Shown piece by piece: positions 1 through 64,000 of a stretch of 64,000 bases of DNA. Source of the stretch: Candidatus Woesebacteria bacterium (lineage in GTDB: Bacteria > Patescibacteriota > Microgenomatia > UBA8517); NCBI GenBank assembly GCA_016432525.1, contig CP066693.1, positions 30,017-94,016 of the forward strand, in the 5' to 3' direction. How positions within the stretch are numbered: position 1 is the stretch's first letter; every line of letters starts with the position of its first letter. A program made the translations under genes and the position numbers. A model generated the notes under the pieces. The model had not been told where the DNA came from and ran no database searches. It saw nothing but the letters and a program-made list of their open reading frames with translations.

Positions 1-3
1 ACA

Positions 4-2709
4 ATGGACAACTGGGTAGCTGGAAAGTATGGAAATGGTTTAAAATTTGTTCCATCTCTAACAGATGAGATCACAATACCAACAAGTGTTGGTGCAGGAC
101 TAGGCAACATTACCGTAGAAGGTTGGGTTTACTTTAACACCTTTGGCGATTATGTCACCTTCGACACATCGTTTGGTCGTTGGAATTCTAATTCACTTGG
201 AAATATAGGAGTTTGGCAAATAAGCACAACGGGCGTTTCTTGCGGGGCAAATAGCGGTGTCGCCATGCCGGCTTTAAAAACATGGTTTCACTTTGCCATA
301 ACTTATAATGGTTCGGGCTGTACATTTTATATAAACGGTGTGGCAGCCGCTACCGCAACTGGAGCCTCAGGAGTGACGAATACTTATACCTGTACGTCTG
401 CAATAGGAATGCAGGATAATGATTGTTCAAGCTCACACCAAAGAAAATGGGATGGGAACTTGGACGAGTTTAAAATTTATAACTACGTCCTTGCCCCATC
501 ACAAATTCTTGAAGATATGAATGGTGGCCATCCGGTTGGAGGTTCTCCTGTTGCTTCACAGGTTATTTACTGGAAATTAGATGAGGGTTATGGAACAGGA
601 GCTAATAGCGTACATAATTCAGGTAACGGCGGATCAACATATAATGGTAATAATACAGGAGCTGCATGGCTTACTAATACAACGTGCAAAGTAAATGGCT
701 GCCTTAATTTTGATACAACAACAGATAATGTAAGCGCAGGAGATGTTGCGTTTGTTGATAGTTTAACTGGTTTTGCAACTTCATTCTGGATTAATCCACA
801 GACTCTGGCAGTAAATCAGTCAATTATTTCAAAAAATAATACAAGCCAGAAAAGTTTTGCAATTGTAACTGATGCTGTAACAAGCTCCGAAATTCGTGTC
901 CATATTGCAGCAACTTTAGCTGAAGCTGATAACACAACATACTGTACAACATCAGGTTTAGGTCTAACTACATCTACTTGGCAACACATTACAGTTGTAT
1001 ATGATGGAACACAAGCTACTGCTGCCAACAGAGTTAAAGTATATAAAAATGGTATCCCAATTACCTGCACAATGACTGGAACTTTTCCAACGAGTATGAC
1101 CTCAGGAAGTACTTCAAATCTCAAACTTGGAGATGATGATTCAGCAACTTACTCCTCTCTTCTCATGTATCTTGATGAAGTGAAAATATATAATGCAGCA
1201 CTAACCCAGAATCAAGTCAATATAGAGGCAAATTTTGGTGGAGGAATTAATTTTTCAACTGGCCAAAACGAAGCAGCATTACTTAATGATGGCGCAGGTG
1301 TTGCTCCTGTTGGTTATTGGAATCTTGAAGAAAATACGGGAACAACAGCTTTCAACGAAGGATCGCAAAATGGTACAGGTAATATGGCAATCAATTCTTG
1401 TAGTGGTGGAGCGGGAGTCGCAACCGGATGGGTATCTGGGAAATACGGCACCGGTCTTAAATTTTCCGGAGTATCTGCGGTTGGAAGTGTAGGCCGTGGA
1501 ATATCAACATTTCAATCATGGATGGATCCCGCATCTTTCTCGGTTTCGTTCTGGATGAATACACCAAGCGTTTCACAAAACAAGATGCTTGTTGATCGTT
1601 ATGCGTCAAACGTCACCAATATCGCCTGGGCAGTTCTTCAAAACAATGCCGATCTTCAGATCTATGTTTCGCCTGACGGCACGAGTGCTAATCGTCAAAC
1701 ATTCACCGGCACGTCCGCTCCTTTGGTTGCCAATACATGGCAACACATTGAAGTGGTATTCACTAATGGAACCGGGTTTTCCGTTTACGTCAATGGAATT
1801 CTGAAAGAGACGTTTAGCTATGTTTCTGCGATTTTTGCTAACACCATGCCCTTAATATTGGCTTCTGACAACGGATGCAATCAACTTTTTAACGGCAGTC
1901 TGGACGAAGTAAAATTCTATAATTACGTCCGGACTCAAGCTCAAGTAGTCTATGACTTCAATCGTGGTAAACCAGTCGGCTGGTGGAAGTTTAATGAATG
2001 CCAAGGCACTACAGCCAATGATGCATCAGGGAATGCAAATAATGGGGCAATAACTATTACTGCCACAGGCGGAAATACAAACGGTGTTGGCACATGCACT
2101 ACCGCTAGTAGCGCTTGGGGTACCGGCGCCACCGGTAAATTTAACAGCAGTCTTAACTTTGACGGCAACGGAGATTATGTTAATATGCCTAACTCACCAA
2201 ACCAAAATATTACTGGCAGATTAACGGTCTCTGCATGGGTTTATCCTACCTCTTTCCAAGGATCCTCTCCTTTTATAAACGGAATTGTTGACAAAGGCCA
2301 AAATATTGCAGCTCCTCCTTATATACTTCGTTTAGGAGATGCTGCCATTTCTGCCGGAACACCTCAATTTGTAATTGATGATACTATAGCGACTGATTAC
2401 AAGATAGACGCAGGGACAACAGTCTCTCTCAACTCATGGTCAATGGTCACAGGCACATATGATGGAACAAATCTTAAAATATATATTAACGGTATACTGA
2501 AAAATACAAACAATATCGGTTCAATTGCCATGTCCACAACCACAAACCCCTTACGAATTGGATGGAATTGGGATGGTCGTTATTTTGCAGGCCAAATTGA
2601 TGACGTCAGAATTTATAACTATGCCCTATCTGCTACTCAAATCCAAGAGTTATATAACCAAGGTGGTGGAGTAAGATTTGGGCCAGTTACTGGTACACCA
2701 GCACCGTAA
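4..2709 (+). CDS. Large surface/secreted protein with about four Laminin-G/concanavalin-A-like lectin (LamG_3) repeats; 5'-partial at the window edge.
   Basis: Recurrent C-terminal repeat signature LDEFKIYNYVLAPSQI / LDEVKIYNAALTQNQV / LDEVKFYNYVRTQAQV / IDDVRIYNYALSATQI, typical of the LamG_3 family. Each follows a Trp-rich beta-sandwich segment (WVSGKYG, WxHI). The ORF runs to the window start. Confidence 0.7.
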   Translation: MDNWVAGKYGNGLKFVPSLTDEITIPTSVGAGLGNITVEGWVYFNTFGDYVTFDTSFGRWNSNSLGNIGVWQISTTGVSCGANSGVAMPALKTWFHFAITYNGSGCTFYINGVAAATATGASGVTNTYTCTSAIGMQDNDCSSSHQRKWDGNLDEFKIYNYVLAPSQILEDMNGGHPVGGSPVASQVIYWKLDEGYGTGANSVHNSGNGGSTYNGNNTGAAWLTNTTCKVNGCLNFDTTTDNVSAGDVAFVDSLTGFATSFWINPQTLAVNQSIISKNNTSQKSFAIVTDAVTSSEIRVHIAATLAEADNTTYCTTSGLGLTTSTWQHITVVYDGTQATAANRVKVYKNGIPITCTMTGTFPTSMTSGSTSNLKLGDDDSATYSSLLMYLDEVKIYNAALTQNQVNIEANFGGGINFSTGQNEAALLNDGAGVAPVGYWNLEENTGTTAFNEGSQNGTGNMAINSCSGGAGVATGWVSGKYGTGLKFSGVSAVGSVGRGISTFQSWMDPASFSVSFWMNTPSVSQNKMLVDRYASNVTNIAWAVLQNNADLQIYVSPDGTSANRQTFTGTSAPLVANTWQHIEVVFTNGTGFSVYVNGILKETFSYVSAIFANTMPLILASDNGCNQLFNGSLDEVKFYNYVRTQAQVVYDFNRGKPVGWWKFNECQGTTANDASGNANNGAITITATGGNTNGVGTCTTASSAWGTGATGKFNSSLNFDGNGDYVNMPNSPNQNITGRLTVSAWVYPTSFQGSSPFINGIVDKGQNIAAPPYILRLGDAAISAGTPQFVIDDTIATDYKIDAGTTVSLNSWSMVTGTYDGTNLKIYINGILKNTNNIGSIAMSTTTNPLRIGWNWDGRYFAGQIDDVRIYNYALSATQIQELYNQGGGVRFGPVTGTPAP

Positions 2710-2759
2710 TTGATCTCGTTGACAGGGTGTAGTAATAAATTGTAAAAATAATAACCAAA

Positions 2760-4799
2760 ATGAAACCAAAATACCTTGAAACAATAGACCGCTATCTTTT
2801 ATATTTCCTAATTTTTGCCTTTCCTTTAATCTTTTTTCCCATTTTCCCCAATCCTTACACAACTCCCAAATTAGCCTTCCTGGTTTTTATAATATCAATA
2901 AGTTTAATCCTGAAGGCAGTTCGATCAATCAAAACAGGAACACTTTCAATTTCAATTGGAAAATTTGATCTTCCAATAATTTTAATTGCCGTTTCATTTT
3001 TGTTAAGCACTTATCTTCAAACCCCCAATAAAGCAGAGAGCTTTTTCCTTCCAGGTGAGGTAACTTTTTTGATTGCAGGCATAATTTTGTATTTTGCGCT
3101 CAATCAGCTAAATGAAAAAGCCAAAGACAACTTAAAGCTTATTCTTCTTTTGTCAGCATCTCTTTATTCAATATCAATAATCGCAAGCCAGGCAGGTTTA
3201 GGAAAACTTATTCCCCAGCTTCCCTCCTATGCTAAAGATGCAAATTTCAATCTCGCAGGCTCTCTTATTGCAACACTTTTTTTGCTGGTTCCACCGGTTC
3301 CTTTTGCCATAAAAATCCTAAAAAAGGATAGCTTCTTCCCAAAAATAATTTCAGGTGTCGCGCTTTCCTTGTCAGCTCTTGCTTTAGCAATTACAATTCT
3401 AAACATTCTTCCAGGCAAACCAAACTCTCCTCTTATACCCTCTGTTCAATCAAGCTGGATAGTTGCTGTTGAAACCTTAAAAACAAGCCCGCTTTTAGGT
3501 GTAGGCCCTGGAAATTACATCACAGCCTTCAATCTTTTCAGGCCAGTCACTTATAACCAAACCCCTCTTTGGCAAACACGATTTAATTCAGCGTCAAATT
3601 TCTATCTCACTGTTCTAACAGAAACAGGAATAGTAGGCTTTGGAAGCCTTCTTATTCTTTCATTTGCAGTATTTAGGCTTATTAAAAGCGGATCCCAAGA
3701 AAAAACTTTTAATACCAATCTTTTAGATAAATTACCAGTTGCTTTAATACTAATACTTTTACTATTGTTCCCTTATCACGAAGTCGCAATTGTTTTGCTA
3801 TTTGTTCTAGCCTCCCTGGCAACAAAAGTCCACAAACTAAATCTATCAACTGTTGCTCTAAATTATGGAAATATAGATTCAAATTCAGATAAAAGAACGA
3901 ATTTTGTAAAGCTAATCCCAACCCTTTGTGTAACAATCCCATTAATCATAATAACTTTATTAATCAATTTCTCTTTAATTAGCTCTCTAAAAGCCGAAAA
4001 AACATACAAAAAAGCAATTGATGCAGTTTCACAAAATGATGGGAAGAAAGCTTACGACAATTTAATATCAGCTATAAATACCAATCCTTTTGTTGATCGT
4101 TATCATTTAACTTACGCCCAAATCAATCTTGCTCTTGCAAATTCAATCTCTCAAAACCCAAACCTGACAGACAGTGACAAAAACACAGTTACTCAACTTA
4201 TAAATCAGGCAGTCACAGAAGGCAAAGCAGGAGTATCTCTAAATCCCCAAAGATCAGGAAATTGGGAAGTTCTTGCAAATATTTACAAATCAATAATATC
4301 AGTTGCTAAAGACGCAGATAAATTCACTATTCAAACTTATTCTCAAGCTGTTGCCCTTGATCCGGTTAATCCAAACTTAAGAATTGCTCTCGGTAGTGTT
4401 TACTATTCGCTCAAAGATTATGACGATGCTATCGATTCTCTTAAACTCGCAGTAATTTCAAAACCAGATTTTGCAAATGCCCATTACAACTTAAGTCTAG
4501 CCTATAAAGCAAAAGGAGATATTAACCTTGCAATTTCAGAAATGAACTCTACTCTTAATTTGGTCCAAAAAGATTCCCAGGATTACCAAGTTGCACAAAA
4601 GGCTTTAGACGAGCTTAAAAAAGATAAACCAGTTGAAACCTCAAAATCTGAAAATCTAACTACACCAGAAGTAGCTAAAACAAATCCACTGCAAAAACAA
4701 ATCGATCTTTCAAAAGAAGCAACCCCTCCAGCCTCCCCCAAACTCCCTGGAGCATCTCCGACCCCATCACCAATTCCTTCTCCTTCTACAAACCAATAA
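2760..4799 (+). CDS. Polytopic membrane protein with an O-antigen-ligase/Wzy-like core and C-terminal TPR repeats.
   Basis: About 10-12 hydrophobic helices in the N-terminal 400 aa. The C-terminal roughly 250 aa has TPR-like repeats (…AYDNLISAINTNP…, …YYSLKDYDDAIDSLKLAVISKPDFANAHYNLSLAYKAKGD…) and a Pro/Ser-rich tail. This architecture is common in CPR genomes. Confidence 0.6.
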   Translation: MKPKYLETIDRYLLYFLIFAFPLIFFPIFPNPYTTPKLAFLVFIISISLILKAVRSIKTGTLSISIGKFDLPIILIAVSFLLSTYLQTPNKAESFFLPGEVTFLIAGIILYFALNQLNEKAKDNLKLILLLSASLYSISIIASQAGLGKLIPQLPSYAKDANFNLAGSLIATLFLLVPPVPFAIKILKKDSFFPKIISGVALSLSALALAITILNILPGKPNSPLIPSVQSSWIVAVETLKTSPLLGVGPGNYITAFNLFRPVTYNQTPLWQTRFNSASNFYLTVLTETGIVGFGSLLILSFAVFRLIKSGSQEKTFNTNLLDKLPVALILILLLLFPYHEVAIVLLFVLASLATKVHKLNLSTVALNYGNIDSNSDKRTNFVKLIPTLCVTIPLIIITLLINFSLISSLKAEKTYKKAIDAVSQNDGKKAYDNLISAINTNPFVDRYHLTYAQINLALANSISQNPNLTDSDKNTVTQLINQAVTEGKAGVSLNPQRSGNWEVLANIYKSIISVAKDADKFTIQTYSQAVALDPVNPNLRIALGSVYYSLKDYDDAIDSLKLAVISKPDFANAHYNLSLAYKAKGDINLAISEMNSTLNLVQKDSQDYQVAQKALDELKKDKPVETSKSENLTTPEVAKTNPLQKQIDLSKEATPPASPKLPGASPTPSPIPSPSTNQ

Positions 4800-5480
4800 A
4801 TGCAAGAGTATTTCTACAAAAGATTAGTTAAGGATTTAAGTTCTTTTCCAGCTCTCATTGTTGCCGCAATCCTAGCAACCAAAATCTACTCTCTAAAAAT
4901 AATTATCTTGGCTGCCTTAGTAAATTATCTTCTAATGATAGTTGCTTTCATCTATAATGACATCGAAGATCGCATAGAAGATAAAAAAAGTCACGAAAAA
5001 AGATTTAAAAACCCATTTTCCTTTCATGTTCTATCCTTAAATCAGGGTTATTTAATAATCGCTCTAATATCGTTAGTATCCCTAATTATTAGCTATCGCC
5101 TTGGAGGTACAAAACTTTTATTTATAGCTCTTTCTAATCTGTTGGTCAGTGTTTTATATTCATACAAAAAATTCCGCCTTAAATCAGTACCTTTAATAGA
5201 TCTACTCTCCCACTCATACATGCTCGCAAGTGTCCAAATACTTTACTTTATGAGCCTACCTCAAGCAATAAATTCAACAAACACTTTACTCGTCCTTTTG
5301 GGAGTTACAGCTATTTCAATTGGTGGATCTTTATATAATCAACAGAGAGATTACGAAGATGACCAAAAAGCTTCAATCAAAAATACTGCAAGTATAATAG
5401 GGAAAAAATTGACCTTTAAATTGGCTAAACTAACTTATCTCTCAGGATTTTTAATTGTAATCTTAGGACTCATAAAATAG
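4800..5480 (+). CDS. UbiA-family prenyltransferase-like membrane protein (short).
   Basis: NDxxDxxxD motif (YNDIEDRIEDKK) after the first transmembrane segment and a second Asp-rich patch (RDYEDD). Multiple transmembrane helices. The start codon abuts the upstream stop. Confidence 0.5.
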   Translation: MQEYFYKRLVKDLSSFPALIVAAILATKIYSLKIIILAALVNYLLMIVAFIYNDIEDRIEDKKSHEKRFKNPFSFHVLSLNQGYLIIALISLVSLIISYRLGGTKLLFIALSNLLVSVLYSYKKFRLKSVPLIDLLSHSYMLASVQILYFMSLPQAINSTNTLLVLLGVTAISIGGSLYNQQRDYEDDQKASIKNTASIIGKKLTFKLAKLTYLSGFLIVILGLIK

Positions 5481-5551
5481 TGGACTCTCCGGGAATTGAA
5501 CCCGGAACTCTACAATGCGAATGTAGCGGTATTCCGTTTACCTAAGAGCCC
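5481..5551 (-). tRNA. tRNA-Ala (anticodon CGC).
   Basis: The reverse complement folds as a cloverleaf. Acceptor GGGCTCT/AGAGTCC carries the G3:U70 alanine identity pair. T-arm is CCGGG-TTCAATT-CCCGG. The anticodon loop TTCGCAT gives CGC. CCA is not encoded. Confidence 0.8.
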
Positions 5552-6628
5552 TTATCTCAACACACTTAAGGGGTTAACTCTTGTACCATTTGCATGTACT
5601 TCAAAATGAAGGTGAGTGCCAGTTGACCTTCCCGTAGATCCCATTTGTCCAATTGCGTTTCCTGCATTCACAGACTGTCCTACTGTCACATAAATCTTTT
5701 GTAGATGTCCGTAAAGCGTTTGGTAGCCATTTCCGTGATCTATAATAACTCTGTATCCATATCCAGTATTATCCCATCCAGACGCAACCACACGTCCAGA
5801 ATCAGCTGCTAAAACATTTGGAGCAGCAGGGTTTGCAATATCAATTCCAGGATGATACCAGCTAAAGTTCTGAGTAATAACTCCCTGAGTTGGCCAAACA
5901 AAGCCTCCAGTTGCAACAACCGTACCGGCATCAGGAGTAATCCTTTTTATATAAGTATTAGGAGACCATAATTGCTCATCAGGTTTTACTCCTTCAGGAA
6001 CAATAACAGTTTGACCTATAGCAAGCTCAAATGTTTCATCGTTCACAAAAGTATTGAAAGGATAATCAACTATTGCCTGTGCCGATGCATCGTATTTCTT
6101 TGCAATCGAAGAAACAGTATCCCCTTTTTGGACCTTATGAGAAATTCCAGTTATAGGCAAAATTTCCAAAACTTGCCCTACTTTTATTGCGTCAGGTGAA
6201 GCAAGGTCATTTTGCCAACGAATTGTATCGGTTGATATACCAAATTTTTGGGCAATCGAAGAAACAGTATCCCCTTCGGCAACAGTATATTCAATAATTT
6301 TATCTCTCTGATCAGAAAGAAAAGTGTTTGTATCAACCGCCTCAGTTGAAGCAGATAAAACAGCAGAAGGGGATGAAATGCTCCAAGGGTTGACCGATCT
6401 TCCAGGAAACTCAGATGCAATAGAAGGAGAAATAATAACTGATAAAGCAGCCAATGATGCCATTCCAGAATGAGTCAAAAGCTTAGCTCTTTTTCCTCTT
6501 TTTTTGTACAAATGATTTACAATTATTCCCTTTTTACTTTCCAGGCCTATTAATTGAACGCGAAATACGCTAATCAAAAAATTAGAAAGTTCAACTAAAA
6601 AAGTCTTAATCTCTTTGAAGATTCCCAC
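5552..6628 (-). CDS. Secreted peptidoglycan hydrolase with two LysM domains and a C-terminal M23 (LytM) peptidase.
   Basis: LysM-like repeats (YTVAEGDTVSSIAQKFGIS…, HKVQKGDTVSSIAKKYDAS…). M23 HxH motif (GTHLHFEVHANGTRVNP) and HPGIDI. The true start is probably the internal Met before a signal peptide (MASLAALSVIISPSIA, near position 6465). Confidence 0.8.
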   Translation of the reverse strand: MGIFKEIKTFLVELSNFLISVFRVQLIGLESKKGIIVNHLYKKRGKRAKLLTHSGMASLAALSVIISPSIASEFPGRSVNPWSISSPSAVLSASTEAVDTNTFLSDQRDKIIEYTVAEGDTVSSIAQKFGISTDTIRWQNDLASPDAIKVGQVLEILPITGISHKVQKGDTVSSIAKKYDASAQAIVDYPFNTFVNDETFELAIGQTVIVPEGVKPDEQLWSPNTYIKRITPDAGTVVATGGFVWPTQGVITQNFSWYHPGIDIANPAAPNVLAADSGRVVASGWDNTGYGYRVIIDHGNGYQTLYGHLQKIYVTVGQSVNAGNAIGQMGSTGRSTGTHLHFEVHANGTRVNPLSVLR

Positions 6629-6672
6629 CGCAAAATGAAGATATCACAAAAAGCTTCGGGAAGTCAATTAAG

Positions 6673-7884
6673 TTACACTGTCTTCAAACTATCTATAAAC
6701 TCCTCATTTGTTTTTGTCTTTTTAAGTCTTTCTATTAAAGTTTCTGTTCTTTCGTCATTGTTTACCATTTCAAGCATTCGTCTTAGTGTATGGATCTTAG
6801 GCAAGGCCTCTTTCCCATACAAAAGCTCTTCTTGTCGTGTACCAGATCTTGTTACGTCAATTGAAGGAAATATTCTTTTGTCAGCCAAACGTCGATCCAA
6901 GTGAAGCTCCATATTTCCAGTTCCTTTAAACTCCTCATAAATTAGATCATCCATTTTTGATCCAGTATCAACCAAAGCAGTTCCAATAATAGTTAATGAT
7001 CCTGCGTTTTCAATCTTTCGAGCAGCTCCAAAAAACTTCTTGGCAGGGTACAAGGCTTGTGGATCAAAACCTCCAGTCAAAGTGCGCCCGGATGAAGGAA
7101 GTGCTAAATTATATGCACGAGCCAAACGTGTAATTGAATCCAGAAGTATTACAACATCCATTCCTTTTTCTACAAGTCTTTTAGCCCGGTCCAAAGCAAG
7201 CTCAGCAAGCCTTGTCTGTTCTTCAGGTGCCTCATCAAAATTAGATGCACCAACCTCACCAAGTCCATTAGTTACCTCTTTCATATGTCTTAAGATGTCA
7301 GTTACCTCCTCAGGTCTCTCACCAATTAAGACAGCCATCAAATGAACTTTCTGCCTCTTTCCTTTTCCTGCCTCTGGATAGTTTTTAGCAACTCCTGAAA
7401 TCAAATCTTTTAAAAGCCATGTTTTACCTGCTTTTGGAGGTGAAACAATAAGTCCTCTTTGGCCAAACCCAATAGGAGCAATTAAATCAACCAACCTCGT
7501 GGTCAAAATTTCTGAGGTAGTTGATAGTTTAATTTGCTCATCCGGATAAATTGCCAAAAGGGACTCAAAATCTGTTCTCTTTCCAGTTTCAGTTGCAGGT
7601 TCACCATTTACAGTTTCAACTTTCAAAAGTCCCCAATATCTTTCATTCTCTTTTGGTCTGCGAGCAAGACCTGAAACCAAATCTCCATTTCTTAGGTTAA
7701 ACCTTCTAATCTGAGATGAAGAAATATAAATGTCCTCGCTTGATGGAGAAAATTTTGGACGCAAAAGCCCAGAGCCTTCATTTGCGATATCAAGTATCCC
7801 TGTTATTTTTTCTGTAGGAAGACCGCTGTCTGGCAAAATTCGATCATCTACAACTAAAGCGTTATCTTGATGTGTATTATTCAT
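6673..7884 (-). CDS. rho: Transcription termination factor Rho.
   Basis: N-terminal OB/CSD-like RNA-binding region (RFNLRNGDLVSG…). RecA-type Walker A GFGQRGLIVSPPKAGKT and Walker B VILLDSITRLARAYN. Length and motif order are typical of Rho. Confidence 0.9.
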   Translation of the reverse strand: MNNTHQDNALVVDDRILPDSGLPTEKITGILDIANEGSGLLRPKFSPSSEDIYISSSQIRRFNLRNGDLVSGLARRPKENERYWGLLKVETVNGEPATETGKRTDFESLLAIYPDEQIKLSTTSEILTTRLVDLIAPIGFGQRGLIVSPPKAGKTWLLKDLISGVAKNYPEAGKGKRQKVHLMAVLIGERPEEVTDILRHMKEVTNGLGEVGASNFDEAPEEQTRLAELALDRAKRLVEKGMDVVILLDSITRLARAYNLALPSSGRTLTGGFDPQALYPAKKFFGAARKIENAGSLTIIGTALVDTGSKMDDLIYEEFKGTGNMELHLDRRLADKRIFPSIDVTRSGTRQEELLYGKEALPKIHTLRRMLEMVNNDERTETLIERLKKTKTNEEFIDSLKTV

Positions 7885-7934
7885 ACGAGGACGTGGGCAT
7901 TTATTATGCTTCTTTTGTTAGAAGTAAGAATATA

Positions 7935-10900
7935 TTACTTTCTTCTTCGAGCTTTGTCAACAATAACTAAAAAAACAAAGCCAAAAATCATGACCATTCC
8001 TAAAAATTCCAAAGTCTGAGGCCAATAAAATATTACTAATTTATAGTGCCCTTTCGGCAAAATCCAGCCATTTTCCCAAGAATTAACTTTAACATGGGCA
8101 CTCGCGGGCAAGCTAATCCATCCTTTATCATATCCCTGAGGCAAAGAAAACAAAGAATTATCTTTCAAAACATTAAGATCAAATTCATACCAAAATGTTC
8201 CAATTTTACGAGAACTATTAACCTGAACCAAATTCTCTTGTGGCTGTATGTTTCCATCAAAAACCTTCAAATTTGACAACCAGTTTAAAGGAATAGAGTA
8301 AAGATAAACGCCATCCAGATAATTTAAAGAGTCCTCGCCTCCCAACGATCTAGTCTCAAGATTCAAGATAAATTCATTTTTGGCAAAATTAACAGATTTC
8401 AAAAGACCAAAACTTTGATCAAATTTTCCGGAATTTAAAAGCATTTCAAGATCATTATTATTAGTTGCCTTATCGAATACATAAAATTTCATTCCGCGAC
8501 CAGTTACATTTTCTCCAACTAGTCTTAAAATAAAATCATTATCTGTCGCTACATTGGAAATGTTTGAGAAGTCACAAGAAGCACCTCTCCCAGAAGCCTC
8601 ATAAAAAAGTCTTCCAGATATTGTTTTCTTATAAACTTCACCTCTTTGTAAAACATCGCAATTGGAGGGCGAGTTTCTTCCAGTTTTTGAAAAATCTACT
8701 TTCTCAGGCTTGACTGGAAATGTAACCTCAAGCTCGTCTCCTTTATTAAAACTAACATCAATTGCTCGATCACTATTAAAGCCGTTCCAAATACCAGAAA
8801 AGCTAAAGCTTCCAATTTCGGGATATGAAAAAACTTTTGGTGCTTTGTAAGAAATATTCCATGTCTCGCCGCTCTTTTCAGACGGTCTTGCCGAAACCAC
8901 TAACCAATAATTTTTCCCCGAAGAAACCAAAATCTGCCTTGTAACTTCACTCCACTCAGTTGATACAAAACTGTGATAAAAAACATCGTTATTTAAACAA
9001 TCTGACCGACCTTCAATAACTATACAAAAATCCGGCCTTGATTCGCTAACTGATTTATAAGGCAAACTAACTTCCAAAAGTGATTCAGGGCTTCCCTGAA
9101 ACTCCCCCAATCTAAGAGAAGCGCACCCAATTGCATCGCGACTTGTAAAATCAATTTGATCTCCATTTACCTTAAATCCTATCGCCCCAGATCTGCCTTC
9201 TCTTTCCCAACATTTGTTTATCGAAGATGTCAAAAAAAGACTGGTCAGATCAATGCTTTTTCCATTTGATGCGTCAAAAACTTTCACCTGAACGCTTTCC
9301 TTTGTATCTACTCTAACTCCAGATATATTTATTGTTTCATTATTTTTTAGATAAAAATAAGTATTTGAAATTCCAATAGCAACCTTTGAATAATCATTTC
9401 TTACATCAATTAAAATCGGCTTAATATTACTTAATTCAATTAGCTCCTGATTTCTCTTGAACATATAAGGATTATTAAACTCAATCTTGATTTGATGGTT
9501 CTCGTAACTTGCTTTTCCAGAAAGATCAACATAAGTTTGAGAATTCAAAGATGGCAGAAAAAGTTTGGAAAGTATCCCTTCAATCTTTCTCTTGATAGAT
9601 ACATATTCTGCTCCACCAATATCATGAGAATAGTCAATTCCTGTAATTTCTTCTCTCAATACATCAGAAAAAGGATACTGATTATTTACTTTTATTGAAG
9701 ACGCATAATCAGAAACATTCTCAAAAACACTATCTTTACGCACTAAATTACCACTACTTTCCACATTTGAATAAAAGGCTGGCTGCTCTTGTTTGCTAAA
9801 TTGAAAAACCGTCAAAAAATCTTTTTGAAAAACTATTTTTCCACCAATACTTTCAAAAATCGCAAGTGATTTATCAAATTTAAATACATCACGGTCCGCT
9901 TCTGGATAAATAACACTTTTATCCATCAAAACATAAGTAACATTATATTTTTTAATTACATTCAAAACCCCAGTCGCATCTTCTGCGTAAACTGCCGTAT
10001 TTATCTCATGGTAAAAGCTCTCATCAGAATTACTCCAGACATCAAATGCACGATCTAAAATAGGCTGTGGAATTCCATACCAAAGAAATCCAGATCCACG
10101 ATATCCCCAAGTGTAAAAATTCCAACCCCAAAAAGTCTGTACAGGATAAAAAGCAATTCGCCCCTGCTTATCTTGATTTTTAAAATAGTCAAAAAGAGAA
10201 AAATACTGCTTTGGTATATCAATTCTCATAGTTGGGGATATTAAATATCCTTGAAAAACAGGTTTTGCAAATACTAAAGTCCCTGAAATAATTAAAGAAG
10301 CTACCACAAACAAAAGTATTTCTTTCTTCAAAAATCTTGATACCAAAGCCAAAAAAGAAGCTATTCCTATCGAATAAATTAATGCCATCAATACCGCCCA
10401 TTTAGTGAAGACTGAGCGAAATATTTGATCAAATAAAGGCAGTGGTAAGCTTCCTCCCATCATCAGGTAAAAACCCAAAACAAATACAAAAAATATTGAA
10501 GATCGGACATTAAGTTTTTTGTTAAAAAGCAAATAAATTATTCCAATCAAAGAAATTCCAAAGATCAAATATCCTACAGCTAAAGTATTCGAAGTTAAAT
10601 ATTTCTTCCAGTAATCATATAAGTAAGTGAACTTATTATCCCTCCCTAAATCAGTATATTCAAGCCAAAATCCACGTAAAGTTGAAACACTCGCTAAATT
10701 TCCAAAGCCCTTATTCATAAGCTGGGTTTCCGGCGTTGATAAAACATTAATTTTTGAGGTTGTGACAACCGAAGAATTTGTCAGAGTAAAATATAAAACT
10801 GGAAATAACCAAAAGGAAGTTGCTATAAACAAAGTCAAAAAAAGTTTTAAGACTCTTTTAATCCCCGTCTTTTTTAATCTAAAAATTGTCTCAATTGCAA

Positions 10901-11501
10901 AAGCTACCAAAATTACAGCAAGAACAACAAAAAGAGTTTGCACATAAAACGATGTTGCGCCAACAATTAGAAACGAAAATAGCAAAATTAAATCTCTTCT
11001 CTTACCAGCTGTTAGATATTTAATTGAAAAATAGATAAACCAAGGCAAAAAACCATAAAAACTCACAAAAGCTTCATATGGATTGTAAAAATTCTGAACT
11101 GTTGCAAGATTTAAAAGATAATATAAAGCCGATGTAAATGAAATTAATCCAGACCCTTTTTTAGTCAATACATACACTCCAAATGGGCCCAAAAATAGCA
11201 TCCCAAATGTCCAAAAATATCTCAAAAAATTTTGCGGCAGAACTGCCGATGTCAAAAATAAAAACAGCTGTCGTGGCAAATCCGCTGCATGGGCCATTCC
11301 CCCTAAAAGCCCCAGTCCCTGATATTCTTGCCAAACTGCAGAAATAGACCTAGATATATTTACCCCGAAATTAAATTCAGGATGTAAATTATCCCAACCT
11401 GTAAGATAAGTTCCCGGAGTGTAATTTCTAACACAAACTATAAAAATAACAATAAAAAGCAAGACAGGGTAAATTGAAAAACGTTTTAAAAAGTTAACCA
11501 T
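7935..11501 (-). CDS. Very large (1188 aa) polytopic membrane protein. The N-terminal half has about 12-14 transmembrane helices and may be a GT-C/YfhO-like glycosyltransferase (not established); the C-terminal half is a large extracytoplasmic domain.
   Basis: A long uninterrupted ORF. Dense hydrophobic helices run through about residue 430. Large hydrophilic loops are rich in Y/W/N. I cannot place the fold reliably from sequence. Confidence 0.7.
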   Translation of the reverse strand: MVNFLKRFSIYPVLLFIVIFIVCVRNYTPGTYLTGWDNLHPEFNFGVNISRSISAVWQEYQGLGLLGGMAHAADLPRQLFLFLTSAVLPQNFLRYFWTFGMLFLGPFGVYVLTKKGSGLISFTSALYYLLNLATVQNFYNPYEAFVSFYGFLPWFIYFSIKYLTAGKRRDLILLFSFLIVGATSFYVQTLFVVLAVILVAFAIETIFRLKKTGIKRVLKLFLTLFIATSFWLFPVLYFTLTNSSVVTTSKINVLSTPETQLMNKGFGNLASVSTLRGFWLEYTDLGRDNKFTYLYDYWKKYLTSNTLAVGYLIFGISLIGIIYLLFNKKLNVRSSIFFVFVLGFYLMMGGSLPLPLFDQIFRSVFTKWAVLMALIYSIGIASFLALVSRFLKKEILLFVVASLIISGTLVFAKPVFQGYLISPTMRIDIPKQYFSLFDYFKNQDKQGRIAFYPVQTFWGWNFYTWGYRGSGFLWYGIPQPILDRAFDVWSNSDESFYHEINTAVYAEDATGVLNVIKKYNVTYVLMDKSVIYPEADRDVFKFDKSLAIFESIGGKIVFQKDFLTVFQFSKQEQPAFYSNVESSGNLVRKDSVFENVSDYASSIKVNNQYPFSDVLREEITGIDYSHDIGGAEYVSIKRKIEGILSKLFLPSLNSQTYVDLSGKASYENHQIKIEFNNPYMFKRNQELIELSNIKPILIDVRNDYSKVAIGISNTYFYLKNNETINISGVRVDTKESVQVKVFDASNGKSIDLTSLFLTSSINKCWEREGRSGAIGFKVNGDQIDFTSRDAIGCASLRLGEFQGSPESLLEVSLPYKSVSESRPDFCIVIEGRSDCLNNDVFYHSFVSTEWSEVTRQILVSSGKNYWLVVSARPSEKSGETWNISYKAPKVFSYPEIGSFSFSGIWNGFNSDRAIDVSFNKGDELEVTFPVKPEKVDFSKTGRNSPSNCDVLQRGEVYKKTISGRLFYEASGRGASCDFSNISNVATDNDFILRLVGENVTGRGMKFYVFDKATNNNDLEMLLNSGKFDQSFGLLKSVNFAKNEFILNLETRSLGGEDSLNYLDGVYLYSIPLNWLSNLKVFDGNIQPQENLVQVNSSRKIGTFWYEFDLNVLKDNSLFSLPQGYDKGWISLPASAHVKVNSWENGWILPKGHYKLVIFYWPQTLEFLGMVMIFGFVFLVIVDKARRRK

Positions 11502-11514
11502 AAAAGGTCCTTAT

Positions 11515-12855
11515 TTATTCTCTAACAAATTCCGGAGAGTATAAAGTAGTTCCAGAGAGAACAGCAGGGTTTATACATACAAAATCATATTTCAAAGAAA
11601 CAAGATTCCAGCTTCGCCCCATTGAAATTTCTGCTCCAGCCAAAGACAATTTTTTCTGCAAATCTGTATCCTTTATTAAATTTATAAGTCGACTTTCAAG
11701 AGATCTTTTTCTCATCGAGAAAATTATACTTTCTTTATTTATTAAATAATTTTTTAGACTATTTTGAATATCGCTCTCTTCAAAGTTAGATGAAAATTTT
11801 TGCGAAACCAAGATAGGTTTTGCGTACTGAAATGCTAAAGAAAGAGCACCGCTTGCTGACATACGAGCTCTATATGGAAATACAACTAGATCCGAAGCTG
11901 CAAAAACAGATTTAACTTCACTTTCAGCTACAAATGCCAAGGAAATTACATTTTTCTTATCTAAATTTATTAATCTATTCAATTTTTTAGAAAATTGAAA
12001 ATAAGATAAGGTACCTCGAAGAGTTGGGCTTTCTCCACCTGCAAGCAAAAGCCTTATTTTGAGTCTGGGATTTTCCTTGGCTATTCGAGAAAGGCAAGAC
12101 ACTATAAAATCAGTTCCCTTATAAGCTGATCTATATCCAAAAGCAAGCACAATAAATTCATCTTTTTTAACTCCAAATTTTTCTCTTGAACTAGCTCTTA
12201 AAAAAGGTGAAAGCCCCTGGTAAGATTCACTTCCATGCGCAATAACAAAAATCTTATTTAAGCTAACATGCTTTGACAATCGTTTCTTTAAAAAATTGTC
12301 ATGAACAATAAAAGCATTTGCAGATAAATTCATAAATTTATAAAAAATAGACAAAAATCTATTTAACACAAAAACTTTAAATCCGTGTCTTTTAATTCCA
12401 AGATGAGCTGAAAGTTCATTCAAATCATTTGAAACCTGATGAATTGCAATACTTACAAACTTCCCTCTTCCCTTAAGTGAGCAAAGATAGAAAATTAAAG
12501 GAAAAAGCGTAATTTTACCTCCATATATACTAAACTCAAATTGCAGATTAATAGAGCTTATTTTAGAAAATTGACGAATAATTTTCTCCATTTGTAAAAA
12601 CATCAATGGATTGCCCAAAGTATAAGTTGGCATAACCAATATATTGCCATTGATAATATAAGGGTCAGTTTTTTCTCTTTTTTCGCAAACAACAACTATT
12701 TTTCTGTTTGCTGGAAAGGCTGATAAAAGAAGTTTAGTGTATCGACAAATTGCATTATCAGACGCAACTTCTCCACCCTCGCTTGGAAATGAAGAAATAA
12801 CCAAAAGGGCATCTTCTAAATTAAATTGATTGATTATTTGATCTGTTAATTTCAT
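11515..12855 (-). CDS. Family-4 glycosyltransferase (GT-B; GT4/GT1-type).
   Basis: C-terminal GT-B signature with paired Glu/acidic residues (…LVVFPYRARMSASGALSLAFQYAKPILVS…, EX7E-like). The size and a Rossmann-like N-terminal half fit. Confidence 0.65.
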   Translation of the reverse strand: MKLTDQIINQFNLEDALLVISSFPSEGGEVASDNAICRYTKLLLSAFPANRKIVVVCEKREKTDPYIINGNILVMPTYTLGNPLMFLQMEKIIRQFSKISSINLQFEFSIYGGKITLFPLIFYLCSLKGRGKFVSIAIHQVSNDLNELSAHLGIKRHGFKVFVLNRFLSIFYKFMNLSANAFIVHDNFLKKRLSKHVSLNKIFVIAHGSESYQGLSPFLRASSREKFGVKKDEFIVLAFGYRSAYKGTDFIVSCLSRIAKENPRLKIRLLLAGGESPTLRGTLSYFQFSKKLNRLINLDKKNVISLAFVAESEVKSVFAASDLVVFPYRARMSASGALSLAFQYAKPILVSQKFSSNFEESDIQNSLKNYLINKESIIFSMRKRSLESRLINLIKDTDLQKKLSLAGAEISMGRSWNLVSLKYDFVCINPAVLSGTTLYSPEFVRE

Positions 12856-12896
12856 TTTTCAAAGTTGGCAAAGAAGAATTTGTAAATTTTGAAAAT

Positions 12897-12958
12897 TGCC
12901 GCGCATGTCAATCAGAGTCTTTCTTGTTAGAAAGTTTTGTCTCTAATTGACAGCGCGG
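12897..12958 (-). terminator. Nested inverted repeat downstream of the 12990..14144 gene; candidate intrinsic terminator or structured element.
   Basis: The outer arms ttGCCGCGCATGTCAAT … ATTGACAGCGCGGgt enclose an inner hairpin CTTTCT-tgtt-AGAAAG. On the minus strand the structure is followed by TTTTCAAAATTT. Confidence 0.35.
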
Positions 12959-12989
12959 GTGCTAGCTAAACTAGCGCTAAGGCATACTG

Positions 12990-14144
12990 TTAGGAAATCG
13001 TGATCGGGGCAAGGCCGTCAATGCCGGTCGGAGTAACAACGTCACCAACCTGAAGGCCAATAACCTTCAAATTGTCATTCGTGATCCAACCTGTCATCTT
13101 CGACATATCCCAAAATTGCGGGAACTCAACGGCCAAGACCTGGTCTTGCAAATCCACACTTTCGTGTGTCTTGTCGAACATCTCGGCGGTCCAGTTGCGC
13201 GTACCACTAGCGCGGATCAAAACCAAGGTATTGCACCCGGTCTGCCCAACGCTCGCGGTAAACGACTTTGCATCCTCATCCAGAATCCCATTCACCGACA
13301 CCAGCGTCGGGTTATCGATCATCGCGCATGATGCACTTTTCGGATCAGGTGACTTGACATCACTCTCGCCTGTCCCAAACTCGACAGTTGTCCCGTCGCT
13401 TTTGTGAAGGACAATAGGCCAATTGTAAGGCTTGTCAGCCTTCAACATGTTTTGGCGCTTCGCCATCACAAACTCGAGGGCAATCGACGGTTTGTTCAAA
13501 GAGTTCGGATCCTGATCCATGTTCCAACCTGGGTCATACGCCCAAATCGAACCTTCAGCGTAGTCGAAAAAACCATTTGTCGCTGAAAGAACAGATTTGT
13601 TCGCAAGCCCATTGGCCCTTAAAACCCAGATGTGGTGTTTGGACTCTTTCAGGTCCTGACGGCCTTCAATCAAAAGGTTACAACCGTTAGCAACAGAGTC
13701 CACCAGATATAACTTGGTGTCAAACCGTAGAGTGTTGGCAACAGGCGCGGTAATCCGTTTACCAGTACCCTTGATATCACACACAGGATACTTAAGAACA
13801 GGCTTTAAAGCCTCTTCAACCGCAGCCAAGTTGGCAACCTTCTCGCTCATCCAAGCCGCACGAACGTAGTGGCCGTCCTTATCAAACAGTCGGGCCAAAA
13901 CCCAGCTATCTCCGCCGACCTGCTTGCGGGCGTTTACCTCAACATAACCGTCAGCTGGTGCAACCGCAAGTTGAGCGCTCGACGAAAGTGCCGAAGCTCG
14001 CATGTTGGTCGGGTTCCCAACCTTGTAAAGGGCGGGAGCCACCCAAGTGACAGTAGCAGGCTCCTGAGCCTTAACCGGCATGCTGCCAATCAAAAGCCCA
14101 ACGACAAAAAGAAAAACGAATACGAAAGTCAGACGCTTGTTCAT
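12990..14144 (-). CDS. Secreted hypothetical protein (384 aa) encoded in a higher-GC islet.
   Basis: Signal peptide MNKRLTFVFVFLFVVGLLIGSMPVKAQEP. The coding sequence is clearly richer in G+C than the flanking genes (12990..15027). I recognise no motif. Confidence 0.6.
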   Translation of the reverse strand: MNKRLTFVFVFLFVVGLLIGSMPVKAQEPATVTWVAPALYKVGNPTNMRASALSSSAQLAVAPADGYVEVNARKQVGGDSWVLARLFDKDGHYVRAAWMSEKVANLAAVEEALKPVLKYPVCDIKGTGKRITAPVANTLRFDTKLYLVDSVANGCNLLIEGRQDLKESKHHIWVLRANGLANKSVLSATNGFFDYAEGSIWAYDPGWNMDQDPNSLNKPSIALEFVMAKRQNMLKADKPYNWPIVLHKSDGTTVEFGTGESDVKSPDPKSASCAMIDNPTLVSVNGILDEDAKSFTASVGQTGCNTLVLIRASGTRNWTAEMFDKTHESVDLQDQVLAVEFPQFWDMSKMTGWITNDNLKVIGLQVGDVVTPTGIDGLAPITIS

Positions 14145-14181
14145 TTTATCCTCCTCTTAGGACGATCAAAGACACACGATA

Positions 14182-14511
14182 CTAGCCAGCAGGAGTAGCT
14201 TTCTGAATCTGCTCCTCTATTTGCTGGGTTTGCTTAAGAAAATCAGCAGTCAATATCAGCGGTGTACTAGTCTCAGTCGACACCAAAGTAAATGTCTCAC
14301 TAGGTTGAATTGTTGGAACAATAATCGGCGTCGCCGACGATGTATTTGTCAGCTCCAATGTAGCACTTGGTTCAATGACACGTGATGTCATTGTCTTGCC
14401 AATCACTTTCACTTCCATCGTAGTGTGCAGTTGAAATCCTGCAAGTGAAACGCAAAGAAAAGCAATAACAAGAAGCGCACTCCAAGAAGCAATCAATTGT
14501 TTTCTGTTCAT
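14182..14511 (-). CDS. Small N-terminally membrane-anchored hypothetical protein (109 aa) in the higher-GC islet.
   Basis: N-terminal hydrophobic helix (LIASWSALLVIAFLCVSLAGF) followed by a Thr/Ser-rich segment. It is co-directional and closely spaced with its neighbours. Confidence 0.45.
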   Translation of the reverse strand: MNRKQLIASWSALLVIAFLCVSLAGFQLHTTMEVKVIGKTMTSRVIEPSATLELTNTSSATPIIVPTIQPSETFTLVSTETSTPLILTADFLKQTQQIEEQIQKATPAG

Positions 14512-14523
14512 GTCCCCTTAGCC

Positions 14524-15027
14524 CTATCTCATGGCAATAGCCAAGATAAAAACGATAGCGCCTCCAAAGGACAATCCAAAGAAAACAGATCCGAGGACAA
14601 TTTCCCACCACTTGAAAGTGATGAGTCCTCTCTGCTTTCGCTCAAGGCGATCGAGCTGTTGTCGCATTTGCGCGACAAAATCAGTGATCAGAATGTTCTG
14701 TTGCTTTCCGTCTGTCTGAACCGTAACCGAAAGAGCTTCGGCCATTTGTCCTGAAAGCCGCCTTGCGATCTCATCAGCAACCTTATCCATTACCTCCTCG
14801 TCTGACATCGATCGAGTTGGTTCAGCGAACGGGTCATGAGCTGCTGACAAAGGCTGAGCAACTGGTCTAACAATCCGCGGCGGATTTGACATCGATCTTG
14901 AAGTCGTCCTATGCGGACCACCAGCTGACACTGGTCCAGGATCAAGATCTCTAAAGATCCCATCAATATCAGAAACAACCTGCTCTTTTTTTGGATCTTT
15001 TTTAGATCCGTGTCCAAAGATACCCAT
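14524..15027 (-). CDS. Hypothetical protein (167 aa) with a C-terminal transmembrane anchor, in the higher-GC islet.
   Basis: Hydrophilic, partly disordered N-terminus. The C-terminus is a transmembrane helix (WWEIVLGSVFFGLSFGGAIVFILAIA). First gene of the three-gene high-GC unit. Confidence 0.45.
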   Translation of the reverse strand: MGIFGHGSKKDPKKEQVVSDIDGIFRDLDPGPVSAGGPHRTTSRSMSNPPRIVRPVAQPLSAAHDPFAEPTRSMSDEEVMDKVADEIARRLSGQMAEALSVTVQTDGKQQNILITDFVAQMRQQLDRLERKQRGLITFKWWEIVLGSVFFGLSFGGAIVFILAIAMR

Positions 15028-15091
15028 CTTATCCTCCGCTTGAATTTCGTATACAATATTCGGGATTTATTCCCAAAATTATGCCTTATTT

Positions 15092-15382
15092 TTAATGTAC
15101 TTTGTTAAATTTATTTGATAGATAGAATAACGCAATTGAACCAAAAATAAAGCCAGCTCCAATTAAAGGTAAATTAATATCTCCTATAGCAGTTGGTGCA
15201 GGACGAAACACTTCCTCTGTTGGAGTTGAAACACCACAAACTACCCCTCCACCATATTGAGTTACACAATTTTCTTGCGCAAACGCAATTTTAGGAAAGG
15301 CAATCAATGTTATTACTGTAATAGCTGTTAGAATAAATTTCTTCATATTTTCAAAAATATATATGACTGAGTAGCATATCAT
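15092..15382 (-). CDS. Small secreted protein with a sortase-sorting-signal-like C-terminus; candidate sortase substrate. The start is probably the internal MKKF.
   Basis: Signal peptide MKKFILTAITVITLIAFPKIAFA. The C-terminal tail is NLPLIG-AGFIFGSIALFYL-SNKFNKVH. This is an LPxxG-like motif, then a hydrophobic stretch, then a basic tail. It lies immediately downstream of a sortase gene. Confidence 0.45.
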   Translation of the reverse strand: MICYSVIYIFENMKKFILTAITVITLIAFPKIAFAQENCVTQYGGGVVCGVSTPTEEVFRPAPTAIGDINLPLIGAGFIFGSIALFYLSNKFNKVH

Positions 15383-15403
15383 CCTTATAGGATAATGTCA
15401 AGC

Positions 15404-16132
15404 CTAAATCTCTAATAACTTTCCGTAAGCAAATACACGAACTGGAGAATTTAAATCATTACATGTATACAAAATCAAATCTGCTGAAAAATCGGATACA
15501 TTTTCGCCAACCGCTACTCCATAGATTGCATAAATATATTTTCTCTGACGCCATGTTATTTCAACTGTATCCCCTGGTTGAAGTCTTGGTAAATTGTAAA
15601 AAGAATTAAGATGGCGATATGTATTATCCCATGAAAGATATCCAAATCTGTGTGCAGCCAAAATTAAAGGAAGGCTTCTATCATAAGCTGTGCCATATGA
15701 AGGATCTCTCCAAACTCCCTTTTTCAAGGCATCTTCATAATTAGCCTCCGCTGCCTCATTAATAGCAGTATTTACTCCAATTGAAGAAATAGTAATCCTA
15801 TTTTCATTTGAAAGTTGAGAATTCTTTGGAGGCTGATAGTTAGATTTTCTTCTAATCCAGCTTTGTTTTTGCTCCTCTAAAGGTTTAACCTCGTCCTGAG
15901 CTTTAGATGAAGGCAAAGATTGGGTAGTGCTTTTGGCTGAAATCTTATACAAAACAGAAGGTCCGTATGATAATAAAAGTACTAGAATTCCCAAAATTGC
16001 AAAAACCAAAGATGCTTTCTTAAGAATCTTAGACATACTAAATTTCCCTGATTTTTGAGATACCTCACTCAAGGCTATTTTAGAGAAATCAGTTGCTGGA
16101 ATATATCCAGGATAATTATTTATGTAGTTCAT
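15404..16132 (-). CDS. Sortase-family transpeptidase. The start is probably the internal Met near 16036 (MSKILKK…).
   Basis: N-terminal transmembrane anchor. Conserved His context (LILAAHRFGY). Catalytic Cys in a TLxTC-like motif (LILYTCND). Downstream conserved Arg (RVFAYGKL). Confidence 0.7.
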   Translation of the reverse strand: MNYINNYPGYIPATDFSKIALSEVSQKSGKFSMSKILKKASLVFAILGILVLLLSYGPSVLYKISAKSTTQSLPSSKAQDEVKPLEEQKQSWIRRKSNYQPPKNSQLSNENRITISSIGVNTAINEAAEANYEDALKKGVWRDPSYGTAYDRSLPLILAAHRFGYLSWDNTYRHLNSFYNLPRLQPGDTVEITWRQRKYIYAIYGVAVGENVSDFSADLILYTCNDLNSPVRVFAYGKLLEI

Positions 16133-16135
16133 AAA

Positions 16136-16203
16136 AAAACAGCTCCAAAAGGTGCGGGTAGTAAGCCTGCCCTACGTACCACCCGCCCCTTTTAAAGCTG
16201 TTT
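16136..16203 (-). terminator. Long GC-rich hairpin followed by a T-run on the minus strand; intrinsic terminator for the upstream radA region.
   Basis: AAACAGCT-CCAAAAGG-TGCGGGTAGTAAGCCTGCCCTACGTACCACCCGC-CCCTTTT-AAAGCTGTTT. The minus strand reads …CTACCCGCACCTTTTGGAGCTGTTTTTTTATG. It abuts the annotated 5' end of the sortase ORF. Confidence 0.5.
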
Positions 16204-16526
16204 AAGTTAAAAGCCTATTGACAGTATAAAGTTAACTTTATACTCTAAAATTGATTTGTCGCTTTGCCTGTCCTAGACAAATCAAGCTAATTTTTAAAAG
16301 GGCATCTCTAAACGTGGCGAGTTCGAGTTAGTTTAAGTCAGCTCGAAAACCCAGCGATAGCAGATGCTCTTTTGCTTCCTAAATACTATCACCCATTTTT
16401 TTAAAAGTCAAATCCCATAACATATACAACCTCCTAATCTACTACAACCTATAATTTCACCAACAAAATTTCAGCCTCGATTTTCGATCAAATTTCGGCC
16501 AATCTAATAAATGTGGATAACTAAAA

Positions 16527-17846
16527 CTATTTTCGAAGGAAACGCTTTATAATCTCAGATACGTAAGAAAAACTTTTGGGAGAGGCAATCATTTTATATC
16601 CAAGCCTTTTAGCCTCTTTCACTCTTTTAGCCTCAGAAAAAACACCTCTTATTTCTCCCAAAAGCCCAACCTCACCAAAACAGACAAACCCTGAAGGAAT
16701 CGCTTTATCAAAATAAGAAGAAGCAATACATAAAGCAATTGCAAGATCAGCTCCAGGCTCGCGAATATTTATTCCCCCAACCACATTCACAAATACATCA
16801 AAATTCTGGATTGGAATTCCACATCTCCTCTCAAGTACCGCCAAAATCACATCAATTCTTCGTGCCTCAATTCCCTGCACAACTCTTCGAGGGTACATAA
16901 GCTTTGTTGGAACAATTAAAGATTGTATCTCAACAATTATTGGCCTTGTCCCTTCCATCAAAACACTTCCACAAGTTCCAGATACTCTTTTACTTTCTTT
17001 ATCCAAAAACATATCAGATAAATTGGCAACAGACTCAAGCCCATTCTCCTTCATTTCAAAAATCCCAACCTCATCAGTTGCTCCATATCGATTTTTGTAT
17101 GCTCTAATCATTCGAGTTGCCAAATTTTTGTCTCCTTCAAACCACAAAACAGTATCAACTAAATGTGCCAAAGTCGCAGGCCCTGCCACATTTCCCTCTT
17201 TAGTTACATGACCAACAATAAAAGTTGGAATTCCGGTTTTCTTTGCCATTCTAACAATCCTGTAAGTAGACTCTCTAACCTGCCCAACCGATCCAGCCAT
17301 TCCAGACAAATCGCTTGTTGAAACAGTTTGGATAGAATCAATTACCAGTGCAGAAGTCTTCTTGTTTCCAGAAGAATTTGTAACCGTAGATAAAATCGAA
17401 TCAATATCGCTTTCCTCAATAATACTAATACTTTTATTCTTGACTTTTAGTCTGTCAGCTCTGATTTTAATTTGATTAACTGATTCTTCAGACGATGCAT
17501 AAAGACAATTGTCCAAGTTGTCACAAACTTGCAAAAGTATTGTTGATTTTCCAATTCCAGGCTCTCCAGAAAGTAGAATCACCTGTCCTAGCACTAATCC
17601 TCCACCCAAAACCCGATCAAGCTCAGATATTTTTGTTGAAACTCGATTTAATTTCTTTGAATTAACTGAAGAAAGTAAAATAGGTTCAACTTTTTTTCCA
17701 CCTTTCGCGCTAGTTCCAGACCCATCTGACTCTAAAACAGTTTCGACCATACTGCTCCATGCTCCACAATTTGGGCATTTTCCACTCCAACCAACTTGAG
17801 AGTAGCCACATTGTTGACAGACGTAGGAAGATCTTGCCTTTGCCAT
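16527..17846 (-). CDS. radA: DNA repair protein RadA/Sms.
   Basis: N-terminal C4 zinc ribbon CQQCGYSQVGWSGKCPNCGAWSS. RecA-like Walker A GEPGIGKST. KNRYG motif and a Lon-protease-like C-terminal domain. The ORF extends to 18038, but the true start is the MAKARSSYVCQQCG Met. Confidence 0.9.
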   Translation of the reverse strand: MAKARSSYVCQQCGYSQVGWSGKCPNCGAWSSMVETVLESDGSGTSAKGGKKVEPILLSSVNSKKLNRVSTKISELDRVLGGGLVLGQVILLSGEPGIGKSTILLQVCDNLDNCLYASSEESVNQIKIRADRLKVKNKSISIIEESDIDSILSTVTNSSGNKKTSALVIDSIQTVSTSDLSGMAGSVGQVRESTYRIVRMAKKTGIPTFIVGHVTKEGNVAGPATLAHLVDTVLWFEGDKNLATRMIRAYKNRYGATDEVGIFEMKENGLESVANLSDMFLDKESKRVSGTCGSVLMEGTRPIIVEIQSLIVPTKLMYPRRVVQGIEARRIDVILAVLERRCGIPIQNFDVFVNVVGGINIREPGADLAIALCIASSYFDKAIPSGFVCFGEVGLLGEIRGVFSEAKRVKEAKRLGYKMIASPKSFSYVSEIIKRFLRK

Positions 17847-17925
17847 AGGCTCATTATGCCACAAAAAAACGGCAGGCAACACTTTATAAAAACAAGTGTG
17901 CGCTGCCGCAACAAAAATAAACTCA

Positions 17926-18501
17926 CTACACAGTTGCATAAACTGTCCCCATCGGTAGAACCATTCCGTAAACTCTGCGCTCTCGCCTTGCATCAATGGC
18001 CAACTTAATCTGCAAAGCCTCTGGGTGCCCAGGCGCATATTTCAAAACAAATCTTATGCTATTTAGAGCACCTGGACGATTATTCTCTCGAACGAATCGC
18101 CTTGCATCCTCAAGATGCTGCACTATCAATATCTCTCTTTGAGCCTTTAGCTCCATTGCCTGCTTTTGAGCAGCCAGCTCAATGCGAGAGAAAACACAAC
18201 TCGCCTCCTCAAGCCAATCCCACAAATCAGAAATAAAATTGAAACGAGAAGGGAAATATATGCCATAGCTTCGAGCTCTTTCAATCCTTTGCTCTAAGCA
18301 AATGGCCGGCTGCTCTGGTTTTACCCAGATTGTTGCAGCGCAACATTCAATTGCCCCAGCCAGTTCATATCGAATCAACTCGATGCGCCCTTGCAAATGA
18401 TCGGGCTGTTCCCACAGATCTCCAAAGGAAAACTCAATTCCTATCGCCTTGGCCTCAGCAACAGCTTCAGCTAGAAAATTTTGAGACATGGTTTCCTCCA
18501 C
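17926..18501 (-). CDS. Hypothetical protein (about 190 aa) with noticeably higher GC than its neighbours.
   Basis: An uninterrupted ORF between radA and rpsA. G+C is visibly above the local roughly one-third background. I recognise no motif. Confidence 0.45.
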   Translation of the reverse strand: MEETMSQNFLAEAVAEAKAIGIEFSFGDLWEQPDHLQGRIELIRYELAGAIECCAATIWVKPEQPAICLEQRIERARSYGIYFPSRFNFISDLWDWLEEASCVFSRIELAAQKQAMELKAQREILIVQHLEDARRFVRENNRPGALNSIRFVLKYAPGHPEALQIKLAIDARRERRVYGMVLPMGTVYATV

Positions 18502-18582
18502 CTATTTTGAAAATGTAAAGATTGCGATGATTTACGTTGGCAAAATAATAACAGAAGCTTAAGCCAAAATCAAATTATAGGA

Positions 18583-19674
18583 TTATTTGTAAGCAACAGG
18601 CTTTGAAGTAAGAACTAAACCTAAAGATATTTTTCTATTTTCAGGATCAATTTCCTCAATATAGCAATTGACAGTATCTGAAACCTTTATTTTTTGTGCA
18701 GGCGGAATTTTTGTTATGTGAATTAGTCCCTCAATTCCAGGCTCCAAAACTACAAATGCCCCAAAATCTGAAATCCTTGATACTTTACCTTTGAATTTAT
18801 CATCAACTTTATATTTCTTTAAAGCGCTGATCCAAGGATCTTCAGCTGCTTGCTTTATAGAAAGAGCCAACTTCCCTTGTCTTACTCCAATCACTTTTAC
18901 TTTCACCTTTTCTCCTTCGGCTAAATAATCAGATGGCTTTCCACTTTTCTCCCAAGAAAGTTCAGAAAAATGAACCAAACCTTCAACAGTAACTTTATCT
19001 ATATCAATTGCTACAAATGCTCCAAAGTCAGTAATATTAGAAACATGACCTGTATAAATTTCTCCCTCTTTAATTTTTGTGAGAGCTTTACTTATCTTTT
19101 TAATTTCATCCGCTTCAGACACATATTTTTCTGAAAAAACAACCTTTTTATGGTCACGATCAACATCTAAAACTTTAACTTTTATGCTTTTGTCTATGTA
19201 TGATTCAATTTTTGAAAAAGTCTTTTTACCAACCTGACTCATAGGGATAAAACCAGAAACCATTCCATATTCAACCACAACTCCGGAGGGAGTTACATTT
19301 TTAACAATCGCAGAAATTTCTAAATCTTTATCCATTGCCTCATACAAGCTGTCCCAGATAGAATCACTTGAAGCATTCTTAAGAGAAATTAAAACATACC
19401 CTTCCTTTGTTTCAGGCTCAACAATTGTAGCCTGTACTTTATCTCCTACTTTCAAAGTCTTTAGATAATCACGAGCTTCCTGGAAATAAATATCATTCAA
19501 AACTGCCTCACTTTTTCCACCAACATCAAAGCTTGCATAACGCTTTGAAAGCTCAGTTAAAGTTGCATCAACTTTTTGGCCTCTTGCAAATCCAACAAGT
19601 TTTTTTGAATACAATGATAAAAGCTCCTCCATATTTTGGGGAGTCAAATTATTTTTTGAAGTTTTTTGTTTCAA
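18583..19674 (-). CDS. rpsA: 30S ribosomal protein S1 (short form with four S1 domains).
   Basis: Repeated S1 OB-fold segments (GKVSRISDFGAFVVLEPGIEGLIHITKI, YTGHVSNITDFGAFVAIDIDKVTVEGLVHFSEL, and others). It sits immediately downstream of the rRNA operon. Confidence 0.8.
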   Translation of the reverse strand: MKQKTSKNNLTPQNMEELLSLYSKKLVGFARGQKVDATLTELSKRYASFDVGGKSEAVLNDIYFQEARDYLKTLKVGDKVQATIVEPETKEGYVLISLKNASSDSIWDSLYEAMDKDLEISAIVKNVTPSGVVVEYGMVSGFIPMSQVGKKTFSKIESYIDKSIKVKVLDVDRDHKKVVFSEKYVSEADEIKKISKALTKIKEGEIYTGHVSNITDFGAFVAIDIDKVTVEGLVHFSELSWEKSGKPSDYLAEGEKVKVKVIGVRQGKLALSIKQAAEDPWISALKKYKVDDKFKGKVSRISDFGAFVVLEPGIEGLIHITKIPPAQKIKVSDTVNCYIEEIDPENRKISLGLVLTSKPVAYK

Positions 19675-19737
19675 CTTTCATTTCCTTCTTTCTGTTTACT
19701 TACCTTACCCCAATTCAATCAGGGTTGTGTGCTTTGT

Positions 19738-19862
19738 TCTTTCGGCCTTGACCTATTTTCTCGTAAGGTTGCCCAAAAAATATCGTCGGCGCTAAAGCGT
19801 TTTACGACTCTGTTCGGAATGGGAAGAGGTAGTTCCACTTCGCTCAAAAAGCCGAAAGAGCA
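19738..19862 (-). rRNA. rrf: 5S rRNA.
   Basis: The reverse complement contains 5S core motifs (CCATTCCGAAC…GTAAAACGC…TAGCGCCGA) aligned to the E. coli 5S segment CCCATGCCGAAC…GTGAAACGCCGTAGCGCCGATG. Helix I closes as CTTTCGGC/GCCGAAAG. It lies just 3' of the 23S on the same strand. Confidence 0.6.
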
Positions 19863-20202
19863 AAAAACACAATCCTACCTACACAGGCAGATTTTATACT
19901 CTGATTACTGAAGAGAAAGGTTCGCATTAATTCGATCTATTCGCACTGGTAAGCTTAACGCCTTACGGCGCTTCCACTGCCAGCCGATTAACCTGGTGTT
20001 CTTCCAGGGATCTTATAGAGTTCTAATCTTGGAGTTGGCTTCCCACTTAGATGCTTTCAGTGGTTATCACATAGGAATGTAGCTACCCGGCGCTGCTACT
20101 GACGTAACAACCGGCACACCAGGGATTCCTCCAGCCTGGTCCTCTCGTACTAAGGCTAGCTCTCCTCAAAACTCAAAACGCATGTACTGGATAGAGTCCG
20201 AC

Positions 20203-21032
20203 ATTATTGTTACATCGATTATTCGATGGTCTCGTCATTTTCATTCTGCGAGACTCCCATTGTCGCCAACAGGGTCCGACCATATCTTGTCGTTTAAAAA
20301 AAACGACTCTGGCGTATGGCCTGTGAGGATTCTAATTTATATATGATTTAAGAATTTGCTCTCTGGACACCCTTCTTTTACGAGTATTCATAGAATATGC
20401 AATTTCTAAAATTCTTTTTATTCCACTTTTTTTTAAATGCTCTTTATTATTCACAAGTTGAATAACTTGCTTGAATTTTTCAAAAGCATCCTTTTTAATA
20501 ACAAACTTGTTATCAAAAAATGGAATAACCTTGTCTCTCAAACTTGGCAAATCACGTACAACAAATGCAAGTGAATTGTCATTTTTATCAGTTAAACTAT
20601 TTGCTTTAATATAGCCACAAAATAACCTCTCTTTTAATTTTTCCAAAACTTGCCTTCCAGCAGGATTTTGAGAAACCTTAAAAAAATAAATTACTTGCCA
20701 ACCAGTTTTTGTTTCTTTCGAAGGAACTATACCTATGTAAAACATCCCTTCTCCTTCAACAAAACCTGCAAAATAATCGTCACTAATAAATTGAGACATA
20801 TAAATTAGCCTTTCCTGCTGATAATCTCAGGTTAATGATTTTTACTAGTACACAAATTGTACACTAGTACACTAATATTTTACGAGACTTTCCAGCATAT
20901 AGCCAGATTTATATTCCTTTATTTAATTATCTAGACAAAAAGATAAACATTTTCTACTTCGAATCAGTTTGTTCAACGTCAAAAGGATGAGACCGCTCTT
21001 AGACTTGTCAACACCAAATGTCTTAGGTGTTC
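20203..21032 (-). mobile_element. Intron in the 23S rRNA (presumed group I) inserted at the I-CreI-type site after …GAGACAGTT; it carries a LAGLIDADG homing-endonuclease ORF.
   Basis: The rRNA match runs up to aactgtctc (21033..21041) and resumes at gagtccgac… (about 20202), matching E. coli 23S CGTCGTGAGACAGTT^CGGTCCCTATC. The intervening 830 nt are not rRNA-like and contain ORF 20332..20799. Confidence 0.7.
20332..20799 (-). CDS. LAGLIDADG-family homing endonuclease (single-motif type) encoded in the 23S intron.
   Basis: N-terminal motif FAGFVEGEGMF, a LAGLIDADG variant. About 155 aa, basic C-terminus, nested inside the rRNA gene. Confidence 0.85.
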   Translation of the reverse strand: MSQFISDDYFAGFVEGEGMFYIGIVPSKETKTGWQVIYFFKVSQNPAGRQVLEKLKERLFCGYIKANSLTDKNDNSLAFVVRDLPSLRDKVIPFFDNKFVIKKDAFEKFKQVIQLVNNKEHLKKSGIKRILEIAYSMNTRKRRVSREQILKSYIN

Positions 21033-21655
21033 AACTGTCTCGCGACGTTCTGAACCCAGCTCACGTAGCACTTTAATGGGCGAACAGACCAACCCTTGGA
21101 AGCTTCTACACCTCCAGGATGTGCTGAGCCGACATCGAGGTAGCGAACCGCGCCGTCGCTATGGACGCTCGGGCGCGACTACTCTGTTATCCCCGGGGTA
21201 GTTTTTATCCGTTAAGCTCCGTCCCAACCCATGAGGGATCGGAGGATCACTAAGACCTGCTTTCGCATCTGCGCGGCATGTCTGCCTTGCAGTCAAGCAC
21301 TCTTATACCTTTACGCTTACACTACGATTTCCATCCGTAGCAAGAGTACCTTTGTGCCCCTGCGTTACAATTTAGCAGGGTACCGCCCCAGTAAAACTGC
21401 CCATCTAGCACTTTCCCCTCCCACGTTTTCAGAGGGATTGGGTGAGATTCATCGTATTTCAAAGAGAGGTGTTACATTGTTGTCCCGCTAAGCGGGACTC
21501 CCTCCTACGCTACACAGTTAAAATCGATAAATCAATGCCAAACTACAGTAAAACTCCACGGGGTCTTTTTGTCCAAGTACATGTAGGCCGCGTCTTCACA
21601 GCCACCGCAATTTCGCCGAGTAGAGGCTTAAGACAGTTATTAGCTCGTGACGCCA

Positions 21656-21687
<32 letters not shown>

Positions 21688-22526
21688 CTTCGCTACCGTA
21701 GAACAGTTATAGTTACTGCTGCCGTTTACTGGAGCTTGAGTTCAGAGCCAGTACACCCGAAGGTGCAAAGACCCCTCCCCTTAACTTACCAGCACTGGGC
21801 AGGCGTCAGCCCGTATACATAAGATTAACTCTTTTGCACGGACATGTGTTTTTGATAAACAGTCGACTAATAAACTTTAGTTGCATCCCGCTAAGCGGGA
21901 AACCCATCTCCCTAAGTTACGGGTAATTTTTTTGCCGAGTTCCTTAAACCTCTTTCTCTCGCTCGCCTTAGTCTTCTCGACCAGCCCACCTGTGTCGGTT
22001 TGCGGTACGGCTTAATTTGTCTCTCACTGCGAATTTTTTCTTGTAAGCTAAATTAGCTAAAATCACCCCGCTATTCGCGAGACTTTGCACCACCTAAACT
22101 AAACATCGAAACGGATTTTCCAATCTCGACTATTTTGGCTTCTGCACGTCATTTCACAAAGACGCTTTAGAAATCTAACTCAGTCAATCCCCAGCTGATA
22201 ACGATACAAAATAAGTACTAGAATTTTAACTAGTTGTCCATCGGTTACGCCATTACGGCCTCACCTTAGGTACCGACTAACCCGTCGAGGACGAACCTCG
22301 CGACGGAAACCTTGGGCATTCGGCGGTCCTGATTCTCACAGGACTCGTTCGCTACTCATACCGGCATTCTCACTTCCAACCGCTCCACCACACTTTACAG
22401 TATAGCTTCACAGCTGTTGGAACGCTCCCCTACCACTCCTTTACACCCAAAGGTGTAAAAAAATCTCAAGCTTCGGCACTAACTTTAATCCTCGATAAAT
22501 CTTCGGCGCGTGCGCTCAGTCGACCA

Positions 22527-22585
<59 letters not shown>

Positions 22586-23156
22586 ATGAACGACACACTT
22601 CCTTTCAAACTTAAGTTAGATTTAGAGGCCTTAGCTGTGAGTCTGGATTCTTTTCCTTTAGTCGCATCAGCTTAGCCCGATGCGGCTGTCTAGTCGCCCA
22701 TATTTCAAGTTATTCGGAGTTTGATTGAATCAAATTGCTTGCGCTCTCTGACCCATCCAGTGCTCTACCACCCTGAAATTTTTGACGACCACGGTCCCTA
22801 TAGACCTTTCGGGGAGAACCAGCTATCTCCGAGTTCGATTGGCATATTACCGCTATCCACAAGTCATCCGATGTTATTGCAACAACAACCGGTTCGGGCC
22901 TCCTCCTGTATTTCTACAGGACTCACCCTGCTCATGGCTAGATCACTCGGTTTCGGGTCTATTCTAAGCTACATAATTGTTCGGGCTATTCACCCTAGCT
23001 TTCACTTTGCCTTCTCCCGCTAAACGGGATTAAGCTGCAGCATAAAATAACTCGCCGGTTCATTCTTCAATAGGCACGAGATCACCCCCATCGCTGAGAG
23101 CTCTCTCGGTTTGTCCGCAAACAGTTTCAGGTTCTATTTCACTGAGCGTTCCGCTC

Positions 23157-23198
<42 letters not shown>

Positions 23199-23844
23199 CG
23201 CACCCTTATTTAGTCTTGGAGGATGGTTCCCCCGGATTCCCACAGAGTATGTACTCCATGGTACTTGGGATACTTCTAGAGGTTTTTTTGATTTCGCATA
23301 CGAGGCTTTCACTCTCTATGGCTTGATATTCCAAAAAATTCTGCTATCGCAAAAACTCTCATATTAAAGTCCCGCAACCCCTTCGTGATGCAAGCATCAC
23401 GAAAGTTTAGACTGTTACCATTTCGCTCGCCGCTACTTCGGTAATCTTTGTTAATTTCTCTTCCTCACCCTACTTAGATGTTTCAGTTCGGGTGGTTCCC
23501 TCCATACACCTTAGTAATTCCGATAAATCGAAATATTTGGGGCATAGGTCCCCGATAAATCGAGGGGGTTTTCCCATTCGGACATCGCCGGATCAAAGCT
23601 TCGTGGCAGCTCCCCGGCGCGTTTCGCGCGCCATGTGCGTCCTTCTTCGGAAGATGCGACCTAGGCATCCACTGTCTGCGTTAGTATTAAACTGCGACCT
23701 TTCTCTTCAGATGTCAAAGTACAAACCATAATTATTAGTTATCCGTAAATAAGCTCTAACTAAAGTAAAGCCAATTTACCAATAACCAATCAATCTTGTG
23801 GACCGTTCTGTCCAGCTCTTTTTTAATGTATTCACGACCTTAAG

Positions 23845-23918
23845 TGGACCTGAGCGGGATCGAACCGCTGACCTCATCATTGCAAATGATGCGCTCTATC
23901 CAGCTGAGCTACAGGCCC
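23845..23918 (-). tRNA. tRNA-Ala (anticodon TGC).
   Basis: Reverse complement GGGCCTGTAGCTCAGCTGGATAGAGCGCATCATTTGCAATGATGAGGTCAGCGGTTCGATCCCGCTCAGGTCCA. G3:U70. Anticodon loop TTTGCAA. It occupies the canonical spacer position 5' of the 23S. Confidence 0.9.
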
Positions 23919-24162
23919 TCGACCTGTCGCCTTAGGCGACCGTTTTGGCCAGCTGAACTATCGGCCCGTAAATAAAATGTGCAACAAAAAACCGACACTA
24001 GGTCGGTCATCCGATACAAGCCACCCCAAAAAGGGAGTTGCGCTTATTAAAAATTATTAAAAAAAATTCCTTTGCTCATCAATAATTCAATCGGATACGT
24101 TACCTAAAATTAGGTTAAGGCAAATTATATATTTATTAAAGCTAATAGTCAATTAGTATTTG

Positions 24163-24234
24163 TGGGCGCGCATGGGATCGAACCATGGACCTCTTTCTTA
24201 TCAGGAAAGCGCTCTACCACTGAGCCACGCGCCC
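24163..24234 (-). tRNA. tRNA-Ile (anticodon GAT).
   Basis: Reverse complement GGGCGCGTGGCTCAGTGGTAGAGCGCTTTCCTGATAAGAAAGAGGTCCATGGTTCGATCCCATGCGCGCCCA. Anticodon loop CTGATAA. Canonical Ile–Ala spacer tRNA pair. Confidence 0.9.
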
Positions 24235-24326
24235 AAGCTCAACTAGTTTACCTCAAATTGGCCTTAAACTCAACGAACATGCTATAATAGACCCATAATC
24301 CGCAGTTTGACAGAAAGGAAACGGGT

Positions 24327-24638
24327 ATGTTCAGAGATTTTGGTGATAGTAGAACCAGAACCAACCGTCCAATTTTCAGTTCTAACCAAATTAAAAATGT
24401 TTCTGAGCTCAAAAGAGGAATGAAAGTGCTTGTGTGTTCAAGTCTTAAAAACCATAAAAGCTACGTTGCCATCTTAACAATCAGCCCAGACCAAAACGAA
24501 AAAGGAGAATGGTTTATACATTACAAAAGAGAAGAAGACAAGATCGGGCTGGAAAGTCGCACTTTCCTTTGCGACCACAGCGTTGTTTCTTACGAAGACG
24601 GTAGATGGAACAACGCCAACTGGTTAGAAAAGATTTGA
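24327..24638 (+). CDS. Hypothetical protein (103 aa) encoded within the rRNA spacer region on the opposite strand.
   Basis: ORF with an upstream purine-rich stretch (acagaaaggaaacgggtATG). I recognise no motif. Confidence 0.4.
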   Translation: MFRDFGDSRTRTNRPIFSSNQIKNVSELKRGMKVLVCSSLKNHKSYVAILTISPDQNEKGEWFIHYKREEDKIGLESRTFLCDHSVVSYEDGRWNNANWLEKI

Positions 24639-24643
24639 TTTTT

Positions 24644-24681
24644 GCCCCTCTAAAGAGGAAAACTTTCTCTTCTAGAGGGGC
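24644..24681 (+). promoter_or_regulatory. Perfect 9-bp-stem hairpin immediately upstream of a TATAAT-like box and the 24702 start codon.
   Basis: GCCCCTCTA-aagaggaaaactttctcttc-TAGAGGGGC followed by tcgTATATAATacaattagtATG. It may act as a terminator for the upstream ORF and/or an operator or leader structure. Confidence 0.3.
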
Positions 24682-24701
24682 TCGTATATAATACAATTAG
24701 T

Positions 24702-26975
24702 ATGGCAAAATTGGTTACACTTCTTCTTAAACTCCCCAGAAACACTGAGGTAACACCTGAATCAGCCCAAACTTTTTTGGCAGCTTTAACTCAAATTAAT
24801 TCTCGTTCAACTCTCCATAGAATCAGGGGAATCCAAGAACGCCCGCTGGCTTTAGAAATTGCTTTAGTTAATCAACAAATCAGGTTTCAAATTACTTGCT
24901 CTGAGGATATGGCAGGTTTTGTCGAAACTCAAATCCAGTCTAACTATCCTCTTGTACTTATTGAAAAAGTTCCTGACTCTTTAGAAAATCAACCACTTTT
25001 TGTAACCGAACTAACTCTCAAAAAAGGAAATTTTTATCCCCTGGCAATTTTTTCAAGCTTTACAGATATAGATCCTCTTTCATCTATTCTCTCAGTTCTC
25101 TCAAAATCAAACCCTGATCAAATTTCAATCATCCAATTTGCATTAGAGTCAACCTCTGGCTCTTGGCAATCCATGGGGCAAAAATACTCAGACTACGGGA
25201 CAAAAAAAGAGGATGGAACTTATAGCCCAAGACCGGACTCAGCTATCATAAAAGAAAAAATTTCTTACCCAGGTTTTCTTGTCTCAATTCGCCTAGGATC
25301 AAACACGAAAGAAACCCTAAGAGAATTATCATCTGCCTTTGGTGTTTTCACCCGCGCTGATGCAAACTCTTTTTCGTCAAAAAGTAAAGGAATCTTTGGA
25401 TCTTCTCCTCTCAAAAACCTTCGCGACAGAACTGTTGCAGGTGGTGTAATTCTTAATCTTCCAGAACTCGCTACTGTTTGGCATCTTCCATCTGCCAAAA
25501 TAAAAACCTCGTCAATTGTTTGGGGAACATCAGTTTTATCAGAGCCACCAGATAATCTTCCAATTTCAGATGACAAAGACGAAAAAGCAAAAGAAGACAT
25601 CAACTTCTTTGGAAAAGTTCTTTTCAAAAACCGCGAAACAATCTACGGAATAAAAACAGTTGATCGCCGCCGCCACATCTGGTTAGTTGGAAAGACAGGA
25701 ACAGGTAAATCTACCTTCATAGCCAACATGGCAATTGACGATCTTAAAAAAGGTCGTGGTCTTGGAGTAATTGATCCTCATGGCGATCTTTGCGATATAA
25801 TCTTGGATTTCATTCCCTCAAGTCGCATCAACGATACAGTCATTTTTAATCCAGCAGATAAAGACTTTCCAATTGTCATCAATCCTCTTGAAGTTAAAAA
25901 CAAAGAAGAAGCAGAGCTTGTGGTTTCAGGAATTGTTGCAATTTTTAATAAAATTTTTGGATTTAGTTGGGGACCTCGTCTTGAATATATTTTAAGAAAC
26001 ACTCTTTTAACTCTTGCAGCAATTCCTGATAGCACTTTGGAAAATGTCTTAACAGCTTTAACTAACCCAACATATCGAAAAAGAATGATTGACCAAACAA
26101 CTGACCCAGTTCTCAAAAATTTCTGGGTTAATGAGTTTAGTAAAATGCCAGACAAACAAAGAGAAGAAGCAGTTGCCCCAATTCTAAACAAAGTTGGTCA
26201 ATTTGTTACATCCCCTCTTATTAGGAGAATAATAGGAAGCCCTCACAGTTCAATTCAAATCGATCAAATCATGAATGAAGGAAAAATAATTCTTGCCAAT
26301 CTTTCTCAAGGACGAGTAGGTGAAGATAACGCAGCCTTATTAGGAGCAATGTTAATCACCAAATTCCAGTTAGCTGCAATGCGAAGAGTTGATATTCCAG
26401 AAACCGAAAGACGCGATTTTTTCCTATATGTTGACGAATTCCAAAATTTTGCAACTCCATCATTTATGAAAATCTTATCAGAGGCAAGAAAATACCGACT
26501 CTCTTTAATGCTTGCAAATCAATATATGGCTCAAATCCCCGAAGAAGTTCAAAAATCAATTTTGGGAAATGCCGGAACCATTGTCTCATTCACAGTAGGA
26601 GCAGAAGATGGCGCCATTCTTCAAAAAGAATTTGGAGAAGTATTTACCCAAAACGACTTGGTCAATTTAGTAAATCACCAAGTAGCAATGAGACTTATGG
26701 TTGATGGACACTCAACTCGTCCATTTCTATCCCAAACTCTTCCACTTCCTCAATCAAGAAATCAAAATAAGCAAACGGTGATTAAAGTTTCTAGAGAGCG
26801 TTGGTCCAATAAAACTCCAATTCCGCCTCCACCAGTAATAATAGATTTGCCACCAACTCCTCAGCCAATGCACCAACAGCAGCAAGGCTATCGTCCTCAA
26901 TATCATTCTCAAAAAAGATTCGGCAGTTACAGAAGAAACTTCAAATCGAGTGTTGACCAGACAAAACATCAGTGA
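24702..26975 (+). CDS. TraD/TraG/VirD4-family (type IV coupling-protein-like; FtsK/HerA superfamily) P-loop ATPase. It has a soluble N-terminal domain of about 290 aa and a low-complexity Pro/Gln-rich C-terminal tail.
   Basis: HIWLVGKTGTGKSTFIANMAIDDLKKGRGLGVIDPHGDL (Walker A plus the VIDPxGD pattern, as in TrwB/TraD). Walker B / substrate-binding segment FFLYVDEFQNFATPSF…LSEARKYRLSLMLANQ. No N-terminal transmembrane helices. Confidence 0.65.
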   Translation: MAKLVTLLLKLPRNTEVTPESAQTFLAALTQINSRSTLHRIRGIQERPLALEIALVNQQIRFQITCSEDMAGFVETQIQSNYPLVLIEKVPDSLENQPLFVTELTLKKGNFYPLAIFSSFTDIDPLSSILSVLSKSNPDQISIIQFALESTSGSWQSMGQKYSDYGTKKEDGTYSPRPDSAIIKEKISYPGFLVSIRLGSNTKETLRELSSAFGVFTRADANSFSSKSKGIFGSSPLKNLRDRTVAGGVILNLPELATVWHLPSAKIKTSSIVWGTSVLSEPPDNLPISDDKDEKAKEDINFFGKVLFKNRETIYGIKTVDRRRHIWLVGKTGTGKSTFIANMAIDDLKKGRGLGVIDPHGDLCDIILDFIPSSRINDTVIFNPADKDFPIVINPLEVKNKEEAELVVSGIVAIFNKIFGFSWGPRLEYILRNTLLTLAAIPDSTLENVLTALTNPTYRKRMIDQTTDPVLKNFWVNEFSKMPDKQREEAVAPILNKVGQFVTSPLIRRIIGSPHSSIQIDQIMNEGKIILANLSQGRVGEDNAALLGAMLITKFQLAAMRRVDIPETERRDFFLYVDEFQNFATPSFMKILSEARKYRLSLMLANQYMAQIPEEVQKSILGNAGTIVSFTVGAEDGAILQKEFGEVFTQNDLVNLVNHQVAMRLMVDGHSTRPFLSQTLPLPQSRNQNKQTVIKVSRERWSNKTPIPPPPVIIDLPPTPQPMHQQQQGYRPQYHSQKRFGSYRRNFKSSVDQTKHQ

Positions 26976-27192
26976 TAAAAATGTATTAGAGATAAACGGC
27001 AAACCTCTCCTTTGCAGATGAGCGAAAATCGGTGCTTACTCGTCAATTGAAGGCCGTAAGTCTCCGAGGAAGAAGTTTGATGCATAAATTGCATAAAATG
27101 TATTCATCAAACACCTCAAACTTCTTCCTCTCCTTTTTTTAAAAAACTTTAAAATACTCCCATAGTCAACAAATAACTGGAGGTACCTTAAA

Positions 27193-27696
27193 ATGTCCAA
27201 GTTAGTCATGGCAATTGCCATATTCACGTCAATCTTTTTCGTATCGCTACCAATTCACGCGCAGGAAAATCTAAATGTTACAGTTTCTGCATCAGAGCTT
27301 CCACAAACAGGAACAAAAATTCTCGCAACAATGAATAATGGAATCAGCTTCGCGTTCGTCTCAAAAGACGAAAGTGGAGGGTGTGTCCAAATTCGTTGGT
27401 CAAACATAGCTATAAAATGCTTTGACAGAAGCACCTTGGAAAAAATTGTGATAACAACTATTCCATCTGGAGAAACACAGTATTTGAGTTTCTCCATAGT
27501 TGTCTTTAGAAAAGGAAACCTAGCTAAAGGAATCGATAGTATTTCTTCAGAAACCAAGCTGACAGAACTCGTCAAAGGCATCAAAAACCTCTTTAAAAAC
27601 GTAGCAGAATTGCTTGAAGCAAGAGATATTCATTGTATTGCAACTGCGGCTGCAGAAACTAAATCGGTCACCTTAGACATTTGGACAGAAATATAG
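27193..27696 (+). CDS. Secreted hypothetical protein (167 aa).
   Basis: A good ribosome-binding site (ctggaggtacc) 7-8 nt upstream. Signal peptide MSKLVMAIAIFTSIFFVSLPIHAQE. A terminator-like hairpin follows directly. Confidence 0.5.
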   Translation: MSKLVMAIAIFTSIFFVSLPIHAQENLNVTVSASELPQTGTKILATMNNGISFAFVSKDESGGCVQIRWSNIAIKCFDRSTLEKIVITTIPSGETQYLSFSIVVFRKGNLAKGIDSISSETKLTELVKGIKNLFKNVAELLEARDIHCIATAAAETKSVTLDIWTEI

Positions 27697-27705
27697 AATA
27701 AACCA

Positions 27706-27753
27706 AAAACCCGCTTTCAAGACGAGATTGTTCTCATCCCAAAAGCGGGTTTC
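27706..27753 (+). terminator. Inverted repeat after the 27193..27696 gene.
   Basis: AAACCCGCTTT-caagacgagattgttctcatccca-AAAGCGGGTTT followed by ctctttg. An 11-bp stem with a long loop and a weak T tract. Confidence 0.4.
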
Positions 27754-27999
27754 TCTTTGACCACCAAGACCATGACTGAAAGTGTGACTCGGTTATTTTC
27801 CTTAAATCAAAAAGACTTAAGGATAGCCTTAACCGTTGTCTAAAAGACTGGGTGTAAAAATTCACACTCCTTAGAAAGGAGGTGATCCATCCCCACCTTC
27901 CAGTAGGGATACCTTGTTACGACTTAATCCTCATCGCTGGTTTCAACTTCCTCCGATTCAATCGAAGTTCGGCTGCCCCCAACTTTGCTGACTTGACGG

Positions 28000-28877
28000 A
28001 TTGCACTTCATTGAAGTTATCGTGCGTTCCCAATCACATCAATGTGACGTCTGGTTTCTGTCCAGACTCCCGGCGAGCGGCTTTCCCGCACCGGGCGAGC
28101 CATAATGCCTATTCATTGAAAATTTCAGTCCTTTAATATATTCCAACTCTTTCGAATTAAGTTTCCTAATATCTTGTCTGCCTTTTACTATTCCAGCTAT
28201 TTTTCGAAAAGCTTCAAAACTTTTCGCTTTATAACCTAATAGCTTATATTTCTGAAAAAACGGGATAATAACATTATAGATATCGTCTCGTTTTGTTACT
28301 TCAAAAACAAAAGCAGGAAGTCGACCATCTCTAGCCGAACTTTTCTGATATACAGTTCCAATTCTAAAAAATTTCTGGACTTTAAAAAGTAAAGTTTTGT
28401 TTCCTTCTGCCTGAGCAATAAAAAATCTTAGATCAATTCTAAAATCTTTTCTCAAACTTACTAAAAAACACCCTTCTCCTTCTGTAAATCCAACAATATA
28501 TAAAGCTGAAAGCATTACGTATTTCCCTTCAATAATTACAATTTCAGTGTAACGAATATTACCCGAAAATGTCAATACCTACTATGGAAATGCTGACTTC
28601 CTAAAAAGCAATTACTTCAATCTTTTTAGGATCTCCCAGGGTCATTATGTTCTCTCTTCCTAGCATGAATGATGGGCTTTTTAAATCGACTTCCTTCCGA
28701 CCGCCCGGCGAAAGTCGTGCGAGCCTTTTTGATATCATCCCTGCTATTTGCCTCAAGCCCTCCAACCATATCAGTTACCCAATATGGTCTGCTTATTTTT
28801 TGGCTACTTGGTAGGATTTCAACCTACTAGAGGACATAACTGCCTGGCGCGTTGTTACCTAAATCTATATTACTATA
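28000..28877 (-). mobile_element. Intron in the 16S rRNA inserted within the conserved TGACGG^GCGGTGTGTAC block (near E. coli position 1395-1400); it carries a LAGLIDADG ORF.
   Basis: The rRNA match stops at …acttgacgg (27999) and resumes at ggcggtgtgtacaag (28878). The intervening sequence holds ORF 28039..28575 plus about 300 nt of structured non-rRNA sequence. Confidence 0.7.
28039..28575 (-). CDS. LAGLIDADG-family homing endonuclease encoded in the 16S intron.
   Basis: Motif VGFTEGEGCF near the probable true start (MLSALYIVGFTEGEG). About 160-178 aa. Confidence 0.85.
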   Translation of the reverse strand: MTFSGNIRYTEIVIIEGKYVMLSALYIVGFTEGEGCFLVSLRKDFRIDLRFFIAQAEGNKTLLFKVQKFFRIGTVYQKSSARDGRLPAFVFEVTKRDDIYNVIIPFFQKYKLLGYKAKSFEAFRKIAGIVKGRQDIRKLNSKELEYIKGLKFSMNRHYGSPGAGKPLAGSLDRNQTSH

Positions 28878-30366
28878 GGCGGTGTGTACAAGACCTGAGA
28901 ACGTATTCACCGGAGTATAGCTGACCTCCGATTACTACCAATTCCGCGTTCATGAGGGCGAGTTGCAGCCCTCAATCCCCACTGAGAAGCCGTTTTTGGG
29001 ATTAGCTCCAGATTACTCTTTGGCAACCCATTGTCGGCTCCATTGTAGCATGTGTGTCGCCCAAGGTATAAGGGCCATGCTGACTTGACATCATCCCCAC
29101 TTCCTTCCCGCACTAGGCGAGATAGTATCCCATGGATATATAACATGGGAAAGGGGTTGCGCTCGTTACCCCACTTAAGGGAACACCCCACGGCACGAGC
29201 TGACGACAGCCATGCAACACCTGTTGCCCCTTTTTTAATTACTTAAAAATCAGTCCATATTTCTACAGACCTAAAGAGGGCAATGTCAAACCTTGGTAAG
29301 GTCCTACGGTTCGTCTCGAATTGAACCACATGCTCCACTGGTTGTGCAGGTCCCCGTCAATTCCTTTGAGTTTTAACCTTGCGGTCGTACTCCCCAGGCG
29401 GCTCGCTTAACGCGTTAGCTTACGGAACTGAATCTTACGATCCAATCCCTAGCGAGCATAGTTTACGGCTAGGACTACAGGGGTCTCTAATCCCTTTTGC
29501 TCCCCTAGCTGTCGTTCCTCAGCGTCAAAAAATTCCTAGTTACCTGCCTTCGCCCTTGGAGTTCCTATTGGTATCAACGGATTTCACCCCTACACCAATA
29601 GTTCCAGTAACCCCGAAATATTTCAAACCAGTTAGTATTATCCCCCTTCCCGAGGTTGAGCCCCGGTCTTTAAAGAATAACTTAACAAGTCGCCTACGAA
29701 ACGCTTTACGCCCAGTAAATCCGGATAACGCTTGTGCCCCACGTATTACCGCAGCTGCTGGCACGTGGTTAGCGGGCACTTATTCTACTAATTATCTCTA
29801 ATTAATCAAAAGAGGTTTACGATCCGAAGACCTTCATCCCTCACGCGGTGTCGCGACGTCAGACTTTCGTCCATTGCGTACGATTCCTAGTTGCTGCCAC
29901 CCGTAGGTGTATGGGCCGTGTCTCAGTCCCATTCTGGGGGGTCATGCTCTCACACCCCCTACCCGTCGTAGGTTTGGTAGGCCATTACCCTACCAACTGC
30001 CTGATGGGAAATAGGCTCCTCCATCGGCGCGCAGTTATGCGCTTTTATCCGAAGATGTCATCCGGTATTAGCTCGTCTTTCGACGAGGTATTCCGAACCA
30101 TTGGGTAGATTCCTATTTTATACTCAGCCGTTCGCGACTAACTGTATTGCTACAGCTCGTCCCACTTGCATGCCTAAGGCACACCGCCAGCGTTCATCCT
30201 GGGCCAGGATCAAACCCTCAAAAAAGTGACGGAAACAAACTAAATAAAATTAAATAGCGTGTTCCATCGGAAACGCTTCCAGTCATGTCTTGATTGTCAA
30301 AGTTCTGTGTTATGAAGTGTTGTTACCCAAAAGGGAAGTTAACGCTTAGATTTTTTTGAATAAAAA

Positions 30367-30384
30367 AACCGCTCTGAGGCGGTG
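30367..30384 (-). terminator. Intrinsic terminator for the 30463..30696 gene. It also marks the upstream edge of the 16S promoter region.
   Basis: Minus strand ggatcACCGCCTCAGAGCGGTtttttttattc. A GC stem with a six-base loop followed by T7. Confidence 0.5.
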
Positions 30385-30462
30385 ATCCAAATTTGCCTTC
30401 AAAAGCTGGTCCTTTAATTCATCTAGAGATATTATATCAGATTATTTATGGAGGTCAATGCC

Positions 30463-30696
30463 TTATAAAAGTTTTCTAAACTCAATCTTATATTGCCCTT
30501 TACCAGTATTGTTGATTTGAATTCCACTATATGTCCAACCAGGAAGATCAGCTTTGAAACTGGTAAGTTCCTTTGAATCGAAAGAAACAATTAATAAATT
30601 TTCTTCTCCGTTAGAAAAATCAATATTCGTATAACCCATATTTGTCAAAATTTCTGTTACTTTTTTTATTAGATCTTCTTTATTCATGATAGTCAA
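30463..30696 (-). CDS. Hypothetical small protein (77 aa).
   Basis: ORF only; its stop overlaps the next gene's start, suggesting an operon with 30693..31310. Confidence 0.35.
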   Translation of the reverse strand: MTIMNKEDLIKKVTEILTNMGYTNIDFSNGEENLLIVSFDSKELTSFKADLPGWTYSGIQINNTGKGQYKIEFRKLL

Positions 30697-31310
30697 TCAA
30701 TATATATTATATCCTCTCTTAAAACGCCATTGGGAATTTGTTTATGGATAACTTCATTTGCTATTCCATATTTTAAGGCATCTTGTGCAGAAATAGTAAC
30801 CCCTTCTTCCATAAGAGATTTAACCTTCGTAAGGGGGAGGTTGGTATTTTCAGAAATAAAATAAGCTATCCTGCTGTTATTTGTTTGAGTCGCTGATAAG
30901 GCATCTTTTAATTCTCTTTCGTTAAAAGAACCAGTAGTCGATGCTCCATGTAGGTAGAACTTAGCATGTGATTCTGCCGATCTTTGTTTCGCAGATAAAT
31001 ATACTACGTTCGCTATGGAATCAATATGATTAGTAGCATGTATTACGATAGGTATTTTAGAATTCTGAATTATAGTTGCCAGTTGGAAACCATGATATAT
31101 ACTTCCACCAAAAGATGAAAAGAATATCACTATTCTACCTACGCCATTCTTCCCAGCATTGTTCATAGCGCTTAGTAATCTTTCAGCAGGTTCTTTATCT
31201 ATCACTCCGGAAAATAATATAAAGTAATCACTCATCAACGATACAGTCTGTCTCTTTTTTGTTGAACTAATAACTTTGTTTTTCCGTTTCTGTTTCTTGA
31301 CCTTAGGCAT
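30693..31310 (-). CDS. ClpP/crotonase-fold (SDH/S49-like) serine peptidase-like protein.
   Basis: Segment RIVIFFSSFGGSIYHGFQLATII… resembles the ClpP/SppA nucleophile region (G-x-A/S-x-S-x-G). About 205 aa with a basic N-terminus. The assignment is tentative. Confidence 0.45.
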   Translation of the reverse strand: MPKVKKQKRKNKVISSTKKRQTVSLMSDYFILFSGVIDKEPAERLLSAMNNAGKNGVGRIVIFFSSFGGSIYHGFQLATIIQNSKIPIVIHATNHIDSIANVVYLSAKQRSAESHAKFYLHGASTTGSFNERELKDALSATQTNNSRIAYFISENTNLPLTKVKSLMEEGVTISAQDALKYGIANEVIHKQIPNGVLREDIIYID

Positions 31311-31328
31311 TCTGGCGCCATTTTACAC

Positions 31329-31736
31329 TCATATTTCGACAAATTCCATCAATTTTCTCTTCGCCTCCTTGTAACTCACCATCCATAAATATAAATAACT
31401 TGATAAAAATTTCGCAGCTTTTTCTACATCTTTCTCATCGTATTTAATTCCTTTTGATTTCAAATATTTTACTTGAGCCTTAATAGCCAAAAGTTCTTCC
31501 TCTAATCTAAATTTTGGTAAAAAAACATATTTTATTTCCCACAAAAACCACCCCATCTCTTTCTGTCTTTTAATATGAGTCTGTTCATGAATAATTACTG
31601 CAACTCTTTCAGAGTCAGGGTTTTTAGATTTTAGATGTTCATAAAGCCACTTTGGAACATAAATATTTGGATATATTGCTTGTGCAGTATGTTGAAAAAA
31701 AATCGGCTTAACCTTTACATTTTTTGGCAATCTCAT
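31329..31736 (-). CDS. Small HExxH zinc-metallopeptidase-like protein (ImmA/IrrE- or SprT/WLM-like).
   Basis: HEQTH motif (AVIIHEQTHIKRQ) in a protein of about 135 aa. Confidence 0.45.
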   Translation of the reverse strand: MRLPKNVKVKPIFFQHTAQAIYPNIYVPKWLYEHLKSKNPDSERVAVIIHEQTHIKRQKEMGWFLWEIKYVFLPKFRLEEELLAIKAQVKYLKSKGIKYDEKDVEKAAKFLSSYLYLWMVSYKEAKRKLMEFVEI

Positions 31737-32091
31737 GAAGAAATCTTACTCCTCTTCCTCCTCAGATTCCAAATTTATGTTATCATTGCCCAAAGCACAT
31801 AAACAAACAGAGGTAGAAATGCCTTACGCAATCGTATGTTACAAATGTCCTTTTTGTGGAGCAGTCTACACAGACGAAAGACTTGCTAATCATTGCGCAT
31901 CACAAGGAAATCCTGGGCAAAAATTTACTGATAGATATATAACAATCAATGGATATGAAATAGAAATCCTAGAATCTCTAATCCAAAATGTCTTCGGTTA
32001 CCATGTAAGATTCTATCGCATCAAAACTGCACTCGAAATTCGAGTGATACCCGAGGCCTTAATCTTGGAATTACTCTCCAAGGAAAACTAA
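31735..32091 (+). CDS. Hypothetical protein with a CxxC…CxxC-like zinc-ribbon signature.
   Basis: CYKCPFCGAVYTDERLANHCAS. Confidence 0.35.
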   Translation: MKKSYSSSSSDSKFMLSLPKAHKQTEVEMPYAIVCYKCPFCGAVYTDERLANHCASQGNPGQKFTDRYITINGYEIEILESLIQNVFGYHVRFYRIKTALEIRVIPEALILELLSKEN

Positions 32092-32115
32092 ATCTAAAAA
32101 ATAAAGGAGTAAGCC

Positions 32116-32382
32116 GTGAACCAGCAGAGTTTCGTTCAAAAGCTAAACAAAGCATTGTTCCCTTTCACTCTCTTGGGTTGGATTACCATACCAGTCATTT
32201 TGATTTCAAATGCCATGAAGAAACCAGAAATACTATTCATATTTCTGGTTGTATATTTCGGGGCAATGGCAGTTCGCGTTGCCTATTTCTTAGGAAGAGA
32301 ACATAAAACAACCAAAAAAGAAAAAGTGAAAATCATCGATCCAAACGATGATTACATGAACCATTGGTGGGACAGAATTTAA
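32116..32382 (+). CDS. Small membrane protein (88 aa).
   Basis: Two predicted transmembrane helices. RBS-like aaaggag upstream. Confidence 0.4.
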   Translation: MNQQSFVQKLNKALFPFTLLGWITIPVILISNAMKKPEILFIFLVVYFGAMAVRVAYFLGREHKTTKKEKVKIIDPNDDYMNHWWDRI

Positions 32383-32431
32383 AAAAACAAGGGCAAACCT
32401 TAAAAACTTTTTTTGGTTTGCCCAACAATTC

Positions 32432-32914
32432 TCAACAATTCAGTCTGCCTTTATCGATAATAGGGTCAATAAGAATTGGCCTTGCGTTGTCAGAAAAAGG
32501 TTTGATATTAAATCTTCCATCATCTTTTACATTAAGAACACTCACCAAAATCCATTCGCCATTGTCTTTCTGATATTGCATAATCATTCCAACAACAAAA
32601 TCTGTTCTCCCAGCATTTCTAGCCAATTGCCTTCTAACAATCGCCCTTTCACTCAATTCAACTATGATATTGACCCATTTTCTCAAGGCATTGCTACTTA
32701 ATTTAAGTACATTGTCAGCTCCTTCAAGACGACCTATTTCTAAAGCTACTTCTTCCAGCTTCGCTCTCTTTTCTTTTTTACTCTGCTGATTTTCAAGCTC
32801 CTCAAGCATCTTTTTGACTTTTCCCAGGCTCCTCTTATTCAGCAAATACTTGTTAAATTTACTGTAATCTGCATAGTTCCTACCAAAAACAGACCTCGTC
32901 ATTTCTCTCTCCAT
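32432..32914 (-). CDS. Hypothetical protein (160 aa).
   Basis: ORF only; charged, coiled-coil-like N-terminus. Confidence 0.4.
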   Translation of the reverse strand: MEREMTRSVFGRNYADYSKFNKYLLNKRSLGKVKKMLEELENQQSKKEKRAKLEEVALEIGRLEGADNVLKLSSNALRKWVNIIVELSERAIVRRQLARNAGRTDFVVGMIMQYQKDNGEWILVSVLNVKDDGRFNIKPFSDNARPILIDPIIDKGRLNC

Positions 32915-32979
32915 TTTTGTTTAATATCAAAGAACATCCAATTCTACCATACTTTTTTCCCAAATTTTTGGGAAAAAAC

Positions 32980-33007
32980 TTGACAAACGTAAAATTAGTG
33001 ATATATT
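32980..33007 (+). promoter_or_regulatory. Sigma70-like promoter (TTGACA-16 nt-TATATT).
   Basis: cTTGACAaacgtaaaattagtgaTATATTtg. It is followed within about 45 nt by an intrinsic terminator (33050..33078). Confidence 0.4.
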
Positions 33008-33049
33008 TGTAAATTACAAGTGAGAATTTTTCTCGCACTTAAAAAAGTT

Positions 33050-33078
33050 TAAGGACCCAGCCGGGTCTTTTTTTGTTT
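33050..33078 (+). terminator. Intrinsic terminator or attenuator hairpin upstream of the 33095 ORF.
   Basis: aaaaaagtttaaGGACCCagccGGGTCtttttttgttt. It is preceded by a second hairpin AAGTGAGA…TCTCGCACTT. Confidence 0.45.
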
Positions 33079-33094
33079 AAAACCGTTAAAAATA

Positions 33095-33325
33095 TTGGAG
33101 GGTATCACCATGTGTACCCAAAAATATCAAGCACCTCCCCGGGAACATAGAGATCCCGATGAGGGCCTGACACGGGAGCAGTTGATCGAACGAAACAGGA
33201 AATTGGCCGCAAAGCGGGCTCTAGATGAGGGTGAAAGGCTAGCATATTGTTGTATGCCAACAGACCCAACAGGTCTAAACCCAAAAAATCTAGCTAAAAG
33301 AGCCAACTCGTACACAACCAACTGA
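33095..33325 (+). CDS. Hypothetical small protein (76 aa).
   Basis: ORF with an RBS (ttggaggg). Basic, and richer in G+C than its neighbours. Confidence 0.3.
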   Translation: MEGITMCTQKYQAPPREHRDPDEGLTREQLIERNRKLAAKRALDEGERLAYCCMPTDPTGLNPKNLAKRANSYTTN

Positions 33326-33381
33326 TTCCACAAAATAGGGGCAAACCTGCAATAAAATGCAACAAGGTTTGCCCCAAAGAC

Positions 33382-33717
33382 TTATAGCCTTCTCCTCTCA
33401 TCTATAATCTCTACACCTAAATCTACAAACATTTGACTTAACGATCTCCATTCTAGATACACAAAAAACCTATTTGAACCCTGATATACATTTTCTTTTT
33501 CCAGAATCTCCTCTTCTGCCAAAATCACCTTAAAAAGGCCTGTAAACTCTGGTCTTATGTATACCTCGCAGAAAAACCTCTTATCACAATCTCTCTGATC
33601 GGGAATGGCAACAGCATTACAGTCTGGCAAAAAATGCAAAGTTTTAATCCCTTCGGCTGTGTTACCAACAATATTCAAGCTCTTAAGAGGCTTATTCCGA
33701 GACATGGACTCCTCCAA
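33382..33717 (-). CDS. Hypothetical protein (111 aa).
   Basis: ORF only. Confidence 0.35.
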   Translation of the reverse strand: MEESMSRNKPLKSLNIVGNTAEGIKTLHFLPDCNAVAIPDQRDCDKRFFCEVYIRPEFTGLFKVILAEEEILEKENVYQGSNRFFVYLEWRSLSQMFVDLGVEIIDERRRL

Positions 33718-33753
33718 AAATTAGTCTGTCAAGGCCTATATTATATCAGAAGA

Positions 33754-34017
33754 TTATTTTCTTTTCCTTTTTAATCTTTCTTTTTCGAAGAAAAATAAAT
33801 AAATTAAAGGAAGTATTCCCAAAGAATTTATAATGAGAAGTCCAATAAACCAGTATTTCTGTCCATTACGAGCAGATTTCCATAAAGAAATTCCTTTTAA
33901 AATTACATCAACAATTGCAAATATTGCTATAAAAGAAAAAACTCCGTAAGATGCAGGTCCCAAGAAAAAATTCATCCAATTTCCGTTTCCATAATTTTGG
34001 TACATCATTGGCCACAT
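33754..34017 (-). CDS. Small membrane protein (87 aa).
   Basis: Two or three predicted transmembrane helices and a basic C-terminus. Confidence 0.35.
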   Translation of the reverse strand: MWPMMYQNYGNGNWMNFFLGPASYGVFSFIAIFAIVDVILKGISLWKSARNGQKYWFIGLLIINSLGILPLIYLFFFEKERLKRKRK

Positions 34018-34030
34018 AGTAATTTAAATC

Positions 34031-34621
34031 TTAGAACCCTAATTTTTCATTTACAAGTATCAAATATGCTCTATCTTTTTGAATCTCACGATTTATAATT
34101 AATAGTTTGCTCACAAAACTTCCAGTATTAATATTATGAGCTTTATTTAGTCTCACACTTTCCAAAGGAAGTACGTAATCATAAATTCGTTTTATTCCCC
34201 CATTAACATCATTAACTAATTTTTGAATTCCAACAATCCATACAACATGATTTGCTCCATATACATATGCAGGAAGTTGTGACCCAGTATTTGAAGCAAT
34301 CAAAACTTTTCCATCGTAAGTTAAGGCATGCACACTCCCAATTGCCCAATCAGGGGAACCACCCATCTTTTTCATTTCCCACTTTTGACTTTTAGGATCC
34401 ATTTGAGAAAATTTCTTTCTTACAGATTCATATTCATCGGATTCATCAATTACATCTTTTATTCCAGTCTCCGTTAAAGTCACAGAAGACATAGTAAAAA
34501 CTTCAGCTTTTTTAGGGATAATTTCTAAAACTTTCTTTTTTGCTTCCTCTTTATTCTCAACAAAAAAGGACTCAATTCCATTTGCCTTTAATGCATCAAT
34601 TACTTTTTTGTACTCTTGCAT
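34031..34621 (-). CDS. LUD-domain (YkgG/LutC-like, DUF162) protein.
   Basis: Overall pattern …VLIASNTGSQL…HVVWIVGIQKLVNDV…AYLILVNEKLGF resembles lactate-utilisation/LUD-domain proteins. Tentative. Confidence 0.45.
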   Translation of the reverse strand: MQEYKKVIDALKANGIESFFVENKEEAKKKVLEIIPKKAEVFTMSSVTLTETGIKDVIDESDEYESVRKKFSQMDPKSQKWEMKKMGGSPDWAIGSVHALTYDGKVLIASNTGSQLPAYVYGANHVVWIVGIQKLVNDVNGGIKRIYDYVLPLESVRLNKAHNINTGSFVSKLLIINREIQKDRAYLILVNEKLGF

Positions 34622-35040
34622 TATTTCTTAAGCTCTCTTTTTTTAACAAGTTTATAAACCGGAACAATTTCCCTCAGCTCTCCATCTTCTCCTTCAAATT
34701 CATTAGCACCAGTCATTCTCTGAAACTCTCTCAAATGATATGAAAGAGCGTCCTGATGTTCTTTCAATTCATCTTTCAAAATCTTGATTTTTTCAGAAAC
34801 AGCTTTCGCCTCAGGTCTATTAAGTATCTGCTTTTTAATTTGTGCTTTTAGTTGGTTTGCTTTCTTTGCAGCTTGTGAATGTTCAGCATAAGCCAGATCA
34901 TTATCAAAAATTGAGTCAAGCATTTCTTTTTGAGGCTGGATTTCTTCTTTTACTCTATCTATCTTAGCAATACGATCATTTATTGCTCCTTCAACTCTCA
35001 TTAAATCATCTGCTTTCACTGAAGGCTTATCATTATCCAT
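34621..35040 (-). CDS. Coiled-coil hypothetical protein (139 aa).
   Basis: A highly charged, heptad-like sequence. Confidence 0.4.
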   Translation of the reverse strand: MDNDKPSVKADDLMRVEGAINDRIAKIDRVKEEIQPQKEMLDSIFDNDLAYAEHSQAAKKANQLKAQIKKQILNRPEAKAVSEKIKILKDELKEHQDALSYHLREFQRMTGANEFEGEDGELREIVPVYKLVKKRELKK

Positions 35041-35258
35041 AACTTAAATACTTTAATGAAGTAGCAAAAAATTATCAAGAGGAAGATCTGCTGCGAACCG
35101 TGGACGCTGTTAGAACATACATCCTCAGTTCGACTGATTGTATTACATTCCCGAAGTTGCAGCCAGTGCCCGTCGTATGAGGGGGGGGTACGGGTCGCCG
35201 TCAAGTTACTTTATTCTGGGACTCCTTTACGCTTTCAAAACTCGAAACAGTTTGAACA

Positions 35259-36467
35259 TTACAGCTCGATAGCAAATCGGGGTGAGAAAGAGGTGTCTGT
35301 TGCTGATACTGATTGAATCTTGTCATAGATAAACATCTTGATACCTACATGACCCGAGTTACCACCGCTTGTATCCCATCCCCAGAAGTATTCCATCCCT
35401 CGTCCATCTTTTTTTCTGATCCTGTATTCAAATGCGTAAGGCTCAATAAGTCGAGCTACCCCATCATAAACCATTCTAATCAGATTCTGCGTTCTGCCCG
35501 CAGCAATGATCACATTTCTTTCTGCCGACGGGAAGTAACTGAAGACTGATGATGCACCAAAACCTTTTGTCAATCGAGCATATCCACCACCATAATTCAC
35601 TGGAGTGGTAGCAAACGAAGGAGCAGGAATGAAAGCGAACAGTCCTGTGACCAGATCTTTGAATCCAGTAACAGCACGATCGAAATCAAAAAGGCTGAAT
35701 ACAGGGGCGATTATCTCCTGCCAGAAAGGGCGATACTCCTCAACTGGAACATTGAGTAGCAGATCTTTGGCAGTATTAGGATTGGATTCATAGATAGTCT
35801 TTTTCAAAAAGGTGCTAATCACCTCAGGACGATTGACCTGATACTCATTGCTGATGAGAATCGAATACACCAAATCAAATAAATCCGTGACCTTCCTCCT
35901 TTGAAGTGCTGCATTCATTTTCGAAGCGAGTATTTCTTCAAGCTTGTGACACCGAATCACTGCCGTGCACTTATCCTCATCTGAGTATGGATGAATCAAG
36001 GAGCGTGATTGTACGGGAAGAAAAATCTTATCGAATGTTGTCACATCTAACTGGATTTTGAGTACGATTTCTTCCTCGCCATAAAAACTCTTGAAGTAAA
36101 TCCTCGCCTCATAAACCTGTGTCTGTTCATTGTCGAATCCAGGCTTTTTGTCGATTCGCGTTTTGTCGGTCTCGAATGATACACCAGATCGATCTTGAGC
36201 ATAGTTACACACTTCCTGTAGCTGCCTACTCAAATCCGATGGATCAACTGCATCAAGGACAGAGAAATCCAAATCTTTCGAAAAACGAGTATTGTGTAAG
36301 TAGGTCTTTCTGAGCGCGTTACCACCTTTGAGGATCAGTTTCTCACCTAATCCAGACTCTCCATAGATTCCCGATAATAACCATCCAAAAACATAGTCCC
36401 TCTGTAAATTGGAGGTGTTGATCTGGAACTCCTTAGCTTTCTGCTCGATCTCTGAGTTCTGTATCAT
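35259..36467 (-). CDS. AbiEii/AbiGii-family nucleotidyltransferase-like protein (type IV TA toxin-like). It has a long C-terminal extension and no obvious AbiEi partner.
   Basis: LKGGNALRKTYLHNTRFSKDLDFSV matches the AbiEii/DUF1814 N-terminal nucleotidyltransferase signature (GG[TN]AL…R[FY]SxDLDF). First gene of the higher-GC block. Confidence 0.6.
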   Translation of the reverse strand: MIQNSEIEQKAKEFQINTSNLQRDYVFGWLLSGIYGESGLGEKLILKGGNALRKTYLHNTRFSKDLDFSVLDAVDPSDLSRQLQEVCNYAQDRSGVSFETDKTRIDKKPGFDNEQTQVYEARIYFKSFYGEEEIVLKIQLDVTTFDKIFLPVQSRSLIHPYSDEDKCTAVIRCHKLEEILASKMNAALQRRKVTDLFDLVYSILISNEYQVNRPEVISTFLKKTIYESNPNTAKDLLLNVPVEEYRPFWQEIIAPVFSLFDFDRAVTGFKDLVTGLFAFIPAPSFATTPVNYGGGYARLTKGFGASSVFSYFPSAERNVIIAAGRTQNLIRMVYDGVARLIEPYAFEYRIRKKDGRGMEYFWGWDTSGGNSGHVGIKMFIYDKIQSVSATDTSFSPRFAIEL

Positions 36468-36471
36468 AATA

Positions 36472-36499
36472 AAAAAAGCTGCAATCAGCAGCTTTTGAT
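36472..36499 (-). terminator. Bidirectional intrinsic terminator between the hydrolase and AbiEii-like genes.
   Basis: aaaaaaAGCTGCaatcaGCAGCTtttga. The minus strand reads AGCTGC-tgatt-GCAGCT-TTTTTT. Confidence 0.5.
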
Positions 36500-36542
36500 C
36501 AATTGTATCACTTTTTGCTTCGATTCGAACGCAGAAGATGTT

Positions 36543-37415
36543 TTATTTGGAAGTATTTAACCAACTAATGACTCGACCTGCTACCTCGTCTTCATGTTCA
36601 AAGTAACTATGCGGAGCTCCTTCTATGACATCAGCATCAAACTGAGGACAGCTTTTTGCCTTGCTTTTGATCACATCCAACGCTTCTCGAACGGGCAAGA
36701 TTGCAGCATCGTCCTTACTACCAAAAAGGGCAAGGGTTGGTATTTTGACATTTTCAATAATTGACGATTTATCCTTGTCATAAGTATTGAATACATCAAT
36801 TGGATTCCCTCGTTCTCCGAAATCTATGTATGTTGCAGCACAGAGGTAGTACCAATTCCAGAGAAGTCTCGGAAGCAATTCCTCACCCTTGCCCTCTTTG
36901 ACCATTTTCTTTGATAAGTTCAAAACATCTTGATGGTCTTTTTCAGCTTCTGCGAGACCTACCATATCAGGTGGAGATATGAGGACTAACTTTGACACTC
37001 TTTGATCTCTGGTTTTCGCTAAGTAATAAGCAACTTTTACTGCACCAAGGCTGTGTCCCTGAAGCACTATGTTTTTGTAATTATGTGAAGCAATGAAGTC
37101 CGTCCATGCTTCAATGTCCAGAAGGCTATCCTCAAACCTCTCACGGGAATTACCCAATCGCTTGAACTCCTCTTTTTCACCAGCAATTGGAAAATCTGCA
37201 ATTATGTCGTGACCGCGAGTATTGATTGCCCAAAATGTCCAACCATTTTGCGTAAATACTTTTGCCATTGAATCCAAAAATCGATTCTCATAGAAATTAC
37301 CAGCCATTCCATGAACATGTAAGATAGCTTTTTTCGATGATTGATCTGGCTCATACAAAAGACCTTGAAGTATGAGTTTATCTTTCGTTGTGACTCGAAG
37401 AAACTGAGTTTTCAT
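36543..37415 (-). CDS. Alpha/beta-hydrolase-fold protein (esterase/lipase-like).
   Basis: Nucleophile elbow GHSLG (VLQGHSLGAVKV) and an HGMAGN oxyanion-type motif. About 290 aa. Confidence 0.6.
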   Translation of the reverse strand: MKTQFLRVTTKDKLILQGLLYEPDQSSKKAILHVHGMAGNFYENRFLDSMAKVFTQNGWTFWAINTRGHDIIADFPIAGEKEEFKRLGNSRERFEDSLLDIEAWTDFIASHNYKNIVLQGHSLGAVKVAYYLAKTRDQRVSKLVLISPPDMVGLAEAEKDHQDVLNLSKKMVKEGKGEELLPRLLWNWYYLCAATYIDFGERGNPIDVFNTYDKDKSSIIENVKIPTLALFGSKDDAAILPVREALDVIKSKAKSCPQFDADVIEGAPHSYFEHEDEVAGRVISWLNTSK

Positions 37416-38353
37416 ACAGTGTTTTGTGGCTTGCCAGCTACTGCTCCTGAAATATTTTCAACCCAAATTACAAACAGGTTACTCAATGCTTCCTTCGTGT
37501 ACCAACCAAACCCCTTGATTCCAATTGCATTATCAACTTCTGCAAGTTGTGTATTCTCAAGATCCTCAGCCTCATATGCATAGCCGTACACCTTACCAGA
37601 TTTGATTGCATTAGCCATTGCTTGCTCATCGATCAATTCTCTGTCAACTGTGTTAACAATGACTACACCATCTTTCATTTTCTCAAGTTCTTTTTTACCT
37701 ATCATGTTTTTCAACTCAGGGCTATCTTTAAGATGCAAGGTAATTGCATCAGACCCGTGGAGAACTTCATCAAAAGTCTTCATTTCAACACCATTCTGTG
37801 ACCGTGGTGAGGGGTTGTATGCAATCACTTTCATTCCAATCCCTTGACCTAACTCAGCCACTCTACTTCCGATGCTTCCCAAACCAATTATTCCCAAAGT
37901 TTTGCCTTTGAGCTCAAAACCCATTTCAAGTTGATACTTGCCCTTCTGTGTTTTTCTGTCTGTTACTAAGATGTGTTTTGCAAGACCGAGAAGTAATCCA
38001 AGTGTATGTTCTGCCACCGATTCTCTGGAATAACCAGGAATATTACTGACAGTAATATTTCGTTTTTTGCAATAATCAAGATCTACCCACCCGTATGTTG
38101 TGGTAGAAAGACAAACCGCGTGCAGCTTTGGAAGGGACTCCATCATTTTTTTCAAAACATTTCGAGCTTTTTCAAATCCACCTAATGGGTCAGGATCGAC
38201 AGCAATAATTTCTGCGCCTTTCGCTATCTCAATGAGCTTTTGCAATGGAAGTTCGGAACGATTCTCTACAAAAACTGCTTCTCCAAACTTCCTGAGCACT
38301 TCCTGTTGCTCTTGTGTGAACTCTGATGCTGGAGCAAAAATCGCTATCTTCAT
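37412..38353 (-). CDS. D-isomer-specific 2-hydroxyacid dehydrogenase (NAD-binding).
   Basis: Rossmann GxGxxG in GKTLGIIGLGSIGSRVA, plus the catalytic Arg/Glu/His context typical of the family. It overlaps the upstream gene by 4 nt. Confidence 0.75.
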   Translation of the reverse strand: MKIAIFAPASEFTQEQQEVLRKFGEAVFVENRSELPLQKLIEIAKGAEIIAVDPDPLGGFEKARNVLKKMMESLPKLHAVCLSTTTYGWVDLDYCKKRNITVSNIPGYSRESVAEHTLGLLLGLAKHILVTDRKTQKGKYQLEMGFELKGKTLGIIGLGSIGSRVAELGQGIGMKVIAYNPSPRSQNGVEMKTFDEVLHGSDAITLHLKDSPELKNMIGKKELEKMKDGVVIVNTVDRELIDEQAMANAIKSGKVYGYAYEAEDLENTQLAEVDNAIGIKGFGWYTKEALSNLFVIWVENISGAVAGKPQNTV

Positions 38354-38383
38354 ATGACAATATGATACACCTTGTCTCTTTTT

Positions 38384-38611
38384 TCAGAAAGGGAGAAGTT
38401 CAGACGAGCTCACCTTCAGGGCTTTTGCAATCTTGTAGAGGGTTCTGATGGTTGGATTTCGTTCACCTCTTTCAATCATCCCGATGTATGTCCTGTGCAT
38501 CGAAAGTTTTGCAGCCAGATCCTCTTGAGATACTCCAGCCTCCTTTCGAATCTTTTGCATCTTGTGCCCGAACTTCTCGAGCATATCTCGATGAGTGATA
38601 GGTTTACCCAT
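38384..38611 (-). CDS. XRE-family helix-turn-helix transcriptional regulator (phage cI/Cro-like repressor).
   Basis: KIRKEAGVSQEDLAAKLSMHRTYIGMIERGERNPTIRTLYKIAKAL is a canonical XRE HTH. It is divergently oriented to 38655..38987. Confidence 0.8.
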   Translation of the reverse strand: MGKPITHRDMLEKFGHKMQKIRKEAGVSQEDLAAKLSMHRTYIGMIERGERNPTIRTLYKIAKALKVSSSELLPF

Positions 38612-38654
38612 ATCCTAATCGTAGAGACTGTGAGTATCATTCTCGACATACTCC

Positions 38655-38987
38655 TTGTATGCAAATGTGCTACAATGTAGATGTTTTCCTATGAGCAATA
38701 TTCGTATTTTTGTAGTAGTAGTTGTGATCATCCTGGTGGGATATTTCACCTGGGATACAGTTGTTAAATTAGATGCAGATGTGACCCTCAACAGTGGTGG
38801 TCAAAGCAGCTATGCTCAGCAGTATTTCGGCACTGGGTACACCAAAGAGCAAATGATCAAGCTGAAGAAAGATACTTCAGATTCAATCTTGAGGCGCGGG
38901 ATCTTTCTGGATGCAGCCACACTTCTAACTGGAGCATTCGCACTCCTGGCAACTGGTAAGTTACAATCAAAGAGGAAGGAATCATGA
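38655..38987 (+). CDS. Small membrane protein (110 aa), divergent from the XRE regulator.
   Basis: N-terminal transmembrane helix (IFVVVVVIILVGYF) and a second near the C-terminus. Confidence 0.4.
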   Translation: MYANVLQCRCFPMSNIRIFVVVVVIILVGYFTWDTVVKLDADVTLNSGGQSSYAQQYFGTGYTKEQMIKLKKDTSDSILRRGIFLDAATLLTGAFALLATGKLQSKRKES

Positions 38988-39153
38988 GAAAGAAGTTGAA
39001 ATCAAAGCAGAAAGTTACAAGGCAATCAAATGCACAACGAGGGCTCAAACTCAAGGAAGGGCAATACTACGCTGTATTTGTGCCGAAGAAACACTGATCT
39101 GCTACAATACAATTAACTCCTCCACTTCGATTGATCCTCCTGTTGAAAAGATT

Positions 39154-39504
39154 ATGGTTATGATGCTCAAACCTCGACACCAGAAGTTCGTTCGGGCGTT
39201 CGTTGAGAATGGTGGCAACGCTACCAGAGCTGCGCAAGTAGCTGGTTATGGTAGTGGTGATGGGTATTCGCGTCTTGCGGGACATCGACTGATAACAAAC
39301 GATAACATCAAAAACTTGGTTGTGGCTGAAATGGAAGCTACTGGACTTGGTTTGAAATCACTTGTCAGAAGGCTCAGACAGGTCATTTTTCATCCTCAAG
39401 AGCTTGATGGTATCTCAGTTACAGCTATGAACGCTATCGGAAAATGGCAAGGATGGAATAAACCCTTGACAAAAGTGGACTTGATAGTTCATAGTTTTGA
39501 ATAA
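39154..39504 (+). CDS. Phage terminase small-subunit-like protein.
   Basis: KPRHQKFVRAFVENGGNATRAAQVAGYGSGDGYSRLAGHRLITNDNI matches the Terminase_2/TerS (P27-family) N-terminal HTH region. Confidence 0.6.
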   Translation: MVMMLKPRHQKFVRAFVENGGNATRAAQVAGYGSGDGYSRLAGHRLITNDNIKNLVVAEMEATGLGLKSLVRRLRQVIFHPQELDGISVTAMNAIGKWQGWNKPLTKVDLIVHSFE

Positions 39505-39696
39505 TAAGTAAATAACGCTTCGTTCATTTTGAATAAGGAAAAAGCGTTGATCTCGGTAATGACCTAAGGACAAGCAGATAGCTGTCAAAGGTACAAGGCA
39601 GACCGCCCCGACAATCAGAACCGAGTGAGCCGAAACCCTCAAATTGAGCAGTACCAGCCGAAAGGCTGACTGTAAGATCTGAGGATTTTTTATTTT

Positions 39697-39722
39697 GCAG
39701 CCTTTCATGGCTGCTTTTTTTA
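39697..39722 (+). terminator. Intrinsic terminator after the TerS-like gene.
   Basis: GCAGCC-tttcatg-GCTGC-TTTTTTTat. Confidence 0.5.
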
Positions 39723-39734
39723 TGGCTCACTCGT

Positions 39735-39944
39735 ATGGTCACACCAGAAGCGTTGCAATCATTCAAAGAAATATGCAAGAGAAAGGGCATCAAAATTGAT
39801 GACCAGACCGCTCTTGACTATGCTGAAAGACTCCTGGGACTCATAAGCGCTATCTATCGACCAATTTCGAAGGATAGTCCGTTTTTGAAAGGAGGTGTGT
39901 ATGCTCCAGCAAAATCCAAAACCAGAAGAAAAACTCAGGACTGA
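39735..39944 (+). CDS. Hypothetical small protein (69 aa).
   Basis: ORF only. RBS aaggagg is present near its 3' end for the next gene. Confidence 0.3.
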   Translation: MVTPEALQSFKEICKRKGIKIDDQTALDYAERLLGLISAIYRPISKDSPFLKGGVYAPAKSKTRRKTQD

Positions 39945-40087
39945 TTTGAGCTTGGCTGAGCTGAAGTTGATTGACTTCATCCGAAAGCTCAAATGGGGTT
40001 CGGCTGAGATCACTGTCCAAAACTCACAGCCTGTGATCGTTAAAGTAGCTGTGCAGACAGTCAAATTGACTTGAGGAGCAAAAGCCT

Positions 40088-41083
40088 ATGCAAAACGGAG
40101 AAAACCGAAGCATGAACGGATTCACACAAGTAGAGAACTTCCTTATCGATGAGGTTATGCCTCGTCTAAGGCGACCTACAGCCTGGAGACTGATCACTGC
40201 GATCCTAAGGGACTCTGTGGGTTGGCAGCGCGAGTGGACTGAATGGCATACACGAAAATGGTGTGCAGAAAAAGCAGGGTGTTCAGTGGAAGCAATCACT
40301 GATGTTTGGAATGAGACAGTGCCAAAGATTCTCCTCATGCAAGATGATCGATTCAAAATGCTCACAACGACTGCTGAACGACAGCATGCGGGCAACAGAA
40401 GGAGGCTTACTCGAATGAAAATCAATCCACAGATTCACAAAACATACTTGAGTATTTTTTCCTCAAGTGACTATCACCCAAAGAAAAAATCCACAAGTAC
40501 TCGAGGGAAAAGTGCCGACACTCAAAGAAAGGATGATAGAAAGGAGAATGATCCTGAAGGATCAGCTGAACTCCGTTCTGACATATCAGATAAGCAGAAA
40601 AAACTACTACAACTGGAGGCGTTACTCTCCATAGATGATATTCAGTTTCTGAAATCGCTACTCGATAACTACCCCGAGCTTGATGCTGTCAAAGTAGCCA
40701 CAGACGCTTCAGAGTGGATCAACGATGAAGGACGAGCAAATATCGGTAGTCGAAAACACCTGATAAAAAAGTTTTTCAGCACAGCCCATGAGAAGCTCTT
40801 GAAGCAAAAGCACATGTATGGGCTCAATCAGGCGATGATTTTTCTGGACGGATTCTATCGAATCTATCCTGAACGAAAACCCAAAAAGTTGAAAACTCTG
40901 CTACGACAAGCAAAATTCTACATTGAGGTAGTTGGAAAAGGATACACTAATGAGCAAATGCTTGAGACAGCAAAATGGATGACTTCTATGCTCCATTGGG
41001 CGAATCGATTTGGGTTTGAGGATGTCATCACCGTCTTACCTGCTTATTGTGTGGAAAAAAGAAAAAGGAGGTTGCAAACATGA
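40088..41083 (+). CDS. Putative replication-initiation / replisome-organiser protein (phage or plasmid type).
   Basis: N-terminal wHTH-like segment ENFLIDEVMPRLRRPTAWRLITAILRDSVGWQREW resembles phage replication protein / DnaD-like N-domains. Basic, low-complexity middle section. Tentative. Confidence 0.4.
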   Translation: MQNGENRSMNGFTQVENFLIDEVMPRLRRPTAWRLITAILRDSVGWQREWTEWHTRKWCAEKAGCSVEAITDVWNETVPKILLMQDDRFKMLTTTAERQHAGNRRRLTRMKINPQIHKTYLSIFSSSDYHPKKKSTSTRGKSADTQRKDDRKENDPEGSAELRSDISDKQKKLLQLEALLSIDDIQFLKSLLDNYPELDAVKVATDASEWINDEGRANIGSRKHLIKKFFSTAHEKLLKQKHMYGLNQAMIFLDGFYRIYPERKPKKLKTLLRQAKFYIEVVGKGYTNEQMLETAKWMTSMLHWANRFGFEDVITVLPAYCVEKRKRRLQT

Positions 41084-42900
41084 ATGCTCGTTTGAAAAGA
41101 ATGACCAAAAGAGGTAGTATGTATGATACAAGGAGTATGAAAAATTCAACTTCGATAGGAGAAATCCGATGGGCAGAATACAATCGTCGTTCATCTGACG
41201 AGGGGAAGAAAAAGCAGCTACTTTCAAATAAGTCACAGACTGATGAGCTCGCGAAAAGATATCCCGAAAACGACTTCAAGCGCAAGCATCATATTCAAGA
41301 GTCAGATAGTGCGTTCCATCCGAATAACAGACCAAGGTTCGAACAGTTAATGCAACTTATTGAAGCTGGTGAGATCAACGGCATCATCTGTTGGCATCCT
41401 GACAGGCTCTCAAGGAACTCAATTGATGCAGGACGCATCGTTCATTTGCTCAAGATTGGACAACTCAAGGAGATCAAGTTTGGCTCATATCACTTCGAAA
41501 ATACACCTGAAGGAAGGATGTTTCTGCAGTTAGCTCTGAGTCAGTCAGAATACTACTCGGACAAGTTGTCTGTAGATGTCAAACGAGGCAACACAACACA
41601 CCTGGAGAACGGACAGTGGCTCGGTGCTGCTCCACCAGGCTACCTCAACCTTATTGATCCACTTACAAAGCAAAAATATGTTGATCTCGATCCTGAGAGA
41701 TTCCCACTTCTGCAAAAAGCTGGCAAGCTTTTTCTCACTGGTCGCCATCGAGCAATGGAAGTCTTGGATATTCTCAATAATGAGTGGGGATACCGCAGTC
41801 GAAAAACCGAGAAACAGGGTGATAAACCAATGAGCAAAAGTGGTTTCTACAAGTTCCTTTCAAATCCTTTCTACTTTGGTCAAATGATAAGATCCGAGGG
41901 TGAGTTCACGGGTAGTCACAAGTCAATGTTCACCGAGTCAGAGTTCGATCGAATCCAGATTCTACTTGGTAGAAAGGGACGACTTAGGAACGATGTTCAT
42001 AAGTTTCCTTTCAAAGAGTTACTCAAGTGTGGAGAATGTGGTGGGTCAGTTACCTGTGAGGAAAAATGGCAGATAATTTGCTCGAACTGCAAAACCAAGT
42101 TCCACAAGGGCAAAAAGACCGATCAGTGCCCACAGTGCCATACTTTGATTGAGGCAATGGTCGATCCGACCATTCTCCACTATGTGTATTATCACTGCAC
42201 GAAGCGGGTGAACAGAAACTGTACTCAGGGTTGTATTTCAAAAGGTGATCTTGAAAAAACTGCAGATGTGGAACTTCAAAAGTTTGAGATCGATGAGACC
42301 TTCAGAGACTGGGCTATCGAGCATTTGAATAAGCTCAATAAGATTGAGGTCACTGATCGGGAAAAAATTAGAGGATCACTCAAAGTTGCATACGATGATT
42401 GTGTCAAAAAGATTGATAACTTACTCTCGTTGAAGATCTCAGTACAGAACACTGATGGTAGTGCGATTTCAGAAGCAGAGTACCTTAGCCAAAGACGGTC
42501 ACTACTGGAAGAAAAAGAGAGCCTTCTGGAACGACTCAATGATGTAGATCAGAGACAAAACACCTGGCTTGAACTTTCAGAGCGCACTTTCAATTTTGCT
42601 CTCTATGCTCGTCACTGGTTCGCCTACGGAGACTTACTACAAAAAACTCAGATACTTGCTGGACTTGGTTCGAACCTTCTGATACAGGACAAAAAGTTAT
42701 TGATAGATCGGCACAAACAGCTTTTTCTAATTGAGAAAGGGAAAAAGGAAGCAGAGAATCTTGGCTACTCGTTCGAACCTACAAAAAAGCCCGATTTGAC
42801 AACACAATCGGCTCCTTCTGAAGTCATTCGTTCTGCTTGGCTGCGGGACAGGGATTCGAACCCCGGTACCAAGATCCAAAGTCTTGTGTCCTACCACTAG
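41047..42900 (+). CDS. Large serine recombinase (resolvase/invertase catalytic domain, recombinase domain and zinc ribbon). The start is probably the second Met near 41080.
   Basis: Catalytic YNRRSSDEG (Y-x-R-x-S-S). Recombinase-domain segment LSRNSIDAGRIVHLL. Zinc ribbon CGECGGSVTCEE…CSNCKTKF…CPQCH. The last roughly 20 codons overlap tRNA-Gln on the opposite strand. Confidence 0.85.
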   Translation: MCGKKKKEVANMNARLKRMTKRGSMYDTRSMKNSTSIGEIRWAEYNRRSSDEGKKKQLLSNKSQTDELAKRYPENDFKRKHHIQESDSAFHPNNRPRFEQLMQLIEAGEINGIICWHPDRLSRNSIDAGRIVHLLKIGQLKEIKFGSYHFENTPEGRMFLQLALSQSEYYSDKLSVDVKRGNTTHLENGQWLGAAPPGYLNLIDPLTKQKYVDLDPERFPLLQKAGKLFLTGRHRAMEVLDILNNEWGYRSRKTEKQGDKPMSKSGFYKFLSNPFYFGQMIRSEGEFTGSHKSMFTESEFDRIQILLGRKGRLRNDVHKFPFKELLKCGECGGSVTCEEKWQIICSNCKTKFHKGKKTDQCPQCHTLIEAMVDPTILHYVYYHCTKRVNRNCTQGCISKGDLEKTADVELQKFEIDETFRDWAIEHLNKLNKIEVTDREKIRGSLKVAYDDCVKKIDNLLSLKISVQNTDGSAISEAEYLSQRRSLLEEKESLLERLNDVDQRQNTWLELSERTFNFALYARHWFAYGDLLQKTQILAGLGSNLLIQDKKLLIDRHKQLFLIEKGKKEAENLGYSFEPTKKPDLTTQSAPSEVIRSAWLRDRDSNPGTKIQSLVSYH

Positions 42901-42911
42901 ACGATCCCGCA
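42841..42911 (-). tRNA. tRNA-Gln (anticodon TTG).
   Basis: Reverse complement TGCGGGATCGTCTAGTGGTAGGACACAAGACTTTGGATCTTGGTACCGGGGTTCGAATCCCTGTCCCGCAG. U1:A72 and G73 (glutamine identity). Anticodon loop CTTTGGA. Closely related to the tRNA-Glu at 46080..46152. Confidence 0.8.
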
Positions 42912-43057
42912 ATATAAAGAAGCTCTAAAGTTCTATATTTTATCACAAAAAACTATAAATGAAGAAAAACTGTAGAATAAAAAAGTCCAAGAACTGCTGC
43001 GTAATTTCTACGTATTAGCGTTGAAAAACGCAAGCAGTTCTTGAGTGGTGAGGTGTT

Positions 43058-43333
43058 TTACCCGTTGCGCCTAGCCTGGGTCTTGAACTCAACGATTTTC
43101 GTTGACTCCTCCACCTTCGGCTTGCTCAAAACATTGCCAGCATGGCCATCAAACAGGACAGCTGTGACCAAACTCATGTCGATCACAATGTCGTGCTGAC
43201 TCCTAGCTCTTTCAGCAACTGCGGCTGCATTGGCCCCTACAGGAACTTCTACCGTGACACGGTTTGCTCCGTATACAACGGTAACGGTAACAGCAACCTT
43301 GAGGGGCGCGGGCTCAGTAATCCGACTCGTCAT
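43058..43333 (-). CDS. Ubiquitin-like beta-grasp protein (91 aa) ending …RRNG.
   Basis: Its secondary-structure pattern aligns with ubiquitin: KVAVTVTVVY / RVTVEVPVG / helix AAAVAERARSQ / LVTAVLFDGHAGNVL (compare LIFAGKQLEDG) / KIVEFKTQARRNG (compare LHLVLRLRGG). Last gene of the E1–JAB operon. Confidence 0.6.
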   Translation of the reverse strand: MTSRITEPAPLKVAVTVTVVYGANRVTVEVPVGANAAAVAERARSQHDIVIDMSLVTAVLFDGHAGNVLSKPKVEESTKIVEFKTQARRNG

Positions 43334-43412
43334 CTTACACCTCCATAAAAAAACAAAATGTGCTTCAAAGTTTGACCTAAGAATCCGATAGTATCACGCC
43401 ATTAAATTGATG

Positions 43413-44225
43413 TCAAACCAAAGCATCTGAAATGGATCTCAAAGAAGGCCCCCACAAACCATTCTGGTTTGCGTACACAGCACCTTCAAAAGAGTATGCA
43501 GTAATTTTGTCAGCCAAGTATGCGATAAACACTTGAAACATTAGTGTTGCAGTAGAAATATTAGAAGCAAGTGTTTGTTCTGCACCTTCATCTGTCGCAG
43601 CACTACAGCTCGCTTCATTCCTATTGATGGTTCCATTCAAAAGAACTCCTCTCTCTGCCTTAGCCAGTTCTGAAATCTCAGGATGCAAAGTTAAAAGACT
43701 AGGGGTTATATCTTTTCCTCCACGTCTTATGTGAATACTTACATCCCAATCCAGTTTGTTTGTTCCTCCGTTGACTACACACACATTTCTCAATGATTGT
43801 GCATATTCAGACACAACAGACCTAGGATAGTAAGCGTCAACACAAAGAAAGATCAAGGAACTTTCTTTAACAACATCCGAAACAGGAACTGTTTCTACTC
43901 CATGAATCCTATTATGATCAGTACGAGATACAACCATTTTAGGTATAGCTTCTAATCCCTGAAGCCTCCCCTCAAAACGCATTGTATATGTACCAACCAG
44001 GCTATTCGCTTTATTTCCAGGACGGGCAAAAAACTGTCTTGCACGATTTTTGTCTTCAAAACGATCGTGATCAACAACCAAAAAACGCCGTTTTATAAGC
44101 CCTCTTTCATGAAACATATACTGTGTTAGAAAAAGGGCAAGCCAACTCCCATTACCTCCAGCACCAATTAAGACAATCGAATCGGGAATCATTGATTTTC
44201 TCCTCTCCGAACATACCATAACCAA
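43413..44225 (-). CDS. Minimal E1-like activating enzyme (ThiF/MoeB family). The start is probably Met-12 near 44192.
   Basis: Rossmann nucleotide loop IVLIGAGGNGSWLALFL. Conserved Asp/Arg (LVVDHDRFEDKNRARQ). Candidate catalytic Cys in EASCSAATDEG. Confidence 0.75.
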   Translation of the reverse strand: MVMVCSERRKSMIPDSIVLIGAGGNGSWLALFLTQYMFHERGLIKRRFLVVDHDRFEDKNRARQFFARPGNKANSLVGTYTMRFEGRLQGLEAIPKMVVSRTDHNRIHGVETVPVSDVVKESSLIFLCVDAYYPRSVVSEYAQSLRNVCVVNGGTNKLDWDVSIHIRRGGKDITPSLLTLHPEISELAKAERGVLLNGTINRNEASCSAATDEGAEQTLASNISTATLMFQVFIAYLADKITAYSFEGAVYANQNGLWGPSLRSISDALV

Positions 44226-44881
44226 TCTTCTGGAAAGTAAGAAATCTGATCAGGCATATCAATCAAAAAATCCGGGCTAAGAATAAATCTAAGCCCACAT
44301 ATTGTGACTGACACGCTCATATTAACTGGACCATCAAATACCCTGCCGAGTGTAATGTATATTCCATCAACGCCAGTTTCATTAAAATCATCCTCAAGAC
44401 TATGGCCCGCAAGCATTATTCCATGAGAGTGAATAATCCCAACTGCCAAAAATCCTTCTGGTATCGGCTCAATCTCCCTATGCTGGACCGAAGCGAAACT
44501 TACCTTCTGATGTAGTGGCCTAAAATCCCACTTGTCCTCCTCCGGAGAGTAAAGAATTTGAAGCATTGCCTCACTTTGAAATTTTTCATACACCTTTCTA
44601 AAAAACCCTTTAGCCATCAATATAAGACCATACGGGATCTTCGAGAAAGAAGTGTAGATTTTCTGTTCAAAATTAAGAAGGTCCTCCGGTTGACAAGATT
44701 CAATTATTTTTCTGTTTGTTGGAGCTACAATTTCAATCCAAGTTTCATCTCCTTGTTTTATGCAACCCCAAAGAAAATTGCCGTTCTTGGCAACAACATA
44801 AAGTAAACGTTTGTTGGTTGGAAATTCAAAATTTCGGTCATAAAACACAATCCTCTCACCCATGTAAGTCATCTTAACCAA
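44189..44881 (-). CDS. JAB/MPN (JAMM) metallopeptidase (deubiquitinase-like).
   Basis: Full JAMM motif HSHGIMLAGHSLEDD (HxHx7Sx2D) with upstream Glu. About 230 aa. Its ends overlap both neighbours, indicating an operon. Confidence 0.75.
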   Translation of the reverse strand: MVKMTYMGERIVFYDRNFEFPTNKRLLYVVAKNGNFLWGCIKQGDETWIEIVAPTNRKIIESCQPEDLLNFEQKIYTSFSKIPYGLILMAKGFFRKVYEKFQSEAMLQILYSPEEDKWDFRPLHQKVSFASVQHREIEPIPEGFLAVGIIHSHGIMLAGHSLEDDFNETGVDGIYITLGRVFDGPVNMSVSVTICGLRFILSPDFLIDMPDQISYFPEDWLWYVRRGENQ

Positions 44882-45201
44882 TCCTCCTCAGGAAAATAAT
44901 CCTGACCTCGATGTCTCATCTGATTTAAATATGGCTGAATTAAAGAATCCGCCTCTTTTCTAGTACGATATCCTAAAACAAACTCTTTATCACTAGATGA
45001 TACTTTCTCTATCATCGCATAAGCGATTGCAAGATATATCTCATCCTCTGAAAAACCAGGGAATCTCATAAGAATCGCTTTGACCATTCGTTTAGTTATC
45101 CATTCAAATAACCAATATTCCCCGATTACATCTATGATATTTCGAAGTTTATTCTTAACTGTTAAGTCAGTGTATAACCACTCTTTCAGTTTAATCGACA
45201 T
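44869..45201 (-). CDS. Hypothetical protein (110 aa) within the Ubl/E1/JAB operon.
   Basis: ORF overlapping both neighbours. No Cys. I recognise no motif. Confidence 0.4.
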   Translation of the reverse strand: MSIKLKEWLYTDLTVKNKLRNIIDVIGEYWLFEWITKRMVKAILMRFPGFSEDEIYLAIAYAMIEKVSSSDKEFVLGYRTRKEADSLIQPYLNQMRHRGQDYFPEEDWLR

Positions 45202-45203
45202 TG

Positions 45204-45956
45204 TTAACCTCCTATGTTACGGTCTAATGCTTCTGTAACTGTCAAGTCCGCAGGAAACCAACCAATAGAAGTTATAAACCTTCTCCACGACTTCTTTCTA
45301 CTTTTCCTCACCCAATCCCCAAAATTTTTGGGGTGGTTTCTAGCAGAATGCATATTTCCTTCAAGAAGGTCATCTAAGTCAGAGTTATAGATGCTATTCC
45401 AAAATATATCCACAGCCTGGCCAAGTTTACCTATTAGAGTTCTTTGTCTTGATGCTTCACTAAAATTCATGCAAAGTCTCTTTCCATGGTTGTTGGGTAA
45501 ATTTGCATAAAAGAGTGGATCATTATAAGAACCAATCGCTTGGTTTCTATAATACACAGCTGCGGAAACGTCACCACAAGAGTCTTCTTGAACCACAAAA
45601 ACTACATATGGAAACGCAAGAGGCTTCGCTACCCAAACTAAGGAACTTACTCCAAACAAGCTAGATCCTAGTTTAATATTCCTTATTGAAGGCTCAAATT
45701 CAATCATCACCCTTTTCCAGTTGCTACTTTTTCTAATTGCTACAATTCGTCCACCACTAAAAGTTGGAAGAAAAAAGTCGTTGATTGCATTAAGCCGTAT
45801 AGCGGTAAGCACATCTTCAAACCTGTATTGCGATCCGTCAACATTTGCCTCAATACGAAATCCCCCTTCTGTTTCTTTAAGAACTACACCTCCTAATTCA
45901 TAGAGAATTCCATCGTTGATTAGATACGGTTTATTCTTACCCATCTTTAACTCCAT
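45204..45956 (-). CDS. Operon-leading 250-aa protein ending in Gly-Gly. It has a possible degenerate E2 (UBC-like) active-site context; the role is speculative.
   Basis: C-terminus …TEALDRNIGG*. The segment LPNNHGKRLCMNF loosely resembles the E2 HPN…G…C motif. First gene of the five-gene operon. Confidence 0.45.
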   Translation of the reverse strand: MELKMGKNKPYLINDGILYELGGVVLKETEGGFRIEANVDGSQYRFEDVLTAIRLNAINDFFLPTFSGGRIVAIRKSSNWKRVMIEFEPSIRNIKLGSSLFGVSSLVWVAKPLAFPYVVFVVQEDSCGDVSAAVYYRNQAIGSYNDPLFYANLPNNHGKRLCMNFSEASRQRTLIGKLGQAVDIFWNSIYNSDLDDLLEGNMHSARNHPKNFGDWVRKSRKKSWRRFITSIGWFPADLTVTEALDRNIGG

Positions 45957-45998
45957 TTCATTATTTTAACGAGCGATATAGAAATTATATAAAAAAAG

Positions 45999-46070
45999 TG
46001 AGCCCGACAGGGATCGAACCTGCGACATTCTCCTTAAAAGGGAGCTGCTCTACCGCTGAGCTACGGGCTC
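45999..46070 (-). tRNA. tRNA-Lys (anticodon TTT).
   Basis: Reverse complement GAGCCCGTAGCTCAGCGGTAGAGCAGCTCCCTTTTAAGGAGAATGTCGCAGGTTCGATCCCTGTCGGGCTCA. Anticodon loop CTTTTAA. Confidence 0.85.
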
Positions 46071-46079
46071 AAATTTCAG

Positions 46080-46152
46080 TGACCCCACAGGGATTCGAAC
46101 CCTGGTACTCAGGCTGAAAACCTGATGTCCTAGGCCACTAGACGATGGGGCC
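46080..46152 (-). tRNA. tRNA-Glu (anticodon TTC).
   Basis: Reverse complement GGCCCCATCGTCTAGTGGCCTAGGACATCAGGTTTTCAGCCTGAGTACCAGGGTTCGAATCCCTGTGGGGTCA. Anticodon loop TTTTCAG. Confidence 0.85.
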
Positions 46153-46176
46153 AAAATTGCTACAATATTATATTGT

Positions 46177-46728
46177 ATGGACAAGCTCAAAGCAAATAAA
46201 CTTAGAAAAAGCAGTCCTAACCCTTCTGATCTCAAAAAAATCAAAAGGAATCCAATTTATTTTATTTTGGACGAAGTCATTGATACTTACAATATCGGAT
46301 CCCTTTTCAGGCTTGCTGATGCAGTAGGAGTGGAAAAAATGTATCTCTGTGGAAATATGGAATTTCCCCCTTCATCCCGTGTTCATAAAGCAGCAGTGGG
46401 AACCGAAAACTGGGTCCCCTGGGAAAAACGTGACTCAACATTAGAGGTAATAAAAGAATTAAAAGAAAAAAGCCTGCCTGCCGGTAGGCAGGGCGTTCAA
46501 ATACTTGCAGTTGAACAATCAAAAAATTCAATCTCTTATAAAGATTTAAAACCAAATTTTCCAGTTGCATTAGTTTTGGGAAATGAAACTAGAGGAATAA
46601 GTGAAGAAATTTTACAAAAGGTAGATTTATCAGTAGAGCTTCCAATGATGGGAATTAATAATTCCTTTAATGTTTGGGGAACCGCAGCTGTTGTAGCTTA
46701 TAAACTCCTGGAATTTTTATTTATTTAA
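46177..46728 (+). CDS. SpoU/TrmH-family (SPOUT) RNA 2'-O-methyltransferase.
   Basis: Motifs LVLGNETRGISEE and …MMGINNSFNVWGTAAVVAY at the SPOUT knot region. Confidence 0.7.
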   Translation: MDKLKANKLRKSSPNPSDLKKIKRNPIYFILDEVIDTYNIGSLFRLADAVGVEKMYLCGNMEFPPSSRVHKAAVGTENWVPWEKRDSTLEVIKELKEKSLPAGRQGVQILAVEQSKNSISYKDLKPNFPVALVLGNETRGISEEILQKVDLSVELPMMGINNSFNVWGTAAVVAYKLLEFLFI

Positions 46729-47527
46729 GCGCGCTATCGATAGCACCTTGCATGTCTTTAAAGCTATAAGCTCCAGCAAAAGGAGTTGTATTTACAAAAA
46801 ATCCAGGTGTCCCAGATACTCCAAGGCCTTGGGCGATTGTTGTATCAGAAGTAAGTTTACTATCATATTTTCCGCTATCAAGACACGATTTCATGAATGT
46901 TGAATCAACCACATTCTTTAAAAAATCAGCAACTTTTTGAGATTGAGCCTTATCATTTTTAACATCATTATTCATTAAATTATATCCGCTATTACTCATA
47001 ATAAGGTCATGTGCTTCCCAAAATTTACCCTTCTCATCAGCACAATATAAAGCTTTCATCCCCATTTCTCCGTTTCCGTGTCCAGGAAAGTAAACATACA
47101 AAAATGATGCTTTACCAGAGTCCACTAGCTTTCTCATACCAGTAACCGGAGCCTGATAAGTTCCACCGTCACTATCCAACTTAAATGTCGCACCCATTTG
47201 GGAATTAAGCTGGGGATCTTCTCCTCCAGCTACATGACAATAAGGACAAGATGGATCACCAACTTCAACAAACAAAACTTTTCGATTTGCATCCCCAAAT
47301 TTAATTAAATCATTATTAGCAAAAAGTTTTTTAATTTGATCAAGTGTAACAGTTGCAGCTTGTTGAGCTGGCGTTGGGTTTGTTGTTGTAGCTGTATTTG
47401 TTGTAGTTGTTCCTGAAACGCTCCCTTTCTCAAGTTGAGTTACTTTCTGCCACAAAATACCCATTCCAAAAACAAGAGCGAAAATTACAACTAAAAATAC
47501 AGAAGAAAATCTATCCAAAAGTCGCAT
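46721..47527 (-). CDS. DsbA-like thiol:disulfide oxidoreductase (thioredoxin fold), membrane-anchored or secreted.
   Basis: N-terminal transmembrane helix. CPYC active site (VGDPSCPYCHVAGG). Confidence 0.7.
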   Translation of the reverse strand: MRLLDRFSSVFLVVIFALVFGMGILWQKVTQLEKGSVSGTTTTNTATTTNPTPAQQAATVTLDQIKKLFANNDLIKFGDANRKVLFVEVGDPSCPYCHVAGGEDPQLNSQMGATFKLDSDGGTYQAPVTGMRKLVDSGKASFLYVYFPGHGNGEMGMKALYCADEKGKFWEAHDLIMSNSGYNLMNNDVKNDKAQSQKVADFLKNVVDSTFMKSCLDSGKYDSKLTSDTTIAQGLGVSGTPGFFVNTTPFAGAYSFKDMQGAIDSALK

Positions 47528-47540
47528 AGAAATAATTCTC

Positions 47541-48467
47541 TTAGAGATTCTTCATATTGTCAAGATAGGAAATCGTATCCATACCAGCCATACAACCAAA
47601 CCCAGCAGCAGTTATTGCCTGTTTATAATGATTGTCGTGTACGTCTCCAGCAACAAATACCCCCTCTATATTAGTTTTAGTGTGATCAAAAACTTTAATA
47701 AACCCATGCTCATCCATATCAATTTTATCTTTAAAAATATCACTATCTGGTTTATGTCCAATAGCTATAAAAAGCCCGTCAACCAAAAGCTCAGTTTGAC
47801 TATTGTCACGATTATTCTTAATTATTAACTTTTCAAGCTTTGTGTCGCCTTCTGCTTCAATTACTTCTGTATTCCACAAAATCTTAATTTTTTTATCGTT
47901 CAAAACTTTATCTTGCATAGTTTTACTTGCCCTAAAACTATCCCTTCTGTGAATTAGAGTAAGTTCCTTAACAAATTTAGTTAAAACTAATGCCTCCTCC
48001 ATTGCAGAATCTCCACCTCCAACAACAGCAACTCTTTTATCTTTAAAAAAGGGAGCATCGCAAGGAGCACAAGAAGAAACACCTCTACCTATTAGATTAG
48101 AGATTCCCGGAGCATTAAGCCAAAGAGTCTGTGCTCCAGTTGCAATAATGACACTTCTTGATAAATATTTGTTTTCACTAACTATTTCAAAAGGTTTTTT
48201 TGAAAAATCAACTTTAGTTACAGCTTTCTCAATAAACGAAGCCCCAAACCTTTCAGCTTGTCTTCTCATAAGCCCCATTAAATCCGGCCCCATAATCCCT
48301 TCAGGAAATCCAGGAAAATTATCAACTGTAGTAGTTAACATCAGCTGCCCTCCCCAATTTTCACCACCAAAAATCAATGTATTCAAAGAACCTCTAGTGG
48401 TATAAATTGCAGAAGTTAAAGCTGAAGGGCCAGAACCTATTATGGTTACATCCCAAATTTTGTCCAT
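47541..48467 (-). CDS. trxB: Thioredoxin-disulfide reductase.
   Basis: FAD-binding GSGPSALTSAIY. Redox-active CAPC. NAD(P)-binding GGGDSAMEEA. About 308 aa. Confidence 0.85.
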   Translation of the reverse strand: MDKIWDVTIIGSGPSALTSAIYTTRGSLNTLIFGGENWGGQLMLTTTVDNFPGFPEGIMGPDLMGLMRRQAERFGASFIEKAVTKVDFSKKPFEIVSENKYLSRSVIIATGAQTLWLNAPGISNLIGRGVSSCAPCDAPFFKDKRVAVVGGGDSAMEEALVLTKFVKELTLIHRRDSFRASKTMQDKVLNDKKIKILWNTEVIEAEGDTKLEKLIIKNNRDNSQTELLVDGLFIAIGHKPDSDIFKDKIDMDEHGFIKVFDHTKTNIEGVFVAGDVHDNHYKQAITAAGFGCMAGMDTISYLDNMKNL

Positions 48468-48475
48468 AAGCTTTT

Positions 48476-48736
48476 CTATACTGCACCACCAGTGTTTCCA
48501 GTATTATTACCTCCCCCAATTGGAGGAATAGCTGTTTCCTCTGTAGGCTCACCCACAGAAGCAACTGGTTCAGTTGATTCTACTGGCTCAACAGGAGATT
48601 CTCCTGTTGGTCCGACTGGCATTGCAGGAGTATCTGCAACTGGCGCCTGAGAAGTAGTATCAGCTCCCATTCCAGTGTCTCCTGGCATTGTTGGCATTGT
48701 TCCCGTCATAGGTTTTGTTGTTGTGTCATCTTGCAT
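48476..48736 (-). CDS. Low-complexity Thr/Pro/Gly-rich small protein (86 aa); may not be a real gene.
   Basis: ORF between trxB and trxA on the same strand; compositionally biased. Confidence 0.3.
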   Translation of the reverse strand: MQDDTTTKPMTGTMPTMPGDTGMGADTTSQAPVADTPAMPVGPTGESPVEPVESTEPVASVGEPTEETAIPPIGGGNNTGNTGGAV

Positions 48737-48762
48737 TTAAATCACCTCCTTTTAAATTTTGG

Positions 48763-49083
48763 CTATAAGCCACGCTTCATTAAATCTTCAAATGCTTTTT
48801 TTCCTTTAAACCCAATCTCTCGCCCAATCTCTTTGCCACCTTTAAAAAGAACAGTCGTTGGGATTGACATAATTCCATATTTAGAAGAAGTGCTTTGGTT
48901 TACATCAACATCAAGTTTTGCAACAACTATCTTTTCTTTATATTCATCTGATAATTCCTCCAAAACTGGTCCAGCCATTTTACAAGGCCCACACCAGGTA
49001 GCCCAAAAATCAACTAAAACTGGCATTTTGTTCTGAAGAACTTTTGCATCAAAATCTGAGTCAGTTACATTAACAGTTGCCAT
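48763..49083 (-). CDS. trxA: Thioredoxin.
   Basis: WCGPC active site (FWATWCGPCKM). 106 aa. Confidence 0.85.
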   Translation of the reverse strand: MATVNVTDSDFDAKVLQNKMPVLVDFWATWCGPCKMAGPVLEELSDEYKEKIVVAKLDVDVNQSTSSKYGIMSIPTTVLFKGGKEIGREIGFKGKKAFEDLMKRGL

Positions 49084-49119
49084 TGATGAGTCTAACTATA
49101 AAAGCTTAAGGGAATATTG

Positions 49120-49926
49120 TCAATGATCACGCGATATATAAAGCCCACCCCAAAGCCCTCCAAAATCGCCCAGTTTAGATTTAACAATTTTGGGTACTTC
49201 AAAAAAATTTCCTATTAAACCATTAACGTTTCGAATTATGTGATTGATATCAATTTGATACATCACTCCTCCCCCTAAAATAAGAATGTTAGGGGACCAA
49301 TGTAAAATTGTATTAGAAACTCCAACCGCTAAATATCTTTCAACTTCTTCCCAAATTTTTGGATCATTTATATCCATCGGACTTTTGCCATATCTTCTTT
49401 CAATTGAAAGTCCACTAATATACGATTCCAAATCTCTACTTTCTCTCAAATCTATTATTTGATGTCCTATTTCAAAACCCGCTGCATTCACATCAATTGC
49501 ACGATCAACTATTCTCACGCCATTTACTCCGCTACTAACTGTTACATAACAAACTATTCTTTCATCTTTTCCTGCCCCGTATACTGCCTCTCCAAGTCCA
49601 GTCAAAAGACAGTCATTATAAATTAAAACACTCATCCCAAGTTTCTCCTCTAAAGTTTTCTTGATAGGTTTATTTACCCAATCAGCTAAATTTGATTTCA
49701 AAAGTCTGTCATGATCTTTATCCATAGGTCCAGCCAAACCAACAATTGCTCTTTCACTTTTAATTTCATTCAGCAAATTTTTGGCACGAACAGATATAAG
49801 ATTCATTGCCTCGTCAAAATTTTTTGGAGTATCAAAAGCATCTTGGTCTGTAATACTAGATAGATCGGAAGAAACCCCAATTCTTGTTTTCGATGCCCCA
49901 ATATCAAAAAACAAATTAGTACTCAT
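49120..49926 (-). CDS. ASKHA-superfamily sugar-kinase-like protein (ROK/BadF/glucokinase-type).
   Basis: N-terminal phosphate-1 loop FFDIGASKTRIGV. Later glycine-rich segments (GLGEAVYGAG, ILGGGVM). Tentative subfamily. Confidence 0.5.
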   Translation of the reverse strand: MSTNLFFDIGASKTRIGVSSDLSSITDQDAFDTPKNFDEAMNLISVRAKNLLNEIKSERAIVGLAGPMDKDHDRLLKSNLADWVNKPIKKTLEEKLGMSVLIYNDCLLTGLGEAVYGAGKDERIVCYVTVSSGVNGVRIVDRAIDVNAAGFEIGHQIIDLRESRDLESYISGLSIERRYGKSPMDINDPKIWEEVERYLAVGVSNTILHWSPNILILGGGVMYQIDINHIIRNVNGLIGNFFEVPKIVKSKLGDFGGLWGGLYISRDH

Positions 49927-51881
49927 TTTTCCAACTCTTCCATTTTTTTAATATATTCTAAAACAGTTATTACAAACTCTGCGTGACTCCAAGAAAGCGG
50001 AGATGCCGAAAGCTGTGCTCCAGTAAAAGGATCAACCTGCTCAGATAATACACCAGATGGTAGTGCATTTTTGAAGACCCAGTTAAGCCATTCTTTCACT
50101 TTTTTAAGATCATCCAATGTCTTAGAAACAGAGATTTGATACTCCGAAAACCACAAAGTTGTTATAAACCAAGGATTCCCAGGAATATCTTTTGAAACTC
50201 TGTAATATTGATCATTTTCAAATCTTGAAATTCCTGACAATTTTGTCTGGCATATAAGCTTGTCTTTGATTACTTTCAAAAAAGACGTAAGTTGTGGCTC
50301 TTCTGTTCCTAAAACTCCAAATTTAAAAAGTCCATAAAAACTGCTCATGTCGACTGTATTATCATGAAGTATTTTCCCGTCCTTAATATCAATTAGTTTA
50401 TAAAAATAACCTCCTTGGGTTTCATAAAGATATTTCAAAATTGCTTCCTTCATTTGCATTGCTCCATCCATATAAATTTTTTCATCCTTTTCTTTTCCCA
50501 AAAGTTTTGCAAAATTAGAAGAAGCAATCAAAGCCGCATAAACATTTGATGCTGTATAAGTCGAAATTCCAAATTTCATTTCCCATAAATCATACGAAGG
50601 CGCACAAAGCTGTGTAGTTCCATCACGAAACCCCAACATAAAATTTGAAGCAGGACGAATCAAACTATCATAGACATTCTCAATAAATTCCAAATCAAGT
50701 GCGTGTTGGTAGTGATTCCAAAGAGCCCAAATAACACTTGCAGTTTCATCTTCCTGAATAGGAAGTTGTCTCACACCATCTTTAATATAAGGGTGCCATG
50801 AAGATCCAACAGATTTATCTGCTCTATATTTATGAAAAAAATACCCTTCAGTAGAAATTACATCATTCGCAAACTCAAAAAATTTCCTCGATACTTCAGG
50901 ATACCCCGCCATGTCTAGTGCTCTTGCTACATATGCCCCGTCCCTCATCCAAACATAACCATAAGTATCATGCCCGTACTGAAGCATATCCGAGTCCCCC
51001 GATGCGATAATTGATCCATTGTTGTCAACATGAGCCCGCATAATAAGAAGTGATTTTTTAAATAAATCAATAACATCGCTAGATAAATCATAAAAGTCAA
51101 ATCCCATTTTATTGACCCAAGCATGCCAAAAATCCTCAGTTGATTTAATTAAGTGGGAAATTGTTTTAACTTTTACACTTTTGTAAAGATCTTTAGCCTC
51201 TTTTAAAGTCTTCGCATAAGTAAGATACAAGCTAAATTCAAATTGTGAATTTGTATCAATATTCCCCGAAAAACAAATCGTTGAATCAACCGGGCCATGT
51301 TCAATTGGGTTTTTTGACAAAACTCCATCCTCACTATCACGCCAAGTTCCTTCCTGACCTCGATATTGGAAAAAACCAATTGTATAATCATCAAAGCTCT
51401 TTCCATTATTATCACCACCAATTACAACAATCCGCCTTCCCTTATAGTGAACAATTGTGTCATCTGCTGGGTCGAAGTAAGCAGTATCTCCTCGAACTGT
51501 TTCATAAAAATGAAATTGGTGATTAAAAAAAACTTTTACCTGACGTTTATAATTTGCCTTATTTTTAACACTAACTTTCCTTATAAAAATATCCGCCTCG
51601 TTATATAAAACATCATGAAATAAAAGCTCAACCTTGAGTTTCTCATTAACCGCAATAATGCTCGAAGATAAAGTTTCATGCCTTAAATCAATTAAGGTAT
51701 TCCAATCACTTGAATTTATCCAACTAAATACTCCATCAACAAATATTCCAATCCTATCCAAACACCCTTCATACATATGATTCTCAAGTCCTACATAATG
51801 GAAATAAAAATCACGAATTAATCCTTTTGAGTCAAAACACAAAAGAGAGCTTCCATTCCCCAAAACCAAAGATCTAGGCAT
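49923..51881 (-). CDS. Glycoside hydrolase family 15-like protein (glucoamylase/glucodextranase-type (alpha/alpha)6 barrel with an N-terminal beta-sandwich).
   Basis: GYVWMRDGAYVARAL (the WxRD motif of GH15). About 650 aa with an N-terminal domain of about 250 aa. Confidence 0.65.
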   Translation of the reverse strand: MPRSLVLGNGSSLLCFDSKGLIRDFYFHYVGLENHMYEGCLDRIGIFVDGVFSWINSSDWNTLIDLRHETLSSSIIAVNEKLKVELLFHDVLYNEADIFIRKVSVKNKANYKRQVKVFFNHQFHFYETVRGDTAYFDPADDTIVHYKGRRIVVIGGDNNGKSFDDYTIGFFQYRGQEGTWRDSEDGVLSKNPIEHGPVDSTICFSGNIDTNSQFEFSLYLTYAKTLKEAKDLYKSVKVKTISHLIKSTEDFWHAWVNKMGFDFYDLSSDVIDLFKKSLLIMRAHVDNNGSIIASGDSDMLQYGHDTYGYVWMRDGAYVARALDMAGYPEVSRKFFEFANDVISTEGYFFHKYRADKSVGSSWHPYIKDGVRQLPIQEDETASVIWALWNHYQHALDLEFIENVYDSLIRPASNFMLGFRDGTTQLCAPSYDLWEMKFGISTYTASNVYAALIASSNFAKLLGKEKDEKIYMDGAMQMKEAILKYLYETQGGYFYKLIDIKDGKILHDNTVDMSSFYGLFKFGVLGTEEPQLTSFLKVIKDKLICQTKLSGISRFENDQYYRVSKDIPGNPWFITTLWFSEYQISVSKTLDDLKKVKEWLNWVFKNALPSGVLSEQVDPFTGAQLSASPLSWSHAEFVITVLEYIKKMEELEK

Positions 51882-53085
51882 AAATCTGAAGTTTCCTCTC
51901 TATCCGAGTCTCCAAATCAGTCAAAACCCTCATGAAATAAATAAATGCATCATATGGTGAATCATAAGGATTAAAATATTTATGGACATCGCCATCGTTA
52001 AACCATTTCGTACACATATAATAAAAATGATCAGATGTCGTAAGCCTTCTCCAGTCCTCAATAAGTTTTGCATTATTTGTTAAAAACACTTTTTTCTCAA
52101 GTTCATACACTCTCCTTAAAGCATCTTTTTGAATATCATTAGACATCCAAGCCGACAAATCCCTTTCAACATCAGCCCAGGAAATAAAATTTGGGCAGGA
52201 CAAATCCCCAATAGGTTTATATCTTTTTATGGCATCCGTTGGAGTTACAAAATCATTATCTGGATGTTTCAATATTTCACTTGGCAAATTTTCCAAAAAT
52301 TTAAATATTCCAGTATCCTCCCATTGATGTTCTCCAAAAGTTTCATAATCCATAAAAAGATTCACAACCTGCCCATTCCCGTTTATTGAAGAAACCCACT
52401 GTGCAAATTTTTCAGAAGTCAAAGGCCATTCACTCCACGATCGAGAAGAAAACCTAAATGCAATATCATCCGAAAGCTTGTAATTTTTAAGAAGTACTTT
52501 TAGATCCTTAGAGCCAGCTGCTTTATACACAAAATTAGGACTTCTCCAATCCAAAACATGATCTGCTCCTTCAGTAATTATACCTTTATAGCCAATCTTC
52601 TCGATAAATCGCCCTAAATCATCATTATAAATTAACTCCGTATTCCTAAAAACAGTAGGTGTTACTCCAAAAAGCTCTTTTATTTTCTTTTTGTGAAGTT
52701 CAATTTGAGATACGAATTCGGATCTTGAGTATAAAAACGAAAGAGAGTGATAATACGTTTCAGAAAGTAGCTCAACTCTGCCTGTATCAACTAGTTTTTG
52801 GAAAGATTTTAAAGTAGGCTTGGAATATTCTTCAAGTTGTTCCAAAAAAACCCCAGACAAAGAATAAGAAACACAAAATTTTGGGTATTTTTTCAAAAGC
52901 TTTAAAATTAATTTATTTGTAGGAAGGTAACACTTCTCAGAAACCTTCTTGATAATTTTTCGGTTATTAAGATTGCTCTCACTTTTATCATCAAAATAAG
53001 AAGAATTTTTTCCAATATCATAAATTCTATATTTTTTAATTCTTCTTGGCTGATGTACTTGAAAATAGAAACAAACAGATGCCAT
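51874..53085 (-). CDS. Glycoside hydrolase family 57 protein (alpha-amylase / 4-alpha-glucanotransferase type).
   Basis: N-terminal CFYFQVHQPRR (the GH57 HQP signature). Confidence 0.7.
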   Translation of the reverse strand: MASVCFYFQVHQPRRIKKYRIYDIGKNSSYFDDKSESNLNNRKIIKKVSEKCYLPTNKLILKLLKKYPKFCVSYSLSGVFLEQLEEYSKPTLKSFQKLVDTGRVELLSETYYHSLSFLYSRSEFVSQIELHKKKIKELFGVTPTVFRNTELIYNDDLGRFIEKIGYKGIITEGADHVLDWRSPNFVYKAAGSKDLKVLLKNYKLSDDIAFRFSSRSWSEWPLTSEKFAQWVSSINGNGQVVNLFMDYETFGEHQWEDTGIFKFLENLPSEILKHPDNDFVTPTDAIKRYKPIGDLSCPNFISWADVERDLSAWMSNDIQKDALRRVYELEKKVFLTNNAKLIEDWRRLTTSDHFYYMCTKWFNDGDVHKYFNPYDSPYDAFIYFMRVLTDLETRIERKLQIYA

Positions 53086-54294
53086 TTATGTCTTTAAAAG
53101 ATGATTATAAATATCAATTGTCTTATCAGCTGCCTTATCCCAAGTGCATTTCATCGCTTGGTCATGCCCTTCGTGAGATAAAACTTGTCTTAAATTCTTA
53201 TACTGGGTAAGGGCTAAAATCTTATCTGCCATGTCCATTACGTCCCAGAAGTCGCTCTTGAGCGATGCATCAACCACTTCAGAAACTCCAGATTGTTTTG
53301 AAATTAAGATTGGCGTTCCATAAGCCAAAGACTCAAGCGCAGTCAAACCAAATGGTTCAGAAACAGAAGGCATCACAAAAACATCTGAAAGTTTGTAAAG
53401 ATTTGACAACTCCTCTCCTCTCAAAAAACCCGCAAAAAGCACTCTATTTGAAATTCCCATACGCGCGGCCTCCATTATAATTTGATTTTGCATATCTCCA
53501 GATCCTGCTATTACAAATAACACTTTCTTATTGTATTCCAAAACTTTTTTGGCAACCTGCAGAAAATAATCAGGCCCTTTTTGAAGCGTAATCCTCCCTA
53601 CAAAAGAAACTATGCTGTATCCCATTTCCTTAAGTTTGACAATTCCCGAAATATCAGCTCTATTAGGAACATCAAAAGAATCAGGGTTGATACCATTGTG
53701 GACAACATGCACCTTTGATGAATCAATTCCATAATTTGATGTCAGAATATTTTTAGTTAAATTTGAAACAGCAATTACGTCGGTTGCACGGCTGCACCCT
53801 TCTTTCTCTATTTCATAAACTTGTTGGTTTACACCTGTTCCTCCGGTTCTATCAAACTCAGTTGCATGAACATGTGTAACTAATGGCGCACCACTTGTTT
53901 CTTGTGCAGCCTCGCCAGCCAAGAAAGAAAGCCAATCATGAGCATGAATAATATCATGGTCAACCTCAGATGCAATTTCAGATGCAAGCTTCGCATATCT
54001 TGCTACCTCCGCCAATAAATTATTTCCATAAATTGACCGAGCTCTTAATGCCTTCAAACCATAAGACTCAGAAGTTACATACGCCGAAAGTAATGAATTT
54101 ACCCCAATACATTTTAAGCTTGAGTCAGCAAAACGAAACTTCATGTAATTTACATTTACATCAAATCTTTTAGGAAGAACAAATGTTATATCAATGCCTT
54201 TAGAAGAAAGGGCCTGAGTCAAACCCATACATGCAACTCCCAATCCTCCGCTGTTATATGGTGGGAATTCCCACCCGAACATCAATATTTTCAT
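53086..54294 (-). CDS. Glycogen-synthase-like glycosyltransferase (GT5/GT4, GT-B fold).
   Basis: N-terminus MKILMFGWEFPPYNSGGLGVACMGLTQALSSKGI matches the glycogen/starch-synthase 'E-x-P…GGL' ADP-sugar-binding signature. Confidence 0.7.
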   Translation of the reverse strand: MKILMFGWEFPPYNSGGLGVACMGLTQALSSKGIDITFVLPKRFDVNVNYMKFRFADSSLKCIGVNSLLSAYVTSESYGLKALRARSIYGNNLLAEVARYAKLASEIASEVDHDIIHAHDWLSFLAGEAAQETSGAPLVTHVHATEFDRTGGTGVNQQVYEIEKEGCSRATDVIAVSNLTKNILTSNYGIDSSKVHVVHNGINPDSFDVPNRADISGIVKLKEMGYSIVSFVGRITLQKGPDYFLQVAKKVLEYNKKVLFVIAGSGDMQNQIIMEAARMGISNRVLFAGFLRGEELSNLYKLSDVFVMPSVSEPFGLTALESLAYGTPILISKQSGVSEVVDASLKSDFWDVMDMADKILALTQYKNLRQVLSHEGHDQAMKCTWDKAADKTIDIYNHLLKT

Positions 54295-54363
54295 GGCAAG
54301 CTGGACCCACCTAGTAGGCCTTATCTTACTATACCTCCTTTTTAAAAAAATGAATATGTTCTT

Positions 54364-54903
54364 TTAGAAGATTACGGATAGTCCAAATACTAAAATTGTT
54401 CCAATAACCAAATATAAGGCTGCTTGTCCTCGATCAAGGTTAAATCTAAATTTTGTAAACCAATGATTGATTGTATCAATGGTTACTAAATCTATAAATT
54501 GATCAATTAATAGATGGAGTGAAAATCCAATAACTATTCCTCTACCTAAAAGGTTCATTGAAGAACTAAGAACAAAGAAAGTCAGAATAAAAAAAATAAT
54601 TTGAAACAAAAAATTATGAAATACCAGATTAGTTCTTTCAGATCTACTCTCGGAAAGTAAAGCAAATGCTCTCAGAAAATCGCGTTTATTAACTTCGTAT
54701 GTAACCCTCTGTGAAGTAAGCTCATACGGTCGCATTAAATAAACATAAAGAATATGATCGATATCAGGAAGCATTGTCCCAACAAGTCCTCCAATCCAGA
54801 AAGAATAATAAGAAAGATTAATCCACTTCTTGATTAAAGATATAAAAAAGAAAAACAGCAAGAATGAAATTATGTGAACAAAAACTTCACGCTTAAGAGC
54901 CAT
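54364..54903 (-). CDS. Membrane protein, possibly a metal-dependent hydrolase (DUF457/YdjM-like).
   Basis: Several transmembrane helices and an LPDIDH motif. Tentative. Confidence 0.35.
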   Translation of the reverse strand: MALKREVFVHIISFLLFFFFISLIKKWINLSYYSFWIGGLVGTMLPDIDHILYVYLMRPYELTSQRVTYEVNKRDFLRAFALLSESRSERTNLVFHNFLFQIIFFILTFFVLSSSMNLLGRGIVIGFSLHLLIDQFIDLVTIDTINHWFTKFRFNLDRGQAALYLVIGTILVFGLSVIF

Positions 54904-54925
54904 TCTTCATCATGATAACACAATT

Positions 54926-55903
54926 TTAGTCGATAAATACCTGCACAAACATCTTCCCGTACACCCCATTATCAATAACTCCAATTCCAATTTTCTTAAA
55001 TCGCTTGTCTAGTATATTTTCTCTGTGTCCTTCTGAATTCATAAGCCCTTGATGTGCAGTAGAAAGTGTTGGAGCAAGCGCTAAATTTTCCCCAGCAAAA
55101 GAATAAATAATCCCTACTTTATTAAGTCTATCACCAACATCTTCTCCTTCAGGTGAATAATGACTAAAATACTTCCTTTCCCACATATCCGTAGCATGTC
55201 CCCTCGCAACAGGAACAATATCTGAATCCCAAGTAAGGTTCGAAATTCCTCTTTTCTGTCTTTCCGAGTTCACTAACTTAAACATTTCAGTTTCCGAATT
55301 CTCATCAACAGTAAGTACCTTGTTGTCAACATTTAAACTGACACTCTCGCGTGTTCCAGGCTCAACAGTTAAATAAGTTAATGTGTCTTTAATAAGTCCA
55401 CCAAAAACCTCATCAAACTTACTTTCAACAAAGGACATTTGTGTAATCAAACTTCCACCAATTTTCGAGTTAGAGATATCACCTTTTATCTTTGGAGTAA
55501 TAGGAAGCCCTAAAATAAGTGTTAAAAAGAAAGAAATTAAAACAAGACTTTGCAAAAACGAAGGTATAATCGATAAAATCCTAACCCAAATTCCCAGTAA
55601 GTATTTCTTAGGAATTTTAGAAATCAAACTCAAAAAAAGGAAACTTAAAACTCCTTGCATTAAAATTGAAATCACCAAAAAAGAAATAACATTAGAAACA
55701 GAATTTGACAATGAAAAATTAGTTTTGATTAAATTTGCACCAAATTTATATAGCCACAAAGAAATTGAAAATGACCCAACAAGAGAAATAAGCTCAGCCA
55801 AACTTACCCAAAATCCTATTTGAAAACCTTCAAACACAAAGAAGATAATTATTCCCAAAATGATCAAATCCACCCAGTTACCCTGTAAGCTTGGAATATT
55901 CAT
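54926..55903 (-). CDS. Fusion of a CvpA-like membrane domain with a C-terminal CAP/SCP (cysteine-rich secretory protein family) domain.
   Basis: The N-terminal 150 aa are polytopic (CvpA-like). The C-terminus GHATDMWERKYFSHYSPEGEDVGDRL…AGENLA…HQGLMNSEGHRENIL carries CAP-domain signature blocks. Confidence 0.5.
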   Translation of the reverse strand: MNIPSLQGNWVDLIILGIIIFFVFEGFQIGFWVSLAELISLVGSFSISLWLYKFGANLIKTNFSLSNSVSNVISFLVISILMQGVLSFLFLSLISKIPKKYLLGIWVRILSIIPSFLQSLVLISFFLTLILGLPITPKIKGDISNSKIGGSLITQMSFVESKFDEVFGGLIKDTLTYLTVEPGTRESVSLNVDNKVLTVDENSETEMFKLVNSERQKRGISNLTWDSDIVPVARGHATDMWERKYFSHYSPEGEDVGDRLNKVGIIYSFAGENLALAPTLSTAHQGLMNSEGHRENILDKRFKKIGIGVIDNGVYGKMFVQVFID

Positions 55904-56175
55904 GACTTTTGGTTTCTGAGTTGTTTAACTTTCCACATAAACAAACGGGGCTTGCTTTTAGCATTATAAGCATCGGAAACAAAACTACGAGCAGCATCAA
56001 GTATACCTCGAGGAGTCTCTTTTGCAAGCTTTATATAAAGCGATTTATGCTTCAAATCATTAAACTCAACAGCCAAATCATATCCGTATTTTTGAAATTC
56101 TACAGATATATATTTTTCTTTCTTTACCTCAAACTTTTTTAAAACATCAGATATGTGGGAAAAATCTTTTGTCAT
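55900..56175 (-). CDS. Hypothetical small protein (91 aa).
   Basis: ORF only; overlaps its neighbours. Confidence 0.3.
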   Translation of the reverse strand: MTKDFSHISDVLKKFEVKKEKYISVEFQKYGYDLAVEFNDLKHKSLYIKLAKETPRGILDAARSFVSDAYNAKSKPRLFMWKVKQLRNQKS

Positions 56176-56662
56176 CTATGATCTTTTTAATAACATCATT
56201 TATTTTACCAATTTCATCCTCTTTGAATTCTTCCAAAACATACTGCTCTCCTAAAGTTCGATTATTATCACGATTATCTACTCCAACTCTAACTCGCCAA
56301 AATTCTTTTGAATTTAAACTTTCCTCAATTGAGTAAATTCCATTATGAAGCTTAGGTCCCACCCCTTTTTGAATTTTTGTCTCCCCCAAAGACAAATCTA
56401 AATCATCATGGATTACCCAAAGATCGTTTAAATCTACCTTATAAAAATCCACGAGTTTTGAAACAGCTTCCCCTGAAGCGTTCATAAAAGTTTGTGGCTT
56501 CACCAAGATTACATCTCCAGATTGCAAAATTAGGCAGTTAAATTTTTTTTGAAATCCAAACTTGCCTCCATCGGCCAATGCATCCAAAACCATAAAACCA
56601 ACATTATGCCTGGTCTTTGAATATTTCTCTCCTGGATTTCCAAGTCCAACAATAACTTTCAT
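56147..56662 (-). CDS. pth: Peptidyl-tRNA hydrolase.
   Basis: MKVIVGLGNPGEKYSKTRHNVGFMVLD is the canonical Pth N-terminus. A catalytic His is present. Confidence 0.85.
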   Translation of the reverse strand: MKVIVGLGNPGEKYSKTRHNVGFMVLDALADGGKFGFQKKFNCLILQSGDVILVKPQTFMNASGEAVSKLVDFYKVDLNDLWVIHDDLDLSLGETKIQKGVGPKLHNGIYSIEESLNSKEFWRVRVGVDNRDNNRTLGEQYVLEEFKEDEIGKINDVIKKIIDDKRFFPHI

Positions 56663-56674
56663 ATAGAAAGTATT

Positions 56675-57001
56675 TTACACCTTAGGGAGGAGTTGTTTTG
56701 AAATTTTTCCAAAAAAAGGAACTTCCCACATTTGTCCTTGCATTGCTTTGTACATTAATACTAGCCAAAGAACAAATCCAAGTATCATTACAAGTGGTAT
56801 CAAAAATGCCAATATTACAGTCATTCCAAGTACAAAATCCACTATAAAAAGACCTACAAATGTAATTATTGATTGCATTGCATGAAAGCGGACAAATTTA
56901 TCCTTTTCCAAAACTAGAAATAAGACTCCAGTAACTGGCCCAAAAAGATAAGCCAATGCTCCTGCTGTTTCTTGTTTTAATCCTTTCGCAGATTTAGCCA
57001 T
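56675..57001 (-). CDS. Small membrane protein (DUF4870-like).
   Basis: Three transmembrane helices. LAYLFGPVTGVLFL…RFHAMQS motif. Confidence 0.4.
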   Translation of the reverse strand: MAKSAKGLKQETAGALAYLFGPVTGVLFLVLEKDKFVRFHAMQSIITFVGLFIVDFVLGMTVILAFLIPLVMILGFVLWLVLMYKAMQGQMWEVPFFGKISKQLLPKV

Positions 57002-57113
57002 TCATAATCACCCCGGTTCTTATATTAATCTTTCCAAAAAAGTAGGCTTTGGTCAATACCCACAAAAAAAACGCCCTTCAAGGTTGTATTCCCTCTCCAG
57101 GCGCAAGATAATG

Positions 57114-57632
57114 TTAATAAATTTGTTTTACTTTTCTTTCTTCTTCCTCCATCTGAGCAACCCGCCCTTTCTGGATATAAAGTATTGAGTTTGCTTGCGC
57201 AACCTCACCAGCCAACAAACCACATGCTGCTTTCTGCACTGAAATTGGATATTGCCAAAGCTCCTGTGTGCTTCTCCTGACTTTCTTACATGCCACCTTA
57301 AATTTCATCTTGGCTTCACTAGTTTTATCTCTCAGATACTCTTTATAAACAACATCTTCATCTAATTGCAATTGATAAAGTTGCTTTATCTTTCCTTGTA
57401 ATTCCTTAGCAAGTTGAGATTTCAAAAGTTCATATGCTTTTTTGCCCAACAATTCAAGACTGTTAAGCTTTTTCCTTTGCCTTCGTCTTGATATTTCGCG
57501 GATTCCATCCTCGAAAGTTGCATAAACCCCAAGTCTAATCGAAAGTGGCATTGAATAAAACTGTGTTAAATCCTGATCTGTTTCAATAAGCTTCAAAAAG
57601 AGATTTCCAGCTTCTTCAACCTGGTTTTGCAT
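57114..57632 (-). CDS. Hypothetical protein (172 aa), helical/charged.
   Basis: ORF only. Confidence 0.35.
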   Translation of the reverse strand: MQNQVEEAGNLFLKLIETDQDLTQFYSMPLSIRLGVYATFEDGIREISRRRQRKKLNSLELLGKKAYELLKSQLAKELQGKIKQLYQLQLDEDVVYKEYLRDKTSEAKMKFKVACKKVRRSTQELWQYPISVQKAACGLLAGEVAQANSILYIQKGRVAQMEEEERKVKQIY

Positions 57633-57693
57633 ATAACCTCCAAAACTAACCTGTCAAAGATATCAAGAAGTATATCAAAATATACCAACAAAT

Positions 57694-59391
57694 TCATCTT
57701 TTCTGAAGTTCAAAAAGATCCTTCAATTCTTTCAATGTAGTTGCCTCTTTAAAAGATTTGTCATCTCGAAAATTTACAAGTCTAGGGAAACGAAGCGCAT
57801 ACTCTGCTGTATGTTTAGTGCTTTTTGTAATATCATCGGCAGCCAACTCAACAATAAGTGATGAAGTAACCCAAAAATCCGGCTCTAAATCTTTATGAAC
57901 TTCATACTCTTTTGGTTTTTCTTTTACAAAAATCTTTTTAAGTCGCAAGTTTAGTTCCCTAAATTGCTCATCAGTTAGCCCCGTTCCTACTTTAGTTATA
58001 GTCTTAACAGTCTCTCCATCTCTAACTCCAACCAAAAATTGCCCCACCCCAAATTGGCTTCGTTTCCCTCGCCCTTGTGTATATCCCATCACAATTGCAT
58101 CAACTGTATCAGTAAGCTTCCCAGTTTTAGTCTCTGCCTCTTTCATCTTGACCCATCTGAAACCAGTTCTTCCTGGGACATAAGCACTTTCTGCCTTCTT
58201 AACAATTATCCCCTCAAGCCCACTTTTAAGTTTCTCCTCATATTCTCTCTCAATAACACTTGGATCCTCTGTTATTATATGCTCATCAACTTTTAATAAA
58301 TTCCCATTAATCACCGTGTCTGAAAGAATTTTTCTTCTTTCTATATAGTTTTTATCCATCAAACTCTCTCCATCCTTATACAAAATATCAAACACCTGAA
58401 ACCGAAGTGGAATCTTACTTTTAATATTTTCGATGTCGTGTTTTCTTCTTCTCTGCATTGTAGTTTGAAAATCTAAAAATTGTTTTTGCTTCTCATCCAT
58501 CCCAATAGCCTCGCTATCTAAAATAACGCTTTTAGCCTTTATATGTCTTTTAATCTCCAAAAGCTCCGGGAACATATAAGAAACGTCGTTTAAGTTTCGA
58601 GTGTATGCAAAAACATTATTCCCATTCATGTGAATCAAAACTCTTACACCATCAAACTTTGGCTCAACTGCAACTTTTCCCATTTTTTTGATCATCTCAG
58701 ATGGTGATTTCAATCTTTGAGCAAGCATTGGAGAAACCGGAATTCCAATAATTGGGGCAACATTTTTTGTGGCCTTTTCTACTCCTTTTTCTTTTATAGC
58801 CTTGGCCAAAAGCCCAATATCAGGCATAACTCTGTATGCTTTCTCGATTTGTGCTTTTAAGCTCTTATCTCCCTTCTCCATCCATGAAAGAGCATCAATC
58901 ATAGTTAGATCAGAAAATCCAAGCCTAAGCTTCCCCAAAAGAATTCTTACAACATATTTCGCACTTTGAGAATCCAAATCTTTTACAAGATCAGAAGTGA
59001 GGGTAATTTTTCTCTCTACACTTCCCTCTCCTCCAGCCTTCGCGATCTCACTCAATTTACCAAATACTTGAGAAACTGAAATTTTAGATGTTTTTCCTCT
59101 CAAAACATCAAAAGCAGTGTCTCCCAAATCACCATACTTCTTGTAAATTGTAACTATTTCGTGATTTTCTTTACCAGAAGCCTTGGCAATAACACTAATC
59201 ATATGTTTTTCTGCCAAATTAAAAACCACCTGTTTATAAGAAGGCGCAATTCCGCCCTGTAATAGATAACAAACTTGAGAAATCTCGCTCCCGCACTCTT
59301 TAAAGAGCTCTGACAAAATAATAGTCATTTCATTCCTTGAGGCAGTCAAGTCAAGTTTCTTTAAAAATTCAGAGAGTTTTCTAAATTCCAT
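57694..59391 (-). CDS. ATP-dependent DNA ligase.
   Basis: Adenylation motif I KFDGVR (EPKFDGVRVLIHMNG). Motifs III–V and an OB domain follow downstream. 565 aa. Confidence 0.8.
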   Translation of the reverse strand: MEFRKLSEFLKKLDLTASRNEMTIILSELFKECGSEISQVCYLLQGGIAPSYKQVVFNLAEKHMISVIAKASGKENHEIVTIYKKYGDLGDTAFDVLRGKTSKISVSQVFGKLSEIAKAGGEGSVERKITLTSDLVKDLDSQSAKYVVRILLGKLRLGFSDLTMIDALSWMEKGDKSLKAQIEKAYRVMPDIGLLAKAIKEKGVEKATKNVAPIIGIPVSPMLAQRLKSPSEMIKKMGKVAVEPKFDGVRVLIHMNGNNVFAYTRNLNDVSYMFPELLEIKRHIKAKSVILDSEAIGMDEKQKQFLDFQTTMQRRRKHDIENIKSKIPLRFQVFDILYKDGESLMDKNYIERRKILSDTVINGNLLKVDEHIITEDPSVIEREYEEKLKSGLEGIIVKKAESAYVPGRTGFRWVKMKEAETKTGKLTDTVDAIVMGYTQGRGKRSQFGVGQFLVGVRDGETVKTITKVGTGLTDEQFRELNLRLKKIFVKEKPKEYEVHKDLEPDFWVTSSLIVELAADDITKSTKHTAEYALRFPRLVNFRDDKSFKEATTLKELKDLFELQKR

Positions 59392-59393
59392 TA

Positions 59394-59603
59394 CTATATT
59401 CTAACCCTATGACTCAAGTACGAGGAAAAGAAAATATAAGTAAATGCAACTAAGGCTAGAAACAAAATCCCAAAAAACAAATTTAAAACCCCACCCCACT
59501 GGTGATGGGCAATACGAGAAAGTCCATCCCCTATTAAAGTCAATCCAAAAAGTGAAGGTAAAACTAAAATCATGTATAAAAATTGCGGATCATTAGGTAT
59601 CAT
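59394..59603 (-). CDS. Small membrane protein (69 aa).
   Basis: Two transmembrane helices; translationally coupled to the upstream Fic gene. Confidence 0.3.
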   Translation of the reverse strand: MIPNDPQFLYMILVLPSLFGLTLIGDGLSRIAHHQWGGVLNLFFGILFLALVAFTYIFFSSYLSHRVRI

Positions 59604-60667
59604 ACTTGGCTGGCAACAACATAGCGCGAGGCCTTTGTTGTTCCCTCTTTTTTTATTATACCGTGAGAAAGCAGGCTCTTCATATCCCTCAAAATAGTAT
59701 CCTCTGAAACCATCGGCAAAACTCCCTTCAAGTCTTTCATTACAGCTGATCCAGTATCAGTCAAATATTCAACAATTCTCATTTGTCTCTCCGAAAGTGA
59801 TACTTGTTCTCCAAGTTTCACTTTAAATTTAGTATCAATTGAAAGCTTCCTCACTCTTTCTTTGATTTTGACTACCTCTGTTGCCAAAACCTCAGTAAAA
59901 TACTCGATCCAAGCAGTTAAATCCCTTTCGGCTATATTTAAAGACTGATTATCAACTTTAGAAAAAGCTAAGTAGTAAGCCTCTAAATCATTATCAAAAT
60001 GTTCTTCAATCGAATAAAATTTCTTAATATCATATCCTTCACGAATTAAAACAAAGATAGTAAAAGCTCGAACAGTTCTGCCGTTTCCCTCGACAAATGG
60101 GTGAATACTAACTAGTATGTAATGAGCAATAGCTGCCCTAATTACAGGATGAACTTCGCGTCCTACTTCTGAATTAAACCATTCAAAAAATCCATCCAAC
60201 AAATAAGGTACCTCAACAAAAGATGGAGGTGTAAAAATTACTTTCCCTGTTCCTTCTTCTCGAATTATCACTTCACTAGTTCTTAAAACCCCAATTTTTT
60301 CAATTGGAATAATTCGGCTAACAGTTACTCTGTGGATATCCAAAAGATCATCTGTTGAATAAGTTCCTCTTTTATGTTTCAGTTCTTCAAGTAAATTGAT
60401 TACATTTCTATAGTTAATTACCTCTTGGATGTCCCTGGGTCTCCCAAATACCTCTTCGCCTTCCAAAACTCTTTTGGTCTGCAAAAGTGTAAGATCATTT
60501 CCTTCAATATGAGTTCCATGAAATACAGTACGAATTATGGCATCAGTTTGAAATTCCTTCTCAAACGAAGGGACAAGTGGAGCATTTTCAATAACTTCAC
60601 GTCCACCTTCAATTTGGCCAATGTTTTTAAGTATCTTATTTGTAATGACAAATCTTGGAGTATACAT
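59600..60667 (-). CDS. Fic/Doc-family protein (AMPylator-type) with a C-terminal winged-helix domain.
   Basis: Fic motif HPFVEGNGRTVRA (HPFx[DE]GNGR). Confidence 0.8.
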   Translation of the reverse strand: MYTPRFVITNKILKNIGQIEGGREVIENAPLVPSFEKEFQTDAIIRTVFHGTHIEGNDLTLLQTKRVLEGEEVFGRPRDIQEVINYRNVINLLEELKHKRGTYSTDDLLDIHRVTVSRIIPIEKIGVLRTSEVIIREEGTGKVIFTPPSFVEVPYLLDGFFEWFNSEVGREVHPVIRAAIAHYILVSIHPFVEGNGRTVRAFTIFVLIREGYDIKKFYSIEEHFDNDLEAYYLAFSKVDNQSLNIAERDLTAWIEYFTEVLATEVVKIKERVRKLSIDTKFKVKLGEQVSLSERQMRIVEYLTDTGSAVMKDLKGVLPMVSEDTILRDMKSLLSHGIIKKEGTTKASRYVVASQV

Positions 60668-60754
60668 TCAAAAAATTATCGCACAATTTCCGCAAATTTC
60701 AAGTTTAAATAAAAACTGGGGACCAGATTTTTGTTCTAATCCCCAGAAAAATAA

Positions 60755-61021
60755 CTACTTAATTCTCAATCTCCTTTCGTGCATCAAATCAACTTGCACC
60801 CTTGCAGCAGGATAAAAAACCGCTGTTCCTGCAAGAAGTAACGTTGCTCCCAAAAATCCATCCCCTTGTAACAAGAGTCCCACAGCAGCAAGGAAAAAGA
60901 CGATTGACAACACAAGGAACTTTTTGCGAACACCAGCTCTTATCTGGTACCACATCTCAAACTCCTTTTGTACTAAGTTAGTCGATAAAAAAATAATACC
61001 AGAATCAATACCAAAAAACAA
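60755..61021 (-). CDS. Small membrane protein (88 aa).
   Basis: Two transmembrane helices. Confidence 0.3.
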   Translation of the reverse strand: MFFGIDSGIIFLSTNLVQKEFEMWYQIRAGVRKKFLVLSIVFFLAAVGLLLQGDGFLGATLLLAGTAVFYPAARVQVDLMHERRLRIK

Positions 61022-61031
61022 ATTATAGGTT

Positions 61032-61901
61032 TTATTTCAAAAGAAAAGCCATAACAGAGGGAATACTATCAGCCAAATCATCACTATTATAAGAAATCCC
61101 AACTTTTTTATAAAGTTCATCAGCAGTAGTCTTTACTATATAAGAAGAAGCACAAGCAGACAAAAGTGAATCATTTTTAGTCAAAAGTGAAGCTGCAAGT
61201 CCAGCTAACACGTCCCCTGTTCCACCTTTGGTAAGCCCAGCATTTCCCCCATCAACCTCAACAACTTCATCTTTAAAATAAACAGAAGTTTTGGGTCCCT
61301 TCAAAACAATTACACATTTATATTTTTTGGAGGCATCTATTGGGTCCAAACTACCAAAAAGTATTTCATACTCCTTTTTGTTTGGAGTCAAAATTGAATT
61401 CTCTGGAATAAATTTAGGATCCATTGTTTGAAGCGATCCCGCATCAATTACCCATTTCTTGTCTGAAAATTTTGAAAGTAGGTCCTCGGTAGTTGATTTT
61501 GTAAGTTGGCACGCCTCATCACACTCTTCTGCCTTATGTCTATCTTTTTCCTTGTGATATCTCATAAAACCCGGTCCAATTAAAATAGCATCAGATTTCT
61601 TGATGTAATCTTCTATTTCATCCCAGTCAACCCAAATAAAAGAAGATAAATCAGCCTTTATGTAAGAAGTAATCTCTTGCATGCTCGATTCAGGTGAGCT
61701 AAAAAAAACCATATCAACAATTCTAGATGCAACGCGAAGCGACAAAAGCGGCGCTCCATGAAAAAGTTTTGATCCACCAATAATAGTTAATTGCCCATTC
61801 TGCTCACCATTCGAATTAACTGGAGGTTTATAAAGTTTTTGTAGATCGCTTTTTTCAAACTTTTTCATCTTAATCGTTCGGGGCCCCTCTTTGGGACCCA
61901 T
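61032..61901 (-). CDS. ADP/ATP-dependent NAD(P)H-hydrate dehydratase (YjeF C-terminal / carbohydrate-kinase-like domain).
   Basis: C-terminal GGNAGLTKGGTGDVLAGLAASLL (the GxGDxLxG signature). Confidence 0.7.
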   Translation of the reverse strand: MGPKEGPRTIKMKKFEKSDLQKLYKPPVNSNGEQNGQLTIIGGSKLFHGAPLLSLRVASRIVDMVFFSSPESSMQEITSYIKADLSSFIWVDWDEIEDYIKKSDAILIGPGFMRYHKEKDRHKAEECDEACQLTKSTTEDLLSKFSDKKWVIDAGSLQTMDPKFIPENSILTPNKKEYEILFGSLDPIDASKKYKCVIVLKGPKTSVYFKDEVVEVDGGNAGLTKGGTGDVLAGLAASLLTKNDSLLSACASSYIVKTTADELYKKVGISYNSDDLADSIPSVMAFLLK

Positions 61902-62103
61902 TAGTTACAGCCTGAAGTCTACTTACTCCACTTCTTTGAAGCCACTCCGGCACTTCTGGCTCTATTACTTCTTCTCCCTCTGGTTTTTGGCTTTCTTTTA
62001 CCGGCTCTTGTGCTTTAGCTGGCCACTCCCTTGGAGCTTTTGCCATTTCTATCTTTTCCTTTTCAGAAAAAAAAGATAGTTGTATAAGTCTGTCTTTCTT
62101 CAT
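61870..62103 (-). CDS. Hypothetical small acidic protein (77 aa).
   Basis: ORF only; overlaps the downstream gene's start by about 30 nt. Confidence 0.25.
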   Translation of the reverse strand: MKKDRLIQLSFFSEKEKIEMAKAPREWPAKAQEPVKESQKPEGEEVIEPEVPEWLQRSGVSRLQAVTNGSQRGAPND

Positions 62104-62112
62104 ACAGGTATA

Positions 62113-63132
62113 TTAACCCCCTAACTCTATCTTTTCAACTCCTTTAAACTCGGGCACATAATGCGGCTCAGATGTCGTAATAATTACTTGAAGTCCTGAT
62201 GAATTTTTCATAACCAATTCGCGGTGGGCTGAATCAAGTTCAGAAAATATATCATCTAAAAGTAAAGTTGGATTTTGAAAAGTCATAGATTTTACATAAG
62301 AAAGTTCGCAAAGTTTAATCCACAAAACTCCCATTCTTTGCTCTCCCCGAGAACCAAATATCGACAAATCCTTACCATCCTTTACAAATTTAAAATCATC
62401 TCTATGAGGTCCCACCAAAGTAGTACAAGCTGCAATTTCTTGGTTTTTATAAGTCTCAAGTCGTGCCTCACTTATTACACTTTTGTCGTATTCAAGGCTA
62501 AACACCTGACCATCCAAAGGAATATAATTATTTGCATATTCAATAAACTCCTCTCGCTTCTTCGTCAAAAAGTCTCCATTTTTAATAAGAAGTTGGTTCC
62601 AAAATAAAAGCTGCGAAGGCGAAACTCCTTCCTCTCTTATTCTAAAAAGCAGCTTGTTTCTATTCCTCACTCCTTTTTCATACGAAAGAAGGCATCTTCT
62701 ATACTCCCGGTCCACTTGTGATAAAACCATATCCAAAAAATTTCTTCTTAAAGAGGGTTGATGTGTCACCAAATCCAAATCCCAAGGCCCAAACAAAACT
62801 GCTTTAAAATTCCCAGAAAAATCAACTAAACGTTTATTGACTCCATTAACACGAAGTCGCTTCCTAAATTCAATCTTTGAAATCAAAACTTCCAAATCCA
62901 CATTAGTAGTTTTAGAGTCTATTCTTGCAAGATCCTCTCCTTCCTTTATCATTTCGTTTTCTTTAAAGGCTTTAAAACTTTTCCCCGTCGAAGTCAAATA
63001 AATTGCCTCCAAAATATTAGTTTTTCCAGACGCATTAGGAGCAATAATCACGGAAATCTCAGGGGAAAATTTAAACTGTTTCTTAGAAAAATTACGAAAG
63101 TTGAAAAGAAGTAAAGAATTGATCACGCCCAA
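62113..63132 (-). CDS. recF: DNA replication and repair protein RecF.
   Basis: Walker A IIAPNASGKTNILEAIYL and the SMC-like signature region. 339 aa. Confidence 0.85.
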   Translation of the reverse strand: MGVINSLLLFNFRNFSKKQFKFSPEISVIIAPNASGKTNILEAIYLTSTGKSFKAFKENEMIKEGEDLARIDSKTTNVDLEVLISKIEFRKRLRVNGVNKRLVDFSGNFKAVLFGPWDLDLVTHQPSLRRNFLDMVLSQVDREYRRCLLSYEKGVRNRNKLLFRIREEGVSPSQLLFWNQLLIKNGDFLTKKREEFIEYANNYIPLDGQVFSLEYDKSVISEARLETYKNQEIAACTTLVGPHRDDFKFVKDGKDLSIFGSRGEQRMGVLWIKLCELSYVKSMTFQNPTLLLDDIFSELDSAHRELVMKNSSGLQVIITTSEPHYVPEFKGVEKIELGG

Positions 63133-63203
63133 TTATAAAACAAAAAAAGCCCTGCAGCATTATTTAAACACCACAGGGCACACAAAAAATTTGGGATACA
63201 AAA

Positions 63204-63389
63204 TCAAAAGAGCGACTTACTTATCACAATATTGAACAAAAGAAGCGCAATTGATATGAGCAGCAAATTTTGTCCAAACTTTAACCCGATTCCAATCATG
63301 TCCATATCAGAGTCTCTCATAGCAGTAAAAGTAATTGCCAGACCTGCACTCCCCGAAGCAAGAGCTCCCATTAACAAAATGCTAGACAT
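63204..63389 (-). CDS. Small membrane protein (61 aa).
   Basis: Two hydrophobic helices. Confidence 0.25.
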   Translation of the reverse strand: MSSILLMGALASGSAGLAITFTAMRDSDMDMIGIGLKFGQNLLLISIALLLFNIVISKSLF

Positions 63390-63458
63390 TTTTCACCTCA
63401 AAGTGCTTTTAAATGATAAGCAATTATAAGATGTTTAAAATAAAACTTCAACTATGGG

Positions 63459-64000
63459 TTATTTCTGACACTTGGGGCAAAAGTATGTACCCCTCCCTCC
63501 TAAAGTAGTCTTAACTATTATTGTTCCACATCGTTTGCATTTAGTTTTCTGTTTCCCGTAAACCAAAGTGTGCATCTGGTATGACCCTTCTGAACCTTCC
63601 GGAGTAACAAACGAAAGCTCACTAGCTCCTCCATATTTCATTCCAGTCTCTAAAACTTTCAAAATTGCTTTATATAAATCTTTTTGCTCATCCTCATTCA
63701 AACTATTAGAAGTTCTGGAAGGTAGTATTTTTGATTCCCAAAGTGCATCGTTTGCATAAATGTTTCCAATTCCACCTATTTTTGATTGATCCATCAAAAC
63801 TACCTTTATTACTCTCTTTGTTTTAGAAATAATATTTTTGAATTCTTCTAAAGTTAGTTTTCCAAAAGGCTCAGGACCAAGTTTTTTAATAAAATCAAAA
63901 TCCACTACATCTTTTGTTTTAACAATCTTTATCCAGCCAAAACGCCTCACATCGTTGTAATACAAAATCCCGCCATGATCCAAATTAAAAATAACATGGG
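63459..64000 (-). CDS. mutM: Formamidopyrimidine-DNA glycosylase (Fpg/Nei family). The C-terminal part is present; the N-terminus lies beyond the window end.
   Basis: H2TH region and C-terminal zinc finger CKRCGTIIVKTTLGGRGTYFCPKCQ. The ORF is open to the window edge. Confidence 0.7.
   Translation of the reverse strand, partial: HVIFNLDHGGILYYNDVRRFGWIKIVKTKDVVDFDFIKKLGPEPFGKLTLEEFKNIISKTKRVIKVVLMDQSKIGGIGNIYANDALWESKILPSRTSNSLNEDEQKDLYKAILKVLETGMKYGGASELSFVTPEGSEGSYQMHTLVYGKQKTKCKRCGTIIVKTTLGGRGTYFCPKCQK

Follow-up and report, generated by a model that had tools for sequence, protein, structure and literature searches.

A GC-richer gene family in a conserved slot of the envelope-biogenesis locus of Woesebacteria-type CPR bacteria

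Atypical GC content is routinely read as horizontal transfer. The locus described here raises the question of whether a GC-richer islet of three minus-strand genes, lying among AT-rich envelope genes, has been imported or belongs where it stands. A first-pass annotation of the same DNA had taken the islet for surface-exposed and compositionally foreign cargo, and had proposed an acquired host-interaction or immunity module. Bacteria of the CPR (Candidate Phyla Radiation) presumably live attached to other cells, and, to our knowledge, almost nothing is known of their surface proteins or of the control of their gene expression. A conserved slot beside a sortase gene, encoding what appears to be a fast-diverging, wall-tethered protein with an uncharacterised domain, offers a concrete experimental target.

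Setting of the islet

The first-pass annotation was right that the 167-, 109- and 384-aa genes (Table 1) are GC-richer than their flanks (G+C 0.43–0.51 versus 0.31–0.34). The individual G+C contents are 0.474, 0.427 and 0.510, with third-position values (GC3) of 0.417, 0.373 and 0.574, respectively, and the flanking genes have a GC3 of 0.18–0.26. The window, by which we mean the whole 64,000-nt stretch of DNA that was analysed, has a G+C content of 0.383; apart from the islet, only the 23S and 16S rRNA genes come near 0.5.

The AT-rich envelope-biogenesis setting, near a sortase and a large membrane protein, was borne out by Pfam searches and ORFs. Around the islet are genes for the sortase, a GT1-family glycosyltransferase, the 1188-aa membrane protein, a LysM/M23 peptidase, UbiA and a Wzy_C/TPR protein. 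Relatives of the large membrane protein, of ~1200 aa, gave weak matches to Glucos_trans_II and PTPS_related. The 84-aa neighbour has the layout of a sorting signal, a C-terminal hydrophobic segment with a basic tail, and is likely a sortase substrate. Sortase is near-universal in Microgenomates (PMC6744442).

No mobility genes were found at the islet among the neighbouring genes with Pfam, and integrase, tRNA and flanking direct repeats are absent at its borders. Paralogues of the three islet proteins were not found elsewhere in the window. The only recombinase in the window belongs to a separate element at 41–43 kb. Relative to the core genes, the plainly mobile region at 35–43 kb likewise has a somewhat higher GC content.

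Table 1. Genes and sequence elements of the islet and its borders (positions in the window)
Feature	Position	Strand	Basis or remark
167-aa gene	14524..15027	-	ORF
109-aa gene	14182..14511	-	ORF
384-aa family gene	12990..14144	-	ORF
84-aa small protein (signal peptide, C-terminal membrane segment, basic tail)	15092..15346	-	Synteny and hydropathy
Sortase, constant neighbour of the slot	15404..16132	-	Pfam PF04203 and synteny
GT1-family glycosyltransferase, constant downstream neighbour of the slot	11515..12855	-	Pfam PF13692 and synteny
1188-aa polytopic membrane protein	7935..11501	-	ORF and synteny
Conserved motif GTACATTAA (GCACTTTAA-like)	15092..15100	-	Overlaps last codons and stop of the 84-aa gene; directly 5′ of the upstream arm
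Upstream arm TAAGGCATAATTTTGGGAA (minus strand)	15070..15088	-	Complementary to the sequence at the 384-aa stop codon
Downstream arm TTCCTAACAGTATGCCTTA (minus strand)	12978..12996	-	Covers the last two codons, the stop and the next 12 nt
Nested hairpin after the stop	12899..12958	-	Outer stem CCGCGCTGTCAATTAGAG / CTCTGATTGACATGCGCGG, inner stem CTTTCT / AGAAAG

The 384-aa family and its two small companions

The family of the 384-aa protein is rare and has no name, with 48 representatives among 1.84 billion clusters, and a profile search of a 5.8-billion-protein set returned at least two family proteins. The 384-aa protein consists of a signal peptide (residues 1–27, ending ...VKA/QE), an SH3b-like domain (~33–100) and a core of ~260 aa. 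No Pfam, NCBIfam or PDB sequence match was obtained for the family apart from SH3_3 (PF08239) matches in 4 of 49 members (best E-value 5e-5), the window protein itself having no Pfam match. In its AF2 model (pLDDT 89.5, pTM 0.81), the N-terminal domain adopts an SH3b fold, and this domain is predicted to serve as a wall-binding tether. When the full-length model was searched against solved and viral structures, no fold match was found for the ~260-aa core, which we provisionally regard as lacking a known fold. A predicted SH3b-like domain places the family beside SH3b-targeted wall proteins such as lysostaphin, ALE-1, NlpC/P60, AtlE R2ab, InlB GW and phage endolysin domains; unlike in these, the second domain of ~260 aa matches no M23, CHAP, NlpC/P60, amidase or lysozyme by sequence or fold.

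Overall identity within the family is merely 23–40%. The core nevertheless holds conserved cysteines (C122/C155 and C273/C304), and is probably disulfide-bonded, along with a set of near-invariant residues (E160, G161, R162, H170, E197, W201, W207, N208, K229, Y240, G300 and P342). In so variable a protein, near-invariant polar residues suggest a pocket for ligand binding or catalysis, and the protein may act on the wall or glycan polymer made by the adjoining glycosyltransferases. Every complete family member carries an export signal, a lipobox or a membrane anchor; many of them have, in place of the SH3b module, a lipobox or a membrane anchor with a Pro/Thr-rich linker. In Kyte–Doolittle profiles, the 384-aa protein shows no hydrophobic segment at its C terminus and so no LPXTG-type sorting signal. 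A surface or host-interaction role is plausible.

Kyte–Doolittle profiles also agree with the membrane segments assigned to the islet by the first-pass annotation, namely a C-terminal anchor in the 167-aa protein, an N-terminal anchor in the 109-aa protein and a signal peptide in the 384-aa protein, and all three products are accordingly predicted to be exported or membrane-anchored, as it had held. The N-terminal region of the 167-aa protein is hydrophilic and its middle helical, with a single hydrophobic segment at 141–167. Its 109-aa neighbour has a single hydrophobic segment at 4–32, followed by a Thr/Ser/Pro-rich tail. Both genes were found in this genome only and are missing from the locus of its closest relative (L003). 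The sole database match of the 167-aa protein was itself, named Candidatus Woesebacteria, no homologue of either protein was found by blastp or phmmer among the accessory genes of related loci, and no homologue of the 109-aa protein turned up in IMG/VR. The pair resembles a 256- and 102-aa pair in another locus (L006) in architecture only. The two genes could be lineage-specific additions, either acquired or born in place. Over 17 nt, the Shine–Dalgarno (SD) and start regions of the 167-aa and 384-aa genes share 88% identity, and the 109-aa gene has an SD-like AAGGGGA.

That none of the three proteins carries a nameable motif also held: Pfam, NCBIfam and PADLOC gave no match for any of them, and PHROGs gave marginal matches for the 167-aa protein only. 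The proposed immunity function found no support, and a defence system was rejected, as no PADLOC model matched any of the three. A phage or plasmid origin was rejected as well, since neither tblastn searches of phage and plasmid collections nor four scans of IMG/VR gave a match, the marginal PHROGs matches aside.

The slot across related loci

Loci carrying the family gene were compared in 18 cases from independent samples (JGI, ENA, NCBI and Logan); many are mutually related, and they make up only about nine independent groups. Sixteen of the 18 have the gene in the same slot, in the order sortase, small 84-aa protein, family gene, GT1 and ~1200-aa membrane protein, and its orientation is identical in all 18. 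A scan of genome contigs with the GT1 protein as query gave nothing beyond an unrelated match. Seen more widely, the locus runs S1, RadA, sortase, small 84-aa protein, the slot, GT1, ~1200-aa membrane protein, Rho and LysM/M23. The membrane protein of the 1188-aa type is tied to the family gene in every arrangement except one (L010), which has other GT-C-type genes. The locus is common to a lineage of Woesebacteria-type CPR bacteria, and synteny in relatives, named in the first-pass annotation as evidence against acquisition, is what was found for the 384-aa gene.

Within this stable order, the family gene itself varies more than its neighbours. Between the window and L005, it is 26% identical, against 47–83% for the neighbouring genes, and between L016 and L018, the value is 31%, against 55% for GT1. 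The relation is reversed between L011 and L013 (66% for the family gene and 51% for GT1), and the similarity pattern of the family gene conflicts with that of its flanks. L011 and L013 also share a ~200-nt tract that is 96–99% identical, begins exactly at the family-gene stop codon and is itself not GC-rich. At the DNA level, the window and L003 are 70–85% identical in the core and 60–70% in the flanks, with no conclusive sharp recombination boundary. Judged from these sequence comparisons, the family gene diverges, and at times undergoes exchange, much faster than its flanks, as expected of an exposed protein.

The compositional offset recurs throughout. In every one of the 18 loci, the family gene has a higher GC3 than its flanks, by 0.21 on average; its values span 0.33 to 0.75 and follow flank GC3 (Pearson r = 0.71 over the 18 loci). 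Because the offset is present in every locus and tracks the composition of the host, it belongs to the gene: the raised G+C is a long-standing, family-wide property and no mark of recent import. For the same two reasons, inferring transfer from GC content fails here. A single GC-rich donor pool is ruled out by the range of family-gene GC3 and its dependence on the flanks.

The codon shift is compositional, third-position A falling from 0.31 to 0.10 in the family gene. AAG, GAG and CAG are favoured, and the window tRNAs for Lys, Glu and Gln have UUU, UUC and UUG anticodons; the genes for ribosomal protein S1 and Rho have low GC3. Translational selection was rejected as the source of the high GC3, in view of the preference for G-ending Lys, Glu and Gln codons despite UNN anticodons and of the low values in S1 and Rho. 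The offset is compatible with selection on the RNA as well as with GC-biased gene conversion (gBGC).

Framing elements and readings of the slot

The islet is framed by short elements that recur across the lineage. In 12 of 13 loci, and in all three added later, the upstream intergenic region has one match to a motif described by the expression G[CT][ACT]CA?TTT{0,2}A[ACT]; the expression was written after the first loci had been seen, and some overfitting is possible. It is not enriched genome-wide (58 matches against 79 expected), and a role as a general promoter element is ruled out by the lack of enrichment in the window. Directly after the motif, 13 of 15 loci, representing 7 of about 9 groups, have an 8–13-nt complement to the sequence at the family-gene stop codon. 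The test for this complementarity is independent of the motif expression. The combination was present in 10 of the 12 first loci and, under the same rules, in all three loci retrieved later, and non-cognate arm pairs reached at least 8 nt in 2 of 122 cases.

In the window, the two arms span 19 nt, are 84% complementary and include an exact 9-mer that was equalled in 10 of 2000 shuffles. RNAduplex assigns the pair −20 kcal/mol, an energy measure that does not separate cognate from non-cognate pairs. The arms co-vary across loci, including a compensatory change from ATCGAGGC/GCCTCGAT to ATCGAGGT/ACCTCGAT. Pairing was not detected in two groups, the L006/L019 clade and L007, and the motif is absent in L010. 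A motif followed by a co-varying 5′ complement to the family-gene stop region is new here. From their sequences, we infer that the arms pair as the 5′ and 3′ ends of one mRNA.

Beyond the stop codon lies the nested inverted repeat reported in the first-pass annotation, which proved real: an 18-bp outer stem surrounds a 6-bp inner hairpin, with z = −6.0 to −6.6 against shuffled sequences. Nested hairpins of differing sequence were present in all 11 loci tested (z = −4.3 to −8.4), and the structure is probably a terminator or 3′ stabiliser. The islet genes have strong SD sites in a genome that is SD-poor.

Pairing of this kind has parallels. In S. aureus, the icaR 3′-UTR reportedly pairs with the 5′-UTR. 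[quoted passage not shown] As in these two cases, the complementarity here is short and long-range, running from the start of the unit to just past the stop, and it is accompanied by strong SD sites and a 3′ hairpin. It differs in that the loop would measure 1.0–3.4 kb and may enclose several cistrons, that the 5′ arm follows a conserved locus-specific motif, that co-variation has kept the complementarity across a lineage and that the pairing is a prediction from sequence.

Taken together, the region probably forms a single expression unit, placed in a fixed slot within a locus for envelope biogenesis. Its obligatory gene, of 384 aa here, would encode an exported protein whose core is always held at the cell surface, tethered by a putative SH3b-like wall-binding domain (as here), by a lipoprotein anchor or by a membrane anchor with a Pro/Thr-rich linker. 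Lineage-specific small membrane proteins, those of 167 and 109 aa in this genome, would be carried in the same unit. We infer the promoter, the 5′ end and co-transcription. Most likely, the 5′ end of the mRNA would pair with the 3′ end beside the terminator, and this pairing, the strong SD sites and the A-poor codons may yield a stable, well-translated message.

A more elaborate version can be put forward tentatively, as a possibility short of probable: the slot may be a 'protected message' cassette for the most variable surface protein of the lineage. It would be marked by the locus motif, its mRNA (up to 3.4 kb, with several cistrons) closed as a panhandle next to the nested terminator, its genes equipped with strong SD sites in an SD-poor genome, its GC-rich and A-poor coding sequence shaped by RNA selection or biased gene conversion, and its core a new fold at the wall or host interface. 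Were this correct, a composition that persistently looks foreign could be something that a native gene itself encodes. The co-varying 5′/3′ complementarity, if it reflects pairing, would be the first lineage-wide mRNA end-pairing in CPR bacteria. Even if the explanation turns out to be ordinary, a false 'foreign islet' call has been removed and a new protein family and a genomic signature have been defined.

Three other explanations were weighed against the single expression unit. Recent horizontal acquisition, in which foreign, GC-richer DNA brought in all three genes at once, and with them a host-interaction or immunity function, draws on an islet composition far from that of the flanks, on SD usage unlike that of the neighbours, on the absence of the 167- and 109-aa genes from L003 and every other genome and on the somewhat raised GC of the mobile region. 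For the two small genes, acquisition is one of two candidate origins. For the 384-aa gene, the acquisition reading is largely refuted, since 16 of 18 loci have that gene in the same slot, and it is GC-richer in 18 of 18, with a GC3 scaling with the host; the borders offer no integrase, tRNA or direct repeats, phage, plasmid and IMG/VR collections yielded nothing, and PADLOC had no match. As an account of the whole islet, we consider it quite improbable. An abundant, non-enzymatic structural surface protein, either a wall layer or a glycoprotein substrate of the adjacent glycosyltransferases, with the GC offset a by-product of selection for high expression, would explain the constant linkage to GT1, GT2 and GT-C-like genes, and the strong SD, large 3′ hairpin and 5′/3′ pairing are as in the highly expressed hbs. 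It is nonetheless rather unlikely: the shift to G-ending Lys, Glu and Gln codons runs against the window tRNAs, GC3 is low in the S1 gene, which is usually expressed at a high level, and near-invariant Glu, His, Arg, Lys and Tyr residues at 23–40% identity suggest a defined pocket.

Improbable, too, is a cassette acting at the DNA level, whose inverted repeats would be recombination sites, the unit being inverted or swapped by a site-specific recombinase and its GC raised by gBGC at a hotspot. Inverted arms do bracket the whole unit (8–13 nt; 19 nt and imperfect in the window), the L011/L013 tract starts exactly at the stop codon and downstream arm, the similarity of the family gene disagrees with that of its flanks, and bacterial recombination has been tied to higher GC3 (PMC4450053). 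Arms this short, clade-specific yet complementary, fit an RNA helix better than a recombinase site; a second orientation was unseen in the 18 loci, no recombinase is encoded nearby, the only one in the window being that at 41–43 kb, and the near-identical L011/L013 tract is not GC-rich. Two related identities were rejected. Against a diversity-generating retroelement target, the neighbours include no reverse transcriptase and no long direct repeat occurs in or near the genes; against an integron cassette, the stop-proximal arm has its complement upstream of the unit and not after the hairpin, and there is no integrase.

The slot read as a single expression unit can also be set beside known variable regions. 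Classical genomic islands and prophage cargo share its atypical composition and orphan genes, and differ in that it has no integrase, att repeats, tRNA target or phage or plasmid relatives, and in that its main gene is syntenic. O-antigen and capsule loci and flexible genomic islands are hypervariable and flanked by conserved genes, and the islands are usually AT-richer than their host. Like them, the slot has a fixed spot between conserved envelope genes, diverges strongly in content, varies in its accessory genes and bears signs of recombination at a border; unlike them, it always contains one homologous family, and its GC content deviates upward in every genome.

A conserved slot for a rare surface-protein family

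The three-gene islet is a conserved, fast-diverging surface-protein unit of an unnamed family; its GC offset persists across loci, and its frame co-varies. The first-pass annotation had described three minus-strand genes for proteins of 167, 109 and 384 aa, with anchors and a signal peptide, atypical G+C near half, a nested inverted repeat after the last gene and no nameable motif. These descriptions hold: the ORFs are in place, hydropathy recovers the anchors and signal peptide, the repeat stands out against shuffled sequences, and none of the proteins has a significant match in Pfam, PHROGs, NCBIfam or PADLOC. Their G+C content is 0.43–0.51, against 0.31–0.34 in the flanks, and elsewhere in the window about 0.5 is reached only at the 23S and 16S rRNA genes. 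The interpretation as a foreign, acquired module is not supported for the 384-aa gene (FAM, with its relatives), which sits in the matching slot in 16 of 18 loci compared, and that of an immunity module found no support. A surface or host-interface role for the unit remains likely.

FAM is a small but real unnamed family. A word-indexed search of 5.8 billion proteins returned one relative of the 384-aa protein (69% identical), and an exhaustive HMMER search of 1.84 billion cluster representatives gave 48 relatives at E ≤ 0.001, 34 of them at E ≤ 1e-10. The only match of the 167-aa protein was itself, annotated as hypothetical on a 917-kb contig of a Candidatus Woesebacteria MAG, and our literature search found no paper describing the family or locus. 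Genomic contexts, taken from independent JGI, ENA, NCBI and Logan assemblies, repeat the window's gene order in those 16 of 18 loci: S1, RadA, sortase, small protein of about 84 aa, FAM (alone or with accessory genes), GT1 glycosyltransferase, membrane protein of about 1200 aa, Rho and LysM/M23. FAM still adjoins glycosylation genes in the two exceptions, lying next to a homologue of the large membrane protein in locus L023 and to other GT-C-type genes in L010. In the closest relative, L003, FAM lies directly between the small protein and GT1, and neither the 167- nor the 109-aa gene is present. The main gene thus fills a conserved slot and is not an insert.

Accessory content of the slot varies. 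Seven loci (L003, L005, L012, L015, L025, L026 and L028) have none, the L006/L019-22 clade encodes 256- and 102-aa membrane proteins, L008 a 695-aa protein, and L007, L016 and L018 other genes; none shares homology with the two small proteins of the window, whose genes were found in this genome only across databases, related loci and IMG/VR. Both small genes lie inside the bracket, carry Shine-Dalgarno (SD) sites and have intermediate GC3, and over 17 nt the SD and start regions of the 167-aa gene and FAM are 88% identical (repeat D3). The L006-clade pair, analogous but non-homologous, occupies the equivalent place and is stable across samples; one member is a membrane protein whose helical domain is cytoplasmic, the other a small Ser/Thr-rich protein that spans the membrane once. 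We treat the window's pair as lineage-specific passengers of the unit, acquired or arisen in place. An 88-aa alternative-frame ORF within the 167-aa gene is probably no gene but a by-product of the higher GC. In L016 and L018, further genes follow FAM outside the bracket: one encodes a lipoprotein of 160 or 173 aa (GC3 about 0.6), the other a protein of 396-411 aa whose signal is twin-arginine-like, and the latter proteins share 58% identity between the two loci.

Coordinates of features in the window and, where a locus handle is given, in related loci
Feature	Coordinates	Strand	Details
901-aa protein	4-2709	+	Four Laminin_G_3 domains; GC3 0.31
Nested hairpin	12899-12958		z = -6.0 to -6.6 vs shuffles
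Downstream arm	12978-12996		19 nt, 84% complementary to upstream arm; exact 9-mer TAAGGCATA / TATGCCTTA
384-aa gene (FAM)	12990-14144	-	G+C 0.510, GC3 0.574; signal-peptide-like residues 1-27
109-aa gene	14182-14511	-	G+C 0.427, GC3 0.373; N-terminal anchor, residues 4-32
167-aa gene	14524-15027	-	G+C 0.474, GC3 0.417; C-terminal anchor, residues 141-167
88-aa ORF	14790-15056	-	GC3 0.60
Upstream arm	15070-15088		19 nt
Motif	15092-15100		GTACATTAA
84-aa protein	15092-15346	-	Beside sortase
Genes flanking islet			G+C 0.31-0.34, GC3 0.18-0.26
radA ORF, as listed mechanically	16527-18038		503 aa
191-aa orphan gene	17926-18501	-	GC 0.46, GC3 0.42; between S1 and radA
5S gene	19740-19856
23S gene	20963-24234
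TraG/VirD4-like coupling ATPase	24702-26975
LAGLIDADG endonuclease	28039-28575
16S gene	28829-30225
Probable integrated element	35259-42911		GC3 0.34-0.45
AbiEii toxin	35259-36467
Large serine recombinase	41047-42900
tRNA-Gln	42838-42911
Shared tract	L011 1008-1210; L013 1247-1450		About 200 nt, 96-99% identical
Extra genes after FAM	L016 2848-4693; L018 10731-12580

Protein architecture, divergence and composition

The AlphaFold2 model of the 384-aa protein, from a 49-sequence alignment, is confident (pLDDT 89.5, pTM 0.81). Four family members match Pfam SH3_3; outside the SH3b-like domain, the remaining residues (about 260), searched as part of the whole-protein model, gave no sequence match and no fold match to solved and viral structures, a provisional result. 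In each complete member an export device (signal peptide, lipobox in at least 12 members, or membrane anchor) stands at the N-terminus, followed by a spacer (SH3b-like domain or Pro/Thr/Ala-rich linker), so the core is predicted always to be displayed at the cell surface. The core retains four cysteines (C122, C155, C273/274 and C304) together with E160, G161, R162, H170, E197, W201, W207, N208, K229, Y240, G300 and P342. Because its polar residues are invariant and FAM is constantly linked to GT1, GT2 and GT-C-like genes, we suggest that the core acts on a wall or glycan polymer, either binding it as a ligand or as a catalyst.

FAM identity between the window and L005 is 26%, against 47-83% for the neighbours. 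Between L016 and L018 it is 31%, with GT1 at 55% and one accessory gene at 58%, and between L011 and L013, two divergent populations from one metagenome (Ga0272448), 66%, with GT1 at 51%. The latter share a tract whose first edge coincides exactly with the FAM stop codon and which extends about 95 nt into GT1; identity drops to 50-65% in the DNA on both sides. The tract directly records a recent recombination event, one end of which falls on the unit boundary. DNA identity between the window and L003 is 70-85% in the core and 60-70% in the flanks, a modest and not decisive contrast.

FAM GC3 exceeds that of flanking genes in all 18 loci (mean offset +0.21, range +0.04 to +0.33), and the two are correlated (Pearson r = 0.71), from 0.33 where host flank GC3 is 0.15 to 0.75 where it is 0.46. 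The excess is therefore a property of the gene family. Recent import from a common donor pool is rejected, since such a gene would not follow host GC3. Third-position A falls from 0.31 to 0.10, and AGA, GGA and ATA are nearly absent. The shift is compositional rather than translational, as AAG, GAG and CAG are preferred against the UUU, UUC and UUG anticodons of the window's Lys, Glu and Gln tRNAs, and GC3 is low in the S1 and Rho genes. The offset fits either selection on RNA, where a structured message poor in A gives nucleases fewer targets, or GC-biased gene conversion at a recombination-prone locus (PMC4450053).

Complementary ends of the unit

A long nested hairpin follows the FAM stop codon in all 11 loci tested (z = -4.3 to -8.4), constant in architecture and different in sequence. 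Inverted arms bracket the whole unit, with all three window genes inside; the downstream arm takes in the final two codons of FAM with its stop codon and the next 12 nt, and the upstream arm is always preceded by a conserved GCACTTTAA-like motif. Elsewhere in the window this motif shows no enrichment, and we rejected it as a general promoter element on that ground. Under a pairing rule fixed once the first loci had been seen (motif regex plus the next 22 nt, compared with 45 nt at the stop codon), cognate pairs had exact complements of 8-12 nt in 10 of 12 loci, while only 2 of 122 non-cognate pairs reached 8 nt. Applied unchanged to three later-fetched loci, the rule gave one motif match each and complements of 9, 8 and 13 nt, bringing the total to 13 of 15 loci, or 7 of about 9 independent groups. 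It fails in the L006/L019 clade and L007, and L010 lacks the motif. Arm sequences vary by clade (GGCATA, TCAGCCTTA, ATCGAGGC, GAGAAAGG, TACTTACAGGTT, TTTACTTAT) with complementarity retained; one instance is a double change, C:G to T:A, that separates the L012 clade from L028.

If the whole unit were one transcript, its 5' end would pair with sequence at the stop codon, beside the probable terminator hairpin, and a ribosome terminating there would open the helix. Judging from the sequence comparisons, we moderately favour this 5'/3' mRNA pairing. A DNA-level role for the arms, as a recombinase site, seems rather improbable: co-variation preserves pairing but not sequence, which fits an RNA helix better, the unit points the same way in every one of the 18 loci, and no recombinase gene lies near it. 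RNAduplex energies did not discriminate cognate from non-cognate arm pairs. [quoted passage not shown] In kind, the unit belongs with wall-tethered surface proteins, with variable surface loci and, if the proposed pairing holds, with mRNAs whose 5' and 3' ends pair.

The islet genes carry strong SD sequences (AGGAGG, GGAGG and AAGGGGA); among 47 window genes scanned, 27 had no match and only 3 a match of at least 6 nt. The genome is SD-poor, and just beyond the approximate 3' boundary of the 16S match (near 28829) the sequence reads ...GTCCTCTAG, where canonical CACCTCCTT would be expected.

Other features of the window

The 84-aa protein, with homologues in all loci, begins with a signal peptide and ends in a C-terminal membrane segment and basic tail; it also contains a QYGG/QYGQ stretch with Cys and a P-x-(E/T)-A-(G/I) stretch. 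By sequence this is a putative sortase-substrate layout with a non-LPXTG motif. Sortases are near-universal in Microgenomates (PMC6744442). The 901-aa protein with concanavalin-like lectin domains, of ordinary composition, is another putative large surface protein.

The second GC-richer orphan, of 191 aa, had no match in Pfam, PHROGs, NCBIfam, PADLOC or IMG/VR. Because S1 directly adjoins RadA in L012, L018 and L019, the gene is another lineage-specific insertion. Its overlap with the radA ORF is likely due to a spurious N-terminal extension of the latter. The region adjoining tRNA-Gln, a probable integrated element with GC3 above that of core genes, encodes, besides the AbiEii toxin and the large serine recombinase, an alpha/beta hydrolase, a 2-hydroxyacid dehydrogenase and an unknown 331-aa protein.

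From 2500 to 64000, plus-strand GC skew is negative almost throughout and nearly all genes lie on the minus strand, similar to the strand disparity described for certain Microgenomates genomes (PMC7143001). The rRNA genes are dispersed over 19740-30225: the 16S gene lies 4.6 kb from tRNA-Ile, tRNA-Ala and the 23S gene, with the endonuclease, a 167-aa ORF and the coupling ATPase in the gap, and a 155-aa ORF separates the 5S and 23S genes.

Follow-up and report, generated by a model that had tools for sequence, protein, structure and literature searches.

A probably lineage-typical split rRNA locus in Woesebacteria with a soluble VirB4/VirD4-branch ATPase gene between 16S and 23S

We analyzed the rRNA locus of the window, the whole 64,000-nt stretch of Candidatus Woesebacteria DNA (CP066693.1:30017-94016). 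The RNA genes all lie on the minus strand in the order 16S, tRNA-Ile, tRNA-Ala, 23S and 5S, the order and strand given by the initial annotation being borne out by the Rfam and ARAGORN coordinates. The gap between 16S and tRNA-Ile (27873..24235), described there as about 3.6 kb, measured 3,639 nt, and the three plus-strand genes that it was said to contain (103, 757 and 167 aa) were recovered at exactly the same positions. Between the 3' end of 16S and the 5' end of 23S (27873..23695), a stretch that spans these three ORFs, lie 4,179 nt. The features of the locus are as follows.

19856..19740, minus strand: 5S rRNA gene (Rfam)
19932..23694, minus strand: 23S rRNA gene (Rfam), with its 3' exon at 19932-20177
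23918..23844, minus strand: tRNA-Ala(TGC) (Rfam, ARAGORN)
24124..24152, minus strand: near-consensus promoter TTGACT-17-TATAAT, 10 nt past tRNA-Ile and 205 nt before tRNA-Ala
24162..24250, minus strand: tRNA-Ile(GAT) together with an extended -10-like element of its own; the tRNA itself is 24234..24162 (ARAGORN)
24327..24638, plus strand: 103-aa ORF; its small family comprises proteins of ~100-140 aa with unknown function
24644..24681, no strand assigned: 18-nt inverted repeat in the gap that separates the 103-aa ORF from the ATPase gene
24687..24692, plus strand: TATAAT box, 9 nt upstream of the ATPase ATG
24702..26975, plus strand: 757-aa soluble P-loop ATPase (ORF call, profiles, predicted structure)
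27066..27141, plus strand: terminator-like hairpin 3' of the ATPase gene, a 15-bp perfect stem followed by TCCTTTTTTT
27193..27696, plus strand: 167-aa orphan ORF, preceded at 8 nt by the Shine-Dalgarno sequence GGAGGT
27697..27752, minus strand: intrinsic-terminator-like hairpin followed by TTTTTGGTTT, 120-170 nt past the 16S 3' end
27755..27782, minus strand: 16S trailer arm CTTTCAGTCATGGTCTTGGTGGTCAAAG (arms taken from the duplex)
27874..30225, minus strand: 16S rRNA gene, interrupted by an insertion of ~880 nt with a LAGLIDADG ORF
30431..30458, minus strand: promoter-like site TTGACC-16-TATAAT with TG, 206 nt upstream of the 16S 5' end

Both large rRNA genes are interrupted. The insertion in 16S (28877..27997) carries its LAGLIDADG ORF at 28039-28575; the Rfam match stops at 28829, and the actual 3' end of the gene, at 27874, is marked by the landmarks AAGTCGTAACAAGGTA (27925..27910) and GGATCACCTCCTT (27888..27876). 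The interruption of 23S, ~0.8 kb near the 3' end, contains a LAGLIDADG ORF at 20332-20799. Hairpins had been reported at both ends of the protein-coding segment. A strong one is indeed present at the 16S end (27707-27752), but none was found in 24235-24326; the remaining spacer hairpins are internal, at 24644-24681 between the first and second ORFs and at 27066-27130 beyond the ATPase gene. The ATPase gene in Woesebacteria is convergent with 16S and divergent from the 23S promoter.

We compared the locus with those of 12 distinct relatives (L001, L002, L081, L083, L084, L086-L092), which were found via the ATPase itself and picked partly for long contigs, and hence do not sample the clade at random. 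The ATPase gene lies antisense beside tRNA-Ala/23S in all 12, and 16S lies on its far side in 11, that is, in every relative whose contig extends that far. Identity to the window ranged from 63 to 76% for the ATPase and from 80 to 88% for 16S, the latter in the 8 relatives with a near-full-length 16S alignment. The ATPase gene is the only protein gene common to all spacers, which span 3.0-9.0 kb and otherwise hold a varying content of toxin-antitoxin genes, LAGLIDADG genes and small ORFs.

The initial annotation had suggested that the segment may be mobile cargo that landed in the spacer. Such a recent insertion of a conjugative or integrative element fragment into an intact 16S-23S spacer would fit the match of the ATPase to conjugation-family Pfam domains, the differing non-ATPase content of the relatives' spacers and the orphan status of the 167-aa ORF. 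Against it, the site and orientation of the ATPase gene are constant in 12/12 relatives, down to a 16S identity of 80%, and its family is phylum-wide and found in housekeeping neighborhoods. Moreover, the boundaries of the segment displayed no terminal inverted or direct repeats and no target-site duplication, the spacer ORFs include no integrase, transposase, recombinase or relaxase, and the GC content of the segment (0.38) equals that of its genomic background (0.383 for the window). The related genomes, in which the spacer holds the same gene and separate promoters are conserved, likewise speak against a recent arrival, which we consider very improbable.

Of the two small ORFs, the 103-aa one has no Pfam family; 35 other cluster representatives of its family were found at E<=1e-3, and a homologue with 30% identity occupies the same position in one relative, L086. 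The 167-aa ORF, whose hydrophobic N-terminus (Kyte-Doolittle 2.15) makes a secreted product plausible, has a single near-identical copy as its sole database match and no homologue in the spacer of any relative. Both ORFs are best explained as variable accessory passengers, in a spacer where genes can be gained and lost.

As to how the rRNA genes might be transcribed, the promoter-like site upstream of 16S has a comparable counterpart (10-12/12 matches, 170-350 nt upstream) in 6 of the 7 relatives whose contig reaches there. The duplex of the trailer arm CTTTCAGTCATGGTCTTGGTGGTCAAAG with a complementary leader arm (about 30276-30303) is presumed to be a processing stem; the folding energy of the whole 16S leader/trailer region did not differ from that of shuffled controls. 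The hairpin past the 16S 3' end, with 20 pairs (8 of them G-C) and -28.9 kcal/mol over the 60 nt ahead of the T-run, reads as a terminator acting in the rRNA-strand direction. An equivalent hairpin and T-run are present in 5 relatives (L081, L083, L084, L088 and L089). We found no clean terminator in the post-16S region of L086, L087 and L002, so that some antisense read-through into the ATPase gene is possible.

On the other side of the protein genes, an extended -10-like element, TGAGGTAAACT, ends 10 nt ahead of tRNA-Ile, and a TGnGGTAAATT-like motif was seen upstream of this tRNA in 9 of 10 loci, in either orientation of the gene, which is inverted in four relatives (L083, L084, L086 and L091); a -10-like motif is retained in the nine relatives inspected for it. 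tRNA-Ile would thus be a separate unit that appears able to invert. Between the two tRNAs, the rRNA strand of every relative (12/12) carries a promoter-like site with 11/12 matches, which reads TTGAC[G/T]-17-TATAAT in 11 of them and, in L091, TTGACA-17-TATTAT. The hexamers of this site are the sole invariant alignment columns within otherwise unalignable DNA. We propose that this near-consensus sigma-70 promoter starts a tRNA-Ala-23S-5S unit. The predicted 23S leader/trailer stem reached -50.9 kcal/mol, compared to -30.7 +/- 4.1 for shuffles.

A single long transcript could in principle run from the 16S promoter to 5S, antisense through the spacer, silencing or regulating the protein genes. 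That the RNA genes share one strand and lie only 3.6-4.2 kb apart would suit this, as would the lack of a clean terminator in the three relatives named above. We nevertheless regard it as unlikely, given the strong hairpin and T-run past 16S in the window and 5 relatives, the promoter ahead of tRNA-Ala that is conserved at every locus, the separate leader/trailer stems of 16S and 23S, and the four inverted tRNA-Ile genes, which are incompatible with a through-transcript. Conserved promoter-like sites and the terminator-like hairpin instead support the other option raised by the initial annotation, transcription of 16S apart from 23S/5S. The view that this would be unusual does not hold for this phylum, since 27 of 34 circularized CPR genomes have unlinked rRNA genes (PMC8172020).

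The ATPase gene has signals of its own. A TATAAT-like box is positioned 6-10 nt upstream of the ATG in the window and in 10/12 relatives, and no Shine-Dalgarno sequence precedes the ATG. Because of this spacing and the missing Shine-Dalgarno sequence, the mRNA is probably leaderless, with the TATAAT box as its probable promoter.

Taken together, these findings suggest, with a probability that we put at about 0.8, that the rRNA genes of this Woesebacteria genome (Microgenomatia, CPR) are "unlinked but adjacent" in a manner typical of the lineage, with no insertion event visible here. An ancestral 16S-tRNAIle-tRNAAla-23S-5S operon would have come apart long ago, with a vertically inherited, resident housekeeping gene at the break, leaving what sequence signals indicate to be four separate transcription units. 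The first would comprise 16S, with its own promoter, leader/trailer processing stem and an intrinsic terminator facing the convergent protein genes; the second, the opposite-strand ATPase gene with its own -10 box, probably leaderless mRNA and terminator; the third, tRNA-Ile, expressed from its extended -10 element; and the fourth, tRNA-Ala-23S-5S, expressed from the sigma-70 promoter between the two tRNAs. The promoters and terminators assigned here are consensus matches for which conservation is the sole support.

The 757-aa protein had been described as a TraD/VirD4-like coupling ATPase lacking transmembrane anchors. Its motifs were confirmed by position, namely Walker A GKTGTGKS at 330, followed by VIDPHGD, and Walker B FLYVDE(FQNF) at 574. 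A Kyte-Doolittle scan likewise confirmed that it has no membrane-spanning segment, the top 19-residue mean (1.53) falling within the ATPase domain. In structure models (pLDDT 82-83), residues 1-295 (DUF8128) form a soluble alpha/beta domain with a fold like that of the VirB4 N-terminal domain, residues ~300-705 form a nucleotide-binding domain of VirB4/TrwB type whose insertion at 401-525 is all-helical, and the tail (705-757) is disordered and P/Q-rich. The protein thereby has both the VirB4-type succession of an N-terminal domain and a RecA-like C-terminal ATPase domain, and the T4CP-type P-loop domain with Walker A/B motifs and an inserted all-alpha domain.

In profile searches, two Pfam models passed their cut-offs, TraG-D_C with 39.7 bits (against 22) and TrwB_AAD_bind with 33.1 bits (against 20.5). 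The NCBIfam conjugative T4CP models scored 12-34 bits against cut-offs of 250-650, Pfam VirB4 (CagE_TrbE_VirB) gave no match at E<=0.01, and NCBIfam VirB4_plasma (16 bits) and TraC-F-type (12 bits) were far under their cut-offs. PF26449 (DUF8128) is present in the precomputed Pfam annotation of an identical protein, P0001, and of nearly all 120 homologues; a separate Pfam scan did not report it for the 757-aa protein. TrwB, DotL and Cag-beta were among the top structural matches, TrwB aligning in Foldseek with the C-terminal half over about 410 columns (TM 0.64-0.67). On these results the protein is soluble and belongs, within the FtsK-HerA P-loop superfamily, to the VirB4/VirD4 branch.

Distant homologues are encoded by other Microgenomates as well as by Saccharimonadia, Gracilibacteria and Peregrinibacteria, with 35-55% identity in the best segment. 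Their retrieved flanks (up to 10 kb) contain no rRNA; neighbors include RadA, S1, TopA, FtsW and a NadD-like gene, S1 adjoining the homologue in Gracilibacteria and Peregrinibacteria. The scanned neighbor clusters are housekeeping genes, and the Pfam-scanned representatives of conserved neighbor-gene clusters gave no match to a T4SS or relaxase family. The spacer likewise lacks relaxase and mating-pair-formation genes, and VirB4, relaxase and T4SS families were absent from the 10 largest ORFs in the window. As neither relaxase nor T4SS genes were found in the vicinity, a role in conjugation is not indicated. The "coupling ATPase" description is thus upheld for the Pfam T4CP domains and the TrwB-like C-terminal half, but not for the VirB4-like N-terminal domain or the gene's surroundings.

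We questioned whether the protein could nonetheless be a working type IV coupling protein whose T4SS and relaxase are encoded elsewhere in the genome. The passing Pfam scores and best structural matches point that way, and T4CP genes are often far from virB4: 5,713 T4CP homologues were found in 2,918 Patescibacteria genomes, 148 of them near virB4 (PMC12102498). Relaxases are rare by comparison, being detected in 103 Patescibacteria genomes, and the t4cp homologue of Ca. S. epibionticum, which may or may not be the orthologue of the 757-aa gene, is reported to be non-essential for epibiotic growth, unlike T4SS genes (PMC12102498). Together with the lack of T4SS and relaxase families among the ORFs and neighbor clusters scanned, and the replacement of the N-terminal membrane anchor that defines T4CPs by a VirB4-like domain, this makes a working coupling protein improbable.

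A ring ATPase is, tentatively, the most likely form of the protein. With its biochemical role read solely from the fold, such a ring may be a coupling-type second motor on a chromosomal Patescibacteria type IV secretion-like apparatus, or a lone DNA translocase. More speculatively, the DUF8128 protein could be an unrecognized, phylum-wide Patescibacteria housekeeping motor, a soluble VirB4-NTD/VirD4-NBD hybrid exapted from type IV secretion ATPases, whose adjacency to rRNA or S1 reflects coupling to ribosome synthesis or growth rate. We hold this to be a long shot; if true, fixation of the ATPase gene in the split rRNA cluster would signify functional or regulatory coupling, beyond synteny.

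With respect to known systems, the protein resembles TrwB (R388) and VirD4 in its Walker A/B motifs and its nucleotide-binding domain with an inserted all-helical domain. It differs from them in its 295-residue soluble N-terminal domain where the transmembrane domain would be, its 14-16% sequence identity to TrwB in structural alignments and its lack of linkage to a relaxase or T4SS. With VirB4/TrwK it shares a two-domain soluble architecture, and Foldseek aligns it with them collinearly over the full length, in about 860 columns, whereas its sequence profiles favor T4CP families and no VirB3/VirB6/VirB8-type genes were seen among the partly scanned neighbors. Orphan "T4CP" genes of Patescibacteria are already published, and their authors suggest that these homologues may have been exapted for another function (PMC12102498). 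Like them, the gene described here is chromosomal, away from virB4 and relaxase genes and widespread in the phylum; its family may be among the 5,713 published hits. The DUF8128 N-terminal domain, its VirB4-NTD-like fold and the position at the rRNA locus do not appear in that work.

Unlinked rRNA genes in CPR are likewise published, and most CPR rRNA genes are unlinked (PMC8172020; Brewer et al. 2020). The 4,179-nt spacer with its three plus-strand ORFs exceeds the 1500 bp above which Brewer et al. call rRNA genes unlinked (type D of Lui et al.). For one SILVA-classified Woesebacteria genome an operonic arrangement has been reported, its spacer being 1,660 bp long, and the split arrangement is therefore not universal. 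As in the published cases, 16S and 23S share a strand but are separated by >2 kb in which protein genes run on the opposite strand, and the 3.0-9.0 kb spacers of the relatives compare with recorded Microgenomatia distances of 2,872, 8,467 and 8,985 bp (PMC8172020). Whereas the Brewer and Lui papers give distances without gap content, the gap described here always contains the same ATPase gene, its break point is defined by the putative inter-tRNA promoter and post-16S terminator, and tRNA-Ile would form a separate, invertible unit.

On the minus strand, the series of rRNA and tRNA genes is interrupted between 16S and tRNA-Ile by 3,639 nt, in agreement with the gap of about 3.6 kb noted in the initial annotation, and the three plus-strand ORFs described there (103, 757 and 167 aa) are present. 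The features on which the analysis draws are as follows.

206 nt upstream of 16S, minus strand: promoter-like site TTGACC-16-TATAAT (consensus match)
30225..27874, minus strand: 16S rRNA gene (Rfam and conserved 3'-terminal sequences)
27782..27755, minus strand: 16S trailer arm, complementary to the leader arm near 30303..30276 (duplex pairing)
27752..27697, minus strand: 20-pair hairpin followed by TTTTTGGTTT, resembling an intrinsic terminator when read along the rRNA strand
27193-27696, plus strand: 167-aa ORF
27066-27141, plus strand: 15-bp perfect hairpin and T-run after the ATPase gene
24702-26975, plus strand: 757-aa ATPase gene
24687-24701 region, plus strand: TATAAT box 9 nt 5' of the ATPase ATG, without a Shine-Dalgarno sequence
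24327-24638, plus strand: 103-aa ORF
24234..24162, minus strand: tRNA-Ile(GAT) (ARAGORN/Rfam)
24152..24124, minus strand: near-consensus promoter TTGACT-17-TATAAT, 10 nt after tRNA-Ile and followed by tRNA-Ala, 23S and 5S
23918..23844, minus strand: tRNA-Ala(TGC) (ARAGORN/Rfam)
from 23694, minus strand: 23S rRNA gene (Rfam)
19856..19740, minus strand: 5S rRNA gene (Rfam)

We placed the 16S 3' end at 27874 because conserved 3'-terminal sequences (AAGTCGTAACAAGGTA at 27925..27910 and GGATCACCTCCTT at 27888..27876) sit beyond an insertion of ~880 nt (28877..27997, minus strand). By our reading of the sequence, this insertion breaks the gene after ...GTACACACCGCC, near E. coli position ~1400. The inserted segment contains a LAGLIDADG endonuclease ORF (28039-28575; Pfam 2.6e-18) and is the reason that the Rfam match stops short at 28829. 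A homologous insertion occupies the same site in L092, a close relative (71% identity over 812 nt). The 23S gene is likewise split, by an intervening ~0.8 kb (20178-20962, minus strand) that contains a second LAGLIDADG ORF (20332-20799) and yields a sub-threshold match to a group I intron (15.6 bits); the 3' exon of 23S follows at 20177..19932 (Rfam model positions 2654-2912). Directly upstream of tRNA-Ala (~23920-23975, minus strand) lies a tRNA-like remnant (GGGCCGATAGTTCAGCTGGCC...) that was called by neither ARAGORN nor Rfam. A terminator-like hairpin, GACCGACCTAGTGTCGGTT with a T-run, was also observed between the 23S-unit promoter and tRNA-Ala (23990-24008, minus strand); it may be an attenuator, a site of processing or a chance match.

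The leader and trailer of 23S form a stem of -50.9 kcal/mol, compared to -30.7 +/- 4.1 in shuffles. The whole-region duplex energy of the 16S leader and trailer was not distinct from that of shuffles (-47.7 vs -41.7 +/- 4.9), and we cite the contiguous ~27-nt complementary arms alone in support of their pairing. Hairpins had been reported at both ends of the insert; a strong one does stand at the 16S end, whereas the others are internal. All promoters were called by consensus match in AT-rich DNA, a caveat that is eased for the 23S-unit promoter because it is invariant across otherwise unalignable sequence: across ten aligned loci, no blocks were invariant other than the two hexamers of this promoter.

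More than 4,900 homologues of the ATPase were scored, the best 120 of which are 63-76% identical to it. We retrieved the DNA around 12 distinct close relatives (L001, L002, L081, L083, L084 and L086-L092; L082 and L085 duplicate two of these), and used BLAST and ARAGORN to map their rRNA and tRNA genes. In these relatives, which were ascertained via the ATPase itself, the ATPase gene was without exception opposite in strand to the rRNA genes and adjoined tRNA-Ala/23S, while 16S lay on its other side in 11 of 12, that is, wherever the contig extends that far. Since 16S identity to the window is just 80-88% (eight relatives with near-full-length alignments), the arrangement spans deep divergence. 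The spacers range from 3.0 to 9.0 kb and have the ATPase as their only protein gene common to all; that of L087 consists essentially of this gene, and those of other relatives also contain toxin-antitoxin and LAGLIDADG genes and various small ORFs. Many homologues in the hit list were found only on contigs of 2.5-8 kb, probably as a side effect of the rRNA genes on its flanks, at which metagenome assemblies would break off.

The transcription signals proved to be similarly conserved. A promoter-like site with 11 of 12 consensus matches occurs between tRNA-Ile and tRNA-Ala in every relative, as TTGAC[G/T]-17-TATAAT in 11 and as TTGACA-17-TATTAT in L091. Upstream of 16S, a 10-12/12 site was present in six of the seven relatives whose contigs include this sequence, and a G+C-rich hairpin with a T-run follows 16S by 120-190 nt in L081, L083, L084, L088 and L089. 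The tRNA-Ile(GAT) gene is inverted to the plus strand in a third of the relatives (L083, L084, L086 and L091) and unflipped in the window, L001, L002, L081, L087-L090 and L092; because a TGnGGTAAATT-like -10 element ahead of it is retained in the loci inspected, flipped ones included, we regard tRNA-Ile as an independent unit. Finally, 10 of 12 relatives (L001, L002, L081, L084, L086-L090 and L092) possess a TATAAT-like box 6-10 nt 5' of the ATPase ATG and no Shine-Dalgarno sequence, suggesting a leaderless ATPase mRNA that is conserved in a CPR lineage.

Taken together, these findings favor, with a probability of roughly 80%, a lineage-typical split rRNA locus in which four transcription units, presumably served by the promoter-like and terminator-like elements, are organized around a resident ATPase gene. 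The initial annotation had regarded either mode of transcription, 16S apart from 23S/5S or one antisense transcript, as unusual and had raised the prospect of mobile cargo in the spacer; instead, the same gene occupies the spacer of all 12 relatives, together with conserved separate promoters, a pattern that the annotation itself had named as evidence against its reading. A single transcript running through the locus antisense to the protein genes would have to pass the terminator-like hairpin after 16S, and we consider it unlikely. Recent insertion of a mobile element into the spacer is more improbable still: our search for terminal repeats, inverted or direct, across 24100-27900 returned short, chance-level matches and local hairpins only, with no repeats bounding the insert.

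Distant homologues of the ATPase (35-55% identity over the best aligned segment, with full-length coverage) derive from other Microgenomates, Saccharimonadia, Gracilibacteria, Peregrinibacteria/Peribacteria and Abawacabacteria. No rRNA genes were found beside them within the retrieved flanking DNA (at most 10 kb on each side); their neighbors are housekeeping genes. RadA is convergent with the ATPase gene in some Microgenomates, and in Gracilibacteria and Peregrinibacteria an S1-domain gene directly precedes it in the same orientation. Saccharimonadia have TopA and a sigma-region-4/HARE-HTH protein upstream and FtsW downstream, and other Microgenomates have a cytidylyltransferase-like (NadD-type) gene downstream. 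Because RadA and S1 are also present at the 5S side of the rRNA locus in the window, the ATPase gene seems to have been inherited vertically as part of a chromosomal neighborhood in which it is the rRNA genes that vary between lineages. In the Gracilibacteria and Peregrinibacteria loci (L032-L080), the gene is also flanked by cysteine-rich proteins of ~540 aa with a treble-clef zinc-finger N-terminus (90 members at 34 loci, often several copies per locus).

We turn to the protein itself, for which NCBI lists an identical copy in a Candidatus Woesebacteria MAG (the genome of proteins QQG47511-QQG47513). The GKTGTGKST, VIDPHGD and DEFQNF motifs quoted in the initial annotation are present and, in keeping with that annotation, no membrane-spanning segment was predicted. 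TraG-D_C, TrwB_AAD_bind and DUF87 scored above the Pfam thresholds, all NCBIfam matches fell far below their cut-offs, and the database's precomputed annotation places DUF8128 (PF26449) at the N-terminus. A fold comparison was needed because a PDB sequence search reached only the P-loop of TrwB (E 2e-4). With an AlphaFold2 model built from 49 homologues (pLDDT 82.4; the C-terminal 50 residues are disordered and P- and Q-rich), Foldseek returned full-length collinear alignments to R388 TrwK/VirB4 of about 860 columns, with TrwB ranked alongside (about 410 columns, TM 0.64-0.67). The modeled architecture thus resembles that of VirB4, with a soluble N-terminal domain preceding the ATPase domain, which explains the 'missing' membrane anchor; the ATPase sequence profiles lean towards T4CPs. 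The model suggests descent from type IV secretion ATPases, and the gene neighborhoods suggest a housekeeping role. We doubt that the protein is a bona fide conjugative coupling protein, despite these profiles, since the 10 largest ORFs in the 64-kb window, when scanned with Pfam, showed no T4SS-related domain or relaxase, but lectin-like, TPR, glycosyltransferase, glycoside hydrolase, DNA ligase and serine recombinase domains. Most likely, although we commit to this only weakly, it is a ring-forming motor of the VirB4/VirD4 class, which might either partner the T4SS-like apparatus encoded on Patescibacteria chromosomes or translocate DNA on its own.

The 103-aa ORF lacks a Pfam family, and its sole NCBIfam match fell far short of the threshold (E 0.065; 12.4 bits vs a 269-bit cut-off); it has 35 cluster representatives at E<=1e-3, unnamed distant relatives of ~100-140 aa, and in L086 a homologue takes the equivalent place upstream of the ATPase gene. 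A search of 5.8 billion protein clusters with the 167-aa ORF returned one near-identical copy and nothing else, which makes it an orphan. With a good ribosome-binding site (its own GGAGGT Shine-Dalgarno sequence) and a hydrophobic N-terminus, it could be a genuine gene peculiar to the strain. Elsewhere in the window, Pfam returned nothing at E<=1e-3 for ORFs of 1,188 aa (7935-11501, minus strand) and 384 aa (12990-14144, minus strand). At 41047-42900 (plus strand), an ORF for a 617-aa large serine recombinase (Resolvase domain, 1.8e-15) terminates within or beside tRNA-Gln (42838-42911, minus strand), a junction that could be the boundary of an integrated element.

These findings do not overturn current understanding. 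They do indicate that 16S and 23S should not be handled as one operon in Woesebacteria-type genomes, and that Rfam-style annotation cuts both rRNA genes short at introns. The locus represents a clean, comparatively supported case of fragmentation of the canonical rRNA operon, in which the break points are defined and a predicted promoter or terminator has been gained by every piece. The strong conservation of an ATPase outside any T4SS context (63-76% protein identity vs 80-88% for 16S) may merit experimental attention. Our literature search found no paper on DUF8128 or on Woesebacteria together with 23S and operon, nor any description of a constant intervening gene in this clade, of defined break points with their own promoters or of a VirB4-like fold for DUF8128. 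Patescibacteria are already known to carry many orphan T4CP homologues, which seldom lie close to virB4 and may have been exapted (PMC12102498). Unlinked rRNA genes are likewise known to be common in CPR (PMC8172020; Brewer et al.); one genome that SILVA assigns to Woesebacteria is reported to have operonic rRNA genes, and Microgenomatia genomes are recorded with distances of 2,872-8,985 bp (PMC8172020). The locus in the window fits exactly the published category of rRNA genes that lie on the same strand, >2 kb apart, with opposite-strand genes between them (PMC8172020).

Follow-up and report, generated by a model that had tools for sequence, protein, structure and literature searches.

A compact element of CPR bacteria, very probably inserted by a large serine recombinase at the 3' end of tRNA-Gln

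Results

Limits and junctions of the element

The region spanning 35090–42843 of the window (the whole 64,000-nucleotide stretch of Candidatus Woesebacteria chromosome analysed) is very probably a complete integrative mobile element, inserted by a large serine recombinase (LSR) at the 3' end of a tRNA-Gln gene. It has a foreign composition and gene content, exact ends, a counterpart inserted at the same position in a second host, and relatives that are associated with tRNA genes throughout the family. A mobile element integrated at a tRNA had been proposed in the preliminary description, and this was borne out by a sister element (L097) from another CPR genome, which occupies the corresponding position in a separate tRNA-Gln gene and has unrelated flanks. 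The features are listed in Table 1.

Table 1. Features of the element and its target in the window.
Feature	Position	Strand	Evidence or remark
Putative attL core GCTG	35090..35093	.	L097 similarity start, unrelated left flanks, change point 35079, host promoter-like site outside
Conserved non-coding left end	35090..35258	.	putative P' arm of attP and AbiEii 3' region
AbiEii/MenT-type nucleotidyltransferase with C-terminal WYL-like domain, 402 aa, cargo	35259..36467	-	Pfam AbiEii E = 2e-24
Terminator-like hairpin between hydrolase and AbiEii	36474..36496	-	consensus scan only
α/β hydrolase, 290 aa, cargo	36543..37415	-	Pfam Abhydrolase_1 E = 7e-14
D-2-hydroxyacid dehydrogenase, 313 aa, cargo	37412..38353	-	Pfam 2-Hacid_dh_C E = 4e-40
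XRE/Cro-C1-type repressor, 75 aa, leftward arm gene 1	38384..38611	-	HTH_3 E = 8e-20
Small membrane protein, 98 aa, rightward arm gene 1	38691..38987	+	ORF and gene call
Terminase-small-subunit-like (TerS-like) HTH protein, 116 aa	39154..39504	+	Terminase_2 E = 2.5e-6; PHROG 51 E = 9e-11
p69, small two-helix hallmark protein of the family	39735..39944	+	homologues in 57 family loci
p57, small protein	39901..40074	+	identity 100% in L097, 65% in L099
Putative replication initiator (Rep), 331 aa, N-terminal lambda-O-like winged helix	40088..41083	+	weak matches
LSR, 606 aa	41080..42900	+	Resolvase 57.8 bits; PHROG 95 'integrase' E = 1.5e-52
Host tRNA-Gln(UUG), putative attB target	42838..42911	-	ARAGORN and Rfam 62.7 bits
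Putative attR core GCTG	42840..42843	.	identity of window and L097 ends here; antisense: last acceptor bases, discriminator G, first C of CCA

Judged by sequence comparison, the element appears to be complete, with a length of 7.75 kb and a 4-nt core GCTG at each end, and the ends were placed at 35090 and 42843 because the similarity to L097 starts and stops there. In blastn, L097 was 73–87% identical to the window over the aligned blocks 35089–36521, 37412–38684, 38984–39220, 39465–40112, 41634–42338, and 42503–42915. When the junctions were aligned, the left flanks were unrelated up to the T preceding GCTGCGAAC and the similarity began from 35089/35090, and at the right junction both sequences were the same up to CTGCTTGGCTG, beyond which the host-specific tRNA-Gln bodies differ. 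The L097 copy has the identical 4-nt core at its two ends. A core of 4–6 nt is too short for significance alone, and its assignment relies on the comparison of these two genomes. A 6-nt match, GCTGCG (35090–35095), is common to the left end in the window and attR by chance.

The left end is ~65% conserved among the window, L097, and a further sister element (L099), and contains GTTAGAAC at a spacing of 15 nt from the core, as well as a G-run and an imperfect inverted repeat (~35095–35135). The same P' motif with the same spacing was found at a contiguous attP-like junction in another locus (L073). The left end gave no match in Rfam and its RNA fold was not unusual (z = 0.56). The putative attP and attB would be CATTCGTTCTGCTTGGCTGCGAACCGTGGACGCTGTTAGAAC and AAGAGGAAGATCTGCTGCGGGACAGGGATTCGAACC, respectively. 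Of the att direct repeats suspected earlier between the left end and the tRNA-Gln region, only the shared core GCTG was found and no long repeat, as expected of a serine recombinase with its 2-bp crossover. The LSR ORF overlaps the tRNA-Gln gene in antisense by 63 nt, which agrees with the overlap noticed before, and the junction comparison assigned the tRNA body to the host and the CCA and 3' trailer to the element. Neither an empty site nor an excised circle was found: every contig of this organism carries the element, and two metagenome pattern scans were empty; the homologues of its flanks are too distant to give an empty-site comparison. The strain-variable presence proposed as a check was likewise not seen in two Logan samples.

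Genes of the two arms

The AbiEii, α/β hydrolase, 2-hydroxyacid dehydrogenase, and XRE genes named in the preliminary description are all present, as supported by profile matches. The XRE repressor is 98.7% and 81% identical to its counterparts in L097 and L059, respectively, and has homologues in 32 family loci. The dehydrogenase gene lies directly downstream of it, and L097 has an 83% identical copy in the same place. The hydrolase position is a variable cargo slot: its place is taken in L097 by a gene for a MOSC protein and in L099 by one for an NTP_transf_3 protein. The AbiEii protein was also detected by PADLOC (E = 4e-50), whose full-length AbiEii model matched at E = 4e-42. In its AlphaFold model (pLDDT 80.5), Foldseek matched the N-terminal part to JHP933 and Rv1045, and residues ~314–402 to the WYL domains of DriD and BrxR. 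It thus shares the AbiEii/DUF1814 nucleotidyltransferase fold with the AbiE/MenT type IV toxin–antitoxin systems (Pfam, PADLOC, and Foldseek to Rv1045 MenT3 and JHP933), but the element is without an AbiEi antitoxin gene and has the WYL-like domain fused to the AbiEii C-terminus instead. An AbiEi neighbour was found neither here nor in L097, L098, and L099.

In the rightward arm, the TerS-like, replication, and LSR genes reported earlier were recovered, the first two by weak matches that make their assignments tentative. The 98-aa membrane protein is 40% identical to an L099 protein and matched no family. The TerS-like protein, with homologues of 141–142 aa in L097 and L099, scored 28.6 bits with Terminase_2 against a cut-off of 26.1, over N-terminal 55 of the 141 profile positions only. 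The matches of Rep are all weak (Phage_rep_O 19.3 bits, E = 1.7e-3, below cut-off; PHROG 277 E = 8e-5; TIGR01610 E = 2e-4). The p69 homologues are always encoded ahead of the LSR and on the same strand as it; p69 is predicted to form a helical hairpin, has no match in Pfam, PHROGs, and PDB, and may be a candidate recombination directionality factor. The LSR is not a pseudogene, as its ORF is intact and 35 of 35 family-invariant residues are kept. It is 63% identical to the L097 LSR, and more than 90% in the DNA-binding C-terminal half. The family profile matches the SPβ SprA, TP901-1, and ϕC31 integrases, and a single-sequence search of solved LSRs returned only TnpX (E = 7e-4).

This gene set brings up a possible but less probable reading, in which the element is a phage satellite of the PICI/PICMI type, where a helper CPR phage would lift the XRE repression, the LSR and p69 would excise the element, Rep would amplify it and the TerS-like protein would redirect helper packaging to the 7.75-kb genome. 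Like PICI, PICMI, and P4-like satellites, the element is compact and has four hallmark functions (integrase, XRE repressor, replication initiator, and TerS-like protein) without virion genes, and the three sister elements have all retained the gene for the TerS-like protein. However, the TerS similarity is limited to the N-terminal HTH noted above, and conservation of the gene does not extend to the wider LSR family, whose members have modules of the Prim-Pol, rolling-circle Rep, or wHTH Rep kind instead. No helper phage is known, and the proposed phage-database searches with the recombinase and the TerS-like protein gave the PHROG 95 and PHROG 51 matches but no relative of the element in IMG/VR. 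To our knowledge, the described phage satellites use tyrosine integrases.

Relatives of the element in CPR bacteria

The LSR has 2260 homologues at E ≤ 1e-10, the named ones coming from Woese-, Levy-, and Daviesbacteria and WWE3. In the 80 genome loci taken for the family survey, 78 LSRs were full-length, nearly all of them from CPR, and 50 of these terminate within a tRNA gene on the opposite strand (Gln, Ser, Met, Asn, Glu, Trp, Phe). The LSR clades track tRNA identity in a neighbour-joining tree, and the C-terminal consensus WLRxxDSNP is the translated antisense CCA, acceptor, and T-arm. In four of the loci scored as having no tRNA, the LSR ends at a group I intron, which means that the tRNA is an intron-bearing one. 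A T-arm is present in some of the others, and some show an attP-like junction and the tRNA only 1.5–9.5 kb beyond it, an arrangement that indicates tandem arrays. In four loci (L054, L059, L072, and L088), elements of 6.1–10.7 kb are delimited by direct repeats of 13–18 nt that correspond to the tRNA 3' end, and L007 has the same two-arm layout with MTase/Mrr/OLD as defence cargo.

Composition and extent of the island

The G+C content is 0.344 over 30226–35085 versus 0.426 over 35090–42837 (1-kb background windows: mean 0.366, sd 0.036), with the maximum-likelihood change point at 35079 (likelihood ratio 40), near which it steps up from 0.33 to 0.43, and GC3 is 0.21–0.27 in host genes versus 0.34–0.50 in element genes. 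The composition is thus not uniform in the sliding G+C check, and the abrupt rise described near 35041 is real. The 220-nt stretch from there (35041–35258) is non-coding and includes the G-run as reported, but is GC-rich only from 35086 to 35258 (0.49); its first 45 nt are AT-rich (0.24) host promoter DNA with a sigma-70-like site at 35078–35050. The host flanks of L097 have an element-like G+C of 0.43–0.46, and this match suggests a recent import into the Woesebacteria host of 0.34–0.36 G+C.

Past the tRNA-Gln, the raised G+C persists to ~44.5 kb (Ubl 0.53, E1 0.40, JAB 0.39), so composition alone gives no stop at 42911. A larger island from 35090 to ~45956, with the tRNA-Gln and the Ubl/E1/JAB/p110/p250 block in the same incoming DNA, or a second island on the tRNA 5' side, is nevertheless unlikely. 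Such an extension would agree with the G+C of 0.39–0.53 and the GC3 of 0.28–0.55 (against 0.21–0.27 in host genes) in this part, and with sub-threshold matches of JAB and E1 to the plasmid/ICE-associated PRTRC cassette; the Ubl/E1/JAB matches are weak, and PADLOC detected only E1 ('E1-E2' model, E = 0.0076, 13 bits). But the L097 similarity ends at the tRNA 5' end (42915) with unrelated right flanks, the tRNA bodies differ between hosts, the segment 42912–42985 is AT-rich (0.19) and host tRNA promoter-like, no integrase is found in 43–46 kb, and the LSR adjoins the tRNA in the family loci. The Ubl/E1/JAB operon, previously counted with the island as a putative defence system, is separated from the element by the tRNA and is not part of it.

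Integrity and mobility

The element had also been described as degraded, and the decay of a larger prophage or ICE, left immobile beside the tRNA, would account for the lack of structural and conjugation genes and of a long att repeat. This is very improbable: all ORFs and the invariant LSR residues are intact, L097 and L099 share the compact layout and the left end, and L097 has the same core at both ends. The repeat-bounded elements, like the family as a whole, are all of 6–11 kb without virion genes, which argues against a degraded prophage. That the region is not mobile, being a local variation in base composition or a conserved part of the host genome whose recombinase has been domesticated, fits the absence of presence/absence variation in the two Logan samples but is hardly credible against the same element in an unrelated context at the same tRNA position of a second genome, cargo that differs between copies, tandem arrays and tRNA-end repeats in the family, and strong G+C and GC3 shifts.

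Discussion

For an integrative element at tRNA-Gln, the following course of events is proposed. The LSR would have acted on an attP that coincides with the 3' end of the LSR gene and on an attB that lies right at the 3' terminus of the host tRNA-Gln(UUG), with the exchange taking place within the GCTG core at the discriminator position. After insertion, the tRNA body is still that of the host, the CCA and trailer come from the element, and the LSR ORF runs antisense through the tRNA. Two divergent arms extend from the region of the XRE repressor. The one to the left (XRE, 2-hydroxyacid dehydrogenase, α/β hydrolase, and AbiEii-WYL) carries metabolic cargo and a toxin/defence gene and would be expressed while integrated, and the one to the right (membrane protein, TerS-like HTH protein, p69, p57, O-like Rep, and LSR) would function in excision, replication, and re-integration. 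We infer the exact crossover dinucleotide, the current activity, and the XRE regulation. The gene content includes no transfer machinery and no virion genes, and movement between cells may occur by phage-satellite packaging via the TerS-like protein or by uptake as a small replicon.

The known LSR elements (ϕC31, Bxb1, TP901-1, A118, SPβ SprA, SCCmec Ccr, and TnpX) share with this element the resolvase catalytic domain with YxRxSS, the recombinase domain, the Cys4 zinc ribbon, an integrase gene at the element edge, and minimal attP/attB core identity (2-bp crossover). They insert in protein-coding genes or intergenic sites, whereas this element and at least 50 relatives are at tRNA 3' ends. 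The CPR elements further differ in being 6–11-kb non-viral units, in an attP that overlaps the 3' end of an integrase ORF reading into the tRNA, and in the very low sequence similarity of their LSRs to the solved ones. The tyrosine-integrase islands (P4-like, Islander-type) resemble them in targeting the tRNA 3' part and making the gene whole again with sequence of the element, in tandem arrays at the same tRNA, in the integrase beside the tRNA, and in defence and metabolic cargo, but their recombinase family is unrelated to LSRs. The identity blocks of those islands are longer than the 4 nt seen here or the 13–18 nt in the relatives.

A tRNA target was recorded for 44.5% of Y-Int elements versus 14 of 297 S-Int elements, and of tRNA use by S-Int it was said that it "has not been reported previously" (Mageeney et al, 2020; PMC7192596). 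The ϕRSM-type elements cited there are similar in that a serine recombinase puts a small element at a tRNA 3' end. The ϕRSM enzyme is small and resolvase-like without the large C-terminal domain and belongs to a Ralstonia inovirus, which as an element is probably not homologous to the present one. The ϕRSM target is tRNA-Ser. No description of the present element family was found in the literature. On the sequence evidence, these elements form a widespread CPR family of 6–11 kb, whose clades differ in the tRNA targeted by their LSR, and tRNA genes would be a target not previously known for the LSR class.

The recombinase and the ends of the element

The mobile element at tRNA-Gln of Candidatus Woesebacteria carries a 606-aa large serine recombinase (LSR), which the preliminary description had named and whose family assignment was clear in both Pfam and PHROGs. 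The host was recognised as a candidate phyla (CPR) bacterium from the 139-aa flanking protein, which has an identical counterpart (locus tag HY044_00300) on a 916-kb contig of a Candidatus Woesebacteria MAG. Its resolvase domain scored 57.8 bits against PF00239 (cut-off 23.3), and PHROG 95 aligned with residues 7–379 (E = 1.5e-52). As a single sequence it fell below the Pfam cut-offs for PF07508 (18.4 against 21.1) and PF13408 (21.0 against 25.3), and domains of both types were above threshold in its relatives. The motif YNRRSSDEG is present, with Y34, R36 and S38 invariant among 36 relatives; eight cysteines are also invariant and the LSR is intact, every family-invariant residue being kept. 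Positions 12–300 of the family profile align to SPβ SprA, and the profile also matches TP901-1 and ϕC31. Because of these matches, the enzyme is, judged by its sequence, a bona fide LSR predicted to catalyse attP x attB recombination.

The left and right junctions (attL and attR) were defined with a sister copy. An AbiEii 89% identical to that of the window was found on contig Ga0104751_1003642, labelled Candidatus Parcubacteria (L097), in an element that also encodes XRE, 2-hydroxyacid dehydrogenase, MOSC, terminase-small-subunit-like (TerS-like) and lambda-O-like replication (Rep) proteins. By blastn, L097 aligned with the window in blocks of 73–87% identity, with the first base exactly at 35089 and the last at 42915. 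The left flanks of the two copies are unrelated as far as a T followed, across the junction, by GCTGCGAAC(C/T)GTGGACGCTGTTAGAACATAC. At the right junction both read ...CATTCGTTCTGCTTGGCTG and then enter two clearly different tRNA-Gln(UUG) genes, with the body sequence CGGGACAGGGATTCGAACCCC... in the window versus GGAGACTTGGATTCGAACCAAG... in L097. This junction comparison therefore places the element at 35090–42843 (7,754 bp). In both hosts attL and attR have just four bases in common, GCTG, which is antisense to the end of the acceptor stem, the discriminator G and the leading C of CCA; strand exchange therefore falls at the very 3' terminus of the tRNA gene. The body of the tRNA is host DNA, and CCA and the trailer come from the element; that six bases, GCTGCG, are shared in the window is in part coincidence. 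The defined ends, together with an identical insertion point in tRNA-Gln genes that differ between the two genomes and have unrelated flanks, identify an integrative element inserted independently in two hosts. The LSR gene end overlaps tRNA-Gln as first described (see the table).

The L097 LSR is an intact ORF of 593 aa with 63% overall identity to that of the window, being ~30% identical in the catalytic domain and >90% identical in the DNA-binding C-terminal half; the latter fits a putative common target specificity. Other proteins of the two copies are closer, at 98.7% for XRE, 100% for the small protein p57 and 89% for the small protein p69. Because the flanks of L097 have a G+C of 0.43–0.46, similar to that of the element, a recent import into the low-GC Woesebacteria host is suggested. 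In L099, a third copy that is partial, NTP_transf_3 takes the place of the hydrolase, and the non-coding left end is kept together with its G-run.

Long att repeats, which had been expected to join the left edge to the tRNA region, were not found as direct repeats, and a second copy of the tRNA 3' 17-mer is absent across the whole window. An alternative left end in the gap that separates XRE from the dehydrogenase was rejected as no tRNA fragment was found there, and dyad symmetry was dropped as a guide to the exact crossover dinucleotide, the GTTCT/AGAAC centre lying off the shared core. Neither an empty site nor an excised circle was detected in Logan contigs or JGI metagenomes, where minimal coverage of the organism makes the search weakly informative. 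Exact-protein look-ups of flanking genes led to no contigs other than those identical with the window, the homologues examined for the 139-aa protein of the flank showed ≤56% identity and no synteny, and JGI metagenome scans for the attB pattern and host-type tRNA-Gln gave zero matches. Contig breaks at 35347 and 35881 fall within AbiEii, away from the element boundary.

Composition agrees with the left end. In 1-kb windows the G+C is 0.40–0.44 over 35 to 44 kb and 0.33–0.37 on either side; the 300-nt profile steps between 34950 and 35250. The abrupt rise reported near 35041 was placed at 35079 by likelihood change-point analysis (0.325 to 0.428, likelihood ratio 40), and third-codon G+C also separates host genes (0.21–0.27) from those between 35259 and 42837 (0.34–0.50). 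As a G+C island spanning 35041–42911, the feature holds at its left step and not at its right edge, for raised G+C extends beyond tRNA-Gln to ~44.5 kb. The non-coding stretch with a G-run was recovered at 35041–35258, its first 45 nt being AT-rich with a promoter-like site for the flanking 139-aa gene; as a structured RNA it gave 0 Rfam matches and a folding z-score of 0.56. A second GC-rich block (12990–15027, G+C 0.47–0.51), which is not rRNA, contains ORFs of 384, 109 and 167 aa without Pfam match and adjoins a sortase gene (15404–16132).

Coordinates of features in the window and in loci with a homologous recombinase
Feature	Locus	Position	Strand	Remarks
tRNA-Gln(UUG)	Window	42838–42911	minus	ARAGORN and Rfam
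LSR ORF	Window	41080–42900		63-nt overlap with tRNA-Gln
Ubl/E1/JAB block	Window	43058–45956		91-aa Ubl-like, ThiF/E1, JAB, 110-aa and 250-aa proteins; between tRNA-Gln and tRNA-Lys/Glu
rRNA region	Window	19740–30225
16S rRNA	Window	28829–30225	minus
tRNA-Ile/tRNA-Ala/23S	Window	20963–24234
LAGLIDADG endonuclease	Window	28039–28575		16S–23S spacer
TraG/TraD-like coupling protein	Window	24702–26975		16S–23S spacer
Second LAGLIDADG gene	Window	20332–20799		between 23S and 5S
Group I intron	L082	11724–12013		LSR 3' end
Group I intron	L083	11735–11930		LSR 3' end
Group I intron	L085	11735–11935		LSR 3' end
Group I intron	L087	10941–11149		LSR 3' end
Tandem-array span	L073	11660–13253
Tandem-array span	L049	11600–19966
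Tandem-array span	L035	10600–20213
Tandem-array span	L054	966–11678

A recombinase family at tRNA genes

The specificity for tRNA genes is family-wide. At E <= 1e-10 there are 2260 homologues of the LSR, with named sources among Woese-, Levy- and Daviesbacteria, WWE3 and other candidate phyla (CPR) groups, and in all of the first six loci inspected its 3' end overlaps an antisense tRNA (Gln-UUG, Gln-CUG or Ser-UGA). GTDB species genomes were scanned with the family alignment, which yielded 80 loci; the family counts take in the window and three further homologue loci. The LSR end lies within an antisense tRNA gene called by ARAGORN for 50 of the 78 full-length LSRs, the targets being Gln, five Ser isoacceptors, Met, Asn, Glu, Trp and Phe, and seven of the 78 sit at contig ends. 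In four remaining loci a group I intron stands exactly at the LSR end, and because of this position their target tRNA genes are predicted to be intron-bearing and beyond ARAGORN calling. Several other loci have a T-arm at the LSR end. In L073, L049 and L035/36 the LSR runs without a break into an attP-like junction, with the tRNA 1.5–9.5 kb further, a layout that indicates putative tandem arrays at one tRNA; L054 has two attL copies.

The family consensus C-terminus WLRxxDSNP is the translation of antisense CCA, acceptor and T-arm, and tRNA identity was followed by the LSR clades in an NJ tree. Direct repeats of the tRNA 3' end, 13–18 nt long and starting exactly at the tRNA terminus, bound elements of 6.1–10.7 kb in L054 (three copies, tandem array), L059, L072 and L088. 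Three tRNA-Ser loci have the element flanked on its two sides by tRNA-Ser genes that differ from each other; the 26–31-nt "repeats" of L037, L040 and L060 are such neighbouring genes and were rejected as att repeats. The P' motif GTTAGAAC, 15 nt off the core, recurs in the window, in L097 and at the junction of L073, which is contiguous.

The contigs L003, L004 and L005 carry one and the same LSR element, its LSR being 67% identical to that of the window, and agree in their right flank; their left sides diverge completely within the 3' end of a MerR/HTH_17 gene (L004 4076–4107), because of which variable cargo arms among these strains are suggested. Just past the 5' end of tRNA-Gln, L004 (8170–8222) and L005 (4233–4390) contain extra direct and inverted partial copies of the tRNA 5' part (ACCATCAGACGACCGGGCA, GGTCGGATAATGG).

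Gene content and lifestyle

The AbiEii, α/β hydrolase, 2-hydroxyacid dehydrogenase and XRE genes named in the preliminary description were all clear in profile searches. The TerS-like gene is present with a Terminase_2 match limited to its N-terminal HTH, and the replication gene is likewise present with a weak lambda-O-like match. Of the hallmark set of a satellite, the integrase and XRE are clear and the Rep and TerS-like assignments weak. The dehydrogenase starts 30 nt past XRE, and a terminator-like hairpin precedes AbiEii. Virion structural, large-terminase and lysis genes are absent from the element in PHROGs and Pfam, the sole "head and packaging" match being the TerS-like HTH, and at 7.75 kb the element does not qualify as a prophage.

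Across the family, a 65-aa two-helix protein (p69 in the window) is encoded in 57 loci, in every case ahead of the LSR and on its strand; 32 loci have XRE and 28 have DUF5659. The p69 protein had no match in Pfam, PHROGs, NCBIfam or PDB, and its single-sequence structure model gave a helical hairpin only. Replication modules are interchangeable (Prim-Pol, inovirus-type rolling-circle Rep and wHTH Reps), and leftward cargo includes methyltransferase, Mrr and OLD nuclease. No virion genes were found in the family loci, and IMG/VR scans with the LSR and its alignment returned no true relative. Because the TerS-like gene is kept in all three sister elements (window, L097 and L099), a phage-satellite lifestyle is plausible, if rather unlikely.

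The AbiEii nucleotidyltransferase scored 87.1 bits against PF08843 and E = 4e-50 in PADLOC. In its AlphaFold model (pLDDT 80.5), Foldseek matched residues 1–277 to JHP933 and Rv1045/MenT3 and residues ~314–402 to the WYL domains of DriD and BrxR, so that the 402-aa protein is, on the model, a fusion with a C-terminal WYL-like domain. More than 1000 homologues of equal length (400-aa form) occur in many phyla, and no descriptive paper on the fusion stood out in the literature search. The gene upstream, across a 75-nt gap, is the α/β hydrolase. An adjacent AbiEi antitoxin/regulator was absent from all four contexts examined (window, L097, L098 and L099) and the two-gene definition of AbiE is therefore not satisfied; a stand-alone nucleotidyltransferase that bears a sensor domain is the better description. 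L098, in a 950-kb contig, carries a T4SS conjugative element (1–17254; TrbC, VirB4-like protein, coupling protein and relaxase) that holds two LSR genes and a 70%-identical AbiEii-WYL.

The Ubl/E1/JAB operon, which had been read as adding to a defence-carrying island, is located beyond the tRNA, at its 5' side, and does not belong to the element. Its E1 matched ThiF (E = 1.6e-8), and its JAB matched Prok-JAB below cut-off (E = 2.6e-3); JAB and E1 also had matches below cut-off to the plasmid/ICE-associated PRTRC cassette, with PRTRC_A (E = 7.8e-6) and PRTRC_ThiF (E = 1e-3). The 91-, 110- and 250-aa proteins had no family match, a PDB sequence search with E1, JAB and the 110-aa protein gave no match, and PADLOC returned essentially nothing, with E1 alone at E = 0.0076. 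Because its GC3 is slightly over the host level, an older or separate acquisition is suggested, and the block may be a remnant of another mobile element. Elsewhere in the window the rRNA region is unusual: 16S stands 4.6 kb from tRNA-Ile/tRNA-Ala/23S, with genes for a LAGLIDADG endonuclease and for a TraG/TraD-like coupling protein in the spacer, and a second LAGLIDADG gene lies further on.

Proposed mechanism and significance

We propose that attP, overlapping the 3' end of the LSR gene (reconstructed junction ...GAAGTCATTCGTTCTGCTTGGCTGCGAACCGTGGACGCTGTTAGAACATAC...), would recombine with an attB made of the tRNA acceptor/T-arm and its 3' flank (reconstructed junction ...TTATCAAGAGGAAGATCTGCTGCGGGACAGGGATTCGAACCCC...), with a 2-nt crossover inside GCTG. 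XRE may silence the rightward arm while being co-transcribed with the leftward cargo. Small directionality factors of ~60 aa are known in TP901-1, A118 and SPβ, and p69 is a candidate for this role; excision would be followed by Rep-driven replication.

In its choice of target the element follows the logic of tRNA islands formed by tyrosine integrases. Serine integrases, the main working tools of genome engineering, have been regarded as avoiding tRNA genes. Among 297 S-Int elements, Mageeney et al (2020) counted 14 with tRNA use and wrote that it [quoted passage not shown] (PMC7192596); the large LSR survey of Durrant et al makes no mention of tRNA. No description of CPR LSR-tRNA elements was found in full-text literature searches. 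We tentatively suggest, with slightly less than even confidence, that this is the first recognised tRNA-dedicated LSR clade, comprising CPR-wide integrative replicons or satellites of 6–11 kb that read the acceptor/T-arm as an attB half-site with exchange at the discriminator base, cross CPR classes (Woesebacteria and a Parcubacteria-labelled MAG, with elements at 80–87% nucleotide identity), rely on p69, an orphan protein of 65 aa, as a novel directionality factor and ferry stand-alone defence genes (AbiEii-WYL).

Taken alone, the window contains a genomic island with well-defined limits; for the family as a whole, the finding is a notable, testable extension of serine-integrase biology. A whole clade targets tRNA genes, with subclades matched to at least seven tRNA species and junctions mapped to the base, and small elements are seen to move defence and metabolic genes between CPR lineages, in which mobile elements are poorly known. 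The natural attP/attB/integrase sets on offer for CPR genetics would, if the proposal is true, be ready-made, host-matched integration tools for bacteria that are almost genetically intractable.
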